A DNA stretch of 60,927 nucleotides, the filler included, from Nitrospinota bacterium (GTDB lineage Bacteria; JADFOP01), in the NCBI GenBank assembly GCA_022562795.1. It is 3 parts of 3 records of this genome, joined end to end, with 100 filler letters (N's around TTAATTAATTAA, not from the genome) between each part and the next. Parts side by side here need not be neighbours in the genome. Positions count along the whole stretch, not along the records: positions 1 to 25,196 come from JADFOP010000003.1; 2 more parts are not named here. One strand, written 5' to 3'. The notes beneath the pieces are model-generated. The model searched no databases. It was not told where the DNA came from and saw only the letters and a list, made by a program, of their open reading frames with translations. Shown one piece after another: positions 1 through 60,927 of this stretch; position 1 is the first letter of the stretch, and each line of letters begins with the position of its first letter. A program made the position numbers and the translations under genes.

Positions 1-225
1 ATGTGCCTTCATTCAGGAAGTAAAGGAAGTACGAGACGACAAGCCTCTTTCATTCTGCTAGGTCCTTCTTAGCAAGTTAGATTTGTTCTCATAGGTTGGG
101 AGGCAAAGCGCCTATGATCTACGCACTGGGTTCAGAAAAATTGGGAAATTTTGCCCCCAATGGCTTCGATATGGCATTAAACTTGCTACGAATCAGTCCG
201 ATAGAGTAGGAAGGGATAAAACCCC

Positions 226-254
226 TTGACCAGCTATGCAAATCAGGGTATTCT
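226..254 (+). promoter_or_regulatory. Putative sigma70 promoter for the three-gene cassette
   Basis: TTGACC-17 nt-TATTCT; an alternative TTGCCA-18-TACAAT lies at 308-337. Confidence 0.35.
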
Positions 255-360
255 TATTTTGGATGATGGAGGCGGAAAGTTTGTTAGGTCCATATCAGCC
301 AACTTTCTTGCCAAAGTCCTACTAGAATCCTTACAATGAGAAAAATGGGGGGGTCAACAA

Positions 361-624
361 GTGGCGCAACCAGTCAGGGTGACGCTCCCCAATGGAGAGG
401 AGAGTGCTGCTCTAGAGCTTGACTTTGATATCGTGAAGGAGGACTGGAATACCTATGCTACTGAGGATGGAACAAGCATTAAAATTAAGTTGGTTGTTAC
501 GAAGGTTACAAGGATAGAGGGAAAATATGACGAAGAGGGCAATCCTTTGTATCTCGTCAAGTCCAATAACATGGTTGTAGCTGCAGCACCCGACCATCTC
601 AGAAAGAGGGCCAGTGGTGAGTGA
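361..624 (+). CDS. Small beta-rich hypothetical protein, first gene of HicAB-like cassette
   Basis: 87 aa ORF, GTG start after a G-rich RBS, protein-like composition (EDWNTYATEDGTSIKIKLVV...GNPLYLVKS), overlaps next ORF. Confidence 0.75.
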   Translation: MAQPVRVTLPNGEESAALELDFDIVKEDWNTYATEDGTSIKIKLVVTKVTRIEGKYDEEGNPLYLVKSNNMVVAAAPDHLRKRASGE

Positions 625-1006
625 GGGTTTAACACTGTCGTTGCAAGAAGATTCAAGACACAATCAATCCTTGGGAGTTTTTGGGCCTTGGTCACCTTAC
701 TCCTTGATAGAAGCCATTGATACGTTCACTTTTGACCAAGACTTTATTCATGGGGAACTAAATGCCAAATATCGGCTTAGGGAAGCTGTCCCTGTCATGA
801 TGGAGCATTTAGATGATACCTATACTGTCTACTGGCCTGAAATAGAAACCTTTGGTTACGGATCAAGCCGTGATGAGGCATTTATAGATTTAAGGAATTC
901 CGTTGTAGAGCTTTTTGAGCGATTAGGAAGCGAACCGCTCTTTTCCTTGGGCCCACAATTGAGGAATGAATTAACTTACCTAGAAAACATAATCGAGTAT
1001 CAATGA
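614..1006 (+). CDS. HicB-like antitoxin (partial RNase H fold) with N-terminal extension
   Basis: TYTVYWPEIETFGYGSSRDEAFIDLRNSV matches the HicB pattern (Y.V..P.....G.G.T.EEA...L..A). Confidence 0.65.
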   Translation: MVSEGLTLSLQEDSRHNQSLGVFGPWSPYSLIEAIDTFTFDQDFIHGELNAKYRLREAVPVMMEHLDDTYTVYWPEIETFGYGSSRDEAFIDLRNSVVELFERLGSEPLFSLGPQLRNELTYLENIIEYQ

Positions 1007-1284
1007 TGTCTCTTCGAACAGGGGATGTTGACCGGATCTTTAGAAAATTGGATATGGAGATTAGGGAAACTGACCATATTTGGGCCTATTTTCGATATGA
1101 TGACAAAATCGTTACGAAAACACGACGTTCTCTCGGGAAGGGAAAGATTGAAGGCAATATCCCTTTTTTTATTCGACAGCAGTTAAAGCTTAACGAAAAA
1201 GAGTTTAGAGAACTCCTAGAATGTGAATTTGAACGGGAAGGTTATATCGATATACTCAAATCAAAGAAAATTATAAATAGCTAA
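1003..1284 (+). CDS. HicA-like toxin (dsRBD-type mRNA interferase), divergent
   Basis: Helix-RKL-ETDH-beta-beta...IRQQLKLNEKEF layout resembles HicA; ATGA overlap with upstream gene. Confidence 0.55.
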   Translation: MMSLRTGDVDRIFRKLDMEIRETDHIWAYFRYDDKIVTKTRRSLGKGKIEGNIPFFIRQQLKLNEKEFRELLECEFEREGYIDILKSKKIINS

Positions 1285-1653
1285 TTATAAATCGTCTCCA
1301 ACGTAGCCCACATCCACGACCCGATGACTCTCCTCTTTTCCTTCCGCGCCTATACCTAAGCCCTCACGATGGCTGAAAAAACTCGCCGTGTAGACCTATA
1401 TAGGGGATGTGCCGCCGCCAGCGGGAGGGCACCGGAGGGGTAGGGGCAGCGCCACCACCGGCAGCCAGCAACAGGGCAGCCCATCCGTTCCACCCAAGGG
1501 AACCAGCACCACCAAGGCGGTCCCACCACACAGCAGGCTAGACCCCACACAGCCACCACGAGCAGGGTGGTTGGGTCATAGTTTCCTACTTTTTCTGCCC
1601 CAAGTCACACCAGCTGGCCTGTTTCTAAAGGGCTTACGCGACCCTCACCTAAG

Positions 1654-1978
1654 CTGATTTGGGGCAATATTCGTTAGGTATGGATAATCCTTGCCCTTAG
1701 CTCTCTCGGCTGTAGCCGGCAACGTCTGAGAATGTCTTATAAAGGAATACGGGGCAGGGTCTGGACGGATCAGTATTACGACCACGGCCTCCGGGGCGAG
1801 CGTGAGCTGTGGGAGAAGGTCGCTTACATTCATGGAATTCCGGTGAAGGAAGAGCTGGTGGAGGAGGCGAGCGCCTATCCTTTCAGCTCGGCTAACTCGG
1901 CCTACGACATGTATTTGTGGAAGAACTGGTAAAAGGTGTCGGGGTCGGGGGCGCCCCCGCCCTACCCTGATTTGGGGC
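1654..1978. repeat. 12-bp direct repeat CTGATTTGGGGC flanking the RAYT relic
   Basis: Identical copies at 1654-1665 and 1967-1978. Confidence 0.8.
1732..1932 (+). pseudogene. C-terminal fragment of REP-associated tyrosine transposase (RAYT, Y1 HUH family)
   Basis: VWTDQYYDHGLRGERELWEKVAYIHGIPVKEELVEEASAYPFSSA matches RAYT W....YDH.IR...YI..NPVK.GLV.....SS; no HUH half; NP changed to IP. Confidence 0.85.
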
Positions 1979-2040
1979 TGGCCCACCGCCTGAGGCGGAC
2001 TTGAGGTCCCCTGTCCTAAAGGCCGGAGACCCATAGAGGG
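1938..2040. repeat. REP-like cluster next to RAYT relic
   Basis: Minus-strand GTAG + GC hairpin at 1938-1965, palindrome CCGCCTGAGGCGG at 1986-1998, and a 45-nt unit (1996-2040) also present at 60644-60688. Confidence 0.75.
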
Positions 2041-2078
2041 AGTCGCTGTTGTCATCCAGAACCCCCGGCGTACCTCCA

Positions 2079-4733
2079 TCACGGCCCTTCGGCCTCCACC
2101 AGGGCGATCTCCTTCTTGGTGAGACCATAGAGGCGGTAGACGACCAAGTCGAGAAGCTCCCTTGTGCGGCCTATCTCGACTTGTATGGCCTCTACGGCCT
2201 CGCGGTAGGCGGCGAAGTCCTCGGCGAGCTCGCGCCGGGTGGCCTCGTCGGCCCGCCCCGCCTTCGGCTCCAGGAGCCGCTCCCACTCTTTCGCCTCAAG
2301 GCTCCGCGTGCGGCCGCTTAAGGCCTGTTGGACCTCTTCGGCACCCAACAGCCCGCGGGCCTGGAGGCCGTGGATGAGCTCGTCTGCCTCACTCGCCTCC
2401 TCTGCGCTCAAAGCCGAGACGCGCCGCCCGACCAGCGCAAGGGCCGCCGCCAGCATCGCTCTGGCCTCCTTCCCGCCGCGGGCCGACATCAACTCAACCT
2501 CCTCCTCCAGCGACCGTCCCGCATCGAGTAGCCCCTCGGCGAAGCCCTCCAGGGACTCAACCGCCTCCGGCTCATCCGGGGCCTCAGGCTCCCATACGAT
2601 GGGCAGGCCGTCGAGCTGGTACTTTTGGACCTCGGGGAAGATGCTGGCTTTCTTGGTCGTCCACCACACCCCGAAGTAGCCAGACATAAGTCGACTGTTA
2701 AGGCAGGCCGCCAGGTAGTAGGGCCCAATGCGACGCCCCGGACGGGGTATGACTGCGTAGAGATTTTTAAGGAAGTGGTGCCCCGCCTCGTCCACCGTAG
2801 CCAGCAGCGTGGGCGCAACCCGCCGGACCAGCACCCGCCAGGGCCTCCGCACAAGCCCCGCATAGGCGTCTAGCTCGGAGCGAAATCGGTCAATCCGACC
2901 TGAGGGCATGGGAGGGGCGAAGGCGACCACCTCGGCCCCCACAAGCACCGGCACGGCCCGGCGGCCGCCGAGCAGCGCCCGGCGGCCGAGCTCAATCCCC
3001 CGCCGGCTCAGGCAGATGTGGCCCAGAGGTACGCCGCGGGCCTGGAGCTTTTCGGCCAACGCGAGCCACTCCGGGGTCAGGGCGAGGTTGAAGGCCGCGT
3101 GGGGCAAGCGGGCAAAGGTTGCCTGTGGGATGCTTGAGGAGCGGACCGTCTGGCCCTCGTCGTTCCAGGCGATGATGCGGCAGGTCTCCTCCCCCGTAGG
3201 AGGGGAGGCCTGGATGATGAGGATCGCGCACTCGGTCTGCACCCCCTTGAAGGGCCGCCCGGCGTCGATTATCGCCACGAGCCCCCCCTCGCCGAGCAAC
3301 CGCTCCCTAAGGGGGCCCAGGGAGCGGTTGAAGCAGAAAAATCGAGGGCAAATGACCCCAAGGCGCCCGCCGCGCTTGAGGAGCCTGAAGCCGAGCTCGA
3401 GGGTCATAACGTAGAGGTCGCCCGGGGCGGTGAAGCGACGCCGGAGGAAGGCCCGCTCGTCATCGGGAAGCGTGGAGGCCACAACGTAGGGGGGGTTGCA
3501 CACTACAGCGTCGAATCCTCCTGCTGCGAAGACCTCTGGGAAAGCCAGCTCCCAATGGAAGAACCGCTTGGTGCGGGCCAGCCGGGCCGCCTCGACGAGC
3601 CACGGGTAGTCGTCGGGGACGAGCATCCCCTTTTGGGCCTGCTCCAGGGCCTGGCGGTAATCGGCGGCCGGAAAATCCAGGCCGAAGGCGGCCGCCAGGT
3701 GTGCGTCGGCCAGCCGCTCGGCGGCTACCCCAGGAGGCGGGGGAGGGAGGCCCTCATGAGCGAAGAGTCCGACCAGCGTTGGGGAGCCGGGCGGGTCGGT
3801 CGTAATCTCGGCCCGGCTCACCCCGAGCAGGGCGTTGCCGCACCGGATCTTGCCGGTGAAATCGGTCCAGCCGCTCCCTCCCACCTCTAGCATGAGCGCC
3901 GCCCGGGCGAGCTCCACGGCCACCGGGTCGACGTCCACGCCATGGAGGCACCCGTGAGCCACCTCCCTCAGGGTTTCGGGTCCCGGCGTCGTGCCTTGAA
4001 TCGCCGCCCAACGCGCGCTCAGCCGTTGGAGAACCCATACGAGGAAGTGGCCCGTGCCGCATGCCGGGTCTGCGATCTTGAGCGCTAGAAGGTCCTCCGG
4101 GGCGCGGGAGGCGGCCAGGTGGCGGCCCAAAGTAGCCTCAACGATTGTCTCGATGATGTGCGCAGGCGTGTAGAAGCTACCCCGACTACGTCGTCGTGTG
4201 GCGTCGGGCTTCAGACGTATCGGCGCCCCACGGCGGGCCACGGTGGGGATCCGGCCCAGAAGCGCCTCGTAGAGCTCGCCAAGCCCTCGGACGTCTCCCT
4301 CCCCCTCGGCCAAGGGAAGCACCGCCTCCCGGAGGGCCTCCAGCGATGCGTCTTCCACCTCAAGATCTGGCTCGTGGAGGAGTGGGGCGATCTCTGACCT
4401 TAAGAGGCTTCCCGGGTAGGGATCGAGCCCAAGGCTCCGGTGTCCCCCTTCGAAGAGGGTCCAGCTTGCCCGCAGCTGCTTCCACGACAGACCCACCCCG
4501 GTGAGCACCGAGGTCCGCTTCCGCCAGGCCTTTTTCGAGGTCGGCAGAAGGCCCCTGGCCTCGAAAAGGGCCACGGCCGCCAACCGCAAGGCCGCAACCG
4601 TGCCGGCTTGTGCCAAGGCCTCCAGCTCCTCGGCCCCCAGGGCGGTTTTCTGGGAGGCGCGCAGGCCTCGGGCTAGGTCGTTAATGAGCGCCTCGGTGGC
4701 GGAAATAATGGAGCGATAGGTTCGGTGCGCCAT
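2079..4733 (-). CDS. Eco57I/TaqI-like N6-adenine DNA methyltransferase with target-recognition domain, no evident nuclease domain
   Basis: GSFYTP, motif I DPACGTGHFL, GVDVDPVAVELA, FHWELAFPEVF, motif IV GFDAVVCNPPYV, LNSRL and terminal VYRLYGLT..EI motifs. Confidence 0.9.
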   Translation of the reverse strand: MAHRTYRSIISATEALINDLARGLRASQKTALGAEELEALAQAGTVAALRLAAVALFEARGLLPTSKKAWRKRTSVLTGVGLSWKQLRASWTLFEGGHRSLGLDPYPGSLLRSEIAPLLHEPDLEVEDASLEALREAVLPLAEGEGDVRGLGELYEALLGRIPTVARRGAPIRLKPDATRRRSRGSFYTPAHIIETIVEATLGRHLAASRAPEDLLALKIADPACGTGHFLVWVLQRLSARWAAIQGTTPGPETLREVAHGCLHGVDVDPVAVELARAALMLEVGGSGWTDFTGKIRCGNALLGVSRAEITTDPPGSPTLVGLFAHEGLPPPPPGVAAERLADAHLAAAFGLDFPAADYRQALEQAQKGMLVPDDYPWLVEAARLARTKRFFHWELAFPEVFAAGGFDAVVCNPPYVVASTLPDDERAFLRRRFTAPGDLYVMTLELGFRLLKRGGRLGVICPRFFCFNRSLGPLRERLLGEGGLVAIIDAGRPFKGVQTECAILIIQASPPTGEETCRIIAWNDEGQTVRSSSIPQATFARLPHAAFNLALTPEWLALAEKLQARGVPLGHICLSRRGIELGRRALLGGRRAVPVLVGAEVVAFAPPMPSGRIDRFRSELDAYAGLVRRPWRVLVRRVAPTLLATVDEAGHHFLKNLYAVIPRPGRRIGPYYLAACLNSRLMSGYFGVWWTTKKASIFPEVQKYQLDGLPIVWEPEAPDEPEAVESLEGFAEGLLDAGRSLEEEVELMSARGGKEARAMLAAALALVGRRVSALSAEEASEADELIHGLQARGLLGAEEVQQALSGRTRSLEAKEWERLLEPKAGRADEATRRELAEDFAAYREAVEAIQVEIGRTRELLDLVVYRLYGLTKKEIALVEAEGP

Positions 4734-4936
4734 GGGCCCCTACTGGTTGAAGGGAAATCCTCTGAGGGAATATACCGAAGTATACCGGAAAAGGGGGCTC
4801 ATCGGGTAGTAGGCGGAAGAAAAAGCTTTGGGTATTTGCCCTTGATGGGTGTTGCGGGCCCCGCGTCATCTTGAAAGAAGGTGAACGGGTACCTAGATTA
4901 TAGATGGCGAAAATCCCTCAAGGAGGACCGGCCCTA

Positions 4937-5422
4937 ATGGACCTGGACCATTTGCCCCATGATGCTCGTGAGTTGTTTGAAGAGGGGTTTGAACATCACC
5001 AGGCGGGTGACCTCGAGCAAGCCATCGAGTGCTACCGTCAGTCCCTGGAGGCCGCTCCGTCGGCCGAAGCTCACACCTTCCTCGGATGGGCTTTCAGCCA
5101 CCAGGGAGAATTGGATACCGCCATAGAAGAGTGCTTCAAGGCCATCGATGCGGACCCCGCCTTCGGAAACCCGTACAACGACATCGGCGCCTATTACATA
5201 CAGCTCAAGCGCTATGATGAGGCCATTCCCTGGCTTGAGCGGGCCATGGAGGCCGAACGCTACGAGAGCTATCACTTCCCCCACCTCAATCTGGGGCGGG
5301 TGTATCTCAAGAAGGGTATGTTTTTCGAAGCCATTAGGGCGTTCGAGAAAGCCATCGAGATCGAACCACGCTACGAGATGGCCCGCATGGAGCTGGCCAA
5401 GCTCCGCGCCATGATGAACTGA
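4937..5422 (+). CDS. TPR repeat protein
   Basis: Tandem TPR helices (AEAHTFLGWA, GNPYNDIGAY, PHLNLGRVY); start moved to the ATG after AGGAGG. Confidence 0.85.
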   Translation: MDLDHLPHDARELFEEGFEHHQAGDLEQAIECYRQSLEAAPSAEAHTFLGWAFSHQGELDTAIEECFKAIDADPAFGNPYNDIGAYYIQLKRYDEAIPWLERAMEAERYESYHFPHLNLGRVYLKKGMFFEAIRAFEKAIEIEPRYEMARMELAKLRAMMN

Positions 5423-5580
5423 CCCCCAAAGCGTCTCCCCCTATCCGGTCGGGTCGGCCGAGGGCAATGCCGAGGGGTGGCACACCGTCCGGGTGGAGGT
5501 CTTCTGCGCGTTTTTCCTCTTGTAACTCCCTATGATGCTCTTATATATTAGCTGAAGAACCTCCCCGGCGAGGAAGCGCT

Positions 5581-5916
5581 ATGCGCCCCGGAAAGACCAA
5601 ACTGTTAGTTTTAATCCTGATGGCATCCTTCCTGGTGTTTGGGGTGGTCTGCGTCGGACTCGATGTCGGTCACGCCGATTCGCACGACGCTCAATCCGGG
5701 CATGGTTGCTATTTCCTTGCGTTATCTAATACGAACGGTATCAATCCCATTCAGTCGATGACACTCTCCATGGTTTCCACGCTCGTAATCGGTCTGCTAT
5801 CGGTGAGCCTCTCCTTACCATCGGCCCGCTATCGTCACCTGATCCTTCATGCCACACCTCTTAAGAACTTGCCTCTCAAGCGGCGCCTCGCCCTTCTCCA
5901 AACCTTTATCCAGTAG
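5581..5916 (+). CDS. Small exported/membrane His-Cys protein upstream of the copper genes (possible metal-responsive leader)
   Basis: Hydrophobic N-terminus, HADSHDAQSGHGC, second hydrophobic stretch, RBS GAGGAAG. Confidence 0.55.
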   Translation: MRPGKTKLLVLILMASFLVFGVVCVGLDVGHADSHDAQSGHGCYFLALSNTNGINPIQSMTLSMVSTLVIGLLSVSLSLPSARYRHLILHATPLKNLPLKRRLALLQTFIQ

Positions 5917-6067
5917 GACCTTTCCTTAGAGAGTCAGGCTCTACCCACAAGAGCATCCTTATACCGGCAGGCTGGGTTTCGCTGGAGGGAAAGAGCCCAT
6001 CGGCAAAAACCAAGGTCAGACGTAGTAGTAAGGTGCCCGGCGAGTCGGGCGCCAAGGAGGAGATTTC

Positions 6068-7495
6068 ATGACAAGGAAGAAACCATCAGACACGTCGTCT
6101 TTGGGAGGGAGTCCCATGAGGATATCTGTCTCAACCCTCAAAGGCGCACTGGTCGCCGGAGTGGTAGCATCGGCCCTCGCCTTGGTCTCCCCATCAGCGG
6201 CGCAGGCCCAGCAGCACGAAGGGACGCACATGCACGGTGCAGCCCCTCAAGGGACGATAAAATCCGGCGCCAAGCCTCACCATGAGATGCCGCACGGTCA
6301 CATGCAGCATGGGGAGCGGCCCCATGGCGGAATGAAGCATGGCGAGATGATGCACGGCATGGGGCAGCAGGCCGAGATGAAACACGGCGCGATGGGCCAT
6401 GGGGGAATGGCCATGCACCAAGCCACTGGGTGGGAGAATCCCGATATCCCCCCCTCGCCGCCGCCGCCGCTAATGGGCCGGCAGATGGGGCGGGTCGTCG
6501 CTCCCGGAGTACCCCCGCTTGGATACGAAATGGACGGTGACGTCAAGGTCTTCCGCATCGTCGCCCAGCCCGTGAAGATCTTCCTCAACGACGGTCGCTC
6601 GAAAGATGATTCCATCGAAACCATCGTCAATGCAGTAAACCGCTATACGGGCGTGATGATGCACCACCCGGTCTCCCAGCCGGTCCGGGCCTGGGGTTAC
6701 AACGGCACCTCTCCGGGGCCGACCATCGAGGTGACCGAGGGAGACCGGATCCGCATCATCTTGACGAACGAGCTTCCAGAGCCGACATCCATTCATTGGC
6801 ACAGCATTGAGCTGCCCAACTCCCAAGACGGCGCCGGCGGCGACACCGAGCCGCCCACCATGCCCGGCGAGACCCGCGTCTACGAGTTCACCCTCTATCA
6901 GTCGGGGACCTTCATGTATCACACGGGCTTCAACGTGATGAAGCAAGATTCCCTTGGGCTTGGTGGGATTCTCGTCGTCCACCCGAAGAGGCCGAAGCAC
7001 AAAGTAGATAAGGATTTCACCATCATGCTACAGGCGTGGGCGCTCCTGCCAGGTAACCCAAACCCTAACCTCGTAACCATGGACTTCAATTGGTTCACTT
7101 TTAACGGTAGGTCTGCGCCCGACATCCCAGTGCTGACCGTCAAGCAGGGCGAGCGGGTACGCATCCGCATCGCTAACCTGAGCATGGACAGCCACCCCAT
7201 CCACATCCACGGCTACACGTGGAAAGTGGTTGGTACCGAGGGAGGGCCCATTCCCGAGGGTGCCCAATGGCCCGGCACCACCGTCAACGTGGCGCCCGGG
7301 ACGACCCGCGATGTGGAGTTCGTCGCATGGAACCCGGGGGTGTGGCGCTTCCATTGCCACAAGCTCCACCACCTAGTAAACGCCCACGCAGATGTGCCCA
7401 TGGGTGTGATGCCCCACGGAGGGATGTTTACCCTCATCCACGTAATCCCCAAGGACCCGGCTTCCGCCTGGAAGCATCCGAAGCAGAAGGGATAG
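6068..7495 (+). CDS. Two-domain multicopper oxidase with His/Met-rich N-terminal region
   Basis: Signal peptide ending AQA; WGYNGTSPGP; SIHWH; MYHTG; HPIHIHG; WRFHCHKLHH; RBS AAGGAGG (alternative start 6116). Confidence 0.9.
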   Translation: MTRKKPSDTSSLGGSPMRISVSTLKGALVAGVVASALALVSPSAAQAQQHEGTHMHGAAPQGTIKSGAKPHHEMPHGHMQHGERPHGGMKHGEMMHGMGQQAEMKHGAMGHGGMAMHQATGWENPDIPPSPPPPLMGRQMGRVVAPGVPPLGYEMDGDVKVFRIVAQPVKIFLNDGRSKDDSIETIVNAVNRYTGVMMHHPVSQPVRAWGYNGTSPGPTIEVTEGDRIRIILTNELPEPTSIHWHSIELPNSQDGAGGDTEPPTMPGETRVYEFTLYQSGTFMYHTGFNVMKQDSLGLGGILVVHPKRPKHKVDKDFTIMLQAWALLPGNPNPNLVTMDFNWFTFNGRSAPDIPVLTVKQGERVRIRIANLSMDSHPIHIHGYTWKVVGTEGGPIPEGAQWPGTTVNVAPGTTRDVEFVAWNPGVWRFHCHKLHHLVNAHADVPMGVMPHGGMFTLIHVIPKDPASAWKHPKQKG

Positions 7496-7508
7496 GAGAG
7501 CTGAATAG

Positions 7509-9272
7509 ATGAGAACGAAACAGGTTGGAATGGGGCTAGCTATAGCTATCGCCTTCTTGCTCGCGGGCTGCGCAGGCGTCCAGACGGACAAGGAGTGGGG
7601 GCGGGTCGAGACCTTCGTGAAGGAGAGGGCCGGTGCCAAGGCGCGGTGGGAGCAGACGAAGGAAGACGGCCAGGCCACGCATGCCGAGGTCAATGCCATG
7701 CTGGCCGATGGGCTCACCCGCAAGGAGGCGGTGCAGATCGCAATTTTGAATAACCGAACCCTGCAAGCGGCCTTCGAGGAGCTGGGCGTGGCGAAGGCCG
7801 ACCTCGTCCAGGCCGGCTTCTTCACCAACCCAAGAATCGACGGGCTGGTCCGTTTCCCGACCAAGGGCGGCGGGACCAATGTCGAGGCAGGGGGGCTCGT
7901 CAACCTCGCAGACCTCTGGCAGATTCCCCTTCGCAAGCGACTCGCCAAGACCCGCCTGGAGGCCGCGACACTCAGGGTGACGGACGAAGTTTTGAATACG
8001 GTGGCCGAGGCCAAGGGGTTCTACGACGACATTCTTGCCCTGGCCGCCGCTCGGGACGAGACGGCGCGGGTTCTCAAAGCCTTGGAAGATCTGCGCGACC
8101 GGATTGCCCAACGGAAGGAGCATGGCTACACGAGTGACTTCGACGTCGCTTTCGCCCGTGCGGCCGTCTTCGACCAGAAGGCGGCCCTGGTGCGGGTCGA
8201 GGGGGAGTTGCGGGTGGCCAGCACCCGCCTCAGCCGCGTGCTGGGGCTCACCCCGGAGCAGGCCGGGTACACCTTGACCGGTTCGTTGCCGGACGACATA
8301 GGGGGTCCTATCCCAGATACCGAAACCCTGGTGACTCATGCTCTGGCCCAGCGGCCCGACGTCCAGCTGGCGGAGCTGGAGATTTCCATCTCCGAGCGGG
8401 CCATGGCCCTGGAGCAGGCCCGCGTCTTCACCGATATCGAGGCGGGGGCGGCGTTCGAGCGCGAGGCCGAGGGGGGCGAGCTCGTGGGTCCAGCCTTGGG
8501 CCTCCAGTTGCCTGTCTTCGATCAAAACCAGGCCCAGATCGCCAAGGCCGCCTATAGGGTCCGGCAGGCCCAGAAGCAGCGGCAAGCCCTCGTAGGGATG
8601 GTCTACGAGGAGGTGGCCGCCGCCGCCGAGCGCCTCGCCGTGGCCCGCCAAGATGCCATGATCATACGAGACCAGGTTCTGCCGGCCTACCAGGATGCCA
8701 TCGACTACGCGGAGAAATACTCCGGCGCAATGCAGCTCAACATGCTGTTCCTCCTGGAGGCTCGAAAGGAACAGGTCGCCAGCAGCCGCCGATACATCGA
8801 CGCCCTTCGAGAAGCGCGGGCGGCGGAGGTTGACCTGGAGCGGGCCCTGGGCGGAGTCATGCCGAAAGGTGCGATGCAAAGTTCGATGAAGCACGGCCAT
8901 GCGGCTATGCCCCATGTAGTGGTGAGCGCCAAAGGGAGAGCAGCGGCGGGAAAGGCGATTTACCAGCGCCTCTGCGCCTCCTGTCACGGGGCTTCAGGCA
9001 AGGGCGACGGCCCAGTCGGTCGTTCCTTGACCCCAAAGCCTATCGATTTCACAGTCCATTCACGACACCACAATGATGAGTACTTTTTCAAGGCTATCCA
9101 GGAGGGGGGCCCCGCCGTGGGGAAGTCCCCCGTCATGCCTGCGTGGGGTGGCCAGCTAAAAGACGAGGAAATCTGGGACGTTATCAGCTACATTCGGGCT
9201 CTCGTAAAGGGCGAGGGGGAAGCTGGGGGGGATATGCCGGCACACCACCCTCATCACGGGGGCGGTCATTAA
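7509..9272 (+). CDS. TolC-family outer-membrane lipoprotein fused to C-terminal class I cytochrome c
   Basis: Lipobox LAGC; OEP repeats (AILNNRTLQA, RPDVQLA, LPVFDQNQAQI); then GKAIYQRLCASCHGASGKGDG...MPAWG...IWDVISYIR and a His-rich tail in one uninterrupted frame. Confidence 0.9.
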   Translation: MRTKQVGMGLAIAIAFLLAGCAGVQTDKEWGRVETFVKERAGAKARWEQTKEDGQATHAEVNAMLADGLTRKEAVQIAILNNRTLQAAFEELGVAKADLVQAGFFTNPRIDGLVRFPTKGGGTNVEAGGLVNLADLWQIPLRKRLAKTRLEAATLRVTDEVLNTVAEAKGFYDDILALAAARDETARVLKALEDLRDRIAQRKEHGYTSDFDVAFARAAVFDQKAALVRVEGELRVASTRLSRVLGLTPEQAGYTLTGSLPDDIGGPIPDTETLVTHALAQRPDVQLAELEISISERAMALEQARVFTDIEAGAAFEREAEGGELVGPALGLQLPVFDQNQAQIAKAAYRVRQAQKQRQALVGMVYEEVAAAAERLAVARQDAMIIRDQVLPAYQDAIDYAEKYSGAMQLNMLFLLEARKEQVASSRRYIDALREARAAEVDLERALGGVMPKGAMQSSMKHGHAAMPHVVVSAKGRAAAGKAIYQRLCASCHGASGKGDGPVGRSLTPKPIDFTVHSRHHNDEYFFKAIQEGGPAVGKSPVMPAWGGQLKDEEIWDVISYIRALVKGEGEAGGDMPAHHPHHGGGH

Positions 9273-9384
9273 CAGAAGCGGAAAACTCCACTGATGGCGC
9301 GTTAACTCGCCCATAGAATCGTTGTCGCGGAAGTCCCCTCATGCACGAGTACGTCTGCTATGCGTTTACCTTCTTCTCCATCCC

Positions 9385-10290
9385 TTAGGCGAGGTATTTT
9401 CGGAGGCCTTCTTCAAGGCTCATGAACCGGATGCCGAAGGTCTCTTCGGTGGGCTGGGGGTCTACGAGGGCCTCGCCGGTGACGAACTCCACGGCCTGAG
9501 GTGTCATTGGAGGGGTGGGTAGGAGCTGGAAAGGCACCGTCGCCAGCTTCATGAAGCCCACGGGATGGTGGATGAGGCGTCGTTTTACCCCCAGAATTCG
9601 CTGGACGGTCAGGAGCACCTCGTCCATCGTGAGGACCTCTGGCCCTCCGAGCTCGAAGAGGCGATTGGTTGCCTCCTCCAGGCCAACCGCGCCCGCCGCC
9701 ACCGTCGATACGTCAGAGACGAAGACCGGCTGGATTCTCGACGTCCCGTCACCGATGACGGGCACGAAGGGAAGCGTCTTTGTGAGGGTTATTAACTTGT
9801 TGAGGCTTCGGTCCTCAGGCCCGTATACCCACGAGGGGCGAAGTATGACGTACTCCATCCCGCTTTCTCTTACCGCCTCCTCCGCGATGGCCTTTGCACG
9901 AAACCAGCTTTTGTCCGAGGTCGAGCTTGCCCCCGCCCCTGAGAGGTAGATGAACCGGCGCACCCCGTTGGCGGCCGCCGCCTTGACCATGCGGCTTGTG
10001 CCTTCGGCGTCTATCTCCATGTAGGTGAACCCTCGGCGGGGGACCTCCACCGGGTGGTTGGGAAACTGGACGGTGTGTATGACGACCTCAACCCCTCTCG
10101 TGGCCTCGTCGAGACTCGCCTCGTTGCGGACATCGCCCGGAACGAGCTCGACCTGCTGGGCCCAGGGGCTTGGCCGGTCGGAATTTCTTGTCATGCACCG
10201 CACAGTGGCCTCTTGCTCTGTCATCCCCAAGAGGTCATCGATGATGTGCGATCCGAGGAACCCCGTCCCGCCTGCAACTAGAATGGTCAT
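9385..10290 (-). CDS. NAD(P)-binding extended SDR (NDUFA9/epimerase-like)
   Basis: ILVAGGTGFLG, RPSWVYGPED, QPVFVSDV. Confidence 0.85.
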   Translation of the reverse strand: MTILVAGGTGFLGSHIIDDLLGMTEQEATVRCMTRNSDRPSPWAQQVELVPGDVRNEASLDEATRGVEVVIHTVQFPNHPVEVPRRGFTYMEIDAEGTSRMVKAAAANGVRRFIYLSGAGASSTSDKSWFRAKAIAEEAVRESGMEYVILRPSWVYGPEDRSLNKLITLTKTLPFVPVIGDGTSRIQPVFVSDVSTVAAGAVGLEEATNRLFELGGPEVLTMDEVLLTVQRILGVKRRLIHHPVGFMKLATVPFQLLPTPPMTPQAVEFVTGEALVDPQPTEETFGIRFMSLEEGLRKYLA

Positions 10291-10474
10291 GAGAGCTACC
10301 CTCCTTCGCCCCTTCGCCTCACCGACTTTAACTGTCTAGAAATGACCTACATCAGTCCCCGCGTACCTTAGTTGACGGATTTTTTCGTCAAAGCCGTAAG
10401 AAGGACCTTGCTTCGTTCGTCATAGGAGGTGGACCCCGTGTGAGTTATCAGCCGCCATGAGAGGAGACCCACCG

Positions 10475-10651
10475 ATGAGCCGTTCTCCTAAATCACCCCC
10501 TAACAACCAACCCCGAGTGCGCACCCTCATCAGGAGCAGCTTGCCTAAGGGGAAGGTGATCATCGTCTCCCGAGGGCATCAACGGGCCAATTTTATTAGG
10601 AAGCTGCCCCCGTGCCTTAAAGCCCATCGGGTCACTAGAATCGTCCCCTGA
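10475..10651 (+). CDS. Possible small basic protein (58 aa)
   Basis: ATG preceded by GAGAGGAGA in an otherwise empty 450-nt gap; no recognisable motif. Confidence 0.3.
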   Translation: MSRSPKSPPNNQPRVRTLIRSSLPKGKVIIVSRGHQRANFIRKLPPCLKAHRVTRIVP

Positions 10652-10743
10652 ATGCCCGTCCGTCCCGGAGGGTCGTATCGGCATCCCCTTGGGCGAGCCG
10701 CCCGGAAAAACCCTTGGGAATAGAGCAGCTGCAACGAATTCCG

Positions 10744-11205
10744 CTAACCGACCTTCGCCCCCTTCTCCACGTGCTTCTTAAGAAGTGTTAGTACCGTTTC
10801 GTAGTCCTCTCGGGGCAGCGAGTGTACGTTACCCTGAAAGCCAAGCCGCCAGTGCTCATCGGGCCACTTCTTCAGGTGCTGGAGCTTGTGGCGGATGGGC
10901 TCGACGGCAAGAAAGTCTCCCGCCTCGCAGACAATCTCCGGGCGGACCTCAAACCGGAAGGGGTAAATTTCCTGCTTTTTTCCGCCGTCCCAGACGGGTT
11001 CGTCGCTCTCGAAGAAGGTGCTGGTAACCTCGGCGCATCCTCCGAATGCCTGGACTTTGGTTAGGTAGAAGACCACCTTGTCGCCTGGCTCGACCCGCTC
11101 GGCTTTCTTTCGATGTCGGCTCTTCATCCCCGCGATGTCGAAGCCCCGAGTACGGGAGCGCTCGAAATTTTCTTCCGAGCTTACGAGCATCCAGTAAGTT
11201 GGCAT
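10744..11205 (-). CDS. EVE domain protein
   Basis: YWMLVS, VEPGDKVVFYL, YPFRF, LPREDY; RBS GAGGAGG. Confidence 0.85.
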   Translation of the reverse strand: MPTYWMLVSSEENFERSRTRGFDIAGMKSRHRKKAERVEPGDKVVFYLTKVQAFGGCAEVTSTFFESDEPVWDGGKKQEIYPFRFEVRPEIVCEAGDFLAVEPIRHKLQHLKKWPDEHWRLGFQGNVHSLPREDYETVLTLLKKHVEKGAKVG

Positions 11206-11259
11206 GTCAATGTCCTCCTCAAAGGGTGGTGGATAAGGGAAGCTTAGAACCTCCTCGCC

Positions 11260-12390
11260 TCATGACCTCCAGAATGGAAAGAGTTTTTGTTTGTGGTGCG
11301 TGATGATGCGGTCGGCCTCGGCTTTTGCTTCGGTGACCATATCGGGCCGGCCTGGAAAGGGAGCGTCACGGAGCTTGGAGCCTTCGAGACCCATCCGGCC
11401 GAGAAGTGCCACGAAATCCTCTGGTAAAGAGTCGGGAGGGTCGGCGTCGTTGAACATCGCCCAGGCAAGCGTCCAGGCCCGGGCCACGTTGACCATGTCG
11501 TAGCCCCCGCCGCCCAGGGCCAGGAGTTTCGGGGCCAGTCCCATAATCTCGTGGACCATTTCGCAAAATCCGTTTGTCGTGCAATCGAGCTGGGCGAGGG
11601 GGTCGGAGTGGAAGGTGTCCACACCGAGCTGGGCCACCACGATGTCTGGCCGGAAGGCCCTAACCAGCGGAACGATGCCCTCCTTGAATGCCCCCACGAA
11701 GACGGCGTCGGTGCTGTGGGGGAGGCAAGGAATGTTGACACAATAGCCCACTCCTTGACCTTCACCGATCTCATCCTCAAATCCCGTCTGAGGGAAGAAA
11801 TACCGGCCCGACTGGTGGATGCTGGCGGTAAAGACTCGGCTGGTGTCGTAGAAGATGTTCTGGACTCCGTCACCGTGGTGGGCGTCGATGTCGATGTAGG
11901 CCACCCTCCAGCCCTGCTCCGTTAGCCAGCGGATGGCGATAGCGGCGTCGTTGAGGTAACAGAAGCCGCTGGCCCGCTCCGGCATTGCGTGGTGGAGGCC
12001 GCCGGCGATGCTGAAGGCGATGTCCACCTCACCCTCGTAGAGGAGTCGGGCTCCCATGATGGAGCCGCCGGAAGACAGGAGCGACCAGTCCCAAAGCCCC
12101 GGGAAGACGGGGTTATCGCCGGGCCCCAGGCCGTAGTCGTGGGCGCCCCGCGTCATCTTCCCGTTATTGACTGCCTGAAGGACATCGACGTACCTATGGT
12201 CGTGGACCGTGAGGACGTCGTCAACTGAGGCCGCTTCGGTCTCAATTAGGCGAGACCCTGTAAGCTCGAAAAGCCCGTAAGAGCGCACGAGCTCGTAGGT
12301 GAGCTTCAACCGCACGGTCTTCATGGGATGGGCTGAGCCGTAATCGAACCCAGCGAGCCGGTCGGTGTAAATGAACGCTGTTGACGCCAC
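11260..12390 (-). CDS. acuC: AcuC-type Zn-dependent deacetylase (HDAC family)
   Basis: HPMK, GGLHHA, SGFCYLND, DIDAHHGDGVQ, QLGVDT..DPL, GGGGY. Confidence 0.9.
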   Translation of the reverse strand: MASTAFIYTDRLAGFDYGSAHPMKTVRLKLTYELVRSYGLFELTGSRLIETEAASVDDVLTVHDHRYVDVLQAVNNGKMTRGAHDYGLGPGDNPVFPGLWDWSLLSSGGSIMGARLLYEGEVDIAFSIAGGLHHAMPERASGFCYLNDAAIAIRWLTEQGWRVAYIDIDAHHGDGVQNIFYDTSRVFTASIHQSGRYFFPQTGFEDEIGEGQGVGYCVNIPCLPHSTDAVFVGAFKEGIVPLVRAFRPDIVVAQLGVDTFHSDPLAQLDCTTNGFCEMVHEIMGLAPKLLALGGGGYDMVNVARAWTLAWAMFNDADPPDSLPEDFVALLGRMGLEGSKLRDAPFPGRPDMVTEAKAEADRIITHHKQKLFPFWRS

Positions 12391-12400
12391 GGTTTCTGCG

Positions 12401-13237
12401 CTACCTCTTATGCGCTCCGATAGCCGGGAACGTGCAGACTGCGGCGTCGACCCCGAACCACTTGATCATTCTTGGCGAGACCCACTCATCGCCGAGAATA
12501 CCGTCGTGAATGGCCCATGTGCGGCCAAAGACGGTCTCACCGGCGCCTGGCCGGCGGAAGATGGTCGAGCCATCAAGGAGAGTGTCGAGGGCCCCTCCGG
12601 GCTGGAAGCCTTCGTGGATTTCCCGCATGAGCTTCTTCCCGGCGATGTAAGTGAATCCGTACTTCTCGTAGAGAATGGCGTTGGAGTAAAAGAGGGCCCG
12701 AAGCGTGATGAGCTTCTTGCCGAGAGCCGCGAAGAGGTCCTCAGCCCTCGGCAGGAACTTTGAGAAAAGTCCGAGCCCTGAGCGGACTTGGCCCGGAAAG
12801 AGCCCCGAGTGGAATGCCTTCTCCTCTTCCTCGAGGTTCCTGCGGTGGGAGCCTAAGTCGGTGGGCCGCCCCTCGTCGTCCTTGTCGATGTGGAAGCGGG
12901 GGCTCATCGGGTCGTTGATGGTGATGAAGGTGAGCTCGATATTGTTGACTGTCCGCTCGGTCATCTCCACCAGGAAGATGCAATCCACATCGTCCGGCTG
13001 GTGGCGGACCTCTATCCGAAAGCCCAGGACCCTCGGCGGGCAGACGTAGGTGACCACCCGTTGCCCGGCGGCGTTTAGGCCTGTGGCCGGGTCGATGTCG
13101 AACCGCGTGAAAACCTCCTCCGGGATGAGCTCCCGGTAGAAACTCTCGCGGCGCTCTGAAGGAAGGTCGTTTATCTGGTTGATGGACGTGATGGTCACGC
13201 CATCAACGGTCAGGGTGGAGAGGAGCTCTTTGAGCAT
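12401..13237 (-). CDS. Divergent GNAT-like protein, probable partner of AcuC
   Basis: GQVRSGLGLF resembles the acetyl-CoA loop; NAILYEKYGF resembles the GNAT C-terminal motif; 10 nt upstream of acuC. Confidence 0.55.
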   Translation of the reverse strand: MLKELLSTLTVDGVTITSINQINDLPSERRESFYRELIPEEVFTRFDIDPATGLNAAGQRVVTYVCPPRVLGFRIEVRHQPDDVDCIFLVEMTERTVNNIELTFITINDPMSPRFHIDKDDEGRPTDLGSHRRNLEEEEKAFHSGLFPGQVRSGLGLFSKFLPRAEDLFAALGKKLITLRALFYSNAILYEKYGFTYIAGKKLMREIHEGFQPGGALDTLLDGSTIFRRPGAGETVFGRTWAIHDGILGDEWVSPRMIKWFGVDAAVCTFPAIGAHKR

Positions 13238-13313
13238 GGGGTTTGACCGTCCATCGTTCGAGGGTCATTCACCATATCACATTACCCAGGGCGAGCCAAC
13301 GACGGTGGCGGCC

Positions 13314-13342
13314 TTGACACCCCCGAGGCCCTGCCGTAGAAT
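13314..13342 (+). promoter_or_regulatory. Sigma70 promoter P1 of U32 operon
   Basis: TTGACA-17 nt-TAGAAT. Confidence 0.65.
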
Positions 13343-13427
13343 AGCACGCCGATTCTAAAACCACGCGCCCCGCACCCTGCAGGGTTGAAGTCGTTGAAAT
13401 GATTGACCGTGGACCTGCGTCACTTGC

Positions 13428-13457
13428 TTGACAGGAGCGAGAGACGCTTTGTATAGT
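13428..13457 (+). promoter_or_regulatory. Sigma70 promoter P2 of U32 operon
   Basis: TTGACA-18 nt-TATAGT. Confidence 0.6.
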
Positions 13458-13474
13458 GTTCCGTTGGGTCGATT

Positions 13475-13492
13475 CTGTAATTTGGTTCACAG
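13475..13492. promoter_or_regulatory. CRP/FNR-family- or Rex-like operator
   Basis: cTGTAA-tttggt-TCACAg, 9/10 match to TGTGA-N6-TCACA, lying between P2 and the RBS. Confidence 0.5.
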
Positions 13493-13516
13493 TAGGTGGG
13501 CGTTGGGAGGCGCTTC

Positions 13517-14374
13517 ATGCCCGTTATTGTAGCCCCGTGTGGGCGGTCGGACGCCGCCGAGACGCTCCTTGCCGCAGGCGCCGATGGCCTTTATGTAGGC
13601 ATGACCAGCCTCTCCCACGGCCGCCGGGGCGCCGAGTTATCGCTCGCATGCATCGAGGCCGTATGTCGGACGGCCCGGGCCTGGGACGCTTTTGTCCTGC
13701 TCAGCCTTAACCTCATGCCCCTCGTGGCCGAAGAGCCACTATGGCGCTCGGTCGTGGCTGAAACAGTCGAGCTAGGCGTTGACGGGGTCATTCTTCAGGA
13801 CCCTGGTCTGGCCGTGGACCTTCGCCGCATCCACCCGCGGCTCGCCATCCACGTCTCTGTAGGGGCGGCGGCCCTTAACGCCGCCGACGCCCGTTTCTGG
13901 CGCGAGGCGGGGGCCGACGTGCTGGTGCTCCAGCCGGGGACCACGCCCGAAGAGGCGGCCTCCATACGTCAAGACGGCGGGATCGAGGTGGAGCTCTTCG
14001 TCTCGGGTCGTACCTGCCAGGCGACCCTCCTAGGCCAATGCGGTATGGGTAACTACTTGAAGCAGGTCTGGAAGTCATCCGGCTGGCGCGATGAGATCCC
14101 CGAAGGGAGCCGAAAGCGGAGCGGAGTATGTTACTACGTTTGCGAGGGCGCGTGGGAGGAGGACGGTGACCCCATCGGGAAGTGGGGCCCGGTGCCGATC
14201 GAGCTTGGGGCCCCTCTGGCGGACTACCTCGCGGCTGGAGTGACGCATCTTAAGCTGGGCGGGCGCGGCAGGCCCGTCGCCGAACTCGCAGGTGAAATTC
14301 GATCCGTCCGCCAGGTGGTGGATGAGGAGGAGTGGCCGAGCAGTTATGCCCTCACTGGCAACACACGTTCCTAA
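13517..14374 (+). CDS. U32-family Fe-S protein 1 (UbiU-like core, divergent)
   Basis: IVAPCG, AGADGLYVG, GVILQDPG, IHVSV, C-x7-C...C-x3-C, LKLGGR; start at the ATG after GGAGG. Confidence 0.85.
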   Translation: MPVIVAPCGRSDAAETLLAAGADGLYVGMTSLSHGRRGAELSLACIEAVCRTARAWDAFVLLSLNLMPLVAEEPLWRSVVAETVELGVDGVILQDPGLAVDLRRIHPRLAIHVSVGAAALNAADARFWREAGADVLVLQPGTTPEEAASIRQDGGIEVELFVSGRTCQATLLGQCGMGNYLKQVWKSSGWRDEIPEGSRKRSGVCYYVCEGAWEEDGDPIGKWGPVPIELGAPLADYLAAGVTHLKLGGRGRPVAELAGEIRSVRQVVDEEEWPSSYALTGNTRS

Positions 14375-15317
14375 TCTGAGACGGCTGGAGGCCTGCGACT
14401 GGTCGGCCTTCGATACCCTCTTTCTTGGGGATCCCTCGTGCCATCTCTACCCGGACAACTTCGCCCGCTACGTGGATGAGCTTGCCGTTGGAGTTGAGAT
14501 GGTCAAGTCCTGGGGTAAGCGGGCCATCCTGAGCCTGTACGCCGTTCCACGCAACGATGACCTGCCGTGGATACGAGCCCTGCTGGAAGGCGCCATTGAG
14601 CGCCGTCTTCCGCTCGATGGAGTTGAGGTTCATAACCTTGGCTTGCTCGTCATCCTTCGAGAGCTGAGCAACCCTTGGCCTGTAACAATCGGGGTCTGTG
14701 GCAACCTCTACACCGTTGCGACGGCCCGGGTGCTGGCCGAATACGGTGTGGTGGACGGCTTCCCCAATCCGGAGGTCGGCTTGCCCGAGGTCGCGGAGCT
14801 GGTTCGAGACGGGGGGATCGGGGTCATCCTTCAGGTTCACGGCAAAATCCCCCTGGGATTTAGCGATAAGTGTTTCGTTGTTGACTATCAGAAGCAGGAA
14901 GGGACCTGCGAGGAGGTATGTTTTACCGATCATTGGTTGACCCGCGACGGCTGGACGCTCAAGAACATCGGAAGGGTCGTCTTAAGCGGGAAGGACCTTT
15001 GCATGATCGAACACCTGCCGGACCTGCTCGAGGAGGGCCACCGGCATTTCTACATCTGGACGTTTGCCGAGTCGCCCGAATATGTGGCGGCTATCGGGGG
15101 GCTCTACCGCGAGGCCCTTGAGGAGGCCTTCTCCGGAAGTGCGGACTACCGTTTGCGGCCTGAGTGGGAAGAGACCATCCGGCGCTTCGCTCGTGTCGGG
15201 CTCTGCAACGGCTTTTACTTCAACACGACGGGGCAGTCTTACGTGGGCGCCCTCGATGGAGAATCGACCGAGGGGCTCCGACCGGCCGAACACATCCCGG
15301 GTCAGTCGAGAGCCTAG
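14346..15317 (+). CDS. U32-family Fe-S protein 2 (UbiV-like)
   Basis: LFLGDPSC, VEVHNLG, HGKIPLGFSDKC...CEEVC, GKDLC, C-terminal CNGFYF; overlaps gene 1. Confidence 0.85.
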   Translation: MPSLATHVPNLRRLEACDWSAFDTLFLGDPSCHLYPDNFARYVDELAVGVEMVKSWGKRAILSLYAVPRNDDLPWIRALLEGAIERRLPLDGVEVHNLGLLVILRELSNPWPVTIGVCGNLYTVATARVLAEYGVVDGFPNPEVGLPEVAELVRDGGIGVILQVHGKIPLGFSDKCFVVDYQKQEGTCEEVCFTDHWLTRDGWTLKNIGRVVLSGKDLCMIEHLPDLLEEGHRHFYIWTFAESPEYVAAIGGLYREALEEAFSGSADYRLRPEWEETIRRFARVGLCNGFYFNTTGQSYVGALDGESTEGLRPAEHIPGQSRA

Positions 15318-15491
15318 GCGACGCCACTAACACATCCTGTGGCGTTGAGGCTTACACAGCACCATCAGATTCAGCGGAGGGGGTGCTTCCGCCGCACCTT
15401 ATGCCCGGCGGACGCCTCGGATGGTCCCGCCGACACATCGGGCGGGTTCCATCGCGCATGCTCCTGCTGAGCAAAGCGAGGTTTGAAGAGA

Positions 15492-16472
15492 ATGGCCAAA
15501 TTACTTGCTCCGGGCGGGAGCGTCGAGATGGCGCTGGCCGTCTTGGAGGCCGGTGCCGAGGCCGTCTACGTGGGCCCGTTGGGCTGGAGCCGCCGGGTGT
15601 CCCGGTATGAATTGGACGACGAGGCCATCCGGGAGGTCTGCGCATACGGCCGGGCACACGGAAAAGAGGTCCGTCTCGCCTTCAATACGACCCCCGCTTC
15701 CTCTGAGATTCCGACCATGGTTGAGAAGATCGACCAGTACGTTGAGTGGGGAGCCAACGGGCTAATCATGGCTGACCCGGGCGCCATCGCCGTCGTCCGC
15801 CGCCGGCATCCCGACATAGCCATCCACGCCAGCGTCGCGGCGACCATTATCAACGAGGCCGACATCGCCTTCTTCCGAGACATAGGAGTGACAGTGGTTG
15901 TCGTTCCCAGCAAGCTTTCGTTCACCGAGGTGCGGGAGTTCAAGGAGCGGCTGGGGGTGCAGCTAGAGGTCTTCCTCCACTCGAACCACTGCTACACGTA
16001 TCTCGGTCGGTGTCAGATGTCGAGCTACTTCAACCACCGATTCACCGAGACGGACGAGCACAAGCAGCTCTTCCTAGGCAGCCCTAACCGAGGTGGATTC
16101 TGCCACCGGGTCTGTAAGGGCAAGTGGACCTGGAGCGAGAGCGGGACCGTCCGGAATGAGTCGGTGACCATGCCTAATATCGCCATCCTGGGGTTCAACT
16201 CGATTCCCGCTTACATCGACATAGGGGTTGAGTACCTGAAGATTCAAGGCAGGGAATTCAGCCTGCCCCTTATCATCGACATCGTTCGGTTCTACCGAGA
16301 GTTGATTGACTACTGCCGCTCCGCTCCTCGCCCCATCTCCCTCTCCCGCTACCAGCCGCGGCTGCTGGGTCTCCTCCGCCAGCGGGACGAGGAGCGGGAG
16401 TCCCGCACAGAGGCGCTTCTCCAGGTGGCGGTGGAGGACACCCCGCTGCCAGCCGTAGGGGTCGTCGACTGA
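15492..16472 (+). CDS. U32-family Fe-S protein 3 (UbiU-like core)
   Basis: LLAPGGS, AGAEAVYVG, ADPG, IHASV, C-x6-C (HCYTYLGRCQMSSY), GSPNRGGFCHRVC, LKIQGRE. Confidence 0.9.
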   Translation: MAKLLAPGGSVEMALAVLEAGAEAVYVGPLGWSRRVSRYELDDEAIREVCAYGRAHGKEVRLAFNTTPASSEIPTMVEKIDQYVEWGANGLIMADPGAIAVVRRRHPDIAIHASVAATIINEADIAFFRDIGVTVVVVPSKLSFTEVREFKERLGVQLEVFLHSNHCYTYLGRCQMSSYFNHRFTETDEHKQLFLGSPNRGGFCHRVCKGKWTWSESGTVRNESVTMPNIAILGFNSIPAYIDIGVEYLKIQGREFSLPLIIDIVRFYRELIDYCRSAPRPISLSRYQPRLLGLLRQRDEERESRTEALLQVAVEDTPLPAVGVVD

Positions 16473-16593
16473 ACTAAAGAAACGCGTCCCTTGGTCTTCA
16501 TCTCGGGGCTCCTGGGGTGAGGGCCAGGGGCTCGTCTCTGTCTGGTGATTCCGACCCTAGAGCGCCGCATTCACGTCGGAGGGCTGTTGGCCG

Positions 16594-17055
16594 GTGTCTG
16601 AAGAATTCTCATCCAGCTGCGACCCCGAAGCTTTCTCCCGCATAAAGGCGCTACTGGAAAAAAGCGCCTTCGTCCGCCACTGCGGCCTCCTCCTGGAGAA
16701 CCTTGAGGCGGGCCGGTGCGAGCTTCGCTTGCCCCTTGAGGCCGTCCATGCCAATGCCTACGGCTCCCTTCATGGTGGGCTGGTGGCCACATTGGTCGAT
16801 ACCGTCAGCGGTGTGGCCGCCTGGACCCTGGCGGATTCGAACGAGCGGGTCTCCACGATGGAGCTGAAGGTGAATTTCATAGCCAGTGTGGCGCCCATGG
16901 AGGGCGAGCTCAGGGCCCTTGGGGTGGTGCTTCATCGGGGTAGGACCACGGCCGTCGTTGAAGCCGACGTGAACGACTCAGAGGGCCGAAGGGTCGCCCG
17001 TGGCCTGGGGACTTTTATCTATCTGGCGCGCAAGGGGGAGGCCGCCGATGGGTGA
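16594..17055 (+). CDS. PaaI-family hotdog thioesterase
   Basis: NAYGSLHGGLVATLVDT, TMELKVNF, HRGRTTAV. Confidence 0.9.
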   Translation: MSEEFSSSCDPEAFSRIKALLEKSAFVRHCGLLLENLEAGRCELRLPLEAVHANAYGSLHGGLVATLVDTVSGVAAWTLADSNERVSTMELKVNFIASVAPMEGELRALGVVLHRGRTTAVVEADVNDSEGRRVARGLGTFIYLARKGEAADG

Positions 17056-17689
17056 GGAGCGCTACGACGAACGGGTGGTTGGCTTAACTGGGGGGCTTGC
17101 GACAGGAGCCTCCACAGTGGCTGGGATGCTCACCGAATGCGGGGCCCTCATGGTAGACGCCGACGAGATTGTTCATTGGCTGGAGGGACCTGCCACGTCG
17201 GTCACGCTGGCCATCGCCGAACGCTTCGGCCCAGAAGCTCTCGATGCCGACGGGCGGGTCGACCGGGCGTGGCTGGGCCCACGGGTGTTTGAAGACCCTG
17301 AGGCTCTGCGAGATTTGGAAGCGATCGTTCACCCTGAGGTGGTGGCTGAAAGCCGCCGCCGAATCGAATCGCTCCGGGCCGCCGACCCTGATGCGCTCAT
17401 CATCTACAACGCGCCTCTGCTGATAGAGAGGGGGGCCTACAAGCGGTTCCTGACAATCATAGTCGTATACGTCGACGACGCCACACAGCTTAAGCGCCTC
17501 ATGGCCCGTGATGGGCTCTCGCGCCCCCAGGCGCTCAAACGGCTCGCCGCCCAGATGGCTCCCTCGGCCAAACAGGCCTACGCCGACGTCGTCATCGACA
17601 ACACGGGAAGCATCGAGGAGACACGCGCCCTGGTGGAAGCCATCCACCGCGAGCTCATGAGCAGGCCCCTGCTGTTGCGAAAGGATTGA
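17048..17689 (+). CDS. coaE: Dephospho-CoA kinase homolog, Walker A Lys replaced by Ala
   Basis: GLTGGLATGAST, DADEIVH, LEAIVHPEV, PLLIE, RLMARDG, ADVVIDNTG. Confidence 0.85.
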   Translation: MGEERYDERVVGLTGGLATGASTVAGMLTECGALMVDADEIVHWLEGPATSVTLAIAERFGPEALDADGRVDRAWLGPRVFEDPEALRDLEAIVHPEVVAESRRRIESLRAADPDALIIYNAPLLIERGAYKRFLTIIVVYVDDATQLKRLMARDGLSRPQALKRLAAQMAPSAKQAYADVVIDNTGSIEETRALVEAIHRELMSRPLLLRKD

Positions 17690-17751
17690 GTCACAACGAC
17701 GGTTGCGCTATACTCCATCGCCGCCGCACATTATTTCGAGGAGAGGACTTT

Positions 17752-18630
17752 ATGCTGTTGAAAGAGGAACGGGATAAAATTCTCAAAGAGATTGTCGGTC
17801 GGGAAAAGGAAGTCACAAATATTCTGGCCACTCTACAGGCGGGAAAGCACATCATCCTCGAAGGGGCGCCTGGGACGACGAAGTCAACCATCCTACGGAC
17901 CATCACGAAGGTGCGGGATGTTCCCTTCTACCTCATTGAGGGCAATATCGACCTAACCCCCTCGAAGCTCGTCGGCCACTTCAACCCTTCCAAGGTCATG
18001 GCCGACGACTATCGGGTTGAGTACTTCGAGAAGGGCCCGTTGACCTACGCGATGGAGGGGGGCTTTCTCTACATCGAGGAGTTCAACCGGATGCCGGCCG
18101 ATACGGCCAACGTCCTCATTAGTGCGATAGAGGAAGGCGAGATACAAATCCCCCGCTATGGGCCCGTAAAAGCCACGGGCGAGTTCCGGGTCATCTGCGC
18201 CCAGAATCCCTACGACGATGTCGGGACAATGCGGGTTTCCCGGGCCATTTACGACCGGTTCTGCCGCGTTAAGCTCAACTACCAGAACTTGGACGAAGAG
18301 CTCGATATTGTCACCTCCCAGTCTGATTCCGATGATCGTGAGCTCATCGACGTGGCGGTCCGCATTGCCCGCGATACGCGGACACACAGCGATGTCAAGC
18401 AGGGCGCTTCCATTCGGGGTGCTCTCGACATGGTGGCCATCGCCGAGGAGCTATTTAAGGTCTCTTCAGCGGATCGGTCCCAGGTGATGGATGATGCCAT
18501 GCTATCTTCCATGAGCGGCAAGGTCTGGCTCCAGGAGACCACCGAGCGGCCAGCCGAGGAAATTCTCCGGGAGATCCTAAAGAAGGTGCTGGCCAAGAAG
18601 GAGGCCGATGCCAAGGGGCTGTCCCAATAG
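17752..18630 (+). CDS. MoxR-family AAA+ ATPase
   Basis: IVGREKE, Walker A GAPGTTKS, Walker B YIEEFNR, AQNP, RAIYDRF, ASIRGA; start after GAGGAG. Confidence 0.9.
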   Translation: MLLKEERDKILKEIVGREKEVTNILATLQAGKHIILEGAPGTTKSTILRTITKVRDVPFYLIEGNIDLTPSKLVGHFNPSKVMADDYRVEYFEKGPLTYAMEGGFLYIEEFNRMPADTANVLISAIEEGEIQIPRYGPVKATGEFRVICAQNPYDDVGTMRVSRAIYDRFCRVKLNYQNLDEELDIVTSQSDSDDRELIDVAVRIARDTRTHSDVKQGASIRGALDMVAIAEELFKVSSADRSQVMDDAMLSSMSGKVWLQETTERPAEEILREILKKVLAKKEADAKGLSQ

Positions 18631-18648
18631 GGACGCCCCCTCCGTGCT

Positions 18649-19515
18649 ATGTCTAGGCTCACGGGCATCTTCTACCACGAGAGCTTCAGCCGCAGCAGCT
18701 ACCTGACCGTCGGCGCTCGACTGGCCGACTTCCCAGAGGCTTTCGACCCCCTTCTCGCCCACGAAAACGTACGCATCTTCGAGAGCCAGCCCGTCTCTCG
18801 AGAGCTGATCCTTTCGGTTCATACCCCGGGGCTCATAGAGGGGGTCAAGGGCGACCCCCTTTGTTCGACCGCATGGCTCTCCGCTGGCGGCTGCGTTGAG
18901 GCGGGAGAGCGCATCACCTCCGGGGAGCTTCGAAACGCCTTCGTCACCATCGGAGCCGGCGGCCACCACGCGGGGTTCGACTACTTTGGAGGCTACTGCT
19001 GCTTCAACGACGTGGCGCTCACCATCTCCCGGCTCCGGGAGCGAGGCCTCGCCCACCGATTCGCTGTCGTGGACACCGACGCACACCACGGAGACGGAAC
19101 CCGCCAGATTTTCGATGACGACCCCGACGTGCTCCATATCTGCTTCTGCGGCACTAGCTGGGAGTCTCAAGACGGGACCAAGGTCGATGTCAATATCCCC
19201 TGGTTTTCCGGGCGGCGGTCCGATAACGATGCCCCGTATCTGGAGCTGATCGACGAGCACGTCCCTAACCGCGTGCGGTCCTTTGGCCCGGATCTCCTCT
19301 TTTGGTACTTTGGGTTCGACACCCACCACGGCGACTACGGCTCTATAGGCCTGACCGGCGATTGTTTCTTCTCCATATGTGATATTATGATGGGCCTGGC
19401 CGACGAAGCGTGCGGCGGTCGGCTGGCGGTCGTCCTGGGTGGCGGCTCTCGTACGGACATCGCCACGGCGACCATTCCCGAGATTATCCGTCGCCTGGCA
19501 GGCCTCGCCACCTAG
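18649..19515 (+). CDS. HDAC-family metallohydrolase, atypical (GGGS in place of GGY)
   Basis: GGHHAG, GGYCCFND, DTDAHHGDGT, GFDTH, VLGGGS. Confidence 0.85.
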   Translation: MSRLTGIFYHESFSRSSYLTVGARLADFPEAFDPLLAHENVRIFESQPVSRELILSVHTPGLIEGVKGDPLCSTAWLSAGGCVEAGERITSGELRNAFVTIGAGGHHAGFDYFGGYCCFNDVALTISRLRERGLAHRFAVVDTDAHHGDGTRQIFDDDPDVLHICFCGTSWESQDGTKVDVNIPWFSGRRSDNDAPYLELIDEHVPNRVRSFGPDLLFWYFGFDTHHGDYGSIGLTGDCFFSICDIMMGLADEACGGRLAVVLGGGSRTDIATATIPEIIRRLAGLAT

Positions 19516-19550
19516 AGCCCGCTCTGCGCCCGAGGCGCCAGGGAGCCCCC

Positions 19551-20603
19551 ATGGTCACCGTCCGAGAGGCCACAGCCGCAGACAATGACGCCCTCATCGC
19601 CCTCGACCACCAGTGCACAATGGGCGAAGCCATGACTCTCGCCTTCGACCGCGCCCCAGACTTCTTCGCCCGCCATAAGGTCTACGAGCGGTGGACGGCC
19701 CTGGTGGCCGAGGCTCCCGACGGCGCCCCCGTCGGAACTGGGAGCATGGCGCTGAAGACCCTCCTTGTGGGGGGACGGCCCGTAGAGGCGGCCTACCTGA
19801 TGGACCTTCGTGTTCACCCCGACTGGCGCCGCCGGGGGGTCGGCCGGGCCATCGGTGACGCCTTGCGCGACCGACTTATCAAGGCTGCCCCCGCCTTTGC
19901 CTACCTCATGGTTCTCAAGGGCAACGAGCCCTCCCTAAGCTTCGTTCGCAATCGGGGAGTTTACACCTCTCTCGGAAAGGTAACCCTGCCGGTCCTTGTC
20001 CCCGAGGACCTCCCGGCCCTGCCGACAGGCATCGAGGTCCGCCCGCTCGCCGCCGAGGATATGCCGTGGCTCGCCGAGCGATGGAAGGCCTGTACGGCTG
20101 GGTGGTCCCTCGCCCTGCCCATTGAGGCTGGAGGCATTGAGAGATTGGTCGCCGAACGCTTGGAAGTCCCACCCGACGACCGGCTCGTCGTACTCGACGA
20201 GGGGGCGCCAATCGGAGCGGCGGCCCTGTGGGATTACTCCCGAATAATGTCCATTACCTTCGTCCGCCTGCCAGAAGAGATCGACCGGCGATTGTCACCT
20301 TCCCTTCGGGCGCGCCTCGGCGGAGGCGAACCCTTCCGTCTCTACTACCCCCTGCCGTTGGTATGGCGTAGCCTGGAGGACCTACCGGCGATTACGGCGG
20401 CTCTGCTCACCTACCTGGCGGACAAGCACGCGGGGGAGCAGAGCGCAACCACCTTGTGGATGCCCATGGACTCCGCCGGCCCCATGGCTTCCCTGGTGGT
20501 GCCGAAGGCGGCCTTCGCCGTCGAGATGGACCTCTTCGGAGTGGCCATCCGGGGTAGCCTGCCTACTCAAGGGCCCTTTTTCATCGACCCCCGGGATATT
20601 TAA
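19551..20603 (+). CDS. GNAT acetyltransferase, probably tandem-domain
   Basis: AYLMDLRVHPDWRRRGVG, LKGNEPS; second GNAT-like half starts at IEVRPLAAED. Confidence 0.8.
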   Translation: MVTVREATAADNDALIALDHQCTMGEAMTLAFDRAPDFFARHKVYERWTALVAEAPDGAPVGTGSMALKTLLVGGRPVEAAYLMDLRVHPDWRRRGVGRAIGDALRDRLIKAAPAFAYLMVLKGNEPSLSFVRNRGVYTSLGKVTLPVLVPEDLPALPTGIEVRPLAAEDMPWLAERWKACTAGWSLALPIEAGGIERLVAERLEVPPDDRLVVLDEGAPIGAAALWDYSRIMSITFVRLPEEIDRRLSPSLRARLGGGEPFRLYYPLPLVWRSLEDLPAITAALLTYLADKHAGEQSATTLWMPMDSAGPMASLVVPKAAFAVEMDLFGVAIRGSLPTQGPFFIDPRDI

Positions 20604-20630
20604 GACGGGCGCCGCCGGGCGTTTTCCCCG

Positions 20631-20659
20631 TTGACTTTCCTCCGTATTGCGTGTAAGTT
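20631..20659 (+). promoter_or_regulatory. Putative sigma70 promoter for MoxR-VWA gene
   Basis: TTGACT-17 nt-TAAGTT. Confidence 0.4.
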
Positions 20660-20728
20660 CTTAAAAAACTGGGGTCTTTACCCGTTTTGATAAGCGCACC
20701 ACTATTGCCCCATCTCCCAGAGGTACCC

Positions 20729-22666
20729 ATGTCCCAAGGAAACGGGCACTACCTGCGTCATCTGCCCACCATAGCGGCTCAGATTGTCGGGCGGGATCAC
20801 GAGATCGAGACTATCTTGGCCACCCTGGCAGCGGGCAAGCACATAATCCTCGAGGGTCCGCCAGGCACCACCAAATCGACCATCCTCAGGGCCATCACCG
20901 AGGCAGTGGGCCTGCCCCTCTACTACGTTGCTGGGAGCGGTGATTTGACCCCTTCCAAGCTCATCGGCCACTTCAACCCCGCCCACGTAATGAAAGACAC
21001 CTACCACCCGGACCACTTCAATGAGGGCCCCCTCATGCATGCGATGCGGGGTGGCTTTCTCTTCATCGAGGAGTTTAACCGGGTGCCGCCCGACACAGCC
21101 AACGTGCTCATAACGGCCGTTGAGGAAGGTGAGCTCACCATCCCCCGCTACGGCACCATCTTCGCTGACCCCGACTTTCGCGTAATCTGCGCCCACAACA
21201 CGCTCGATGACGTCGGGACCGTCCGAATCAGCCGGGCCCTATACGATCGGTTCTGTTGCCTTAGGATGGACTACCAAAGCCAGGAGGAGGAACTTGAGGT
21301 CTTGAGCCGCAGCGTGGGTGACGCCGACGAGACCATCAACCTCGTTGCCGTCCATCTGGTGCGCGCCACCCGCCGGCACAAGGAGATCAGGCAGGGCGCG
21401 AGCATCCGGGGAGCCATCGACATGGTGACGCTCTTCCACGGCCTCGGCCTCCTCTCGGACCTCTCTTACATCGAGAGGATGGAGGAGGCCATGCTCATGG
21501 GGCTCTCCAGCAAGGTCTGGCTCTCGGACGCCTGTACGCGCATGCCCGAGGAGGTGCTGAACGATATCCTCGACCAGGTGCTAATGTCCTTGGAATTGGA
21601 AGGCCTAGAGAAGTCGTTCGCCTTCGGCGCCGCCTTTCGGCTAGACGAAGATAAGGGCGAGGAGGAGGGGTTCAGGGATGATGTTGAGGTAGACGACAGC
21701 CTACCTAAAAGCGATCCTATGGGGCAGAAGCGCGAGATTGAGGTCCCTGTGGATGAGAAGGACCTCGCCGATGAGCTTAAGAAGCGGGCCAAGGATAACC
21801 CTGAGGAGGTCTCCCGCTTCCTCAACCAGCACCCGGAAATCGCAGCTCGGATTTTGGCGAGCCCGGACGTGCTGGAGATGTACAGCTACATCAAGGATAA
21901 ATTGGACGAAGAGCTGAAGGAGGCGGCGAAGCGGTACGCCAGCCGCCTCATCATTAAGATTGCCACGAAGATTGCCAGCTTGGGTGTGAAGAGCGGCAAC
22001 CTTGAGGCTGTTGCAGACTACCTGGCCAGTGACGAGATTGAGATCGACAAGACTTTGGAGCGCATTGTGGAGCGGCCCACCGAGAGCATTGAGGACAACC
22101 TCGTCGTGCTGGCCCGAAAGCCTGAGCGGAAAGGGTGTGTTGTCATCCTCGACCATTCCTCCAGCATGCAGGGGATCAAGGTGTCTATCGCAGCGCTGAC
22201 GGCGGCCACCATTGCGCTCCACTTCAAGGAGAACTACGGAGTGGTGGCATTTGCAACGAGGGCGACCCTCCTGAAACGGATCACCCAAACCGTTGCACCC
22301 ACTGTGGTGGCCGAGGAGGTGCTCTCGCTCGATGCCCGAGGTTACACCAACATCCGAGAGGCTCTCCAGCTGGCCCTCGGAGAGGTGCGCTCCTATGATC
22401 ATAAGATCGGTATCCTGCTGACTGACGGCGACTGGACTTACGGGGGCGATCCCCTCCAGATGGCCCGGCTCTTCGATCGCTTACATGTCATTGGGCTGGA
22501 AGACCCCCACGCTTACCAAGACTTCTACGCCAGCGACGGCCGGTTCCACCAGACCCGCTACGGCAGCCGCATCGAGGTGCTGGCCAAAGAAGGCAGGGGC
22601 ATGTTCGCCTACGTGAGGACCATCGACGAGGTGCCCCTCGCGCTGACGCGTTGCCTGACAAGTTGA
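20729..22666 (+). CDS. MoxR AAA+ ATPase fused to VWA (MIDAS) domain
   Basis: GPPGTTKS, FIEEFNR, RALYDRF; acidic linker; VILDHSSSM (DxSxS), GYTNI, LLTDGD. Confidence 0.9.
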   Translation: MSQGNGHYLRHLPTIAAQIVGRDHEIETILATLAAGKHIILEGPPGTTKSTILRAITEAVGLPLYYVAGSGDLTPSKLIGHFNPAHVMKDTYHPDHFNEGPLMHAMRGGFLFIEEFNRVPPDTANVLITAVEEGELTIPRYGTIFADPDFRVICAHNTLDDVGTVRISRALYDRFCCLRMDYQSQEEELEVLSRSVGDADETINLVAVHLVRATRRHKEIRQGASIRGAIDMVTLFHGLGLLSDLSYIERMEEAMLMGLSSKVWLSDACTRMPEEVLNDILDQVLMSLELEGLEKSFAFGAAFRLDEDKGEEEGFRDDVEVDDSLPKSDPMGQKREIEVPVDEKDLADELKKRAKDNPEEVSRFLNQHPEIAARILASPDVLEMYSYIKDKLDEELKEAAKRYASRLIIKIATKIASLGVKSGNLEAVADYLASDEIEIDKTLERIVERPTESIEDNLVVLARKPERKGCVVILDHSSSMQGIKVSIAALTAATIALHFKENYGVVAFATRATLLKRITQTVAPTVVAEEVLSLDARGYTNIREALQLALGEVRSYDHKIGILLTDGDWTYGGDPLQMARLFDRLHVIGLEDPHAYQDFYASDGRFHQTRYGSRIEVLAKEGRGMFAYVRTIDEVPLALTRCLTS

Positions 22667-22740
22667 TATGCTTGACAGCGTGTCTTAGTGTAATAAGATG
22701 CGGGCAGTTTTTGTCCCGCAACTAATCAGGGAGGTGAACT

Positions 22741-23781
22741 ATGGGCGGGCCCATTCAGGAGATGTTCTCTCTGAAGATCCTCGACCCCTCCTTCGCTGAT
22801 ATCTGGTTTATCGAAGGCTCCACTCCTCAACAAGAGGATTCGGAGACGTGCAACGTTTACGTCCTCGATGAGGGCCGCGTCGTCATCGATACGGGCAATA
22901 TCTCCGAGCTCGCCTGGTACATCAACGAACACTTCCCTGTCGCCCATGTGGAAAAAATCATTATCACCCACCCTCACTTCGACCACACGACGGGGCTCTC
23001 AATTTTGCTGGCGATTTCCAACCCGAAGGTCTATATGCACCCCGAGGCCCTCGGATATACCTACATGGGGGGGCTCAGTTTCTCGAAGATGACCAAAGAG
23101 GCTGGGCGAGAGGATCAGGTCATCCCGGTATCCGACGGCGACGTGATTGAGGTCGGCCCGCGCACCTTGGAAGTCATCCACACCCCGGGCCACATGATCG
23201 GCGGGATATGTCTGTACGATCGGGCGAGCCAGAGTCTCTTCAGCCAAGACATCGTCTTTCCCTCAACACACGAGACGAGCTACTTGAGCGCTCCTGATAA
23301 CAAGTTTGGAGATATCAAAGACCTTGTAGAGTCGCTTAAGAAGCTTCTGGGCTACCCGGTGAAGAATCTATTCCCCGGTCACTTCTTGCCGACCCTGGAC
23401 GACGGGGGCGAGCATGTCAAGAACGCTTACAAGGAGACGGTGAAGCACTTTGTAGAAGATAAGACGCGGCGGGAGGAGGAGGGTTGGGTCAAGCTAGCCG
23501 CTGCTCTGGCCGATCACGGGCGACTTGATGAGGCCGTGGAATACTTTGACTTGGTCTTGACGATGAATCCCAACCACTCGGCGGCCCTGCTCTCCAAAGC
23601 TCTGTCGCTTACGGAACTCGGCCGGTTTGAAGAAGCCTTGGAAATCTTACAGAAAATTGTTGCGGCCAACCCGGACCTCGAGGAGGCCTCCATCGGGATG
23701 GGCTTCTGTTTGCTGGGGCTCGGCCGAAAAGACGAGGCCCTGGAGGTCGAGGCCTTCAAAGCGAAAATCGGGCAGTTGTAA
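22741..23781 (+). CDS. MBL-fold metallohydrolase with C-terminal TPRs
   Basis: IDTG, THPHFDH, HTPGH, FPGH, then three TPR-like repeats; RBS GGAGGTG. Confidence 0.85.
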   Translation: MGGPIQEMFSLKILDPSFADIWFIEGSTPQQEDSETCNVYVLDEGRVVIDTGNISELAWYINEHFPVAHVEKIIITHPHFDHTTGLSILLAISNPKVYMHPEALGYTYMGGLSFSKMTKEAGREDQVIPVSDGDVIEVGPRTLEVIHTPGHMIGGICLYDRASQSLFSQDIVFPSTHETSYLSAPDNKFGDIKDLVESLKKLLGYPVKNLFPGHFLPTLDDGGEHVKNAYKETVKHFVEDKTRREEEGWVKLAAALADHGRLDEAVEYFDLVLTMNPNHSAALLSKALSLTELGRFEEALEILQKIVAANPDLEEASIGMGFCLLGLGRKDEALEVEAFKAKIGQL

Positions 23782-23844
23782 AGCTTCTTTTCTTATGGTC
23801 GGCGCCATCGTTTGGCGTCCCTTCGCTTACGAGATTCCGCTCCC

Positions 23845-24810
23845 TTACGTATCCTCTTCGGCCTTTTTCTTCTTCAACGACGTTAGATGGAGGGTCACTT
23901 TGGCCACCATCTCGGCCTCGCTCGGTAGCTTCCCTGCCATTTCCAGATACCTTTCCCATATGGGGATTGCGAGATCACGGTCGCGCCGTTCGTAGAGGGT
24001 CGCCAGACAAAAGTAGCTGCTTGGCGTGTCAGGGTCGATTCGAGTTACCTCCTCGAAACAACGCTCAGCCCCGGAATAGTTGCCTCCCTCGCGCAAAATG
24101 AGCCCTAGGTTGTAAAGGGCCGGGACAAATTCGGGGTTGAATTCTAAGGCTTGGCGAAAGGCCTCTTCGGCCTCCTCAGTCTCGCCCTGGTTAGCATGCG
24201 ATACCCCCCGGTTGTAGTGGACGGTTGCGTCGTCCCGGTCCGGGGGCTGTGCTCTCTTGAATTCCTCCACCGCTTCGGCTTCTTTACCCTGGGTGCTTAA
24301 GATCAACCCCAGGGCCTGTCGGGCCTGAAGAAGGCTGGGGGAGCGGTCAACGACCTCCCGCAGGTGCTCCTCGGCTGTCTCGAGCTCCCCTTGGTCGGCG
24401 TAGTTGATGGCCAGGCTGATGGAGGCGTCGGTCAGCTCAGGGTCGATGGCCAGCGCCCGTTTGAAGTGTTCCTTGGCCTCGGCGAAGGACTCCTGCTGGT
24501 TTAAGCAGACCCCGAGGTTATGGTGGGCGACGGCAAGGCTGTTGGCAATCTTGGGGTTGCCTCCGACCTCCATCGTTGTCTCTAAGCTTTCGATGACCCC
24601 CCGCCAGTCGGCAGAGGTGGAAGTGTCGTCCTCCATGCGCTTCATGGCGCGTTCAAACTCGAAAAGACCCAGCCGCTCACGAAGCTCCGGCTCATCAGGA
24701 TACCGCTCGGATACCTTGCTGAGGAGCTCCATCGCCTCGGCGAATCGACCCTTCTCGAAGGCTTCATTGGCAGCCTGGAAGTCTTTATCTTCGTTGAGCT
24801 TTCCGGCCAT
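23845..24810 (-). CDS. TPR repeat protein
   Basis: Multiple TPRs (AHHNLGVCL, VHYNRGVS, ALYNLGLIL); start set at MAGKL. Confidence 0.85.
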   Translation of the reverse strand: MAGKLNEDKDFQAANEAFEKGRFAEAMELLSKVSERYPDEPELRERLGLFEFERAMKRMEDDTSTSADWRGVIESLETTMEVGGNPKIANSLAVAHHNLGVCLNQQESFAEAKEHFKRALAIDPELTDASISLAINYADQGELETAEEHLREVVDRSPSLLQARQALGLILSTQGKEAEAVEEFKRAQPPDRDDATVHYNRGVSHANQGETEEAEEAFRQALEFNPEFVPALYNLGLILREGGNYSGAERCFEEVTRIDPDTPSSYFCLATLYERRDRDLAIPIWERYLEMAGKLPSEAEMVAKVTLHLTSLKKKKAEEDT

Positions 24811-24821
24811 AAGATTTTCGG

Positions 24822-25187
24822 TTAGTCCTGAGTGGGCAGGTCCGTTTGAGCGACGCTGATCCAAGGCAGACAAATGGGCTGGCGTTGGGAGGAGAAACCC
24901 ATCTCCGGTGGAATGAACGCCCCGAACGGACATACTCCACACAGAGCGCCCTCGTGGCCGCAGGTCTCGACGAGCGTCGTCTCTCCAGCCTCGGAGCCCC
25001 CGAACTTCTCTCGGATTGAGTCGATAAGCCCATGTATCTCCTTTTCGGTTGGCTCCGGTACCTCATGGATGAGGTTCCGTTGTAAGACGGCCAAGTCGAG
25101 GAGAATCACCGGCAGTTCCTCCTTGTTTTGTTCCAGGCGGCTAAGGAACTCCTCGGTTAAGCGCCCGCTTTCGGTCCTCTCGGTCAT
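24822..25187 (-). CDS. Hypothetical protein with Cys cluster
   Basis: Helical N-terminus then C-x6-C-x2-C-P...C; 11 nt upstream of the TPR gene. Confidence 0.6.
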   Translation of the reverse strand: MTERTESGRLTEEFLSRLEQNKEELPVILLDLAVLQRNLIHEVPEPTEKEIHGLIDSIREKFGGSEAGETTLVETCGHEGALCGVCPFGAFIPPEMGFSSQRQPICLPWISVAQTDLPTQD

Positions 25188-25196
25188 GACGGCTCC

Positions 25197-25296
25197 NNNN
25201 NNNNNNNNNNNNNNNNNNNNNNNNNNNNNNNNNNNNNNNNTTAATTAATTAANNNNNNNNNNNNNNNNNNNNNNNNNNNNNNNNNNNNNNNNNNNN
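25197..25296. other. Artificial contig linker
   Basis: N44-TTAATTAATTAA-N44, stops in all six frames. Confidence 0.98.
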
Positions 25297-26251
25297 CGCC
25301 GAGGAAAATGAGAATAAAAAGACCGCGCGCCGGATCGGTCGCAAAGGCATGGACCGAGATGAGAATGCCGGACCGCACGAGGAAAGTGCCGAGCAGGCTC
25401 AGGGAAAAGGCCGATATCGCCAGGAGTAATGTCCAGCTCTTGAACAAGCCGCGCTTCTCAGTGACCGCCAGTGAGTGAATCAACGCGGTGCCGGCCAGCC
25501 ACGGCATGAAGGAGGCGTTCTCGACCGGGTCCCAGGCCCAGAAGCCGCCCCATCCGAGCTCCACATAGGCCCACTGGGCGCCTAGCACGATGCCCACCGT
25601 GAGGAAGTACCAGGCGATGAGCGACCAGCGGCGGGTGGTCACAATCCATCTGTCGGTCAGCTTGCCCTTGACGAGGGCGGCCATGCAGAAAGCGTAGGGA
25701 ACCGCAAAGCCAACGAAACCCATATAGAGGTTCGGTGGGTGGTAGGCCATACTGGGACTTTGGAGAATTGGATTGAGGCCCTGGCCGTCGGGCGGCGCCG
25801 GCGTTCTAATCCCCAATGGGTTGGCGAACAAGAGCATGACGGAGAGGAAGAAGAGACTGTTTACGAGCAAGGTCGTTACGGCGTAGGGCGTGAGGTCGGC
25901 GTGGCTCTTCCGGTAGATGACGACGACGAGCGCCGTGAATATGCAAAGCAGAAGCTCCCAGAGCAGGATGCTTCCGTCGAGCGAGCCCCAGAAGGAAGCG
26001 AACTTATACATCGTCGGCTGGGCCAGGCTCGAGACGGCGGCGACGTACTCGACCCTGAAGTCGCTCGTAAGAAGCGAGTACCATAGCGCGATGCTCGCCA
26101 CGACCACGAGCGCCCCCATGGCCAGAGCGGCGTTGTAACCGCTGGAGATTAGGCGAGGCCTCTCCGCCCTGGCCCCCCAGGCGCACACAACGGCCCCATA
26201 GAGGGCGCATAGAGCCGCTAGCCAGAGCGCGAAGTTACCGGTTTCGGCCAT
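25297..26251 (-). CDS. ccmF: Cytochrome c heme lyase CcmF, 3' end cut by contig edge
   Basis: WGSLDGSILLW, GLNPILQ, HPP, WGGFWAWDPVENAS, SVHAF. Confidence 0.95.
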
Positions 26252-26705
26252 CGCTGGGCGGCTCCTTTCCGATGATGCTCCGGTAGAGCTCCTCGGCGGT
26301 CAAACGGCTCTCGCCGTGGGGAGGCTTGTACTCTTCGGCATGCTTGGCCATGATTAGCTCGGCCTCGAAGAGGCCCGAGGGCGTGAGGGCGCCCTCGACT
26401 ACGGCCCCACGACCCTCGCCGAAGAGGTCCGGCACCACGCCTACGTGGGAGACGGTGATGGTATCCACCCCGTCTGTGAGCCTGAAGATAATCTTCAGCT
26501 TCTCGGGCTCGCGCTGGATGGAGCCCTTCACCACGAGCCCTCCCAGGCGGACATAGCTACCACGGGAATTTGGCCCACGGGCTTTGAGCTCGCTGGGGGT
26601 CACGAAATAGACGAGTGCCTCCTGCATGCCGGTATAGGCGAGGTAGCTTAGAGTGACCGCCACTACGGCCAAGGCTATGAAGAGGCGCCTTCGGCGGGGG
26701 TTCAT
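26235..26705 (-). CDS. ccmE: Heme chaperone CcmE
   Basis: YFVTPSE, VRLGGLV, PDLFGEG, AKHAEEY (HxxxY). Confidence 0.95.
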   Translation of the reverse strand: MNPRRRRLFIALAVVAVTLSYLAYTGMQEALVYFVTPSELKARGPNSRGSYVRLGGLVVKGSIQREPEKLKIIFRLTDGVDTITVSHVGVVPDLFGEGRGAVVEGALTPSGLFEAELIMAKHAEEYKPPHGESRLTAEELYRSIIGKEPPSDGRNR

Positions 26706-26866
26706 ACCGCCTCCTCCAGCGGGTCTCGGGCGGTGCGGGGTCGCTCCAACAGCGTCTCCAGTTGACGGCGGTTTCGTCGAAGCGAAACCACAACGTAAGA
26801 AAGATAGCCTACCAACACCCCCCCGGCCAGGCTGTAGGCGAGCCCGATGTAGAACCATCTACTCAT
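26702..26866 (-). CDS. ccmD: Heme exporter protein CcmD
   Basis: 54 aa, N-terminal TM (YIGLAY) and basic tail, between ccmC and ccmE with overlapping start/stop codons. Confidence 0.75.
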   Translation of the reverse strand: MSRWFYIGLAYSLAGGVLVGYLSYVVVSLRRNRRQLETLLERPRTARDPLEEAV

Positions 26867-27578
26867 GGGCAATTCTCCTGGCCTGTTCGACCAAAATAGA
26901 CTCCCGAACCACCTCCAGCTCCGTCCGCTTGAGCATGAGGTAGAGATAGAGGCACCCGAATGCAAGCAGGTTGAGCAAGAGGGTAAAAAACATGAAGCGG
27001 TCGATGGTCATCCCTCCGGGCCGAAATACCGTCGGCTGCTGGTGGAGGGTGCGCCACCACATGACCGATAGTCGTATGAGTGGGACGTCGAGAAACCCTA
27101 TGATGCCGATGACGGCGGCAATGCGGGCGCGTTGTTCCGGCTCCTCTACGACCTGTCGCACCACGAGGTAACCGATGTAGATGAAGAGCAGAATGGCGGT
27201 CGTCGTAAGCCTGGCGTCCCAGGTCCACCACGTACCCCACGTGGGCCTGCCCCAAATGCTTCCCGCAGAGATGGTAAGGGCCGTGAATACGACACCGATT
27301 TCGGCGCTGGCGGCCGCCCGGCGGTCCCAGGCGGAGTTGCGGGTCCAGAGGTAGGCCATCGAGCAGAAGCAGACCACAGCAAAAGCAAGGTAAGTGTTCC
27401 ATGCCATGGGAACGTGGATGTACATGATGCGTTGGACCTCGCCCTGGATGGCATCGGAGGGAACGATGAGCAAAGCGGTGACAAGTCCAATGGTAAGCCC
27501 GCCAGCGGCGAGCAGGCCGAAGATGCGAGTGACCGTCAAGCGGGACAACCCGCAGATGGGTTTATCATGAGGCATCAT
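26859..27578 (-). CDS. ccmC: Heme exporter CcmC
   Basis: RIMYIHVP, WGRPTWGTWWTWDARLT, WWRTLHQ. Confidence 0.95.
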   Translation of the reverse strand: MMPHDKPICGLSRLTVTRIFGLLAAGGLTIGLVTALLIVPSDAIQGEVQRIMYIHVPMAWNTYLAFAVVCFCSMAYLWTRNSAWDRRAAASAEIGVVFTALTISAGSIWGRPTWGTWWTWDARLTTTAILLFIYIGYLVVRQVVEEPEQRARIAAVIGIIGFLDVPLIRLSVMWWRTLHQQPTVFRPGGMTIDRFMFFTLLLNLLAFGCLYLYLMLKRTELEVVRESILVEQARRIAHE

Positions 27579-27581
27579 CGG

Positions 27582-28259
27582 TTAGAGCTCCACCACGTAT
27601 TCGAAGGCGAGGTATCCGCTTGCCAGGAAGAGGGCGTCGAACGCCACCATCAGCTTGACCCAGCGGGCAGCCTCGGCGAGGCCTGCCCCCATGAAAAGAA
27701 CCTCGGTCGAGCGCACGGCTCCCAGAATCAACGGCACCGCCAGGGGCAGAAGCAGAAGGGGCACAAGAACCTCACGGGCCCTTACGGCGTGGGTCACGGC
27801 GGCCAGCAGGGTCCCCACCGCGGCGAAGCCGACGGTTGCCAGCACCAGGACCACCGCCATCGAGGGAAGTATCGCCCAGCGGTCAACATTGAACAGGACA
27901 AAAAAAAGAGGGACCAGGATGGTATGGACCGCCAATATCAAGACCACATTCCCGGCCACTTTACTTAGATATATCACACCGCGGTCCACCGGGGCGAGCA
28001 AGAGCCCCTCGAGGGTCGCGTTGGCCTCCTCTTTATGGAATGCGTTGCCGACGGCCAAGACGCTGGCGAAGATGAATGCAATCCAGATGAGGCCCGGCGC
28101 CAGCTCCTTTTGCCTAGTCACGGTCGGTCCCAGGGCGAAGGTAAAGACCATGAGGATTAAGATGGCGAAAAATGCCACTGTGATGAAGCTCTCCTTGCGC
28201 CGAAGCTCCAGACGGAGGTCCTTGGTGGTGAGCGCAGCGAACTGGGCTAAGACCGTCAC
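27582..28259 (-). CDS. ccmB: Heme exporter CcmB
   Basis: KDLRLELR, PGLIW, LEGLLLAP, REVLVPLLLLP; GTGA overlap with ccmA stop. Confidence 0.9.
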   Translation of the reverse strand: MTVLAQFAALTTKDLRLELRRKESFITVAFFAILILMVFTFALGPTVTRQKELAPGLIWIAFIFASVLAVGNAFHKEEANATLEGLLLAPVDRGVIYLSKVAGNVVLILAVHTILVPLFFVLFNVDRWAILPSMAVVLVLATVGFAAVGTLLAAVTHAVRAREVLVPLLLLPLAVPLILGAVRSTEVLFMGAGLAEAARWVKLMVAFDALFLASGYLAFEYVVEL

Positions 28260-29005
28260 GACGATAACCCCCCCGTAACGATTCGCTCCAGAGTGCCGGC
28301 CCAATCCTCCACGTCGCTAACGACCTCATCCCGCTCGAGCCTGCCCCGACCCAGGGCGTATAGCCTGTCGACGGGCGCGGCGGCTAACTCCTGGGGATGG
28401 TGGGTGGAGAGCAAAATCGTCCCGCCTCCCTCTTTGAAAAATACAAGGTAGCTCGTCAAAAGCTCCCGGCTGCGGGCGTCGAGCCCCGCGTAGGGCTCGT
28501 CCAAAAGAAGAAGACGTGGCTCGATGACCATGACACGGGCCAGGGCGAGACGCTTTTTCATACCGTTGGAGAGAATGCGGACAGTGGCGTCCCGCCAGTC
28601 CGTAAGCTCCACCTGCTTTAGGGCCCTCTCAATGCGCTCGGACCGGTGGCTAACACCGTAGAGGGCGGTCGTGAAGGCGAGGTTCTCCCGTGCCGTCAGG
28701 TCCTCATAGAGGTGCGTATGATGGCCGATGAGGCCGATCTTTCGCCTGATGGAATCCGGCTCCTTAGTCGCCTCGAAACCCATGATGCGGACCGTGCCCT
28801 CCGTCGGGCGCATTAGGGTGGCCAGAATCTTAATGAGGGTGGTCTTTCCCGCCCCGTTGGGTCCATAGAGGACGCCCCATTGGCCCTCCGGCAAGAGGAG
28901 CGTGATGGTGTCCAGGGCCCGGAAGGGCCCGAATGTTTTGACTACTTCTATGGCCTCGATCATCTCACTCGGCCTAGGGGGGTGGAGTTTGCGGCGCTCA
29001 CTCAT
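28256..29005 (-). CDS. ccmA: Heme ABC exporter ATPase CcmA
   Basis: GPNGAGKTT, LSNGMKKR, LLLDEP, STH; upstream of ccmB. Confidence 0.9.
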   Translation of the reverse strand: MSERRKLHPPRPSEMIEAIEVVKTFGPFRALDTITLLLPEGQWGVLYGPNGAGKTTLIKILATLMRPTEGTVRIMGFEATKEPDSIRRKIGLIGHHTHLYEDLTARENLAFTTALYGVSHRSERIERALKQVELTDWRDATVRILSNGMKKRLALARVMVIEPRLLLLDEPYAGLDARSRELLTSYLVFFKEGGGTILLSTHHPQELAAAPVDRLYALGRGRLERDEVVSDVEDWAGTLERIVTGGLSS

Positions 29006-29076
29006 TCCTCCTGTAAGACTCTCTTAATAATAGGTAAACGGCCCGGCGATTGTCCAGCTAATTACCGTCCCGCGCC

Positions 29077-29778
29077 TTATACCCCCCTCTGGTCCGCATA
29101 GGTGAGCCAGAGGGCGGCGGCGGCGTAGTAAGCGGGATACAGGAGCGAGACCCAGACCAGCCAGCCGGAGGGCTCGGGGAGCTGAAAGTAGAGGACTATG
29201 AGAGAGAGCGCCCAGGCCACGCAGAGGGGGTCGGTCAAGTGACGTAGAGGCCGGGCCTTGAAGGGGGTCGGGTAGCGGATTGGAACGAAGGTAAGAGCAC
29301 CCAGCAGAAGCAGCCATCCGGCGATCCAGCCCGCCGAGAGCCGGAGGCACCAGGCGTAAAAGACGACTATATTCCAGTATGATGGAAAACCGCGGAAAAA
29401 GCCGTCGGCCGTCTTAGCGTCGCTCCTCGAAAAACCGTAGGCGCTAGCAACCAACGGCACCGCCCCCAGCGCGAGGGCGCCCGAGGGCAGCAGGCCCAAG
29501 GCGAAGAGGAGGTAGGACGGGCAGAGCGCATAGTTGATGTAGTCGACGAGGTTGTCGAGCTGCGCCCCGTCGAAGTGGGGCAGCCGCTCTGCGGCCCGCA
29601 ACCTTCGGGCCAGAGCCCCGTCGGTGGCATCGATAAAGAGGGCCAGGAACATCCAGAAGAAGGCTCCCCGGGCGTCGCCTCGGGCACCGGCCGACAAGAT
29701 GAGGCCGGCGCAGATAAGCCCTAGGCAGGTGTAGGCGTGGGCTAGCCAAGCAATACGGGAGTCAGGCTCCGGCTGCAT
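29077..29778 (-). CDS. CDP-alcohol phosphatidyltransferase, phosphatidylcholine synthase-like
   Basis: HAYT, DATDGALAR...DGAQLDNLVDY, FRGFPSYWNIV. Confidence 0.8.
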   Translation of the reverse strand: MQPEPDSRIAWLAHAYTCLGLICAGLILSAGARGDARGAFFWMFLALFIDATDGALARRLRAAERLPHFDGAQLDNLVDYINYALCPSYLLFALGLLPSGALALGAVPLVASAYGFSRSDAKTADGFFRGFPSYWNIVVFYAWCLRLSAGWIAGWLLLLGALTFVPIRYPTPFKARPLRHLTDPLCVAWALSLIVLYFQLPEPSGWLVWVSLLYPAYYAAAALWLTYADQRGV

Positions 29779-30615
29779 TAAAAGGAGACGGGGCAGGAGA
29801 TGGGCGTGTCGGCCCGGCCGCCCCATTCGGCCCAGCTCGCCAGGTAGTTGCGCACCCGAGGGTAGCCGATCAGCTTAAGAGCCAGCCAGGCGTTCGAGGA
29901 GCGGTAGCCCCCCTGGCAGTAGGTGATGATTTCCTTCTCAGGCGCAACGCCCCGGTCCGCGTATAGGGCCTTTAATTCGTCGGCCGACTTGAAGGCTCCG
30001 GAAGAATCGAGATTCCGCGTCCATTCGACGTTGACGGCTTGAGGGATGTGGCCTCCTCGGTCTGCCCGAACCTCCTCTCCCGAGTGCTCCGCCGGGCGCC
30101 GGGCGTCGAGCAATAGGATATCGTTGCGCCCGAGACTTTGGAGAATGTCGTCGCAGGTGGCGATAAGACCCTCCCGGGGACGGGCGGTGAAGGACCCCGT
30201 CGTGGGCTGTGGGACCTCCACCGTGAGGGACCCGCCAGCCGCCTGCCAGGATTGCATGCCCCCATCGAGCATCGCTCCGTTCCCGGAGCCGAAGTACTCC
30301 AGGAGAAAGACCCCCCGGGGGGCCCTCATGCCCGAGGTGTCCTCATAGAAGATGACGGTGGAGGCTGGTGTGACACCAGCGTCGGCCAGGGTGCGCTCCA
30401 TGGTCTGGTGGAATGTTGCCAGGGCCGCATCGCTCGATTCAACGAGTCGCAGCCGGAAGAGGTCAACGTGGCATGCTCCAGGCAAATGGCCGGCTTGATA
30501 GTCCTCCAAGGGCCGGGTATCGATGAGGACGAGGCCAGGGTCGTCAAGCCGCTCGTTCAACGCCTCTGCGGTGATAATGAGTCTCGTTACTGTAGCCCTT
30601 AACAGATTGCGTCAC
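29778..30615 (-). CDS. Two-domain sulfurtransferase (SseA/rhodanese), apparent frameshift near 5' end
   Basis: GHLPGA, LDGG, GGHIPQA, YCQGGYRS, YLASWAEW; the RBS-linked GTG at 30615 is out of frame with the body. Confidence 0.85.
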
Positions 30616-30627
30616 GCCGTACGCTCC

Positions 30628-30795
30628 TTAATCCGGCGGGGCCGCATACTGGGTTGGGTCGGGTAGATCCGCCTTGACGTAGCAGGGAATGACGGTGTGG
30701 CCCTCGGCGAGGAGCTCCTTGAGGAGCACCGCGCTCTCAACCCCCCCGCTCGCCAGAGCGACCACACGAACGGGCTCCCTCTCCATAGGTTCCAT
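30628..30795 (-). pseudogene. Internally deleted QueC-like (PP-loop) gene, 55 aa
   Basis: My translation: MEPMEREPVRVVALASGGVESAVLLKELLAEGHTVIPCYVKADLPDPTQYAAPPD; a PP-loop N-terminus joined to a QueC-type DPT.Y C-terminus; divergent from the queD operon. Confidence 0.7.
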
Positions 30796-30827
30796 GTCCG
30801 CCTCACCCCCTGACCAGGTAGAAACTC

Positions 30828-30898
30828 ATCGTACGAACAGGCCCGGAGGATGTCAAGCAGCGCGGCGCTTGACGCCTCCACAGAGCCCGTCCTATGAT
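30828..30898. promoter_or_regulatory. Back-to-back divergent sigma70 promoters
   Basis: Minus strand TTGACA(30856)-17-TACGAT; plus strand TTGACG(30869)-18-TATGAT. Confidence 0.55.
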
Positions 30899-30916
30899 TA
30901 GGCCGAAGGAGGCCCC

Positions 30917-31654
30917 ATGACATTGCAAGAGAAAGTGGCGCTGGTGACCGGCAGCGCAAAGCGGATCGGTCGAGCGGTGGCCAACGCCCTGGCGGATCGG
31001 GGGGTTCATCAGGCCGTCCACTACAGAACGTCAAAAACCGAAGCCGAGGATGCGGTGAAGCTCTTTCGGGTCCTGGGAGTGGAAGCCGAATCGTTCCAAG
31101 CCGACCTCAGTCAGGTCAAGGAGGTGGAGGCCTTGGCCTCAGAGGTGCTGAAGCGCTTTGGGCGCCTGGACATTCTGGTCAATAACGCCTCGGTCTTCTT
31201 CCCCTCGCCCCTGGGCGAGGTGACCGACCTCCAGTGGGACACTCTCATTAATACCAACCTCAAAGGCCCCTTCTTTCTGGCCCAGAAGGTTGGGCTGGCC
31301 ATGAAGGCGGCCGTCGGGGGCACAATTATCAACATCGGGGACTGGGCCGCGGAGCGGCCCTATACAGGCTACCTGCCTTACTGCATCTCTAAGGCCGGGG
31401 TAGTTGCCATGACCAAGGGGTTGGCTAAAGCCCTCGCGCCCGAAGTGCGGGTAAACTGCATCAACCCTGGGCCGGTAATGCTGCCAGAGGACCTTTCGGA
31501 GGCCGAGAAAGAGGAAATTATGCGCAAGACCCCCCTTCAGCGCACGGGCAGCCCCGCCGACATCGCCAATGCGGTGGTCTTCCTCTGCGAAGGGACCGAC
31601 TTCATGACCGGCGCCGTCATCACGGTGGACGGGGGCCGGGCCGTCTGGGGCTAG
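30917..31654 (+). CDS. Pteridine reductase-like SDR (FolM/PTR1 type)
   Basis: TGSAKRIG, AVHY, VNNAS, YCISK; next to queD. Confidence 0.85.
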   Translation: MTLQEKVALVTGSAKRIGRAVANALADRGVHQAVHYRTSKTEAEDAVKLFRVLGVEAESFQADLSQVKEVEALASEVLKRFGRLDILVNNASVFFPSPLGEVTDLQWDTLINTNLKGPFFLAQKVGLAMKAAVGGTIINIGDWAAERPYTGYLPYCISKAGVVAMTKGLAKALAPEVRVNCINPGPVMLPEDLSEAEKEEIMRKTPLQRTGSPADIANAVVFLCEGTDFMTGAVITVDGGRAVWG

Positions 31655-31655
31655 A

Positions 31656-32057
31656 GTGTACACAGTAACCAAGCAGATCCATTTTTGTTACGGACACCGT
31701 CTTCTCAACTACGACGGCAAATGTCGGTGGCTCCACGGCCACAACGGTTTGGTGGAAATCGCGCTTGCCTCCGAGAAGCTCGATGAACGGGGGATGGTCT
31801 ACGATTTCACCATCATCAAGCAGGTCGTCCAGGCCTGGATCGACGAGCATCTGGACCACAAGATGATTCTGCACCGGGACGACCCGTTGGTCTCAACCCT
31901 TCAGGAGCATGGCGATCCACTCTACCTGCTGGACGAGAACCCGACGGCTGAGGCGATTGCCCGGCTGATATACGAAGAGGCGGCCCGCCAAGGCTTTCCC
32001 GTCGTAGAGGTACGCCTTTGGGAGACTCCCACCAGTTGGGCCGCCTATCGGGGCTGA
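31656..32057 (+). CDS. queD: 6-carboxytetrahydropterin synthase / PTPS
   Basis: GHRL, C-x3-HGH, LDHK, NPTAE, WETPTS. Confidence 0.9.
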   Translation: MYTVTKQIHFCYGHRLLNYDGKCRWLHGHNGLVEIALASEKLDERGMVYDFTIIKQVVQAWIDEHLDHKMILHRDDPLVSTLQEHGDPLYLLDENPTAEAIARLIYEEAARQGFPVVEVRLWETPTSWAAYRG

Positions 32058-32245
32058 GAGGACCACTGGTACATTTGATTTTTTACTGATTCGGGTTATA
32101 ATTGGGAGGCGTTGACCTCCTACGCCGCCTTCGAGCACATTCCACCCCTGTAGGCTCGCAACTCCTCCGGGGGTTTTACAACCGGGGCGAAAAGTTGGTA
32201 TTTAACACGGGAGACGACAACTCCGCTTGAGAAGGAGGCGGGCTC

Positions 32246-33421
32246 ATGAGTGGCGTTTCTTTTTCACAACTCATCCAGCAGATCAAGGGCGAGATCAAAG
32301 AGATTACGCCCGAGGAGGTTCAAGAGCGGCTTGAGGCGGGTGAACCGTGGGCTCTCCTCGATGTGCGGGAGCAAAGTGAGTGGGAGGAGGGCCACCTCCC
32401 CGAGGCCCACTTCATCCCTCGAGGGTTCCTCGAGATCCGGACGGAGAGCGCCCTTCCTGAGAAGGACAAGCCATTGGTCGTATATTGCGGCGGCGGGGTC
32501 CGAAGCGCCATGGCCACCAAGACTTTGCAAGATATGGGCTACACGAACGTGATGAGCATGTCCGGTGGCTTCACCCGATGGCGGGAGCTAGACTACTCCT
32601 TTACCACACCTCGGACCCTCACCGATACGGAAATGGAGCGCTACAGCCGCCAGATTCGTATCCCAGAGGTGGGCATTAAAGGTCAGATCAAGCTTCTTGA
32701 TAGCAAAGTGTTGCTCGTAGGAGCTGGTGGCTTGGGTTGCCCCTCGGCGATCTACTTGGCAGCGGCCGGGGTGGGGACCATCGGCATCGTCGACAACGAC
32801 GTGGTGGACCTGAGCAACCTTCAGCGCCAGATTCTCCATCACACCTCGTCCCTTGGCACCCCGAAGACAGAGTCCGCCAAGGCGGCTCTCCACGCCATAA
32901 ACCCCTCAATCGAGGTTAACACGTATCAGGAGAAACTCTCCAGCGCCAACGTAATGGAGATTATAGAGCCCTATGACATCATCGTAGACGGCTCCGATAA
33001 CTTTCCTACGAGGTACCTCATCAACGACGCATGTGTGTGGACGGACAAGCCCAACGTTCACGGCTCAGTCTTTCGCTTTGAGGGGCAAGTGACCCTTTTT
33101 AATCCATACCAAGGCCCGTGCTACCGGTGCCTCTCCCCGAATCCCACCCCGCCGGACCTCGCCCCGTCGTGCGCCGACGCTGGCGTGCTGGGCGTGCTGC
33201 CGGGTGTCGTCGGACTGCTCCAGGCCGTTGAGACCATAAAGTTCATCATAGGCGAGGGCGATAGCTTGGTCGGCCGTCTCATCACCTACGACGCCCTCAC
33301 CACCTCCTTCCGCGAGTTCAAGTTGCGGCGCGACCTCGGCTGCCCCGTCTGCGGGGAAAACCCCACAATTACTGAGTTTATCGACTACGAGGAATTCTGC
33401 GCCGCCGCTGCTGGCGGGTAA
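32246..33421 (+). CDS. moeB: Rhodanese-MoeB adenylyltransferase (MoeZ-like)
   Basis: N-terminal rhodanese (YCGGGVRS), RYSRQ, GAGGLG, SNLQRQ, CYRC, CPVC. Confidence 0.9.
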   Translation: MSGVSFSQLIQQIKGEIKEITPEEVQERLEAGEPWALLDVREQSEWEEGHLPEAHFIPRGFLEIRTESALPEKDKPLVVYCGGGVRSAMATKTLQDMGYTNVMSMSGGFTRWRELDYSFTTPRTLTDTEMERYSRQIRIPEVGIKGQIKLLDSKVLLVGAGGLGCPSAIYLAAAGVGTIGIVDNDVVDLSNLQRQILHHTSSLGTPKTESAKAALHAINPSIEVNTYQEKLSSANVMEIIEPYDIIVDGSDNFPTRYLINDACVWTDKPNVHGSVFRFEGQVTLFNPYQGPCYRCLSPNPTPPDLAPSCADAGVLGVLPGVVGLLQAVETIKFIIGEGDSLVGRLITYDALTTSFREFKLRRDLGCPVCGENPTITEFIDYEEFCAAAAGG

Positions 33422-33454
33422 CACTAGCTTTAAAACCACTAACTGGAATATTTA

Positions 33455-33484
33455 AGGCCGATGGGAGTTACTCCCAAACGGCCT
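33455..33484. terminator. Hairpin between convergent moeB and rng
   Basis: AGGCCG-ATGGGAG-TTA-CTCCCA-AA-CGGCCT; no clear U-tract. Confidence 0.35.
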
Positions 33485-33559
33485 AAGTTACTTTAGGGCA
33501 ACGCTCCCCACCGGGGCAAATCCAGAGGAGTATGGGCTCGGTGGGCTGAGAGTCAGGCC

Positions 33560-35092
33560 TCAGTCTGTCACCAGGTCGAACTGCTCTTGGTGCACGCTTG
33601 AGTCTACCTGGATAACGATTCGCTTGCCCAATGTCTTTTCCAAGTGCTCGATGGAATCCGCCTCCTCGTTGAAGAGGAGTTCGGCAACCTTGGGGTGTGC
33701 TGTGACGATGAGTTTGCGCCCAGAAAAGGGCTGGGCGGCCAAGCGGTCGATTCCTCGAAAAATCTCGTAGCAAACGGTGTTTGCGCTCTTAATGAGCCCT
33801 TTTCCCTCGCAGTAGCTGCAAGGCTCGCATAGGGTGTGAGCGAGGCTCTCGCGGGTCCGCTTGCGAGTCATCTGAACCAATCCCAGCTCGCTCATCCCCA
33901 TGATATGGGTTCGAGAGCGGTCAGCTTTGAGGGCCTGCTCGAGGGCGGCGAGAACCCGCTGGCGGCTCTCCTCCTGCTCCATGTCTATGAAGTCGATGAT
34001 GATGATGCCTCCGATGTTACGAAGCCTAAGCTGGTAGGCGATCTCCTTGACCGCCTCGAGGTTGGTTTTCAGAATAGTCTCTTCGGGATTGCGCTTGCCG
34101 ACGAACTTGCCCGTGTTGATATCGATAACGACTAGCGCCTCCGTGTGGTCGATGACGATGTAACCTCCGCTTTTCAACCAGACACGCCGGCCCAGAGCGC
34201 GGCTCACCTCCATCTCGATGCCGTAGTGGTCGAAGACGGGCTCGGCCCCCTCGTAGAGGCTCAATCGGCTCTCAAGGTGGGGCAGGAAGGTGCGGACGAA
34301 TTCCACGGCATCGTGGTACTCTTCAGGGCTGTCGATGATGAGGCTATCGACCTCGTCGGTGAAGAGGTCTCTGGTTATGCGGAGCAATAGGCTTAAGTCA
34401 TGGTGGATGAGGGAGGGGGCCTGCGCCGCCTTAAAGCGTTCCTTAATTATCCCCCAGAGCTTCTTTAGGAAAATCATGTCGGCCCTAAATGCGGCCGGGT
34501 CCAACCCGGCCCCAACTGTCCGGACGATATAGCCCTCATCCGGCCTCCTCAAGGCCTCGACGAGGTCGCGCAACCGCTCGCGCTCGGCCTCATCCTCGAT
34601 GCGCCTCGATACCCCTATATTGGTCGAGTGTGGCATGAAGACGAGGTGGCGCCCTGGAAGTGTTATGAAGGTCGTAAGTCTGGCGCCTTTGCTCCCTATC
34701 GGGTCTTTGGTGGCCTGGACGAGGAGGTCCTGCCCTTCCTGGAGAAGGTCCTCTATGGGGGGGTAGGACGGCATGGCGCGTTCGTGAGCCTCGACCGCCA
34801 GCGCCCGTTCAATGGGGACGTCCTCCTCGGCCTCCGGAGGGAAGAGCGACTCGTATCCGTCATGTACCTCTTCGACATCCACATCCGCCACATAGAGGAA
34901 ACCCGCCTTATCCAGGCCGACATCGACGAAGGCCGCTTGCATGCCGGGCAGCACCTTAATAACCCTTCCCTTGTAAATGTTCCCGGCGATTCCCAGTTCA
35001 GTGTGGCGCTCGATGTAGAACTCCGTTACCGCATCCTTTTCCAGAAGGGCGATGCGGGTTTCGTGCTCGTCGGCGTTCACAACGATCTTCAT
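33560..35092 (-). CDS. rng: Ribonuclease G (Rne/Rng family)
   Basis: GNIYKGRV, QAAFVD, IDINTG, IIIDFIDM, QMTRKR, CSYC. Confidence 0.95.
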   Translation of the reverse strand: MKIVVNADEHETRIALLEKDAVTEFYIERHTELGIAGNIYKGRVIKVLPGMQAAFVDVGLDKAGFLYVADVDVEEVHDGYESLFPPEAEEDVPIERALAVEAHERAMPSYPPIEDLLQEGQDLLVQATKDPIGSKGARLTTFITLPGRHLVFMPHSTNIGVSRRIEDEAERERLRDLVEALRRPDEGYIVRTVGAGLDPAAFRADMIFLKKLWGIIKERFKAAQAPSLIHHDLSLLLRITRDLFTDEVDSLIIDSPEEYHDAVEFVRTFLPHLESRLSLYEGAEPVFDHYGIEMEVSRALGRRVWLKSGGYIVIDHTEALVVIDINTGKFVGKRNPEETILKTNLEAVKEIAYQLRLRNIGGIIIIDFIDMEQEESRQRVLAALEQALKADRSRTHIMGMSELGLVQMTRKRTRESLAHTLCEPCSYCEGKGLIKSANTVCYEIFRGIDRLAAQPFSGRKLIVTAHPKVAELLFNEEADSIEHLEKTLGKRIVIQVDSSVHQEQFDLVTD

Positions 35093-35094
35093 TG

Positions 35095-37644
35095 TCAGCC
35101 AAGCTCCTTGCTTTCTCGCCAGGCAACAGCCACCTTCTCGACCTCTAAGCCCGCTAGCTCTTCGCCTTCGAGCCCGTAGCACGTCTCCATGACCTCATGG
35201 GGTCTTGCGCTACCCGCCCTGCTAAAGGGCATATCGAGCTCGACCATGAGCCAGTCGTCCTCAGCGTCCACCACACGGGCCTCTCTAATGAAGGCTCGCA
35301 GGTTTATCTCCTGAGCTCTACGTCCCTTGTGCCTGATAAATGGGATTGCCTCCTGTGCGAGAAAGTCATCGAAGCGCCGCCGGTGGGCTTTGTGGGCTGG
35401 CACGCCATCAGGCGGCAGAAACGCCGCCGCCCGGCCTGCGACCTGGAAGGTCTGGGAGGCAACGGATTCGTCGGGCCGAGGGGCCTTGAGCGGTATATCG
35501 GCCACCTCAATTACCCGGAGCCCCTCGGGAAGGACGGCCCGAAGACGCTCTAGCACATGGGAGGGCTTGACGAGCTTTATGAGCTCAAGGTCGAAAATCT
35601 CCCACTGGCTCGCCACACCAACAGGCATGGCCGGCCCGAAGGAGACCTTAGGCTTAGGGTTGAAGCCCTGGGAGTAAGCGACTGGGAGCTCCGCCCTCTT
35701 GACCGCCCGCTTGATGGCCCGGGCCAGCTCCAAGTGGGAGAGGTGCCGAAGGAGACCCTCTTTGGCGAATCTAACCCTGAGGCGCTGGACCGAAAGCGGA
35801 GGTTGCTCCCGCTTCGCCGGGGGACGGTCGGGTATCCGTTCCTTCACTCTTTGTATATCGACCTTGGGCGTCTCGGCCCGCTCTTCACCGGGCTCGAGGA
35901 GAGGAGCCCCTACCGTGTGGCGGTACTCTTGCTTCAGGAACTGAGCCTGGTAGCCCATATGGATGTGGGCCCAGGGCAGAGTCTCATCCAGAGGGATGAC
36001 CCGGTTCGCGTACCAGGCCGGGTCTAGCCCCACGGCCTCGAACGCCTCAAGCCAGCTTGTGAAGGAGAAATGCTCGCCCCAGCCGTCGAACGTGCACCCC
36101 CTCCGGTGGGCTTCTTGAATCACGGGCCCGAGCCGTCGGTCGCCACGCGAGAAAACGGCCTCTAGAAAACTCATCTCTGGGTCCTGACGCCCGAGGCGAA
36201 AGGCCCGGTTTCTAAGACGGCTGGCGAGAAAGGCCTGTTTCTCGCGGATGGTCTCTATCGGGTCCTGCCCACACCACTGGTAGGGCGTAGCCGGCTTCGG
36301 TACAAAGGGGCTTGCCGAGATTCCAATCTGCTTGACGCGGCCGAGGGCCCGTGCCCGACGGAGTATCTCCTGGCAGAGGTCCGTCATCTCCTGCAGGTCT
36401 TCCTCGGTCTCAGTAGGCAGGCCGATCATAAAGTAGAGCTTCAGCTTCTCCCAGCCCGCTCCTATAATATCCTCGACGGATTTGAAAATGTCCTTGTTGG
36501 TTGGGACCTTGCGGATGAGGCGCCTGAGGCGTTGGCTGCCGGCCTCTGGAACGATTGTGAACCCGGTCTTGCGGACCCTCTGAATCTCGTTTATGAGAGC
36601 TGGCGACAGGGTGGCGGGCCTCAGCGAGGGGAGGCTCAAAGAGACTTTCTCGGCTGCAAACCGGTCCATGAAGGCGAAGACAAGTCCGTGGAGGTCTGAG
36701 TAATCTCCTATGGAGAGGTTGGCCAGGCTTAGCTCGTCGTAGCCGCTAGCGGCCAGGCTCTCGGCAGCCTGTTGAACCAATGTCGATATGGAACGCTCCC
36801 GGACAGGCCAGTCGATGGAGCCCGCTTGGCAGAACCTGCACTTCCATATACAGCCCCGGCCTGTCTCGAGGGATATTCGATCGTGGACGATACTGGCGAA
36901 TGGGACGATCGGCCGGGTGGGAAAGACTGCCTTTTCAAGGTTCATGACATCCCGCTTGACGACCGGCCCCACGCCCTTTTTGAGGGGTATGACCTCCCCG
37001 ATGGTTCCGTTTTGGTTGTATGTCGGCTCGTAGAAGGCTGGGACGTAAATTCCTTTGAGTTCACCCAGAGCCTCCAGTAGGGCGTCGCGATCGGAGCCAG
37101 AGGCCTTCCAGCGTTGGTAGACAGAGAGAATCTCCAGGACGATATCCTCACCGTCGCCCACCACGATGGCGTCGATGAAGTCGGCGATAGGCTCGGGGTT
37201 CGTGGCACACGGCCCCCCGGCGATGATCAGGGGGTCCTGGGACCTCCGCTCGACGCTCAGCAGGGGGATACCGCCCAGCTCAAGGGCGTTCAAGACGTTG
37301 GTGTAGGAGAGCTCGTACTGGAGCGAGAAGCCGACGATATCAAAGGAGCCAAGCGGCTTCTTGCTCTCCAGGCTGGCCAGGGGGAGCTTTCGGCGTCGCA
37401 GGAGCGCCTCGTAGTCGGTGTCTGGGCAGAAGACCCTCTCGCAGGCGACCCGGGGCTCGCGGTTGAGGATTTCGTATAGAATCCGCAGGCCGAGGTGGCT
37501 CATTCCCACCTCGTACTTATCAGGGAAGACGAGGGCGACAGTGGTATCGACGTCGCGGAGGTCTTTGCGGACGACGTTGAGCTCGCAGCCGAGATAGCGG
37601 GAGGGCCGGCGGACAAAGGGCAAGAGGGAATCGTAGGGGTTCAT
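35095..37644 (-). CDS. TIGR03960-type radical SAM protein fused to DUF2344 (TIGR03936) domain
   Basis: PSRYLG.E, FPDKYEVGMS, CIWKCRFC, PEAGSQR, YSQGFNPKPK; familiar rodA-rSAM-rng order. Confidence 0.9.
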   Translation of the reverse strand: MNPYDSLLPFVRRPSRYLGCELNVVRKDLRDVDTTVALVFPDKYEVGMSHLGLRILYEILNREPRVACERVFCPDTDYEALLRRRKLPLASLESKKPLGSFDIVGFSLQYELSYTNVLNALELGGIPLLSVERRSQDPLIIAGGPCATNPEPIADFIDAIVVGDGEDIVLEILSVYQRWKASGSDRDALLEALGELKGIYVPAFYEPTYNQNGTIGEVIPLKKGVGPVVKRDVMNLEKAVFPTRPIVPFASIVHDRISLETGRGCIWKCRFCQAGSIDWPVRERSISTLVQQAAESLAASGYDELSLANLSIGDYSDLHGLVFAFMDRFAAEKVSLSLPSLRPATLSPALINEIQRVRKTGFTIVPEAGSQRLRRLIRKVPTNKDIFKSVEDIIGAGWEKLKLYFMIGLPTETEEDLQEMTDLCQEILRRARALGRVKQIGISASPFVPKPATPYQWCGQDPIETIREKQAFLASRLRNRAFRLGRQDPEMSFLEAVFSRGDRRLGPVIQEAHRRGCTFDGWGEHFSFTSWLEAFEAVGLDPAWYANRVIPLDETLPWAHIHMGYQAQFLKQEYRHTVGAPLLEPGEERAETPKVDIQRVKERIPDRPPAKREQPPLSVQRLRVRFAKEGLLRHLSHLELARAIKRAVKRAELPVAYSQGFNPKPKVSFGPAMPVGVASQWEIFDLELIKLVKPSHVLERLRAVLPEGLRVIEVADIPLKAPRPDESVASQTFQVAGRAAAFLPPDGVPAHKAHRRRFDDFLAQEAIPFIRHKGRRAQEINLRAFIREARVVDAEDDWLMVELDMPFSRAGSARPHEVMETCYGLEGEELAGLEVEKVAVAWRESKELG

Positions 37645-37763
37645 GAACTCACCTCCCCGCGGTGGATCGAACACCTGTCCGGGGGTGAACAGATGACCAG
37701 TTGGTCCCTTAATTGGCCTTTCTATCAATAGACCAGGGCCCGGCTTGTGTCAAGGCTGGCTGT

Positions 37764-38870
37764 TTAGTAGGCGAATTTACGGAGCTTAATGTTCAGGAGC
37801 AAGCCGACGGCCAACATGGTGGTGACGAGGGAGGAGCCTCCGTAGCTCAAAAGCGGCAGGGGGATTCCTACCACCGGCAAGAGGCCCACCGTCATTCCGA
37901 TGTTGAAGGTTACGTAGAGCGTGAGCATCCAGGTGAGCCCAACCGCCGTCATTGCTCCGAAGCGGTCCTTGGCCTGGAAGGCCACTTCAATGCCCTTGAG
38001 GAGGAAGCCGAGGAAGAGCAACAGGAGGCAGGCCGCGCCGACGAAACCTACCTCCTCGGCAGCCACGCTGAAGATAAAGTCCGTGTGCTGGGCCGGCAGA
38101 AAGTTGAGGCGGCCCTGGGTACCCTGCATCAGCCCCTTGCCAAGCACGCCCCCCGACCCGATTGCAATCTTTGACTGGATGACGTGGTAGCCAGCCCCCA
38201 ATGGGTCGCCGGTGGGATCTAGCAATGTCAGGAGGCGGCTCTTTTGGTAGTCCTTCAGCATGGTCCAGCCGAAAGGCATCGCGGCCAGCAAAGCTGCCGC
38301 GACGACGAGGATAGCCCGCCTCTCCACGCCCGAGACGAGGACCATGCCGCCGGCCACGAGCCCAAGCATGGTGGCTGTGCCTAGATCAGGCTCCTTAGCT
38401 ATGAGGATAATAGGCAACGCGACGAGTAGGGCGGGTACAATCAGGTGGCGAAGCCTCAGGGCCTTCTCTCGACGGACATCGGCGGTATACCTGGCCAGGG
38501 CTAAGACAAGGGCCACCTTCATGAACTCCGAGGGCTGACAACGAAACGGACCGATTACCAGCCATCGTTTGGCGCCAGCCACCACGGGTCCGAAGAAAAG
38601 GACGTAGACGAGGGCCGCCAGGCAAATTCCGTAGAGAACGTACGAGTAGCGGGCGATGAGACGGTAGTCCACCATCAGGGTCACCACCAGCCCCACCAGC
38701 CCGACGAGAAGCCACCAGAGCTGTTTTATGTAGCTGGCCTGAAGATGAGGAGAAGCCTTCGCATGGGTGGCGCTGTAGATAAGGACCACACCTGATGCGG
38801 CCAACAAGAGGGTTAATGCCAAAAGGCCCCAATCGAGGGAGCGGAGCCACCTTCGAGAACCAACGTCCAC
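37764..38870 (-). CDS. rodA: Rod shape-determining protein RodA
   Basis: GAKRW, QPSEF, EPDLGT, HTDFIF, SYGGSS. Confidence 0.95.
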   Translation of the reverse strand: MDVGSRRWLRSLDWGLLALTLLLAASGVVLIYSATHAKASPHLQASYIKQLWWLLVGLVGLVVTLMVDYRLIARYSYVLYGICLAALVYVLFFGPVVAGAKRWLVIGPFRCQPSEFMKVALVLALARYTADVRREKALRLRHLIVPALLVALPIILIAKEPDLGTATMLGLVAGGMVLVSGVERRAILVVAAALLAAMPFGWTMLKDYQKSRLLTLLDPTGDPLGAGYHVIQSKIAIGSGGVLGKGLMQGTQGRLNFLPAQHTDFIFSVAAEEVGFVGAACLLLLFLGFLLKGIEVAFQAKDRFGAMTAVGLTWMLTLYVTFNIGMTVGLLPVVGIPLPLLSYGGSSLVTTMLAVGLLLNIKLRKFAY

Positions 38871-38873
38871 AGC

Positions 38874-40724
38874 TTATCTCCCTTTCTCGCTGACCAACCT
38901 CTCGTCACGAATATCCAGGTGTGCTCGAATGAGCTCTCTGGCGAAGGTGGCGAAGTGGGCGCCTCCAATTCCGGCATTCTCGATGAAAACAACAAGGGCG
39001 ATAGAGGGCTCCTCGAAAGGGGCGAAGGCCACAAACCAGGCGTGGTCTCGAAGGTGCTTGGGCAGCTTCCGCTGAGTCTTATCGTTGTCCTGGTTAATAC
39101 GGCGCTGGATGACCTGAGCCGTGCCGGTCTTGCCTGCCACAACAACCCCCTCCAGGCGGGCCCTAGCTCCGGTGCCCATCGGCTCATTGATCACGCCTCG
39201 GAGGGCCTCACGGATAAGCTGCAACGTTCTGGGGCTGATAGGTAGGGTTGCCGCGGCTTCTCGGTCGGCTCTCGCAGAAACCTCCCCGGAGGGGCGACGC
39301 ACCTCCCGGACGAGGTGAGGCTTCAGTAGTGTGCCGCCATTAGCAATAGCGCTCACCAAGACGGCCATTTGCATCGGTGTAACCAGGTTGAAGCCCTGGC
39401 CTATAGCCACCCCGAGGGTCTCCCCAGGCTGCCATGGTTCTCCTTTGGTATCCAGCTTCCAGCCCCGGCTCGGCACCAACCCGGCCTTTTCGTGCCCCAG
39501 CCCGATTCCCGTCGGTGCCCCAAGACCGAAGCCCCGGGCATATGCCTCCAACCGGTCAATGCCGAGAGCCTGACCTAGCTGGTAGAAATAGACGTCGCAG
39601 CTCTCAACGAGAGCCTTGTGCAAGTCCACCTTTCCATGGCCCTCGGGCTTCCAATCACGAAAGATGCGGTCGCCGAATTCATATTGTCCCGTGCAATTAA
39701 TCGTATCTTTTGGTGTAACGACTCCCGCTTCCAAACCAGCGGCGGCCACAACAATCTTAAAGATGCTCCCGGGAGGATATTGGCTTTGAATGGCTCGGTT
39801 CTGCAGCGGGTGATCGGGATTATTGGTCAGCTTCTCCCACGCCTTCCCAGATATGCCACTGGCGAAGAGGTTGGGGTCGAAAGCGGGCCGAGAGACGAAT
39901 GCCAGGACATCACCATTGCGGGGGTCCATCGCTACGATGACCCCGTTGTGGTCGCCCATCAGGCCTTCGGCCAACTGCTGGAGCTCCAGATCAATGGTCA
40001 GCAAGAGGTCGGAGCCAGGCTTTGGCGTCTGCCCTTCGAGCTGAAGTAGCTCCCGTCCAAAGGCGTCAACCTCCACTTGGCGGATACCTGCACGACCTCG
40101 CAGTATGGATTCGTACTGGCGCTCCAGGCCGTACTGGCCTACCAGGTCGCCCACTTGGTAGCCCTTCCCTCGGGAGGCCGCCAGTTGGCTTTCGTTGATC
40201 TCCCCCAGATAGCCTAGCAGATGGGCGGCTAGCTCCCCATGCTCGTTCTTCCGAAGAGGTTCGACTACAATGCGCAACCCCGGCAGGTTGATCCTGTGCT
40301 CGACGACGTAGGCCAGTGCATCACGCGGGATGTCGCGGCTTATAAGGACCGGGCGAAATGGAGGCACCCCCTTCATCCTGCGCTTCACCGCCGCTTTATC
40401 CACTACCACCAGCTGGGAGATACGCTGGAGCGTCTTCTCAAAGTCCCCGGCATCCTCACGTACCACCATCAGGTTAAAAGCGGGTCGGTTCTCTGCAAGG
40501 AGCCCTCCGTTCCTATCGTAAATTTTGCCGCGGGGAGCACCCATCGGCTGTACGCGGATACGGTTGTTCTCAGAGAGCGAGCGGTAGTAGGAGCCGTGCA
40601 TAATCTGGATGTGGGCCAACCGTACCACCAGAGCAGCGAAAATTATAACCACGAAGGCGAGGAAACAGAGCAGGCGAAACCGAAAGCCGGAGGCCTGGGG
40701 CGATGAATCGGCACGTATGGGCAT
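38874..40724 (-). CDS. mrdA: Penicillin-binding protein 2
   Basis: PRGKIYDRNG, PGSIFK, SCD, KTGTAQ, DHAWF. Confidence 0.95.
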   Translation of the reverse strand: MPIRADSSPQASGFRFRLLCFLAFVVIIFAALVVRLAHIQIMHGSYYRSLSENNRIRVQPMGAPRGKIYDRNGGLLAENRPAFNLMVVREDAGDFEKTLQRISQLVVVDKAAVKRRMKGVPPFRPVLISRDIPRDALAYVVEHRINLPGLRIVVEPLRKNEHGELAAHLLGYLGEINESQLAASRGKGYQVGDLVGQYGLERQYESILRGRAGIRQVEVDAFGRELLQLEGQTPKPGSDLLLTIDLELQQLAEGLMGDHNGVIVAMDPRNGDVLAFVSRPAFDPNLFASGISGKAWEKLTNNPDHPLQNRAIQSQYPPGSIFKIVVAAAGLEAGVVTPKDTINCTGQYEFGDRIFRDWKPEGHGKVDLHKALVESCDVYFYQLGQALGIDRLEAYARGFGLGAPTGIGLGHEKAGLVPSRGWKLDTKGEPWQPGETLGVAIGQGFNLVTPMQMAVLVSAIANGGTLLKPHLVREVRRPSGEVSARADREAAATLPISPRTLQLIREALRGVINEPMGTGARARLEGVVVAGKTGTAQVIQRRINQDNDKTQRKLPKHLRDHAWFVAFAPFEEPSIALVVFIENAGIGGAHFATFARELIRAHLDIRDERLVSEKGR

Positions 40725-40741
40725 TCAAGGACCTCCCGTCC

Positions 40742-41308
40742 TTATGGCCGTCGGTAGGTTTTGCGCTCGAGAAGTCTGCGAAGGCCGGGCGGGGCGGCGG
40801 GCAGGTCTGTAAACCCCCTTGTGGGCAGGTAGCGCCGGGCCACCCGGCTCAGCACGGCGAAGTATGGAACAGCCACAAGGCCGTTGTAGACGATCTGGTA
40901 GGCCACAAGAGCCCCCGTAGGGCGCAATAGAGACGACTCCCCGCCGTGGAAGAGCCGCGCGACACCAAAGGTCAGGAGGGCGTCGAAGACGGTCAAGAGG
41001 GCAACCAAAAGCGCTTGGAGTAGACGGTAGTGGAAACCTACGTGGCGCTGGAGAACGCCGGTGGCAAATCCTATCAAAGACTTGCTCAGAGTATTGAGAC
41101 CAAAGATGCCCCCGGAGAGGCAATCTTGGATGAGGCCCGCTAGTGCACCGAGCATGAGCCCCCTTTGACGTCCGAAGAAGAGTCCCACCAGGCAGGCCAA
41201 CAAGAGGATGAGGTCGGGGCGCACTCCCCCAAAGGTGGCGTATTGCATGAGGGTTGATTGGAATAGGAAGGAGATGAGAAATAAGTTGATTAGAAATACG
41301 GCAGACAC
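40742..41308 (-). CDS. mreD: MreD
   Basis: PDLIL, GLIQD, GLNTLSK; position in mre operon. Confidence 0.9.
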   Translation of the reverse strand: MSAVFLINLFLISFLFQSTLMQYATFGGVRPDLILLLACLVGLFFGRQRGLMLGALAGLIQDCLSGGIFGLNTLSKSLIGFATGVLQRHVGFHYRLLQALLVALLTVFDALLTFGVARLFHGGESSLLRPTGALVAYQIVYNGLVAVPYFAVLSRVARRYLPTRGFTDLPAAPPGLRRLLERKTYRRP

Positions 41309-41310
41309 GG

Positions 41311-42126
41311 CTATCGCTTAGCGGTGATGAAGACCTCTTCGAGGCGATCCAAATCGGTGCTAGGCTTGACTATGGCTTCTTGGTGGAGGCCCCGGCTGCC
41401 TTTCGTCACCCGTGTGATGGTCCCAATGACCAAACCCTTGGGGTAGAGTCCACCCACCCCGGAGGAGATGACTAGGTCACCTATCTTGATATCTGCCTCC
41501 AGGGGGATGTACTTCATTAAACAGCTCGAGCGGCCCCTGCCCACCACCACGCCCCGGTCCCTCGTACGTTGGATGAGGGCGTCCACAGCGTGACGGAAAT
41601 CGGTCAAGAGCAAGACCTTGCTCACCCCCGGGCTTGTCTGTACGATGTGGCCCACCAAGCCGTCAGCACTAACGACGATCATCTGCTTTGCCAAGTCGTC
41701 GTTGCTGCCCCGGTCTACCATGAGCACGTTGGACCAGGTGGTGGGGTCGAGGCCCACCACGGTGGCCATCACCATTGGAGCAGGATCCCCCCGCCGGGCG
41801 GCCAGGAGCTTCTCTAGACGGTGAAATTGGAGGTTTTTCTCAAGAAGTCTGCTGTTGTCCGTACGCAGGGCCTGGAGTTCCCGCTTAAGGATTTCGCTCT
41901 CAGCCCGTACCCCTACGAGATCGATGTAGCTCTGCCAGAGGTGTTGGCCTCGTCGGGCAGCGCGGGTCACAGCCTTCTGAAAGGGGGCGAGGGCCGAGAT
42001 AACGACGCTTTCCACCCACGTGGTGCCCATTGTCCCCTGTATATCGAGGGTCATGATCGTTAGGGTAGACACAATAATGGCCCCAATCAACATGCTCGTT
42101 TTCCATTTCCCCAGTCGTCTCTTCAT
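41311..42126 (-). CDS. mreC: MreC
   Basis: TM plus coiled coil, GLVG, SSGVGGLYPKG. Confidence 0.95.
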   Translation of the reverse strand: MKRRLGKWKTSMLIGAIIVSTLTIMTLDIQGTMGTTWVESVVISALAPFQKAVTRAARRGQHLWQSYIDLVGVRAESEILKRELQALRTDNSRLLEKNLQFHRLEKLLAARRGDPAPMVMATVVGLDPTTWSNVLMVDRGSNDDLAKQMIVVSADGLVGHIVQTSPGVSKVLLLTDFRHAVDALIQRTRDRGVVVGRGRSSCLMKYIPLEADIKIGDLVISSGVGGLYPKGLVIGTITRVTKGSRGLHQEAIVKPSTDLDRLEEVFITAKR

Positions 42127-42152
42127 GTGCGGAAAGACCCTTTGTTGGTGGC

Positions 42153-43268
<1,116 letters not shown>

Positions 43269-43404
43269 TTATACCACCTATCCACATGGGGGGCAAGCAT
43301 TTTTTAGATGAAAAGCCTTGCACCTACCATGCCTGTCGGATATGCTAGAGGTCCACACACACCACCGGGGGGCTGTGCGATAGCCCTCCGGTACTCTATC
43401 GGCC

Positions 43405-45339
43405 ATGCTCTACAAAATCCGAAAGAACGTTAAATCGTTGTTTTTCAGGATAATCCTCATCGGGGTGGCACTGACCTTCATCTCCTGGGGGGCCGGGTAC
43501 TTCTCCAGGGGCAATCAAGCGGTCGAGACAGATGTCGTTGCCACTGTGGAAGGCCTGCCAATTACGTTGGGCGAATACCAAGGGGCCTACCGTCAAAGGC
43601 TGGATACTTACAGGAGACTCTTCAAGGGCCAGCTGGACGAGGCCATGATACAGCGGCTTAACCTCTCCCGCCAAGCCTTAGAAGGTCTTATTGAGAACAG
43701 ATTGTTAATGGTTCTGGCCCGGCAGGAGGGCTTTTCGGCGTCAGATTCCGAGGTGGTACGCTACATCGAAGGCCACCCCGCCTTTCAAGTGGGGGGCTAC
43801 TTTAATCGTAACCGCTATTTGAACCTCCTCAGCAACCGTGGAATAACCCCGGCCAAATACGAGGAGTCCATCCGCAAGCTCCTCATGGTCGAGCAGGTGC
43901 AGGAGGCCTTCAAAGACGGTGTCCACATCTCTGAGGCGGAGACCCGGAACGCCTATCGTATCGAGAACGAGCAGGTCTCTACGACCTTTCTGCTCCTCAG
44001 GGGGGAAGACTTCGCCGATGAGGCTACCGCGACGTATGATGCGCTCGATACTTATTATCTCGGCCACCGCAAGGACTTTACAGTAGCCGAACGTAGGCAA
44101 GTGGGCTACCTCGTATTCCGACCGGAGATGTACGAGAAGGAGGTAGCCTTCGACCAGGTGCGTCTCAAGGAGTACTACGATCTCCACGCCGAAGAGTACA
44201 TAAAGCCGGAGAGGATGCGTGCCCGCCACATCTTGCTGAAGCTCTCACCAAATGCCTCGAGCGAAGATGAGGCCGAAGTCAAGGCTCGGGCCGAGGACCT
44301 TCTGAGGGAAGCCCTCGGCAAGAAGGACTTCGCTGAGCTCGCCAAGGCCCATTCCCAGGGACCATCAGCCCCCCAAGGGGGAGATTTAGGTTTCTTCACA
44401 CGGGGCAAAATGGTCAAGCCCTTTGATGAGGCGGCTTTTGCGCTAGAGGTTGGCCAGGTGGGGGGGCCCGTTAAGACCCCATTCGGCTATCACCTGATTA
44501 AGGTGGAGGAGAAAGAGCCCGCCTCTGTTAGGGCCTTTGAGGAGGCCGAAAGCGAGATTCGCCAAATCCTCGTTGCCGAGGAAACCCGCTACCTCGCCCA
44601 GGACGCCGCCGACGCCGCTCTGGAGGCCATTAGGGCCTCAAAAGAACAGGGGGTGGCTGCGCTCTCCGGCAAGGAAGGACGTTCGGTGCCCATGACCGGC
44701 CTCTTCGCACGAGGCGAGCCATTGCCGCCCGAGCTTGGGCCCGACGAAGAAGCCCTGCGGGCAGTGGCCTTCAGGCTGGCGAAGGGCGAGGTCAGCGATG
44801 TCATCGAGGGGAAGCGCAACAGCTACCTCATCACCCTGGTAAGGCGTGAGGATGTGCACGTCCCGCCCTTAGAGTCTATCAGAGCCGATGTGGAGCGGGC
44901 CTACCGATTATTCACGGGACACAAGAGAGCTGTCTCTGAGGCCGAGGCGTTAGCCAAATCGGTAACCAGCGTCGACGCTCTTGCCCAGGCGGCTAAGCGG
45001 CTTAAGCTTTCCACCACTCAGACCGCCACGGGATGGTTTACACGCCAGGGCCCGGTTCCCAACGTGGAAGCCTCTGCTCCTTACATCCGAGCTGCCTTCG
45101 TCCTGCCGCCGGGCGCTTTCGCCGCCGTTCCTTCCTCCGAAGGTGCCTATGTGCTGACGGTTACCGGTGCAAAAGGGGTTACGGAGGAAGGGTTCGCCTC
45201 CGCACGAAAGGAGCTCGAAAAGCGGATGCGCCTCGAGAAGGCCAACACCCTCTACGTTGCCTGGATCCAGCGGCTACGCCAAACCCGCCGGGTGGAGGTT
45301 AACGCCGAACTATTCCCCGCCTATCCCACCAGGAATTAG
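43405..45339 (+). CDS. ppiD: PpiD-like chaperone (SurA-N + parvulin)
   Basis: N-terminal [24 protein letters not shown]. Confidence 0.85.
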
Positions 45340-45417
45340 CTCCCCTAGGGCCCGGCATAGATGCCCCTCATCTCCACGGGGGCATGTTGGACTAGGAGAT
45401 GCGTGCGCCGAATACCC

Positions 45418-45446
45418 TTGACACCTATAAGGCCCCTTGTTAGCAT
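45418..45446 (+). promoter_or_regulatory. Sigma70 promoter for tatA-rel
   Basis: TTGACA-17-TAGCAT with TGn extension. Confidence 0.55.
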
Positions 45447-45528
45447 GAAATTGGGATAAGGGTAGTAGTTTTAAGGTGTTTAGACGCCCCCGGGAGGTTT
45501 TTCTCCCCAACGGATAAGGAGAGAGCCA

Positions 45529-45729
45529 ATGTTTGGCCTGGGCCTGCCAGAGCTCCTTATTATCCTGGCCATCTGTCTGTTGCTCTTCGGCGCAACTCGT
45601 TTGCCGGCACTTGGCCAGGGTATGGCGAAGGGCATCAAGAACTTTCGCAAGACCTACCGGGAACCAGACGAGATCGACGTCACCCCTAAGGAGTCTGGGC
45701 CACCGGAAGATCCGCCCTCCCAGGCGTGA
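45529..45729 (+). CDS. tatA: Tat translocase TatA/E
   Basis: MFGLGLPEL...[10 protein letters not shown]...GIKNF. Confidence 0.92.
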
Positions 45730-45792
45730 CTAGGCCGATGGTCCCGGCTTCTTCTATGAAAACACGCCCATAGGGCGAGATGAGGTCCAGTC

Positions 45793-47985
45793 GTGGTCCG
45801 CATCGAAGACAGCCGTGACGCAGTTCTAGCCTACTACCCCCAGGCCGACCTCGATATCATTGATCGCGCTTACATTTTCTCCGCAAAAGTTCATAAAGGC
45901 CAGGTCCGCCTCTCCGGAGAGCCCTACCTCCTCCACCCCCTGGAAGTGGCCTACATCCTGACCCAGCTGAAGCAAGACCCCGTAACAGTGGCGGTGGGCC
46001 TGCTCCACGACACCGTCGAGGATACCCATACCACGCTGGAGCGCATCAAAGAGCTATTCGGCCCCGAGGTCGAAGCCTTGGTGGATGGCGTGACAAAAAT
46101 TTCAAAGATGACCTTCTCCAGCACCGAAGAAAAAGAGGCGGAAAACTTCCGCAAGATGATTCTCGCGATGGCGAAGGACATCCGGGTCGTCCTCATCAAG
46201 CTGGCCGACCGGCTACATAATATGCGGACCCTCGAATACGTTCCCGAGCTCAAGCGGGTACGCATCTCGAGGGAGACCATGGATATCTACGCGCCCATCG
46301 CCAACCGGCTAGGGATCAACTGGATGAAGATGGAGCTTGAAGACCGAGCCTTAGCCCACCTCCATCCGGAGGCCTACGCCGACCTCCAGGCGCGCATCCA
46401 GAATTCCCAGGCCGAGCAAGAAGCGGCCCTCATCGAGCTACGGGAGCTCGTCGCCAAGGCCTTGGCCGAAGCGGGTTTGCCGGGCCACGTTGAAGGCCGC
46501 TCCAAGCACCTATACAGCATCTACGCCAAGATGATGAAACAGAACATTCCGTTCGAGGAAGTCTATGACATCTCGGCCCTCCGCATCATCACCGATTCGA
46601 TCCGTCAATGCTATTCCATCCTGGGCATTGCTCACTCTATGTGGAAGCCCGTTCCCGGGCGATTCAAGGATTACATCGCCATGCCCAAAAGCAATATGTA
46701 CCAGTCTCTACATACCACCGTCATTGGTCCCAGGGGCGAGCCCATGGAGTTCCAGATTCGCACCGAAGAGATGCACCGCACCGCGGAGGAGGGCATCGCC
46801 GCCCACTGGCGCTACAAGGAAGGCAAGGAGGGCGAGGCCAGAGACGAGCAACAGTTCCTCTGGCTTCGGCAGCTTCTGGAGTGGCAGCAGGAGCTTAAAG
46901 ACCCCCGGGAGTTTCTGGAAACCGTCCGTGTGGACCTCTTCCCCGACGAAGTGTACGTCTTCACCCCTAAGGGAGACGTCAGGGCCCTGCCCCGGGGAGC
47001 CACCCCTGTGGACTTCGCCTATTCCGTACACTCCGAGGTGGGCGACCACTGCCTGGGGGCCAAGGTCAACGGCAAGATGGTGGCCCTCAAAACCCCTCTG
47101 AAGAACGGCGACATAGTGGAAATTATCACCGACGCCCGTCATCAACCGAGCCGCGATTGGCTGAAGTTCGTCAAGACCGCCCGGGCCCGGGAGAAAATTC
47201 GCGCCTTCGTCAAAACAGAGCAGAAAAAGCGGGCTCTGAGCCTCGGTGAGGAGATTTTCCACAAAGAGCTCGCCAAGTTTGACCTGGACCCTGCGGCCGT
47301 CATTAAGAGCCCAGAGCTTTTAGAGGCGGCCAAACGCTTCGGCTGTCAACGGATCGAAGACTTGATGGTACAAATCGGATACGGGAAGGTTTCGCTCCAC
47401 CAAGTGGCCATGAAGCTGTTGCCCAAAGAGAAGGCCGAGGCCCTAAGGACCCAGAAGGAGGAAGCCGCCCGAGGAGCACCCCCCAAGGCATCAAAGGAGG
47501 CCGAGGGAGTCAAGGTCAAGGGTGTCGAGGACATCTTGCTCCACTTCGCCAAGTGCTGCAATCCCGTTCCCGGCGACGAGATTATCGGCTATGTCACCCG
47601 TGGGCGAGGGGTATCAATCCACACTGCCGACTGCCCTAGCTTGGCCTCCATCGAGGTGGACCTGGACCGGAGAATCGATGTCCATTGGGACGTGAAGAAG
47701 AAGAAGCCTTTCGCGGTGCGAATTCTGGTAGAGACGGTCGACCAGACAGGGGTGCTTGCCAAGGTCGTCAATGCCATTGCCGACTGCGAAGTCAACATCT
47801 CCGAGTGTAATGTACATACCTCTGGGGACGAGCGGGCACAGATCCATTTCGCCATAAATATTATGGACCTCAAGCACTTGGAGAAGGTGATGGGAGAGAT
47901 TGGAAAGATTAAGACGGTGCTCAACGTCCACCGGATCAAGGATTCAGCACGGCCTGGGCGGCCTTCCGGACACTCCGGCCGCTGA
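45793..47985 (+). CDS. rel: Bifunctional (p)ppGpp synthetase/hydrolase (long RSH)
   Basis: LHDTVED, KLADRLHN, YQSLHT, AAHW, TGS, CC, ACT domains. Confidence 0.97.
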   Translation: MVRIEDSRDAVLAYYPQADLDIIDRAYIFSAKVHKGQVRLSGEPYLLHPLEVAYILTQLKQDPVTVAVGLLHDTVEDTHTTLERIKELFGPEVEALVDGVTKISKMTFSSTEEKEAENFRKMILAMAKDIRVVLIKLADRLHNMRTLEYVPELKRVRISRETMDIYAPIANRLGINWMKMELEDRALAHLHPEAYADLQARIQNSQAEQEAALIELRELVAKALAEAGLPGHVEGRSKHLYSIYAKMMKQNIPFEEVYDISALRIITDSIRQCYSILGIAHSMWKPVPGRFKDYIAMPKSNMYQSLHTTVIGPRGEPMEFQIRTEEMHRTAEEGIAAHWRYKEGKEGEARDEQQFLWLRQLLEWQQELKDPREFLETVRVDLFPDEVYVFTPKGDVRALPRGATPVDFAYSVHSEVGDHCLGAKVNGKMVALKTPLKNGDIVEIITDARHQPSRDWLKFVKTARAREKIRAFVKTEQKKRALSLGEEIFHKELAKFDLDPAAVIKSPELLEAAKRFGCQRIEDLMVQIGYGKVSLHQVAMKLLPKEKAEALRTQKEEAARGAPPKASKEAEGVKVKGVEDILLHFAKCCNPVPGDEIIGYVTRGRGVSIHTADCPSLASIEVDLDRRIDVHWDVKKKKPFAVRILVETVDQTGVLAKVVNAIADCEVNISECNVHTSGDERAQIHFAINIMDLKHLEKVMGEIGKIKTVLNVHRIKDSARPGRPSGHSGR

Positions 47986-47988
47986 GCC

Positions 47989-48204
47989 TCACCCCATACC
48001 TTTAGCAGCCCCCCTGAAGACTTTTTGGACTCGGCCAGACCTCAGGCATCGGGTGCAAACGTAGACCCTGCGGACCTTGCCCTCCTGCTGGATGCGCATC
48101 TTCTGAAGATTGGGGTTGAAGCGGCGGTTGGTGACCCGGTGGGAGTGGCTGATGTTATGCCCGAATTGAGGGCCCTTGCTGCATATAGCGCATACCCTGG
48201 CCAC
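47989..48204 (-). CDS. rpmB: 50S ribosomal protein L28 (Zn-ribbon type)
   Basis: CAIC, GHNISHS, RRFNPNLQ, CTRC; GTG after GGAGGAG. Confidence 0.95.
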   Translation of the reverse strand: MARVCAICSKGPQFGHNISHSHRVTNRRFNPNLQKMRIQQEGKVRRVYVCTRCLRSGRVQKVFRGAAKGMG

Positions 48205-48443
48205 GGTCTCCTCCTCCAAAGGTGGGTCGCAGGAGATACAAAGGGCGCAATAATAGCACGGTGACTTTGAGGGCGCAAGGCTCTATGCTGGATCTCCATT
48301 GGGCCGGGGACGTCCGCGATCGCTGCTTTTACCCGCCGTCTCTTTTTCCCTTGCCTTGGCTCGCAATCCGGGTAGAATGGAGGAGACCTTCGTCGTTTTT
48401 TGATCCCCACAATTCATCGCGACCCACACTCCGGGGGAGAATC

Positions 48444-49772
48444 GTGGCCGAGACAGCCCTCAAAACGCCCGAACAGATGCGGAAGCTATTCCATCCAGAA
48501 AGCGTGGCCGTCGTAGGGGCCTCCACCGACCCGTCCAAGCTCGGACACGAAATTATGAAAAACATCATTGATGCCGGATTTGCCGGGCCCGTCCACCCCG
48601 TAAACCCAAAGGCCGAGGAGATACTGGGTAGGCCGGTCTCGGCCTCCATCAGCGCCCTGGCCGACCCGGTGGACCTAGCCGTCGTCATCGTTCCGGCCCG
48701 GTTCGTGCCGGGCGTCATCTCCGAGTGCGGTGAAAGAGGCGTCGGGGCGGCTATCGTCATCACGGGAGGCTTCAAGGAGGCCAGCCCGGCAGGAGAGGCC
48801 CTGGAGGCCGAACTCGTCGAGGCCGCCCAGAAGGCTGGAGTGGCCGTGGTAGGCCCCAACTGCCAGGGCATCAACCACCCATACCACGGGCTTTGCGCCT
48901 CCTGGCCCCTACTCACCAACCGGGGGCCTATCGCGCTGGTCAGCCAAAGCGGCACCGTGGGTGCGGCGCTGATGGACTGGGCCCAGCTCGAGGGGCTCGG
49001 GGTCTCATGCTTCGTCTCCATGGGAAACCGCTGCGACGTGGACGAGAGCGACCTCATCGCCTACTTCGCTCAGGACGAGCACACACGGGCCATTGCCATC
49101 TACCTGGAGGGTGTAAAAGACGGCCGGAAGTTCATCGCGGCCGTTGAGGCGTGCGAGAAGCCGCTTGTCATCCTAAAGGCTGGGCGGACCGAGCGGGGGC
49201 GCGTGGCCGCCGAGAGCCACACCAAGAGCCTGGCCGGCCGGGATGAAATCTACGAGGCCGTCTTCCGCCAGTACGGCATCTACCGGGCCGACACCCTCGA
49301 GGAGCTCTACGACTACGCTAAGGCCCTTGCCTACATGAAGACCCCCAAGGGGCGACGCATCCTCTTTCTCACCTCCTCTGGAGGGGCGGCCATCATCGCC
49401 ACCGACGCGGCTGTGGAATGCGGCCTCGAGGTGCCTCACCTGCCGGAGGAGCTTTACGCGGGCTTGCGGAAGGAGCTGCCTGAGCACTTCGTCGTCGGAA
49501 ACCCCTTTGACTTAACAGGCGACGCCACCGCGAAGATATACTCCGAAGTGGCCGAGAAGGCCGCCGAGCACTTCGACGTCCTGGGACTCATCTTCGGAGA
49601 CCCCATAGATGAGGCCCACACGGCCGTTGACCCTGCGAGGGGAGACCTCGTCATATTCCTCGGCGGGGCCGAGATAGAGCGGGCCGAGCGGGAAAAGATC
49701 CACGCCATGGGAGTTCCCGTCTTCCCTACCCCAGAGCGGGGCATCAAGGCGCTGGCCCAGCTTTATAAATAG
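48444..49772 (+). CDS. ADP-forming acyl-CoA synthetase, alpha (CoA-binding) subunit
   Basis: VAVVGAS, GPNCQG, SQSG, AESHT (phospho-His), TSSGG, NPFDLTG. Confidence 0.9.
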   Translation: MAETALKTPEQMRKLFHPESVAVVGASTDPSKLGHEIMKNIIDAGFAGPVHPVNPKAEEILGRPVSASISALADPVDLAVVIVPARFVPGVISECGERGVGAAIVITGGFKEASPAGEALEAELVEAAQKAGVAVVGPNCQGINHPYHGLCASWPLLTNRGPIALVSQSGTVGAALMDWAQLEGLGVSCFVSMGNRCDVDESDLIAYFAQDEHTRAIAIYLEGVKDGRKFIAAVEACEKPLVILKAGRTERGRVAAESHTKSLAGRDEIYEAVFRQYGIYRADTLEELYDYAKALAYMKTPKGRRILFLTSSGGAAIIATDAAVECGLEVPHLPEELYAGLRKELPEHFVVGNPFDLTGDATAKIYSEVAEKAAEHFDVLGLIFGDPIDEAHTAVDPARGDLVIFLGGAEIERAEREKIHAMGVPVFPTPERGIKALAQLYK

Positions 49773-49824
49773 CCTCCCGGCCGGTAGGGGGCGTAACGCA
49801 AAGGAGAAGGTCGAGGAGCCACCG

Positions 49825-50526
49825 ATGCATGAGCTGGTTGAGACCGCCGCGAAAGCTCCCCGCCACCTGACCGAGGCCGAGGCCTACGAGCTTTTGAGCG
49901 CCTACGGCTTCACCACTCCGGCTTGGCGGGTGGTCAGCTCATTCGGCGAAGCGGTCGAGGCCGCCTCCGAGCTCGGCTATCCGGTGGCGCTCAAGCTCTC
50001 CTCGCCCACCGTCCTCCACAAGAGCGACGTGGGAGGAGTGGTGTTGGGCCTCGACGGTCCGGAGGACGTTGCGTCAGCCTTCGAGCGGATTCTCAGCAGG
50101 GTGGGCCAGGCCCTGCCCGAAGCGGCCGAGGCCGACCTCCTGGTCGTCCCCATGGCCAAGCCGGGTCTTGAGGTCATCCTCGGCATGACGCGGGACGAGC
50201 AGTTCGGCCCGGCGGTGATGTTCGGTCTCGGGGGAGTGTGGGTCGAGCTCCTCGAGGACATCACTTTTAGACTCGTGCCCGTTGCAGAGGCCGAGGCCCG
50301 GCGGATGCTCACCGAGATCAAGGGCGCGCCGCTGCTCGCCAGCTACAGGGGAGCGCCGCCCCGCGACGTGGAGGCCCTGGTCGGGAGGATTCTTGGCCTT
50401 TCTGAGCTCGTGGAGGCCCACCCGGCCATCGCCTCCATCGACATCAACCCCCTCGTGGTTTATGAAGAGGGCACCCTGGTGGTGGACGCCAAGGTGTTCA
50501 TCGAGGGCGCCGAAGCATCAGCGTGA
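49825..50526 (+). CDS. ADP-forming acyl-CoA synthetase, beta (ATP-grasp) subunit
   Basis: GYPVALK, HKSDVGGV, FGPAVMFGLGG, DINP, VVDA. Confidence 0.9.
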   Translation: MHELVETAAKAPRHLTEAEAYELLSAYGFTTPAWRVVSSFGEAVEAASELGYPVALKLSSPTVLHKSDVGGVVLGLDGPEDVASAFERILSRVGQALPEAAEADLLVVPMAKPGLEVILGMTRDEQFGPAVMFGLGGVWVELLEDITFRLVPVAEAEARRMLTEIKGAPLLASYRGAPPRDVEALVGRILGLSELVEAHPAIASIDINPLVVYEEGTLVVDAKVFIEGAEASA

Positions 50527-50538
50527 GGAGAGCGGTCC

Positions 50539-50895
50539 ATGTCACCTATGGTGGAGGTTCGAGAGCGGGCGAAAAAGATCTTGGAGGCGGGCGATCCGGA
50601 AGGTGCCCTGAAGGTTCTTCAAGATAAGGTTGATGAGCTGGACGCCCAAGAAAAATACGACCTCATGGCCAAGTGGGCCCTGTTGGATGATCAGATCCCG
50701 TGTCTTGAGGCCCTGGAGGATCATGAGGCGGTTGAGGAGGTTCGGGCCGAGCAGGCCCGGGTGGTCAGGGAGCACGACGCAAAGATTGCGATCGGGGAGA
50801 TTAGGGCCCACCACCCGGTTACCGACTCGAAGAAGGACCTTCCCTCCAGAGACCGGGGGCCCGCACCGAGGCCCGAAGACTACCGGGTAGAGTGA
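50539..50895 (+). CDS. Hypothetical helical protein
   Basis: RBS GAGGAG, operon-like spacing, protein-like composition. Confidence 0.6.
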   Translation: MSPMVEVRERAKKILEAGDPEGALKVLQDKVDELDAQEKYDLMAKWALLDDQIPCLEALEDHEAVEEVRAEQARVVREHDAKIAIGEIRAHHPVTDSKKDLPSRDRGPAPRPEDYRVE

Positions 50896-50907
50896 CGGAG
50901 GGCTTTC

Positions 50908-51711
50908 GTGGGAGTGTTGGGCCGCTGGCTCGGTCGCAGGAGTCCAAGTCCCGAGGAAGCATGCGCCGAGGCGCTATGGGTGGCGTACGAGAAGCTCTTG
51001 CCTGAGGTCCGCTCGATGATAGTAGAGCCCGCCGCCGAATGGACCGCAGGGATGGAGCGGCCGGCGCTTGAAGTTGGCGAGGATGCCCTCAGGAAAGAGC
51101 TCATCTTTTACATCTGCTTTCTCTCGACCATCCACTGCCAGGAGTTTCTTTCGGACTGGCGCCCCTTCCTAGACCACCTCCACGCCCGGGCCCTGAAGGA
51201 CCTCCCCCCGGGAGCCGATGAGGAGCTCAACGCCCACTACGCTGAATACACGTCCGCCTTCGAGGGTGGGATGGGGCGCAACTGGCACGCCGTCAACCGG
51301 CTCTTTATGGCCAGGTTACAGGAGCTTCTCGGCGACATCCCTAGGCTGCTCTGGTCAGGGGCGACCTTCGCCATGCTTGACCTCACCCGCCGGGCGGCCC
51401 TGGAAATCCTCGAACAGTTGCCCGGCAAGGCGACCGGGGAGGCCTGCCCGGCGTGCGGTCTGGCGGGCCACCTCCAGCGGGTGGCCTTCGGAGAGACGGG
51501 CTCCGTCGAAATCTGCAACGCCTGCCTGGATGCGCCGCACGTCAGGGAGAAGCTTATCGGCGATTTCGCTGCGCTCTTCGGACTGGTGGAGCGCGGACAC
51601 GCCGAGGCCACGGAGCTAATCCACCAGCTCGCGTCCCGCCACCGCATGAGCGAGCCGGAGATTCTCAAAACGACCGCCCCTGGGGGCGAAGGTAGCGAGG
51701 AGGCCCTATAA
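50908..51711 (+). CDS. Hypothetical protein with CxxC...CxxC zinc ribbon
   Basis: CPAC...CNAC; RBS GGAGG. Confidence 0.6.
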   Translation: MGVLGRWLGRRSPSPEEACAEALWVAYEKLLPEVRSMIVEPAAEWTAGMERPALEVGEDALRKELIFYICFLSTIHCQEFLSDWRPFLDHLHARALKDLPPGADEELNAHYAEYTSAFEGGMGRNWHAVNRLFMARLQELLGDIPRLLWSGATFAMLDLTRRAALEILEQLPGKATGEACPACGLAGHLQRVAFGETGSVEICNACLDAPHVREKLIGDFAALFGLVERGHAEATELIHQLASRHRMSEPEILKTTAPGGEGSEEAL

Positions 51712-51824
51712 AGCTCCGATTGCGAGGGTGCTCATGGAGGCGGGGTAAAGTATCACCTCCTGGACATCGCTGCTTCCAGCCTCACATATACCACGTAGGT
51801 GGTGAGGTAATGTTCAAAGCTAAT

Positions 51825-52988
51825 TTATTTCTCTCCATTTTTGTTCTGAGAGCGGCTGAAGCCAATTTGATACCGCTCCGAGACGAAAGCCAATAGCGTC
51901 CCGACAATCATCCCGATGAGAAACCCATACGGCAGCCCAACCGCTATCAACCCTACCAACAAAGCGATTGCGAGGTCAGCCCTTGGATGGACGATGTCTT
52001 CTATCAACCTCATCAGCGTCAATCCTTCAAAAAATAAGATAACCCCCAAAATGGGAAGGGGAAAGATCGTGATGATCCCATTAAAACTGCCACTAAAGAA
52101 AAGCCCCAACAATAGATACATGGAGCCGTAAATAACAACGGAGCCTCCCGTTCGGCCTCCGAAAGCATAATGGCCCGCCATACCACCTGAGCCGTGACAC
52201 ACAGGGACTCCGCCCAGAAATGGAGCAACGATGTTCATCAATGAATAGGTCAGGCCAATTTTACGCACCGTGATTTCTTTTTCAGGGAACAGGTCATTCG
52301 CAATCTGCTTGGTTGCATAGATTGAGTTCCCCAGAGAAAGCGGAATTTGTGGCAGGGCTAACACGAAAAATCCCAAAATGATGTCTCGGATACTCGGCGC
52401 ATGTAATTGCGGGAGGGCAAATCGAAAACTTGGCTCTAAAACGCTCGCGGGGGTTTTGAATAAGAAGGAGTACAACAATCCAAGCATTATCACAAACAGG
52501 GCCGGGGGGTATTTTCGGTTACCTAGGAGCCCAATCACCATGACAAAAGCAATCGCTGCCAGGACGTAGCCCGTTGCACCCTCGGCCTGGACGAAATTTG
52601 TCAACGCGAGGAGAGCCAATTTGGCTCCGAGCCCAAACTGGATTCCTCTGATCACCGCTTTCGGTATCACTCTCCCGAGCCAGTCAATGAGTCCAGTCAC
52701 CGTCAAGAGAAGCATGGTGAACCCTATGGCCAGCCCAGCTCCATAAATAACCGAACCAGTCAGGCGTTCAGCGATGACGATTGCCGCAACAGCTTTCAGT
52801 GGTTGGACGGGCATTGGAATGCCGTAAAGCCGTGCGGTGAGAATCTGCATAATGCCGAAGACGATAAGAACGCTCGCCGCATCAATACCTGAGACGAGAA
52901 TCATGCCGGTAATGAGCGGTAGATCGGTTCCGATGTCGCCGAACGCCCCCGACCACTCGTTCCGATCAAACCGTATGGCGGTTTTCAT
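51825..52988 (-). CDS. MOT1-family molybdate/sulfate transporter
   Basis: EWSGAFGDIGT, PMPVQPLK, PQIPLSLGNS, PVCHGSGG; downstream of moeA; visibly more AT-rich than its flanks. Confidence 0.85.
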   Translation of the reverse strand: MKTAIRFDRNEWSGAFGDIGTDLPLITGMILVSGIDAASVLIVFGIMQILTARLYGIPMPVQPLKAVAAIVIAERLTGSVIYGAGLAIGFTMLLLTVTGLIDWLGRVIPKAVIRGIQFGLGAKLALLALTNFVQAEGATGYVLAAIAFVMVIGLLGNRKYPPALFVIMLGLLYSFLFKTPASVLEPSFRFALPQLHAPSIRDIILGFFVLALPQIPLSLGNSIYATKQIANDLFPEKEITVRKIGLTYSLMNIVAPFLGGVPVCHGSGGMAGHYAFGGRTGGSVVIYGSMYLLLGLFFSGSFNGIITIFPLPILGVILFFEGLTLMRLIEDIVHPRADLAIALLVGLIAVGLPYGFLIGMIVGTLLAFVSERYQIGFSRSQNKNGEK

Positions 52989-53045
52989 TCGTGGCCCGCA
53001 GCCTCTAGCATTAGAGATTTCAGAAGAAGGGGCGGCCCCCCACCC

Positions 53046-53523
53046 TCAGAAGAGTTTTACCAGGACGGGGGTGTCGGCCTCCAGGCCAGGGGAGTCGGCG
53101 GGAATCTCGATGTAGCCGTCGGCCTCGCTCATGCTGGTGATAGCCCCGGAAGTCTTAAATACCGGGTGGGCTTGACCTCCGACTACGGCGACCGTCAGAA
53201 TCTGGAGTCGGCCCAGGCCGCCCGACACGGCCCGGGCCAGGGGGAGCTCGAGGGTCTGGAGCCTAGGGGCCGGACGGTGGCCGATACGGGCCACCAGGGG
53301 GTCCAGGAGGAGGTAGGCGTTGGTGAGGCAGGAGGTCGGGTAGCCGGGCATCCCGACCAAAAGCTGGCGGCTCCCTTTCCTGCGGGCCATCAGGGTCGGT
53401 TTTCCGGGCTTGACCGCAATCCCTTGGAAGAGGAGTGAGCCCACCTCACTGAAGACCTCGGCCAGCAGGTCCCGCTCGCCCACCGAGGAGCCACCCGTCA
53501 GAATGAGGAGGTCTGCCTCGGGG
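53046..53523 (-). CDS. moeA: Molybdopterin molybdotransferase MoeA, 5' part cut by contig edge
   Basis: TGGSSVGERD, VKPGKP, MPGYPTS, SGAITSM. Confidence 0.9.
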
Positions 53524-53623
53524 NNNNNNNNNNNNNNNNNNNNNNNNNNNNNNNNNNNNNNNNNNNNTTAATTAATTAANNNNNNNNNNNNNNNNNNNNN
53601 NNNNNNNNNNNNNNNNNNNNNNN
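53524..53623. other. Artificial contig linker
   Basis: N44-TTAATTAATTAA-N44. Confidence 0.98.
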
Positions 53624-53834
53624 CTTCCTCTTCTTAGTCGACCCGGGCTTCGGGATCTCCACCCTCCGTACGGGCTTGAAGCGATAGCTGCCGGCGCCAA
53701 GCTTGTCGTGGATCAGGTCGAGGTACTCCTCGGCCCGCTCCGCGAAGGCTTCCACCGTCATCTGGTCTATTCCGGCTGCCCCGGCATTGCTCTTCACTGA
53801 CTGCCATGCCCGGTGCAGTCGCCCCCCGGTCGTA
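53624..53834 (-). mobile_element. Group II intron reverse transcriptase N-terminal fragment (RT0-RT1)
   Basis: YDRG/RLHRAWQSVKSNAGAAGIDQMTV...YRFKPVRRVEIPKPG; frameshift in a G6 run at 53822-53827; runs off the contig. Confidence 0.88.
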
Positions 53835-54452
53835 GACCCGCTCCATCACTCCTTCGATAGTCTCGAGCAACTGGGCTTCGTAGGGCGAGCCGGCGGCCAC
53901 CGAGACCGGTAGGCTGTGGGCGGTGAAGATGAGGGTGGCCCGGGCCTGCCCGTCGACGGGGACGGCCTCCCACGCCTCTTTAACCGAGTCGGCCCAGGCA
54001 TCCAAGAAGGAAGGGTTAGTGTGCCAGCCCTCGACGACGACAATCTCGGGCGGCTCGCGCAACGAATCAGCGGCCTCGACGAGGGCCCTGCGGTAGGCGT
54101 CGGTCCAGGTATGGGGAGACACGGTCAGGCCCACAAGACGGCTGCAACCTTTCCCGACCAACGAACTGACGGCCTCAGAGATGAACGGCTCGCTGTGGCG
54201 CATCCCAACGGCCGCCGGCCAGGGACGCCCCGCATCGGCCAGGCGGCGCTCGAGGGACTCAGCCTGCCTACGTGTGATAGCCGTTATCGGCGAGCCGCCG
54301 CCGATGGCCCGGTAGCGCTCGGTAATCTCTTCGAGGTGCTCGTCGGAAATCCACCCCTTGCCCAAAATGTCATCGAGGAAGGCGGGAATCTCTTCCAGGC
54401 GCTCAGGCCCCCCGTAGGCCATCAGCACAACACCCGTCGCTTGGTGGACCAT
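53835..54452 (-). pseudogene. hemH: Ferrochelatase truncated after about 206 codons
   Basis: MAYGGP, RYRAIGGGSP, GMRHSEP, FTAHSLP, then an abrupt switch to RT sequence; the C-terminal QS/W..P/ETL region is absent. Confidence 0.85.
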
Positions 54453-55484
54453 TTAGCGTTGAGAGAGCTCGTGGACCATATCGACGAGGGCCGCGACCGA
54501 CTCGACTGGCGTCGTGGGCAGCACCCCATGGCCCAGATTGAAAATGTGGCCCGGCCGTCCGGCGGCGGCCTTCAATATGGCTTCCACCTGGCCCCTGAGG
54601 GCGCTCGTTGGGGCGTGTAGGGCAACGGGGTCGAGGTTGCCTTGGACGGCCACCTCAGCTGGGCCGAGACGCTCCCAGGCTTCGCCGAGCGAGACGCGCC
54701 AGTCCAAGCCGATGACATCGCTTCCGGCCTCGCGCATTAGATCGAGCAGGGTCGCCGTGCCCGTGCCGAAGTGGATGACGGGGACCCCGGGGGTGAGGCC
54801 TGCGATGACGGCCTTCGAGTATGGAAGGACGTAGCGGGCGTAGTCGGACGGGCTAAGGCAGCCGACCCAACTGTCGAAGAGCTGGACGGCATCGACCCCG
54901 GCGGCGATCTGCGCGTTGAGGTAAGCGGAGACAACCGTCGCGAATTTACCCATCAAGGTATCCCAGGCCTCAGGGGCGCCGTACATGATGCGCTTCGTCT
55001 CCAAATAATGGCGCGAGGCGCCCCCCTCGATCAGGTAGCTCGCAAGGGTGAAGGGCGCGCCGGCAAAGCCGATCAGCGGAGTCTTTCCGTCCAGCTCGGC
55101 CTGCACCAGACCGATTGCCTCCAGGACGAAGGGAAGGTCGGCCTCTGGCTCGACGGGCCTCAGCCGGTCCACGTCGGCCGCCGTCCGGACGGGGTTGTGG
55201 ATGACTGGGCCTTCTCCCGCGGTGAACTCAAGGTCGGCGCCCATCGGCTCCAGTGGCAATAGAATGTCAGCGAAAATGATGGCCGCGTCCAGGTCGAACC
55301 GCTCCAGCGGCTGGAGGGTCACCTCGGCGGCCAGCTCCGGGGTCTTGCACAAAGTGAGAAAGGGTGTGCTCTTGCGGATCTCCCGGTACTCTGCCATATA
55401 TCGGCCCGCCTGGCGCATAATCCAGATGGGCGTATACGGGGTCGGCTCCCGGCGGCAGGCCTTGAGGAAGATGTCGTGTTCCAT
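54453..55484 (-). CDS. hemE: Uroporphyrinogen decarboxylase
   Basis: WIMRQAGRY, GFAGAPFT, QLFDSW, QGNLDP, FNLGHG. Confidence 0.97.
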   Translation of the reverse strand: MEHDIFLKACRREPTPYTPIWIMRQAGRYMAEYREIRKSTPFLTLCKTPELAAEVTLQPLERFDLDAAIIFADILLPLEPMGADLEFTAGEGPVIHNPVRTAADVDRLRPVEPEADLPFVLEAIGLVQAELDGKTPLIGFAGAPFTLASYLIEGGASRHYLETKRIMYGAPEAWDTLMGKFATVVSAYLNAQIAAGVDAVQLFDSWVGCLSPSDYARYVLPYSKAVIAGLTPGVPVIHFGTGTATLLDLMREAGSDVIGLDWRVSLGEAWERLGPAEVAVQGNLDPVALHAPTSALRGQVEAILKAAAGRPGHIFNLGHGVLPTTPVESVAALVDMVHELSQR

Positions 55485-55598
55485 CGGAGACTGGTCCGTT
55501 TGTAGGATTGACGAAGGGCTCCCAAACGCCGCCATCTTACCCTGGGGAGCCTTTTAATGTCAAAGATGTTCAGGCCCGCGGGGCTGGACTTTTTTTTC

Positions 55599-55638
55599 TT
55601 GACAGAGATAGTTAAGCACCGTATTATTAAGATGTTAA
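55599..55638 (+). promoter_or_regulatory. Sigma70 promoter with overlapping palindrome (likely MarR operator)
   Basis: TTGACA-17-TATTAT; ATTAAGA/TGTTAAT near-palindrome at 55625-55638. Confidence 0.6.
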
Positions 55639-55654
55639 TTACAGGAGAACGCCC

Positions 55655-56182
55655 ATGGACGATCTCGCCGCCTACACCGGCATGCGGCTGGCCTACTACG
55701 AGGAGAAGTTTTCAGGCTTCGACCCGGCCGACGGCCTGCTGGTCATCAGTCTAATCCGCACCCAGGACGTCTACGTCCGGGCGCGTGAGGCATACCTCGC
55801 CCGCTACGGCCTTACCGGCTCGACCCTCAACGTCCTCATGTTCCTCGACAGCACCCCCGAAGAACGCCTGCCGATGCACACCATCAGCGAAAACCTTCTG
55901 GTCTCGAGGGCCAATATCACGGGCCTCATCGACAGCCTTGAGAAGCGAGGCTATGTCCGCCGCCGGCCCGACCGAGACGACCGGCGGGTCGTTCACGCGG
56001 AGATTACCGAAGAGGGGAGGGCCGTGCTCCACGAGCTTTTACCGGGCCACTTCCGGGCCGTCGAGGCCATGCTGGAGGGCTTCAGCCCGGAGGAGAAGGC
56101 TACCCTGGTGGAGCTCTTCTCCCGTGTGCGGGACGGGGTCGCCAACGGCTACATCCAGGCCGCCCGCGGCTTCGAGGAGTGA
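55655..56182 (+). CDS. MarR-family regulator
   Basis: SRANITGLIDSLEKRGYV, DDRRV, ITEEG. Confidence 0.92.
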   Translation: MDDLAAYTGMRLAYYEEKFSGFDPADGLLVISLIRTQDVYVRAREAYLARYGLTGSTLNVLMFLDSTPEERLPMHTISENLLVSRANITGLIDSLEKRGYVRRRPDRDDRRVVHAEITEEGRAVLHELLPGHFRAVEAMLEGFSPEEKATLVELFSRVRDGVANGYIQAARGFEE

Positions 56183-56185
56183 GCC

Positions 56186-57304
56186 GTGCGCGTACGGTGG
56201 ACCTTAGTCCGTCTCCTCACCGCCCTTCTTTTGAGTGGGCTGGGCCTTCCTGCGCCAGCCGCCGCGCAGGGCCGAGGCCCAGCGCCCGTCGTGGTGGCCC
56301 CCGTAGAGACGAGGACCCTGGAGGCGATCGTCACCCTGGTCGGCACCGTCCATCCCGCCACCCGTAGCCTCATCGCCAGCGAGACGGCAGGCCTCGTCAT
56401 CTGCTGCCCCGTGGAGGAGGGCGAGACGGTCAGAAGGGGTCAGCTCCTGGCCCAGCTGCGCAGGGTGCCTACGGAGATAAAGCTTCGCGAGGCCCGAGCC
56501 GCTTGGCAGCGGGCAAAGGCCGAACATACCAACGCTCAGCGAGAGGCGGCTCGACGCGAGGACCTCTACGAGAGGCAGGTTATTGCAATCGAGCAGTACC
56601 AGTCCGCCACCACTGCCGTTCAGGCGGCCGCCGAGCGGGTGGCCGAAGCGCAGGCGGTCATGGCCCGCCTGGAAGACCAGTTAGCGCAAAGCTCGATCAC
56701 TGCCCCGTTTCCCGGCGTGGTGGTCAAGGAGCACACCGAGGTGGGCCAGTGGCTCGACCAGGGCGACCCGGTAGTGGAGCTGATCGACCTCTCGACGGTC
56801 GAGGTCACCGTGCCCGTGCCCGAGCGCTACATCGCTGAGGTCCGCAGTGGCGAGGCCGCCTCTTTGAGCCTTGACGCCCTGCCCGGCCGCTCGTTTGCCG
56901 GCCGAGTCGTCCATATCATCCCGCAGGCCGACGCTTCCAGCCGCACATTCCCCGTCAAAGTCGAGGTTGCCAACCCCGACGGGCTCATCAAGAGCGGCAT
57001 GTTCGCCCGGGTCACCCTCCCGGTCGGGAGGGCACGGCGAGCCATCGTGGTACCCAAAGACGCCCTGGTGAGCCGCGGCCCGGTCTCCCTCCTCTTCGTC
57101 GTGAACGACGGCGTGGCCCACCAGGTGGCCGTCAAAAGGGGCCAGGCCACGGGGGCCTGGGTGGCCGTCGAGGGCCCGGTGGAGGAAGGCCAGCTCGTCG
57201 TCATCCGCGGTAACGAGCGGCTCCGCGACGGCATGCCGGTGACCGTCGTGCCGCCCGATAAAGCTGGGGCCACAGCCGGAGACAGAGCCCGAGGGCCATC
57301 GTGA
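56186..57304 (+). CDS. RND periplasmic adaptor (MFP)
   Basis: VEEGETVRRGQLL, ITAPFPGVV, IKSGMF, VPKDAL. Confidence 0.92.
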   Translation: MRVRWTLVRLLTALLLSGLGLPAPAAAQGRGPAPVVVAPVETRTLEAIVTLVGTVHPATRSLIASETAGLVICCPVEEGETVRRGQLLAQLRRVPTEIKLREARAAWQRAKAEHTNAQREAARREDLYERQVIAIEQYQSATTAVQAAAERVAEAQAVMARLEDQLAQSSITAPFPGVVVKEHTEVGQWLDQGDPVVELIDLSTVEVTVPVPERYIAEVRSGEAASLSLDALPGRSFAGRVVHIIPQADASSRTFPVKVEVANPDGLIKSGMFARVTLPVGRARRAIVVPKDALVSRGPVSLLFVVNDGVAHQVAVKRGQATGAWVAVEGPVEEGQLVVIRGNERLRDGMPVTVVPPDKAGATAGDRARGPS

Positions 57305-60300
57305 AGCTCATCGAGCGGTCCATCCGTTATCCAGTCTCTGTAACAGTCGGGGTCCTGCTCGTGGCCCTCTTCGGGCTGGTGGCCCTGATGCGCATCCCCG
57401 TCCAACTCACACCCACCGTCGAGAAGCCTGAGATCACCGTCGAGACCCGTTGGCCGGGCGCCAGCCCCCAGGAGGTGGAGCGGGAGATCGTCGAGGAGCA
57501 GGAGGAGCAGCTAAAAAGTGTGGAGGGCTTAAGGCGGCTCACCAGCGAGAGCATGGACGGCCGGGGCCGGGTCGTCTTGGAGTTCGAGGTGGGCAGCGAC
57601 ATGAACGCTAACCTCCTGAAAGTCGCCAATAAGCTAAACCAGGTTCCCTCCTACCCCGATGAGGCCGACGAGCCGGTTATATCTAGCGTCAACATCCGTG
57701 GCAACGCCATCGCCTGGTTCATCCTCAAGCCCAAACCTGGAAACCCCGTGAACATCTACCATCTGCGGGACTTTGCGGATGACTTCGTCAAACCACTCAT
57801 AGAGCGGGTGTCCGGAGTGGCCCGGAGCAACATCTACGGCGGCCAGGAGCGGGAGCTTAGGGTGGTGGTCGACCCCGAGGCCCTTGCGGCGCGGAACGTC
57901 ACCCTCCTCCAGGTTGCCACGGCCCTGGATGAAGAAAACAGGAACATCTCGGCGGGTGACTTTGACGAGGGCAAGCGCCGCTACATCGTCCGCACGACAG
58001 GCGAGTTCCAATCCCCCGAGGACGTGGCCAATGTCATCATCGCCCGCCACAACGGCAGCGCAGTCTACGTTAGAGACGTGGCCCGGGTGGAGCTAGGCTT
58101 CAAGGACGCCGACTTCGCCGTGCGCCACATGGGTGAGCCGGCCATCGCGCTCAACGCTCTTCGGACGACGGGGAGCAACGTGCTTGAGGTCATGAAAGGC
58201 CTCCACCAGGCCGTAGAGGAGCTCAACGAGGGCATTCTGGCCGACCGCAACCTCTCCCTCCAGCAGGTCTACGACGAGACGGACTACATTAAGAGCGCTA
58301 TCTCGCTGGTGTCGTACAACCTCTTGATCGGCGGCATCCTGGCTATCCTGGTGCTCCTGCTCTTCCTGCGAAGCGCCTCGTCCACCTTCATCATCGCGAT
58401 GGCCATCCCCGTCAGTGTGGTCGGCACTTTCTTCGCCCTCTGGTTCGTGGGCCGGAACCTCAATGTAGTCAGCCTTGCGGGTATGGCCTTCGCCGTGGGC
58501 ATGGTGGTAGACAACTCCATCGTCGTGTTGGAGAACATCTACCGTCACCTCCAGCTCGGCAAGAGCCGTCGCCAGGCGGCCTACGACGGGGCCGTCGAGG
58601 TCTGGGGGGCGGTCTTCGCCTCCACCATGACCACCGTGGCGGTCTTCCTGCCCATCATTTTCGTAAAGGAGGAGGCGGGCCAGCTATTCCGCGACATCGC
58701 CATAGCCATCTCCTGCGGTGTTGGGCTCTCCCTCATCGTCGCCGTCACCGTCATCCCGAGCCTCTCGAACAAAATTCTGACCACCACCGGGAAAGAGGAC
58801 GCCGCGCCCACGAGGCGCCGCCGCGCTCTCAGGGGCCTGGCCAGCTTCTTCCAGGCAGCCACCGATCTCTTCGCCGGCTTCATCTACTGGCTCTGTGGGA
58901 GGCGCCTGGCAAGCTTGGTCGTCATCGTGGGCCTCACAGTCGCCTCCCTCGGAGGCTCGTGGCTGCTGATGCCCGACACGGAGTATCTGCCGACGGGCAA
59001 CCGCAACCTCGTCATAGGAGTCCTCCTGCCGCCGCCGGGGTACAACCTGGAGGAGCTTACCGAGATTGGCAAGCTCATCGAGTCGCGCCTCTCCCCGTAC
59101 TGGTCTGACGGGGCGGGCGACCTCGACGGGCCGGGCATCGAAAACTTCTTCTACGTGGCCCGCGGCCGAAGTGTTTTCATGGGGGCTGTAGCTTCCGATC
59201 CGCGCCGGGCCCGGGAGCTTATACCCCTCATGCGGAGCTCCTTCGAGGGGATTCCCGGCATGATCGCCATAGTCACCCAGACGAGCCTCTTTCGTCGGGC
59301 CCTCGGCGAGGGGCGCAACATCGATGTCGAGATAACCGGCCCCGAGCTGGGGCGGCTCGTCAGCCTCGGCGGGCGGCTCTTCGGGGGGATTATGCAGCTG
59401 CTCCCGCCGGGCACGCAGGCCCGGCCCATCCCGAGCCTCGACCTCGGCAACCCAGAGGTCCGGGTCATCCCCGACCGGGAGCGTGCGGCCGAGCTCCAGC
59501 TATCCAGCCGTGAGATCGGCTTCATCGTCAACGCCCTGGTGGACGGGGCCAAAGTCAGCGACTACCAGCACGAGGGGGGCGAGATTGACCTCACCCTTAA
59601 GGGCGAGGACCGCTTCGCCCGCCGAACCCAGGATCTGGCCCTGCTCCCCATCCGCACCCCTACGGGGCAAATCGTAAGCCTCGGCAGCGTGGCCGACGTG
59701 AGGGTCGTTACAGGGCCCGAGCAGATAAACCGCATCGAGCGGCAGCGGGCCATCACTTTGCAGGTCATCCCGCCTGTCACCATGGCCCTGGAGACGGCGA
59801 TGCGCCAGATTGAGGAGGGGCTCTTAGCGCCGCTTCGCGAGGAGGGGACGCTCGGCCGGCTATACAACATCCGGCTCGCCGGGACCGCCGACAAGCTCAC
59901 CCTTACCCGGAGGTCCCTCCAGTGGAACTTCATCCTGGCGATCATCATCACCTATCTCCTCATGGCGAGCCTATTCGAGAGCTTTCTCTACCCCTTCGTC
60001 ATCATGTTCAGCGTGCCGCTGGCCTCGCTCGGGGGGTTTTTGGGCCTCCGGGTTGTCAACGCCACAATCTCATACCAGGCCCTCGACATCATCACAATGC
60101 TCGGCTTCGTCATCCTCGTAGGCATCGTGGTGAACAACGCCATCCTCATAGTCCATCAAGCCCTGAACCACATGCGGGACGAGGGGATGGAGCCCCGCGA
60201 GGCCGTCCGCGAGTCGGTCCGAAACCGCGTCAGGCCCATCTTCATGAGCACGACGACGAGCGTCTTCGGCATGCTCCCTCTCATCCTCTTTCACGGGGCG

Positions 60301-60465
60301 GGGAGCGAGCTATACCGGGGCCTCGGCAGCGTCGTGGTAGGAGGGCTCGTCCTTTCGACCATCTTCACCCTGGTCCTGGTCCCCACCCTCTTTTACCTCG
60401 CGCTCTCGGCCCGCCGGGCCGTGGTGGAGCGGCTCACCTCGGGCCGTGGCGCCCCGGCCGCCTGA
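57301..60465 (+). CDS. RND efflux permease (AcrB-like)
   Basis: GASPQEVE, GMVVDNSIVVLENI, GIVVNNAIL, RVRPIFM. Confidence 0.95.
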   Translation: MKLIERSIRYPVSVTVGVLLVALFGLVALMRIPVQLTPTVEKPEITVETRWPGASPQEVEREIVEEQEEQLKSVEGLRRLTSESMDGRGRVVLEFEVGSDMNANLLKVANKLNQVPSYPDEADEPVISSVNIRGNAIAWFILKPKPGNPVNIYHLRDFADDFVKPLIERVSGVARSNIYGGQERELRVVVDPEALAARNVTLLQVATALDEENRNISAGDFDEGKRRYIVRTTGEFQSPEDVANVIIARHNGSAVYVRDVARVELGFKDADFAVRHMGEPAIALNALRTTGSNVLEVMKGLHQAVEELNEGILADRNLSLQQVYDETDYIKSAISLVSYNLLIGGILAILVLLLFLRSASSTFIIAMAIPVSVVGTFFALWFVGRNLNVVSLAGMAFAVGMVVDNSIVVLENIYRHLQLGKSRRQAAYDGAVEVWGAVFASTMTTVAVFLPIIFVKEEAGQLFRDIAIAISCGVGLSLIVAVTVIPSLSNKILTTTGKEDAAPTRRRRALRGLASFFQAATDLFAGFIYWLCGRRLASLVVIVGLTVASLGGSWLLMPDTEYLPTGNRNLVIGVLLPPPGYNLEELTEIGKLIESRLSPYWSDGAGDLDGPGIENFFYVARGRSVFMGAVASDPRRARELIPLMRSSFEGIPGMIAIVTQTSLFRRALGEGRNIDVEITGPELGRLVSLGGRLFGGIMQLLPPGTQARPIPSLDLGNPEVRVIPDRERAAELQLSSREIGFIVNALVDGAKVSDYQHEGGEIDLTLKGEDRFARRTQDLALLPIRTPTGQIVSLGSVADVRVVTGPEQINRIERQRAITLQVIPPVTMALETAMRQIEEGLLAPLREEGTLGRLYNIRLAGTADKLTLTRRSLQWNFILAIIITYLLMASLFESFLYPFVIMFSVPLASLGGFLGLRVVNATISYQALDIITMLGFVILVGIVVNNAILIVHQALNHMRDEGMEPREAVRESVRNRVRPIFMSTTTSVFGMLPLILFHGAGSELYRGLGSVVVGGLVLSTIFTLVLVPTLFYLALSARRAVVERLTSGRGAPAA

Positions 60466-60643
60466 AGGAGCCCAAATCCCGCCGTCGGAGGCTCCGTATT
60501 CGGAAAATCCCGGGAAATCGCGGAAAATCGGCCCGTCAGCGAGCTTGAACGGTCAATGGGACAAATTTCTCTTTTTGTGAATAACGTGGGTGGACGATCT
60601 GTCGAGACACGGCGGCCAAGGCCGCTTGCGGCACCCCTGTCGA

Positions 60644-60923
60644 CGGACTTGCGACTCCCTGTCCTAAAGGCCGGACACCCACAAGGGGCGTCCCTACATG
60701 GTCTTGTGCCCGTGTAGGGACAGGGTTTACCCTGTCCGCAAAGAAAACCCGGACAGCCTAAATCCGCCTCAGGCGGACTACATTTTTAAATATCAAAAAA
60801 CAGGCGGGCCTGTCGTCACGCACTTCCCGTACTTCCTTTACTTCCCGAATGAGGAGCGTTTTTTTACAGGGTAGTCGGGGTCGCCCCGGACCCCGACTCC
60901 TTTTTAGGTCCGCCTCAGCCGGA
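60644..60923. repeat. REP/REPIN-like cluster
   Basis: GTAG-hairpins at 60673-60697 (-), 60714-60737 (+), 60763-60781 (-) and 60871-60897 (+); TCCGCCTCAG(G/C)CGGA at 60763 and 60909. Confidence 0.8.
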
Positions 60924-60927
60924 TCCC

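Follow-up and report, generated by a model that had tools for sequence, protein, structure and literature searches.

Established functions of U32 proteins are limited to three, those of UbiUV, TrhP, and RlhA, and reviews describe most of the twelve U32 subfamilies as uncharacterised (PMC10990095; PMC11574389). UbiU-UbiV (E. coli YhbU/YhbV) is a heterodimer that works with UbiT as an O2-independent, prephenate-dependent ubiquinone hydroxylase (PMC10990095; Pelosi 2019, bioRxiv 10.1101/587956), and prephenate is its oxygen donor (PMC10990095). The heterodimer carries out three ring hydroxylations, and the cluster ligands of UbiV, C39/C180/C193/C197, were defined experimentally (Pelosi 2019, bioRxiv 10.1101/587956). 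TrhP (YegQ, 453 aa) and RlhA (YdcP, 653 aa), the factors for tRNA ho5U34 and 23S rRNA ho5C2501, are single proteins with C-terminal extensions; RlhA consists of a U32 domain plus DUF3656 (Kimura 2017).

We analysed a 60,927-nucleotide stretch of DNA from a sediment Nitrospinota bacterium (hereafter the window) that carries three adjacent U32 genes, g1, g2, and g3. These genes resemble UbiU-UbiV in encoding core-only U32 proteins of ~300-330 aa side by side, but differ in that two or three UbiU-like paralogues accompany each UbiV-like protein in this and related loci and in that no ubiT or ubi gene lies nearby. The triad shares the U32 TIM-barrel core and a Cx6C...Cx3C motif with TrhP and RlhA, whereas the C-terminal extensions of the latter are missing.

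Layout of the locus

As the earlier note on this DNA had described, the three genes are co-oriented and core-only, encoding proteins of 285-326 aa. g1 (13517-14374, + strand) encodes a divergent UbiU-like protein of 285 aa, g2 (14346-15317, +) a UbiV-like protein of 323 aa, and g3 (15492-16472, +) a UbiU-like protein of 326 aa. PF01136 (Peptidase_U32) is the sole Pfam domain in each, with scores of 83.1, 86.9, and 136.3 bits against a gathering cut-off of 22.4 bits. Start codons (ATG) at 13517, 14346, and 15492 agree with the N-termini of homologues; the longer forms would span 13496-14374 (292 aa), 14292-15317 (341 aa), and 15483-16472 (329 aa). The start of g2 overlaps the end of g1 by 29 nt, and a spacer of 174 nt separates g2 from g3. 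Since a stop codon directly precedes 13496, g1 cannot begin at 13314, the position from which the earlier note counts the region. That position instead opens a sigma-70-like promoter site (13314-13342, +; TTGACA-17-TAGAAT, 11/12), and a second such site (13428-13457, +; TTGACA-18-TATAGT, 11/12) lies 60 nt before the g1 ATG. Three sigma-70-like sites were observed in 13100-17800 versus 0.5 expected from shuffles, all by consensus match only. A ribosome-binding site, GGGAGG, is located 8 nt upstream of the ATG at 13517.

The thioesterase and the CoaE homologue previously placed downstream were both recovered by domain searches. The PaaI/4HBT hotdog-fold thioesterase (16594-17055, +; 153 aa) scores 50.2 bits for PF03061 and 76.3 bits for TIGR00369. 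CoaE (dephospho-CoA kinase; 17048-17689, +; 213 aa) scores 168.5 bits for PF01121 and 140.7 bits for TIGR00152 (cut-off 65.55), and its first 8 nt overlap the end of the PaaI gene. A longer form of CoaE starts from 17000, and the 213-aa form from the ATG at 17048 exactly matches the recorded protein. No terminator-like site was found between g3 and the PaaI gene, and the thioesterase may be co-transcribed with the triad.

Cysteine sets and phylogenetic position

A four-Cys set in each protein, UbiV-style in g2, had been read from the sequence before, and the cysteine positions and alignments bear this out. The sets are C167-x7-C175-x29-C205-x3-C209 in g1, C167-x6-C174-x29-C204-x3-C208 in g3, and C32 (LGDPSC), C176 (SDKC), and C188-x3-C192 (CEEVC) in g2. 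C32, C176, C188, and C192 of g2 are the aligned counterparts of C39, C180, C193, and C197 of E. coli UbiV, and these four positions are Cys in 30/30 V-type sequences, including g2. g2 conforms to the UbiV four-cysteine pattern of a first Cys far upstream followed by C-x12-C-x3-C (C-x11/12-C-x3-C across UbiV and the triad V-likes). In addition, the triad V-likes differ from UbiV by two family-specific cysteines, C219 and C287 in g2, which are Cys in all 27 sequences. The triad U-likes carry Cx6-7C-x29-Cx3C, in contrast to Cx6Cx16Cx38C in UbiU (C169, C176, C193, C232), and have an insertion of ~18 residues relative to UbiU, which is longer in p1 of class II. The fourth cysteine of g1 and g3 thus lies 3 residues past the third, not 38, and this motif rules them out as UbiU. 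To judge from these alignments, g1, g2, and g3 keep four-Cys sets like those with which UbiU and UbiV bind [4Fe-4S], and all twelve cluster cysteines are present in the three-gene Nitrospinota version. Class II triads have no Cys1 in the product of their first U-like gene and no Cys3 in that of the third, so that Fe-S cluster binding may differ within the family.

Purifying selection acts on each of the three genes. g1 has 12 homologues of 69-97% identity, an intact frame, and a dN/dS of 0.14 against locus L081; its set of four cysteines together with C8 and C50 is invariant in 10/10 aligned sequences (g1 and nine full-length homologues). g2 has a dN/dS of 0.17, and the relatives of both g2 and g3 are 71-97% identical. 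The earlier note had named a recent, decaying duplication of g1 as grounds against its reading; since g1 is conserved, this objection falls away.

In the more careful of two trees (58 rows × 322 columns), g1 and g3 are located inside a triad U-like clade (support 100/100), which is sister to canonical UbiU at 98/92; canonical UbiU, represented by E. coli and two proteobacteria, forms its own clade (100/100). g2 is located inside a triad V-like clade (100/99), which is sister to canonical UbiV at 99/96; canonical UbiV likewise forms its own clade (100/100), on a very long branch (3.16). Support of 97/89 unites the g1 lineage with the first gene of class II triads. These positions agree with the UbiU-like/UbiV-like/UbiU-like assignment made previously, and the tree placement that the earlier note had called for sets the triad outside the canonical UbiU, UbiV, TrhP, and RlhA clades. 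The outgroup sample is thin and short of all 12 U32 subfamilies of Kimura 2017, with TrhP-/RlhA-like proteins from other organisms numbering 6 in the careful tree and 7 in the other.

The scores against NCBIfam models are far below the cut-offs. g1 and g3 reach 80.4 and 130.4 bits for UbiU (NF047963; cut-off 440), and g2 reaches 43.4 bits for UbiV (NF047965; cut-off 275); together with the separate clades, these scores rule out canonical UbiU and UbiV. TrhP (NF011996) is ruled out at 78.4 (g1), 48.4 (g2), and 146 bits (g3) versus a cut-off of 534, the three proteins covering only model positions 5-200 of 449. RlhA is ruled out by the absence of DUF3656 or any other second Pfam domain from g1, g2, and g3. 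In BLASTP, on the other hand, E. coli TrhP outscores UbiU as a match to g1 (91 versus 52 bits) and to g3 (110 versus 98 bits), and RlhA outscores UbiV as a match to g2 (61 versus 36 bits). Since BLASTP favours TrhP and RlhA, the sister position to UbiU/UbiV rests on the tree and the cysteine pattern.

The AlphaFold model of g3 has a pLDDT of 79.3, falling below 50 in the Cys-rich loop (residues 167-204). Its best fold match in the PDB is the U32 peptidase Mk0906 (5D88; Foldseek E 1.7e-9, TM 0.48/0.61), the only solved U32 domain found, which is similar in fold but shares 14% sequence identity. A PDB profile search with the g3 alignment returned no sequence at E ≤ 0.001.

Distribution and gene neighbourhood of the triad

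The triad is not peculiar to this genome and belongs to a large family across many phyla. At E ≤ 1e-30, 886 g3-like proteins were found, with source labels of Nitrospinota, Tectimicrobiota, NC10, Acidobacteriota, Deltaproteobacteria, and Eremiobacterota and one Thermoplasmata MAG. The synteny check suggested by the earlier note showed the triad to be syntenic in many other genomes and metagenomes. Exactly one V-like gene is present in each of 84 loci, accompanied by two or three UbiU-like paralogues, and the order U-V-U is found in 39 of the 45 loci with at least 900 nt of flank on both sides. This order is ancient and widespread, and the U-like paralogues diverged long ago. The triad-bearing stretch is present in sediment and marine metagenomes from 12 studies, an occurrence that fits an O2-poor habitat.

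One described subfamily may correspond to part of the triad. The reference of PepU32#6 (Kimura 2017), as cited by Pelosi 2019, is D5MIQ1_9BACT of Methylomirabilis, and the cysteines of the subfamily are conserved only in part (Pelosi 2019), which fits the mixed Cys patterns of the triad U-likes. In Proteobacteria and Methylomirabilis, the triad core lies in a cassette with PvdO-, PtaA-, PigC/Rph-, and EntS-like genes, and the Methylomirabilis cassette encodes UniRef D5MIQ2 as its V-like protein. The adjoining accession suggests that D5MIQ1 is a U-like triad member. The available text of Kimura 2017 and Pelosi 2019 mentions neither a U-V-U gene arrangement nor a function for PepU32#6.

The link to the thioesterase, which the earlier note had used as a clue to function, and to CoaE is not conserved. 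Both genes adjoin the triad only in near-identical relatives (clusters of at least 90% identity, with adjacency read from consecutive accession numbers), and a PaaI thioesterase or CoaE stands beside the triad in 0/84 other loci examined; the thioesterase downstream offers a weak clue at best. The absence of ubiT and of any extra domain, also pointed out before, holds for the Pfam search of g1, g2, and g3 and for the window, where 50 of the 51 ORFs that do not overlap and reach 100 aa or more (all but 24874-25248, with 18649-19515 (+) scanned in place of the overlapping 18577-19329 (-)) showed no SCP2/UbiT or ubi domain. The same scan of the 60.9-kb window found no quinone, prenyltransferase, or aromatic-pathway gene, including UbiA-type prenyltransferase, UbiD/X, methyltransferase, and mqn/men genes. 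Near the triads of relatives, 16 clusters of neighbouring genes and 13 individual neighbouring ORFs were likewise free of SCP2/UbiT and of the UbiA-type prenyltransferase, UbiD/X, methyltransferase, and mqn/men genes.

The context within the window is housekeeping, with CoaE, cell-shape, and cytochrome c maturation genes, and gives no hint of the substrate. In relatives, the triad neighbours are transporters, solute-binding proteins, MarR/IclR regulators, and CoA enzymes, which point to small-molecule metabolism. Near class II triads, genes for CoA-transferase III, AMP-binding ligase, and ADP-forming acyl-CoA synthetase/GNAT are found repeatedly.

Predicted activity of the triad

We consider, with a probability of about one half, that g1-g3 are subunits of one O2-independent U32 Fe-S hydroxylase that represents a distinct, widespread sister family of UbiU/UbiV. 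The hydroxylase role of this clade is a prediction in its activity, substrate, and complex alike. g2 would be the common partner of g1 and g3, possibly for electron transfer, and g1 and g3 would be specialised catalytic subunits that act on different positions or on successive intermediates of one substrate. The subunits may assemble, as the earlier note proposed, into a heterotrimer or into alternative heterodimers. The substrate may be a soluble aromatic or otherwise activated molecule, and the oxygen donor may be prephenate, as in UbiUV. In Nitrospinota, the substrate is probably neither ubiquinone nor RNA; a quinone or aromatic precursor in this role would be purely conjectural.

An unlikely alternative is that the triad proteins are Fe-S TIM-barrel enzymes of other chemistry, with an acyl-CoA or organic acid undergoing, for instance, another kind of oxidation, a dehydration, or C-C chemistry. 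The recurrent CoA-related genes near class II triads and the thioesterase and CoaE downstream of the window triad agree with such a role, as does the presence of no more than three Cys in the U subunits of some relatives, as in open-iron-site enzymes; moreover, according to PMC10990095 and PMC11574389, in vitro hydroxylation has been shown for no U32 protein. All three genetically established U32 functions, however, are O2-independent hydroxylations (PMC10990095; PMC11574389; Pelosi 2019; Kimura 2017), and the CoA-related neighbours differ in identity from lineage to lineage.

That the triad is a tRNA or rRNA hydroxylase seems quite unlikely; it would then correspond, with several subunits, to TrhP/RlhA or to the B. 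subtilis gene pair YrrN/YrrO (TrhP1/TrhP2). The BLASTP ranking, the top NCBIfam match of g3 (TrhP, 146 bits), and the housekeeping context are in line with an RNA substrate, and B. subtilis is known to use two U32 proteins for ho5U (PMC6599085). Both trees, however, separate the triad clades from E. coli TrhP/RlhA and from the TrhP-/RlhA-like proteins. The comparison with TrhP1/TrhP2 used a Paenibacillus pair (L045), presumably YrrN/YrrO-like, in place of the B. subtilis proteins themselves, which are outside the tree; this pair (both genes in the other tree, the second gene only in the careful tree) falls with TrhP-like proteins, away from the triad clades. The triad proteins have neither TrhP's C-terminal part nor RlhA's DUF3656, and the neighbours in relatives point to small molecules.

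We regard as improbable a role in O2-free synthesis of a prenylated quinone or aromatic lipid, in which the triad would be the UbiUV equivalent for a non-ubiquinone quinone of Nitrospinota. The sister position of the triad clades to UbiU and UbiV and the three ring hydroxylations of UbiUV would suit it, and quinone hydroxylases are still to be found, since the C1 hydroxylase of the Nitrospirota methyl-plastoquinone pathway is unresolved (PMC11874023). The scanned ORFs of the window and the neighbours of relatives, which hold no quinone genes, argue against it. Furthermore, all three cassette-bearing proteobacterial genomes checked (G001-G003) retain a canonical UbiU/UbiV pair beside the cassette; in addition, a TrhP-like gene is found in G001 and an RlhA-like one in G002. 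Finally, despite the source annotations 'putative protease' and 'peptidase U32 family protein', it is very improbable that the proteins are ordinary U32 peptidases (collagenase-like proteases) or that g1 is decaying, given the invariant cluster-type cysteines, characterised relatives that are Fe-S hydroxylation factors, and the conservation of g1.

Within the preferred reading of the triad as an O2-independent hydroxylase, we tentatively propose, as a possibility well short of even odds, a third, modular class of such enzymes, in which one UbiV-like protein serves two to three UbiU-like catalytic subunits that add successive prephenate-derived hydroxyls to soluble aromatic metabolites. The cassette of Proteobacteria and Methylomirabilis might then yield, in the absence of oxygen, a compound of catechol or chromophore type for secretion, and the pared-down Nitrospinota form with two U-likes might make or modify a core metabolite.

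The triad defines a large sister family of UbiU/UbiV with a fixed architecture of one V and several U. With its three genes and a complete set of cluster cysteines, the Nitrospinota triad is a simple candidate for expression. Should this family use prephenate to hydroxylate small molecules, hydroxylation without oxygen would extend far beyond quinones and RNA, and the family would offer compact soluble systems for an assay in vitro, which is still missing in the field.

Gene structure and transcription of the triad

Peptidase_U32 is the sole Pfam domain of three co-oriented open reading frames (ORFs) in the window, scoring 83.1, 86.9, and 136.3 bits (cut-off 22.4). With starts set by comparison with homologues, the first gene (g1, UbiU-like, 13517–14374) begins at ATG 13517 and encodes 285 residues. 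The second (g2, UbiV-like, 14346–15317) begins at ATG 14346, encodes 323 residues, and overlaps g1 by 29 nt; the third (g3, UbiU-like, 15492–16472) begins at ATG 15492 and encodes 326 residues. In contrast to the overlap of g1 and g2, a 174-nt spacer (15318–15491) separates g2 and g3, with no Rfam match, promoter-like site, or terminator-like site within it. A PaaI/4HBT hotdog thioesterase gene (PaaI, 16594–17055) lies downstream of g3 and is followed by CoaE (17048–17689). The first gene cannot start at 13314, as the earlier note had placed it, since a stop codon is located immediately 5′ of 13496. A near-consensus promoter-like site, TTGACA-17-TAGAAT, begins at position 13314, and a second such site, TTGACA-18-TATAGT, is located at 13428–13457.

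An Rfam search of 13000–17800 gave two chance-level matches and nothing else. No terminator-like site was found in 13100–17800, as compared with 3.3 in shuffles; since the scan pattern was simple, this absence only weakly suggests a single transcript. Metatranscriptome contigs from two libraries, 90–98% identical to the window, match g2, g3, PaaI, and CoaE and also cover the g2–g3 spacer (15041–15464) and the g3–PaaI spacer (16439–16589). These contigs carry no strand information and the libraries may include DNA, so that they hint only weakly at transcription of g2 through CoaE and at read-through of both spacers. No contig of the same two libraries covers g1 (13600–14475), which is uninformative either way.

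Conservation of gene order

When species-representative genomes were searched with g2, four loci at 43–46% identity were found, in an alphaproteobacterial MAG, Georgfuchsia, Motiliproteus sediminis, and Neptunomonas. Further matches did not exceed 28% identity, and the seven such loci inspected (L005, L012, L022, L025, L035, L060, and L073) are TrhP-like, being 37–39% identical to E. coli TrhP. This search, made with exact peptide patterns of g2 alone, returned no Nitrospinota species, which reflects a limit of the method and not absence. A metagenome search with the g2 alignment matched 461 stretches, 300 of them coding for a relative. From these, 80 loci were retained and, together with four loci from species-representative genomes, form a synteny set of 84 loci.

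Every locus contains exactly one V-like (UbiV-like) gene (84/84). A U-like (UbiU-like) gene directly follows it in 62 of the 63 loci with enough downstream DNA, and one lies ahead of it in 50 of the 57 with enough upstream DNA. Where both flanks are present (45 loci), the order is U-V-U in 39; a fortieth locus, L123, deviates in appearance only, two genes having been fused by ORF calling, and the remaining five show V-U-U or V-U-x-x-U. The triad is thus syntenic in other genomes, a question that the earlier note had raised.

Near-identical and related proteins are labelled Nitrospinota or Nitrospinae bacterium and, once, Candidatus Tectimicrobiota. Several Nitrospinota-lineage assemblies have consecutive NCBI accessions for the upstream ORF, g1, g2, g3, PaaI, and CoaE, all in clusters of at least 90% identity. 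In five more distant assemblies, whose clusters are 81% and 85% identical to g2 and g3 of the window, the accessions of g3 and g2 are consecutive. Homologues of g1, g2, and g3 at 69–76% identity are probably linked to one another too, as their contigs are of equal length; like the accession runs, this linkage is inferred rather than read from sequence. The window or part of it occurs in 20 of 24 public runs among the matches listed, 17 of them with at least half its words; they come from 12 studies, with source labels of sediment, marine sediment, marine, or unspecified metagenome.

Placement in the U32 family and cysteine sets

None of the NCBIfam cut-offs was reached: g1 and g3 scored 80 and 130 bits against UbiU (cut-off 440), g2 scored 43 bits against UbiV (275), and the three proteins scored 48–146 bits against TrhP (534). 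In BLASTP comparisons, TrhP outscores UbiU and UbiV as a match for g1 and g3, and RlhA does so for g2. A first, quick tree (75 rows) contained the window trio, E. coli UbiU, UbiV, TrhP, and RlhA (the latter two trimmed to 330 residues), canonical pairs, TrhP, and RlhA from two proteobacterial genomes, six more TrhP/RlhA-like proteins including a Paenibacillus two-gene pair, and the U32 genes of 17 triad loci. For a careful tree (58 rows × 322 columns), 25 rows were removed, including the first gene of the Paenibacillus pair, which sat on a long branch, and eight Nitrospinota orthologues were added to break the long g1 branch.

In the careful tree (supports given as ultrafast bootstrap/SH-aLRT), the triad U-like proteins group together (100/100) and join canonical UbiU (98/92), which forms a clade by itself (100/100). 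Likewise, the triad V-like proteins (100/99) join canonical UbiV (99/96). The root was not inferred, the canonical UbiV branch measures 3.16, and the outgroups cover fewer than all of the 12 U32 subfamilies of Kimura 2017 (PMC5727448). The g1 lineage joins the first gene of class II loci (97/89), which hold the triad only, as in the window; the split between g1-type and other U-like genes therefore predates the split between Nitrospinota and class II. The grouping of g3 with the remaining U-like genes reaches only 88/63, and its nearest sister is not settled.

We also considered that g1 may be a decaying copy, and rejected this on homologue identity, invariant positions, and dN/dS. Twelve homologues of g1 show 69–97% identity (71–97% for the relatives of g2 and of g3), and 111 positions of a ten-sequence alignment do not vary, among them C8, C50, and the four cysteines of the motif. 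As compared with the 97%-identical copy in L081, one of the 84 loci of the synteny set, g1 has 21 synonymous and 9 non-synonymous differences (dN/dS 0.14), and g2 has 26 and 15 (dN/dS 0.17).

The four-cysteine sets described in the earlier note are borne out by alignment: C167-x7-C175-x29-C205-x3-C209 in g1, C167-x6-C174-x29-C204-x3-C208 in g3, and C32, C176, and C188-x3-C192 in g2. The four cysteines that hold the UbiV cluster, established by mutagenesis according to Pelosi 2019 (10.1101/587956), are matched by Cys in all 30 V-type rows, which independently supports the UbiV relationship. Triad V-like proteins have two additional invariant cysteines, C219 and C287 (27/27), each of which is Cys in just one of three canonical UbiV sequences. 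All U-like members carry an insertion between Cys2 and Cys3 as compared with TrhP, RlhA, and UbiU. All four cysteines are kept in g1, g3, and their Nitrospinota orthologues. Class I members, from larger cassettes, have a shifted CxxxC where others have Cx6C. In class II triads, the first gene lacks Cys1 and the third lacks Cys3. These complementary losses were seen in L133, L139, L142, L143, L146, L151, and L160, where the V-like protein keeps all four cysteines; in each class II U subunit, one site of the cluster may be open or have a ligand other than Cys. Pelosi 2019 (10.1101/587956) also describes PepU32#6 (reference Methylomirabilis D5MIQ1) as having only partly conserved cysteines. The adjacent accession, D5MIQ2, is the V-like protein of the Methylomirabilis cassette; judging from this neighbouring accession, the triad family may correspond to PepU32#6, and its mixed cysteine patterns fit.

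AlphaFold models of g3 and g2 (pLDDT 79.3 and 76.4) show alternating strands and helices, with low confidence in the Cys-rich loops. The best solved match of the g3 model is the U32 domain 5D88 (E 1.7e-9, TM 0.48/0.61), followed by generic TIM barrels. A PDB sequence search gave no match for g3 and only weak IMPDH matches for g2 (E 0.003–0.006). A complex prediction of g3 and g2 with g1 as partner scored 0.00; having been run without controls, it bears neither way on binding.

Neighbouring genes and proposed function

Among the 50 of 51 picked window ORFs that were scanned, we found HDAC-like deacetylases, GNATs, MoxR/VWA ATPases, cytochrome c maturation, MreBCD/RodA/PBP2, RelA/SpoT, ADP-forming acyl-CoA synthetase, and haem genes, and an RND pump. 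These ORFs included no gene for quinone, prenyl, or shikimate functions or for aromatic catabolism, and an SCP2 domain was likewise absent from them. Acetylation-type genes flank the triad at 10744–13237 and 17686–22666. The flanks include HDAC-like deacetylases (11260–12390 and 18649–19515), a GNAT (19410–20603), an EVE-domain protein, two MoxR AAA+ genes, one of them a VWA fusion, and a conserved 278-aa ORF (12401–13237) with no Pfam match, for which an atlas search gave unnamed clusters and a weak lead to GNAT (0.82), and nothing else. A split ADP-forming acyl-CoA synthetase (48222–50526) consists of a CoA-binding/Succ_CoA_lig subunit and an ATP-grasp_5 subunit; its domains are fused to GNAT near the class II triads of L139 and L146, where this Pat-like GNAT/acyl-CoA synthetase lies ~3–6 kb from the triad.

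Elsewhere in the window, the first 2 kb have 47.9% G+C (~60% elsewhere), and an 884-aa Eco57I/MmeI-type fused restriction-modification methylase comes next; 1–4733 could be an island of acquired DNA at the edge of the window. A multicopper oxidase gene precedes an outer-membrane efflux (OEP) protein with a fused C-terminal cytochrome c domain (6068–9272). At 53046–54452, a 145-aa ORF matching only the end of MoCF_biosynth and MoeA_C adjoins a 272-aa ferrochelatase ORF matching profile positions 2–220 of 317; truncation or a frameshift may have affected both genes.

When PaaI, CoaE, the 278-aa ORF, and HDAC were compared with all ORFs of the 84 other loci, none was found beside triads except the 278-aa ORF in L081. 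The functional link to the thioesterase proposed earlier thus has no support beyond close relatives. An HDAC-domain protein lies ~4 kb from the triad in L138.

Relatives in Proteobacteria, identified by the names of matching proteins, have larger cassettes (class I) with four U32 genes, arranged as U, V, U, NMT1-like, U. Their neighbours encode a HisC/PtaA-like aminotransferase, often a PvdO-like FGE-sulfatase-domain protein, an 874-aa PPDK_N/PEP-utilizer protein closest to the PEP synthase, PigC/RedH, and Rph models (scoring under the cut-off of each), an SDR, a 4-OT-type tautomerase, an FAA-hydrolase-family protein, and an EntS-like MFS transporter. Of the 84 loci, many of them incomplete, 29 contain the NMT1-like gene, 23 the aminotransferase, and 25 the dikinase-like gene. 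The cassette was seen at L002:4832–15406, with TonB upstream, and in L003, L097, L111, L115, L119, and others; its culturable carriers include Motiliproteus sediminis HS6 and Rhodoblastus acidophilus. The Methylomirabilis form (class Ib; 94% identity to M. lanthanidiphila) has the order V, U, U, NMT1-like, U. Class II flanks vary, with MarR or IclR regulators, two CoA-transferase III genes, an AMP-binding ligase, Peripla_BP_6 binding proteins, or GNAT/ADP-forming acyl-CoA synthetase. A search of the window for cassette partners (NMT1-like, aminotransferase, dikinase, FAH, tautomerase, CoA-transferase, AMP-ligase, MarR, Peripla_BP_6, and MFS) gave no match for any of these; the single match was a generic SDR at 30917–31654.

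A canonical UbiU/UbiV pair is also present in each of three proteobacterial genomes with the cassette, which is therefore not the ubiquinone system of these three; one of them has a TrhP-like gene and another an RlhA-like gene. From its gene content, the class I cassette resembles a gene cluster for the biosynthesis of a hydroxylated aromatic that would be secreted and possibly formed without O2, and its aminotransferase and tautomerase could handle phenylpyruvate, the by-product expected from prephenate. In a limited literature collection, we found no description of the U-V-U arrangement or of a function for the triad clade and, among the matches listed, no U32 protein in anaerobic aromatic degradation; related work includes papers on prephenate (PMC10990095) and methyl-plastoquinone (PMC11874023), a 2024 review (PMC11574389), and a 2026 quinone survey (PMC13386864). 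The triad is genuine, an old and widely distributed set of three genes related to UbiU/UbiV, and its products most likely form an oxygen-independent hydroxylase in which one shared V subunit would serve two specialised U subunits.
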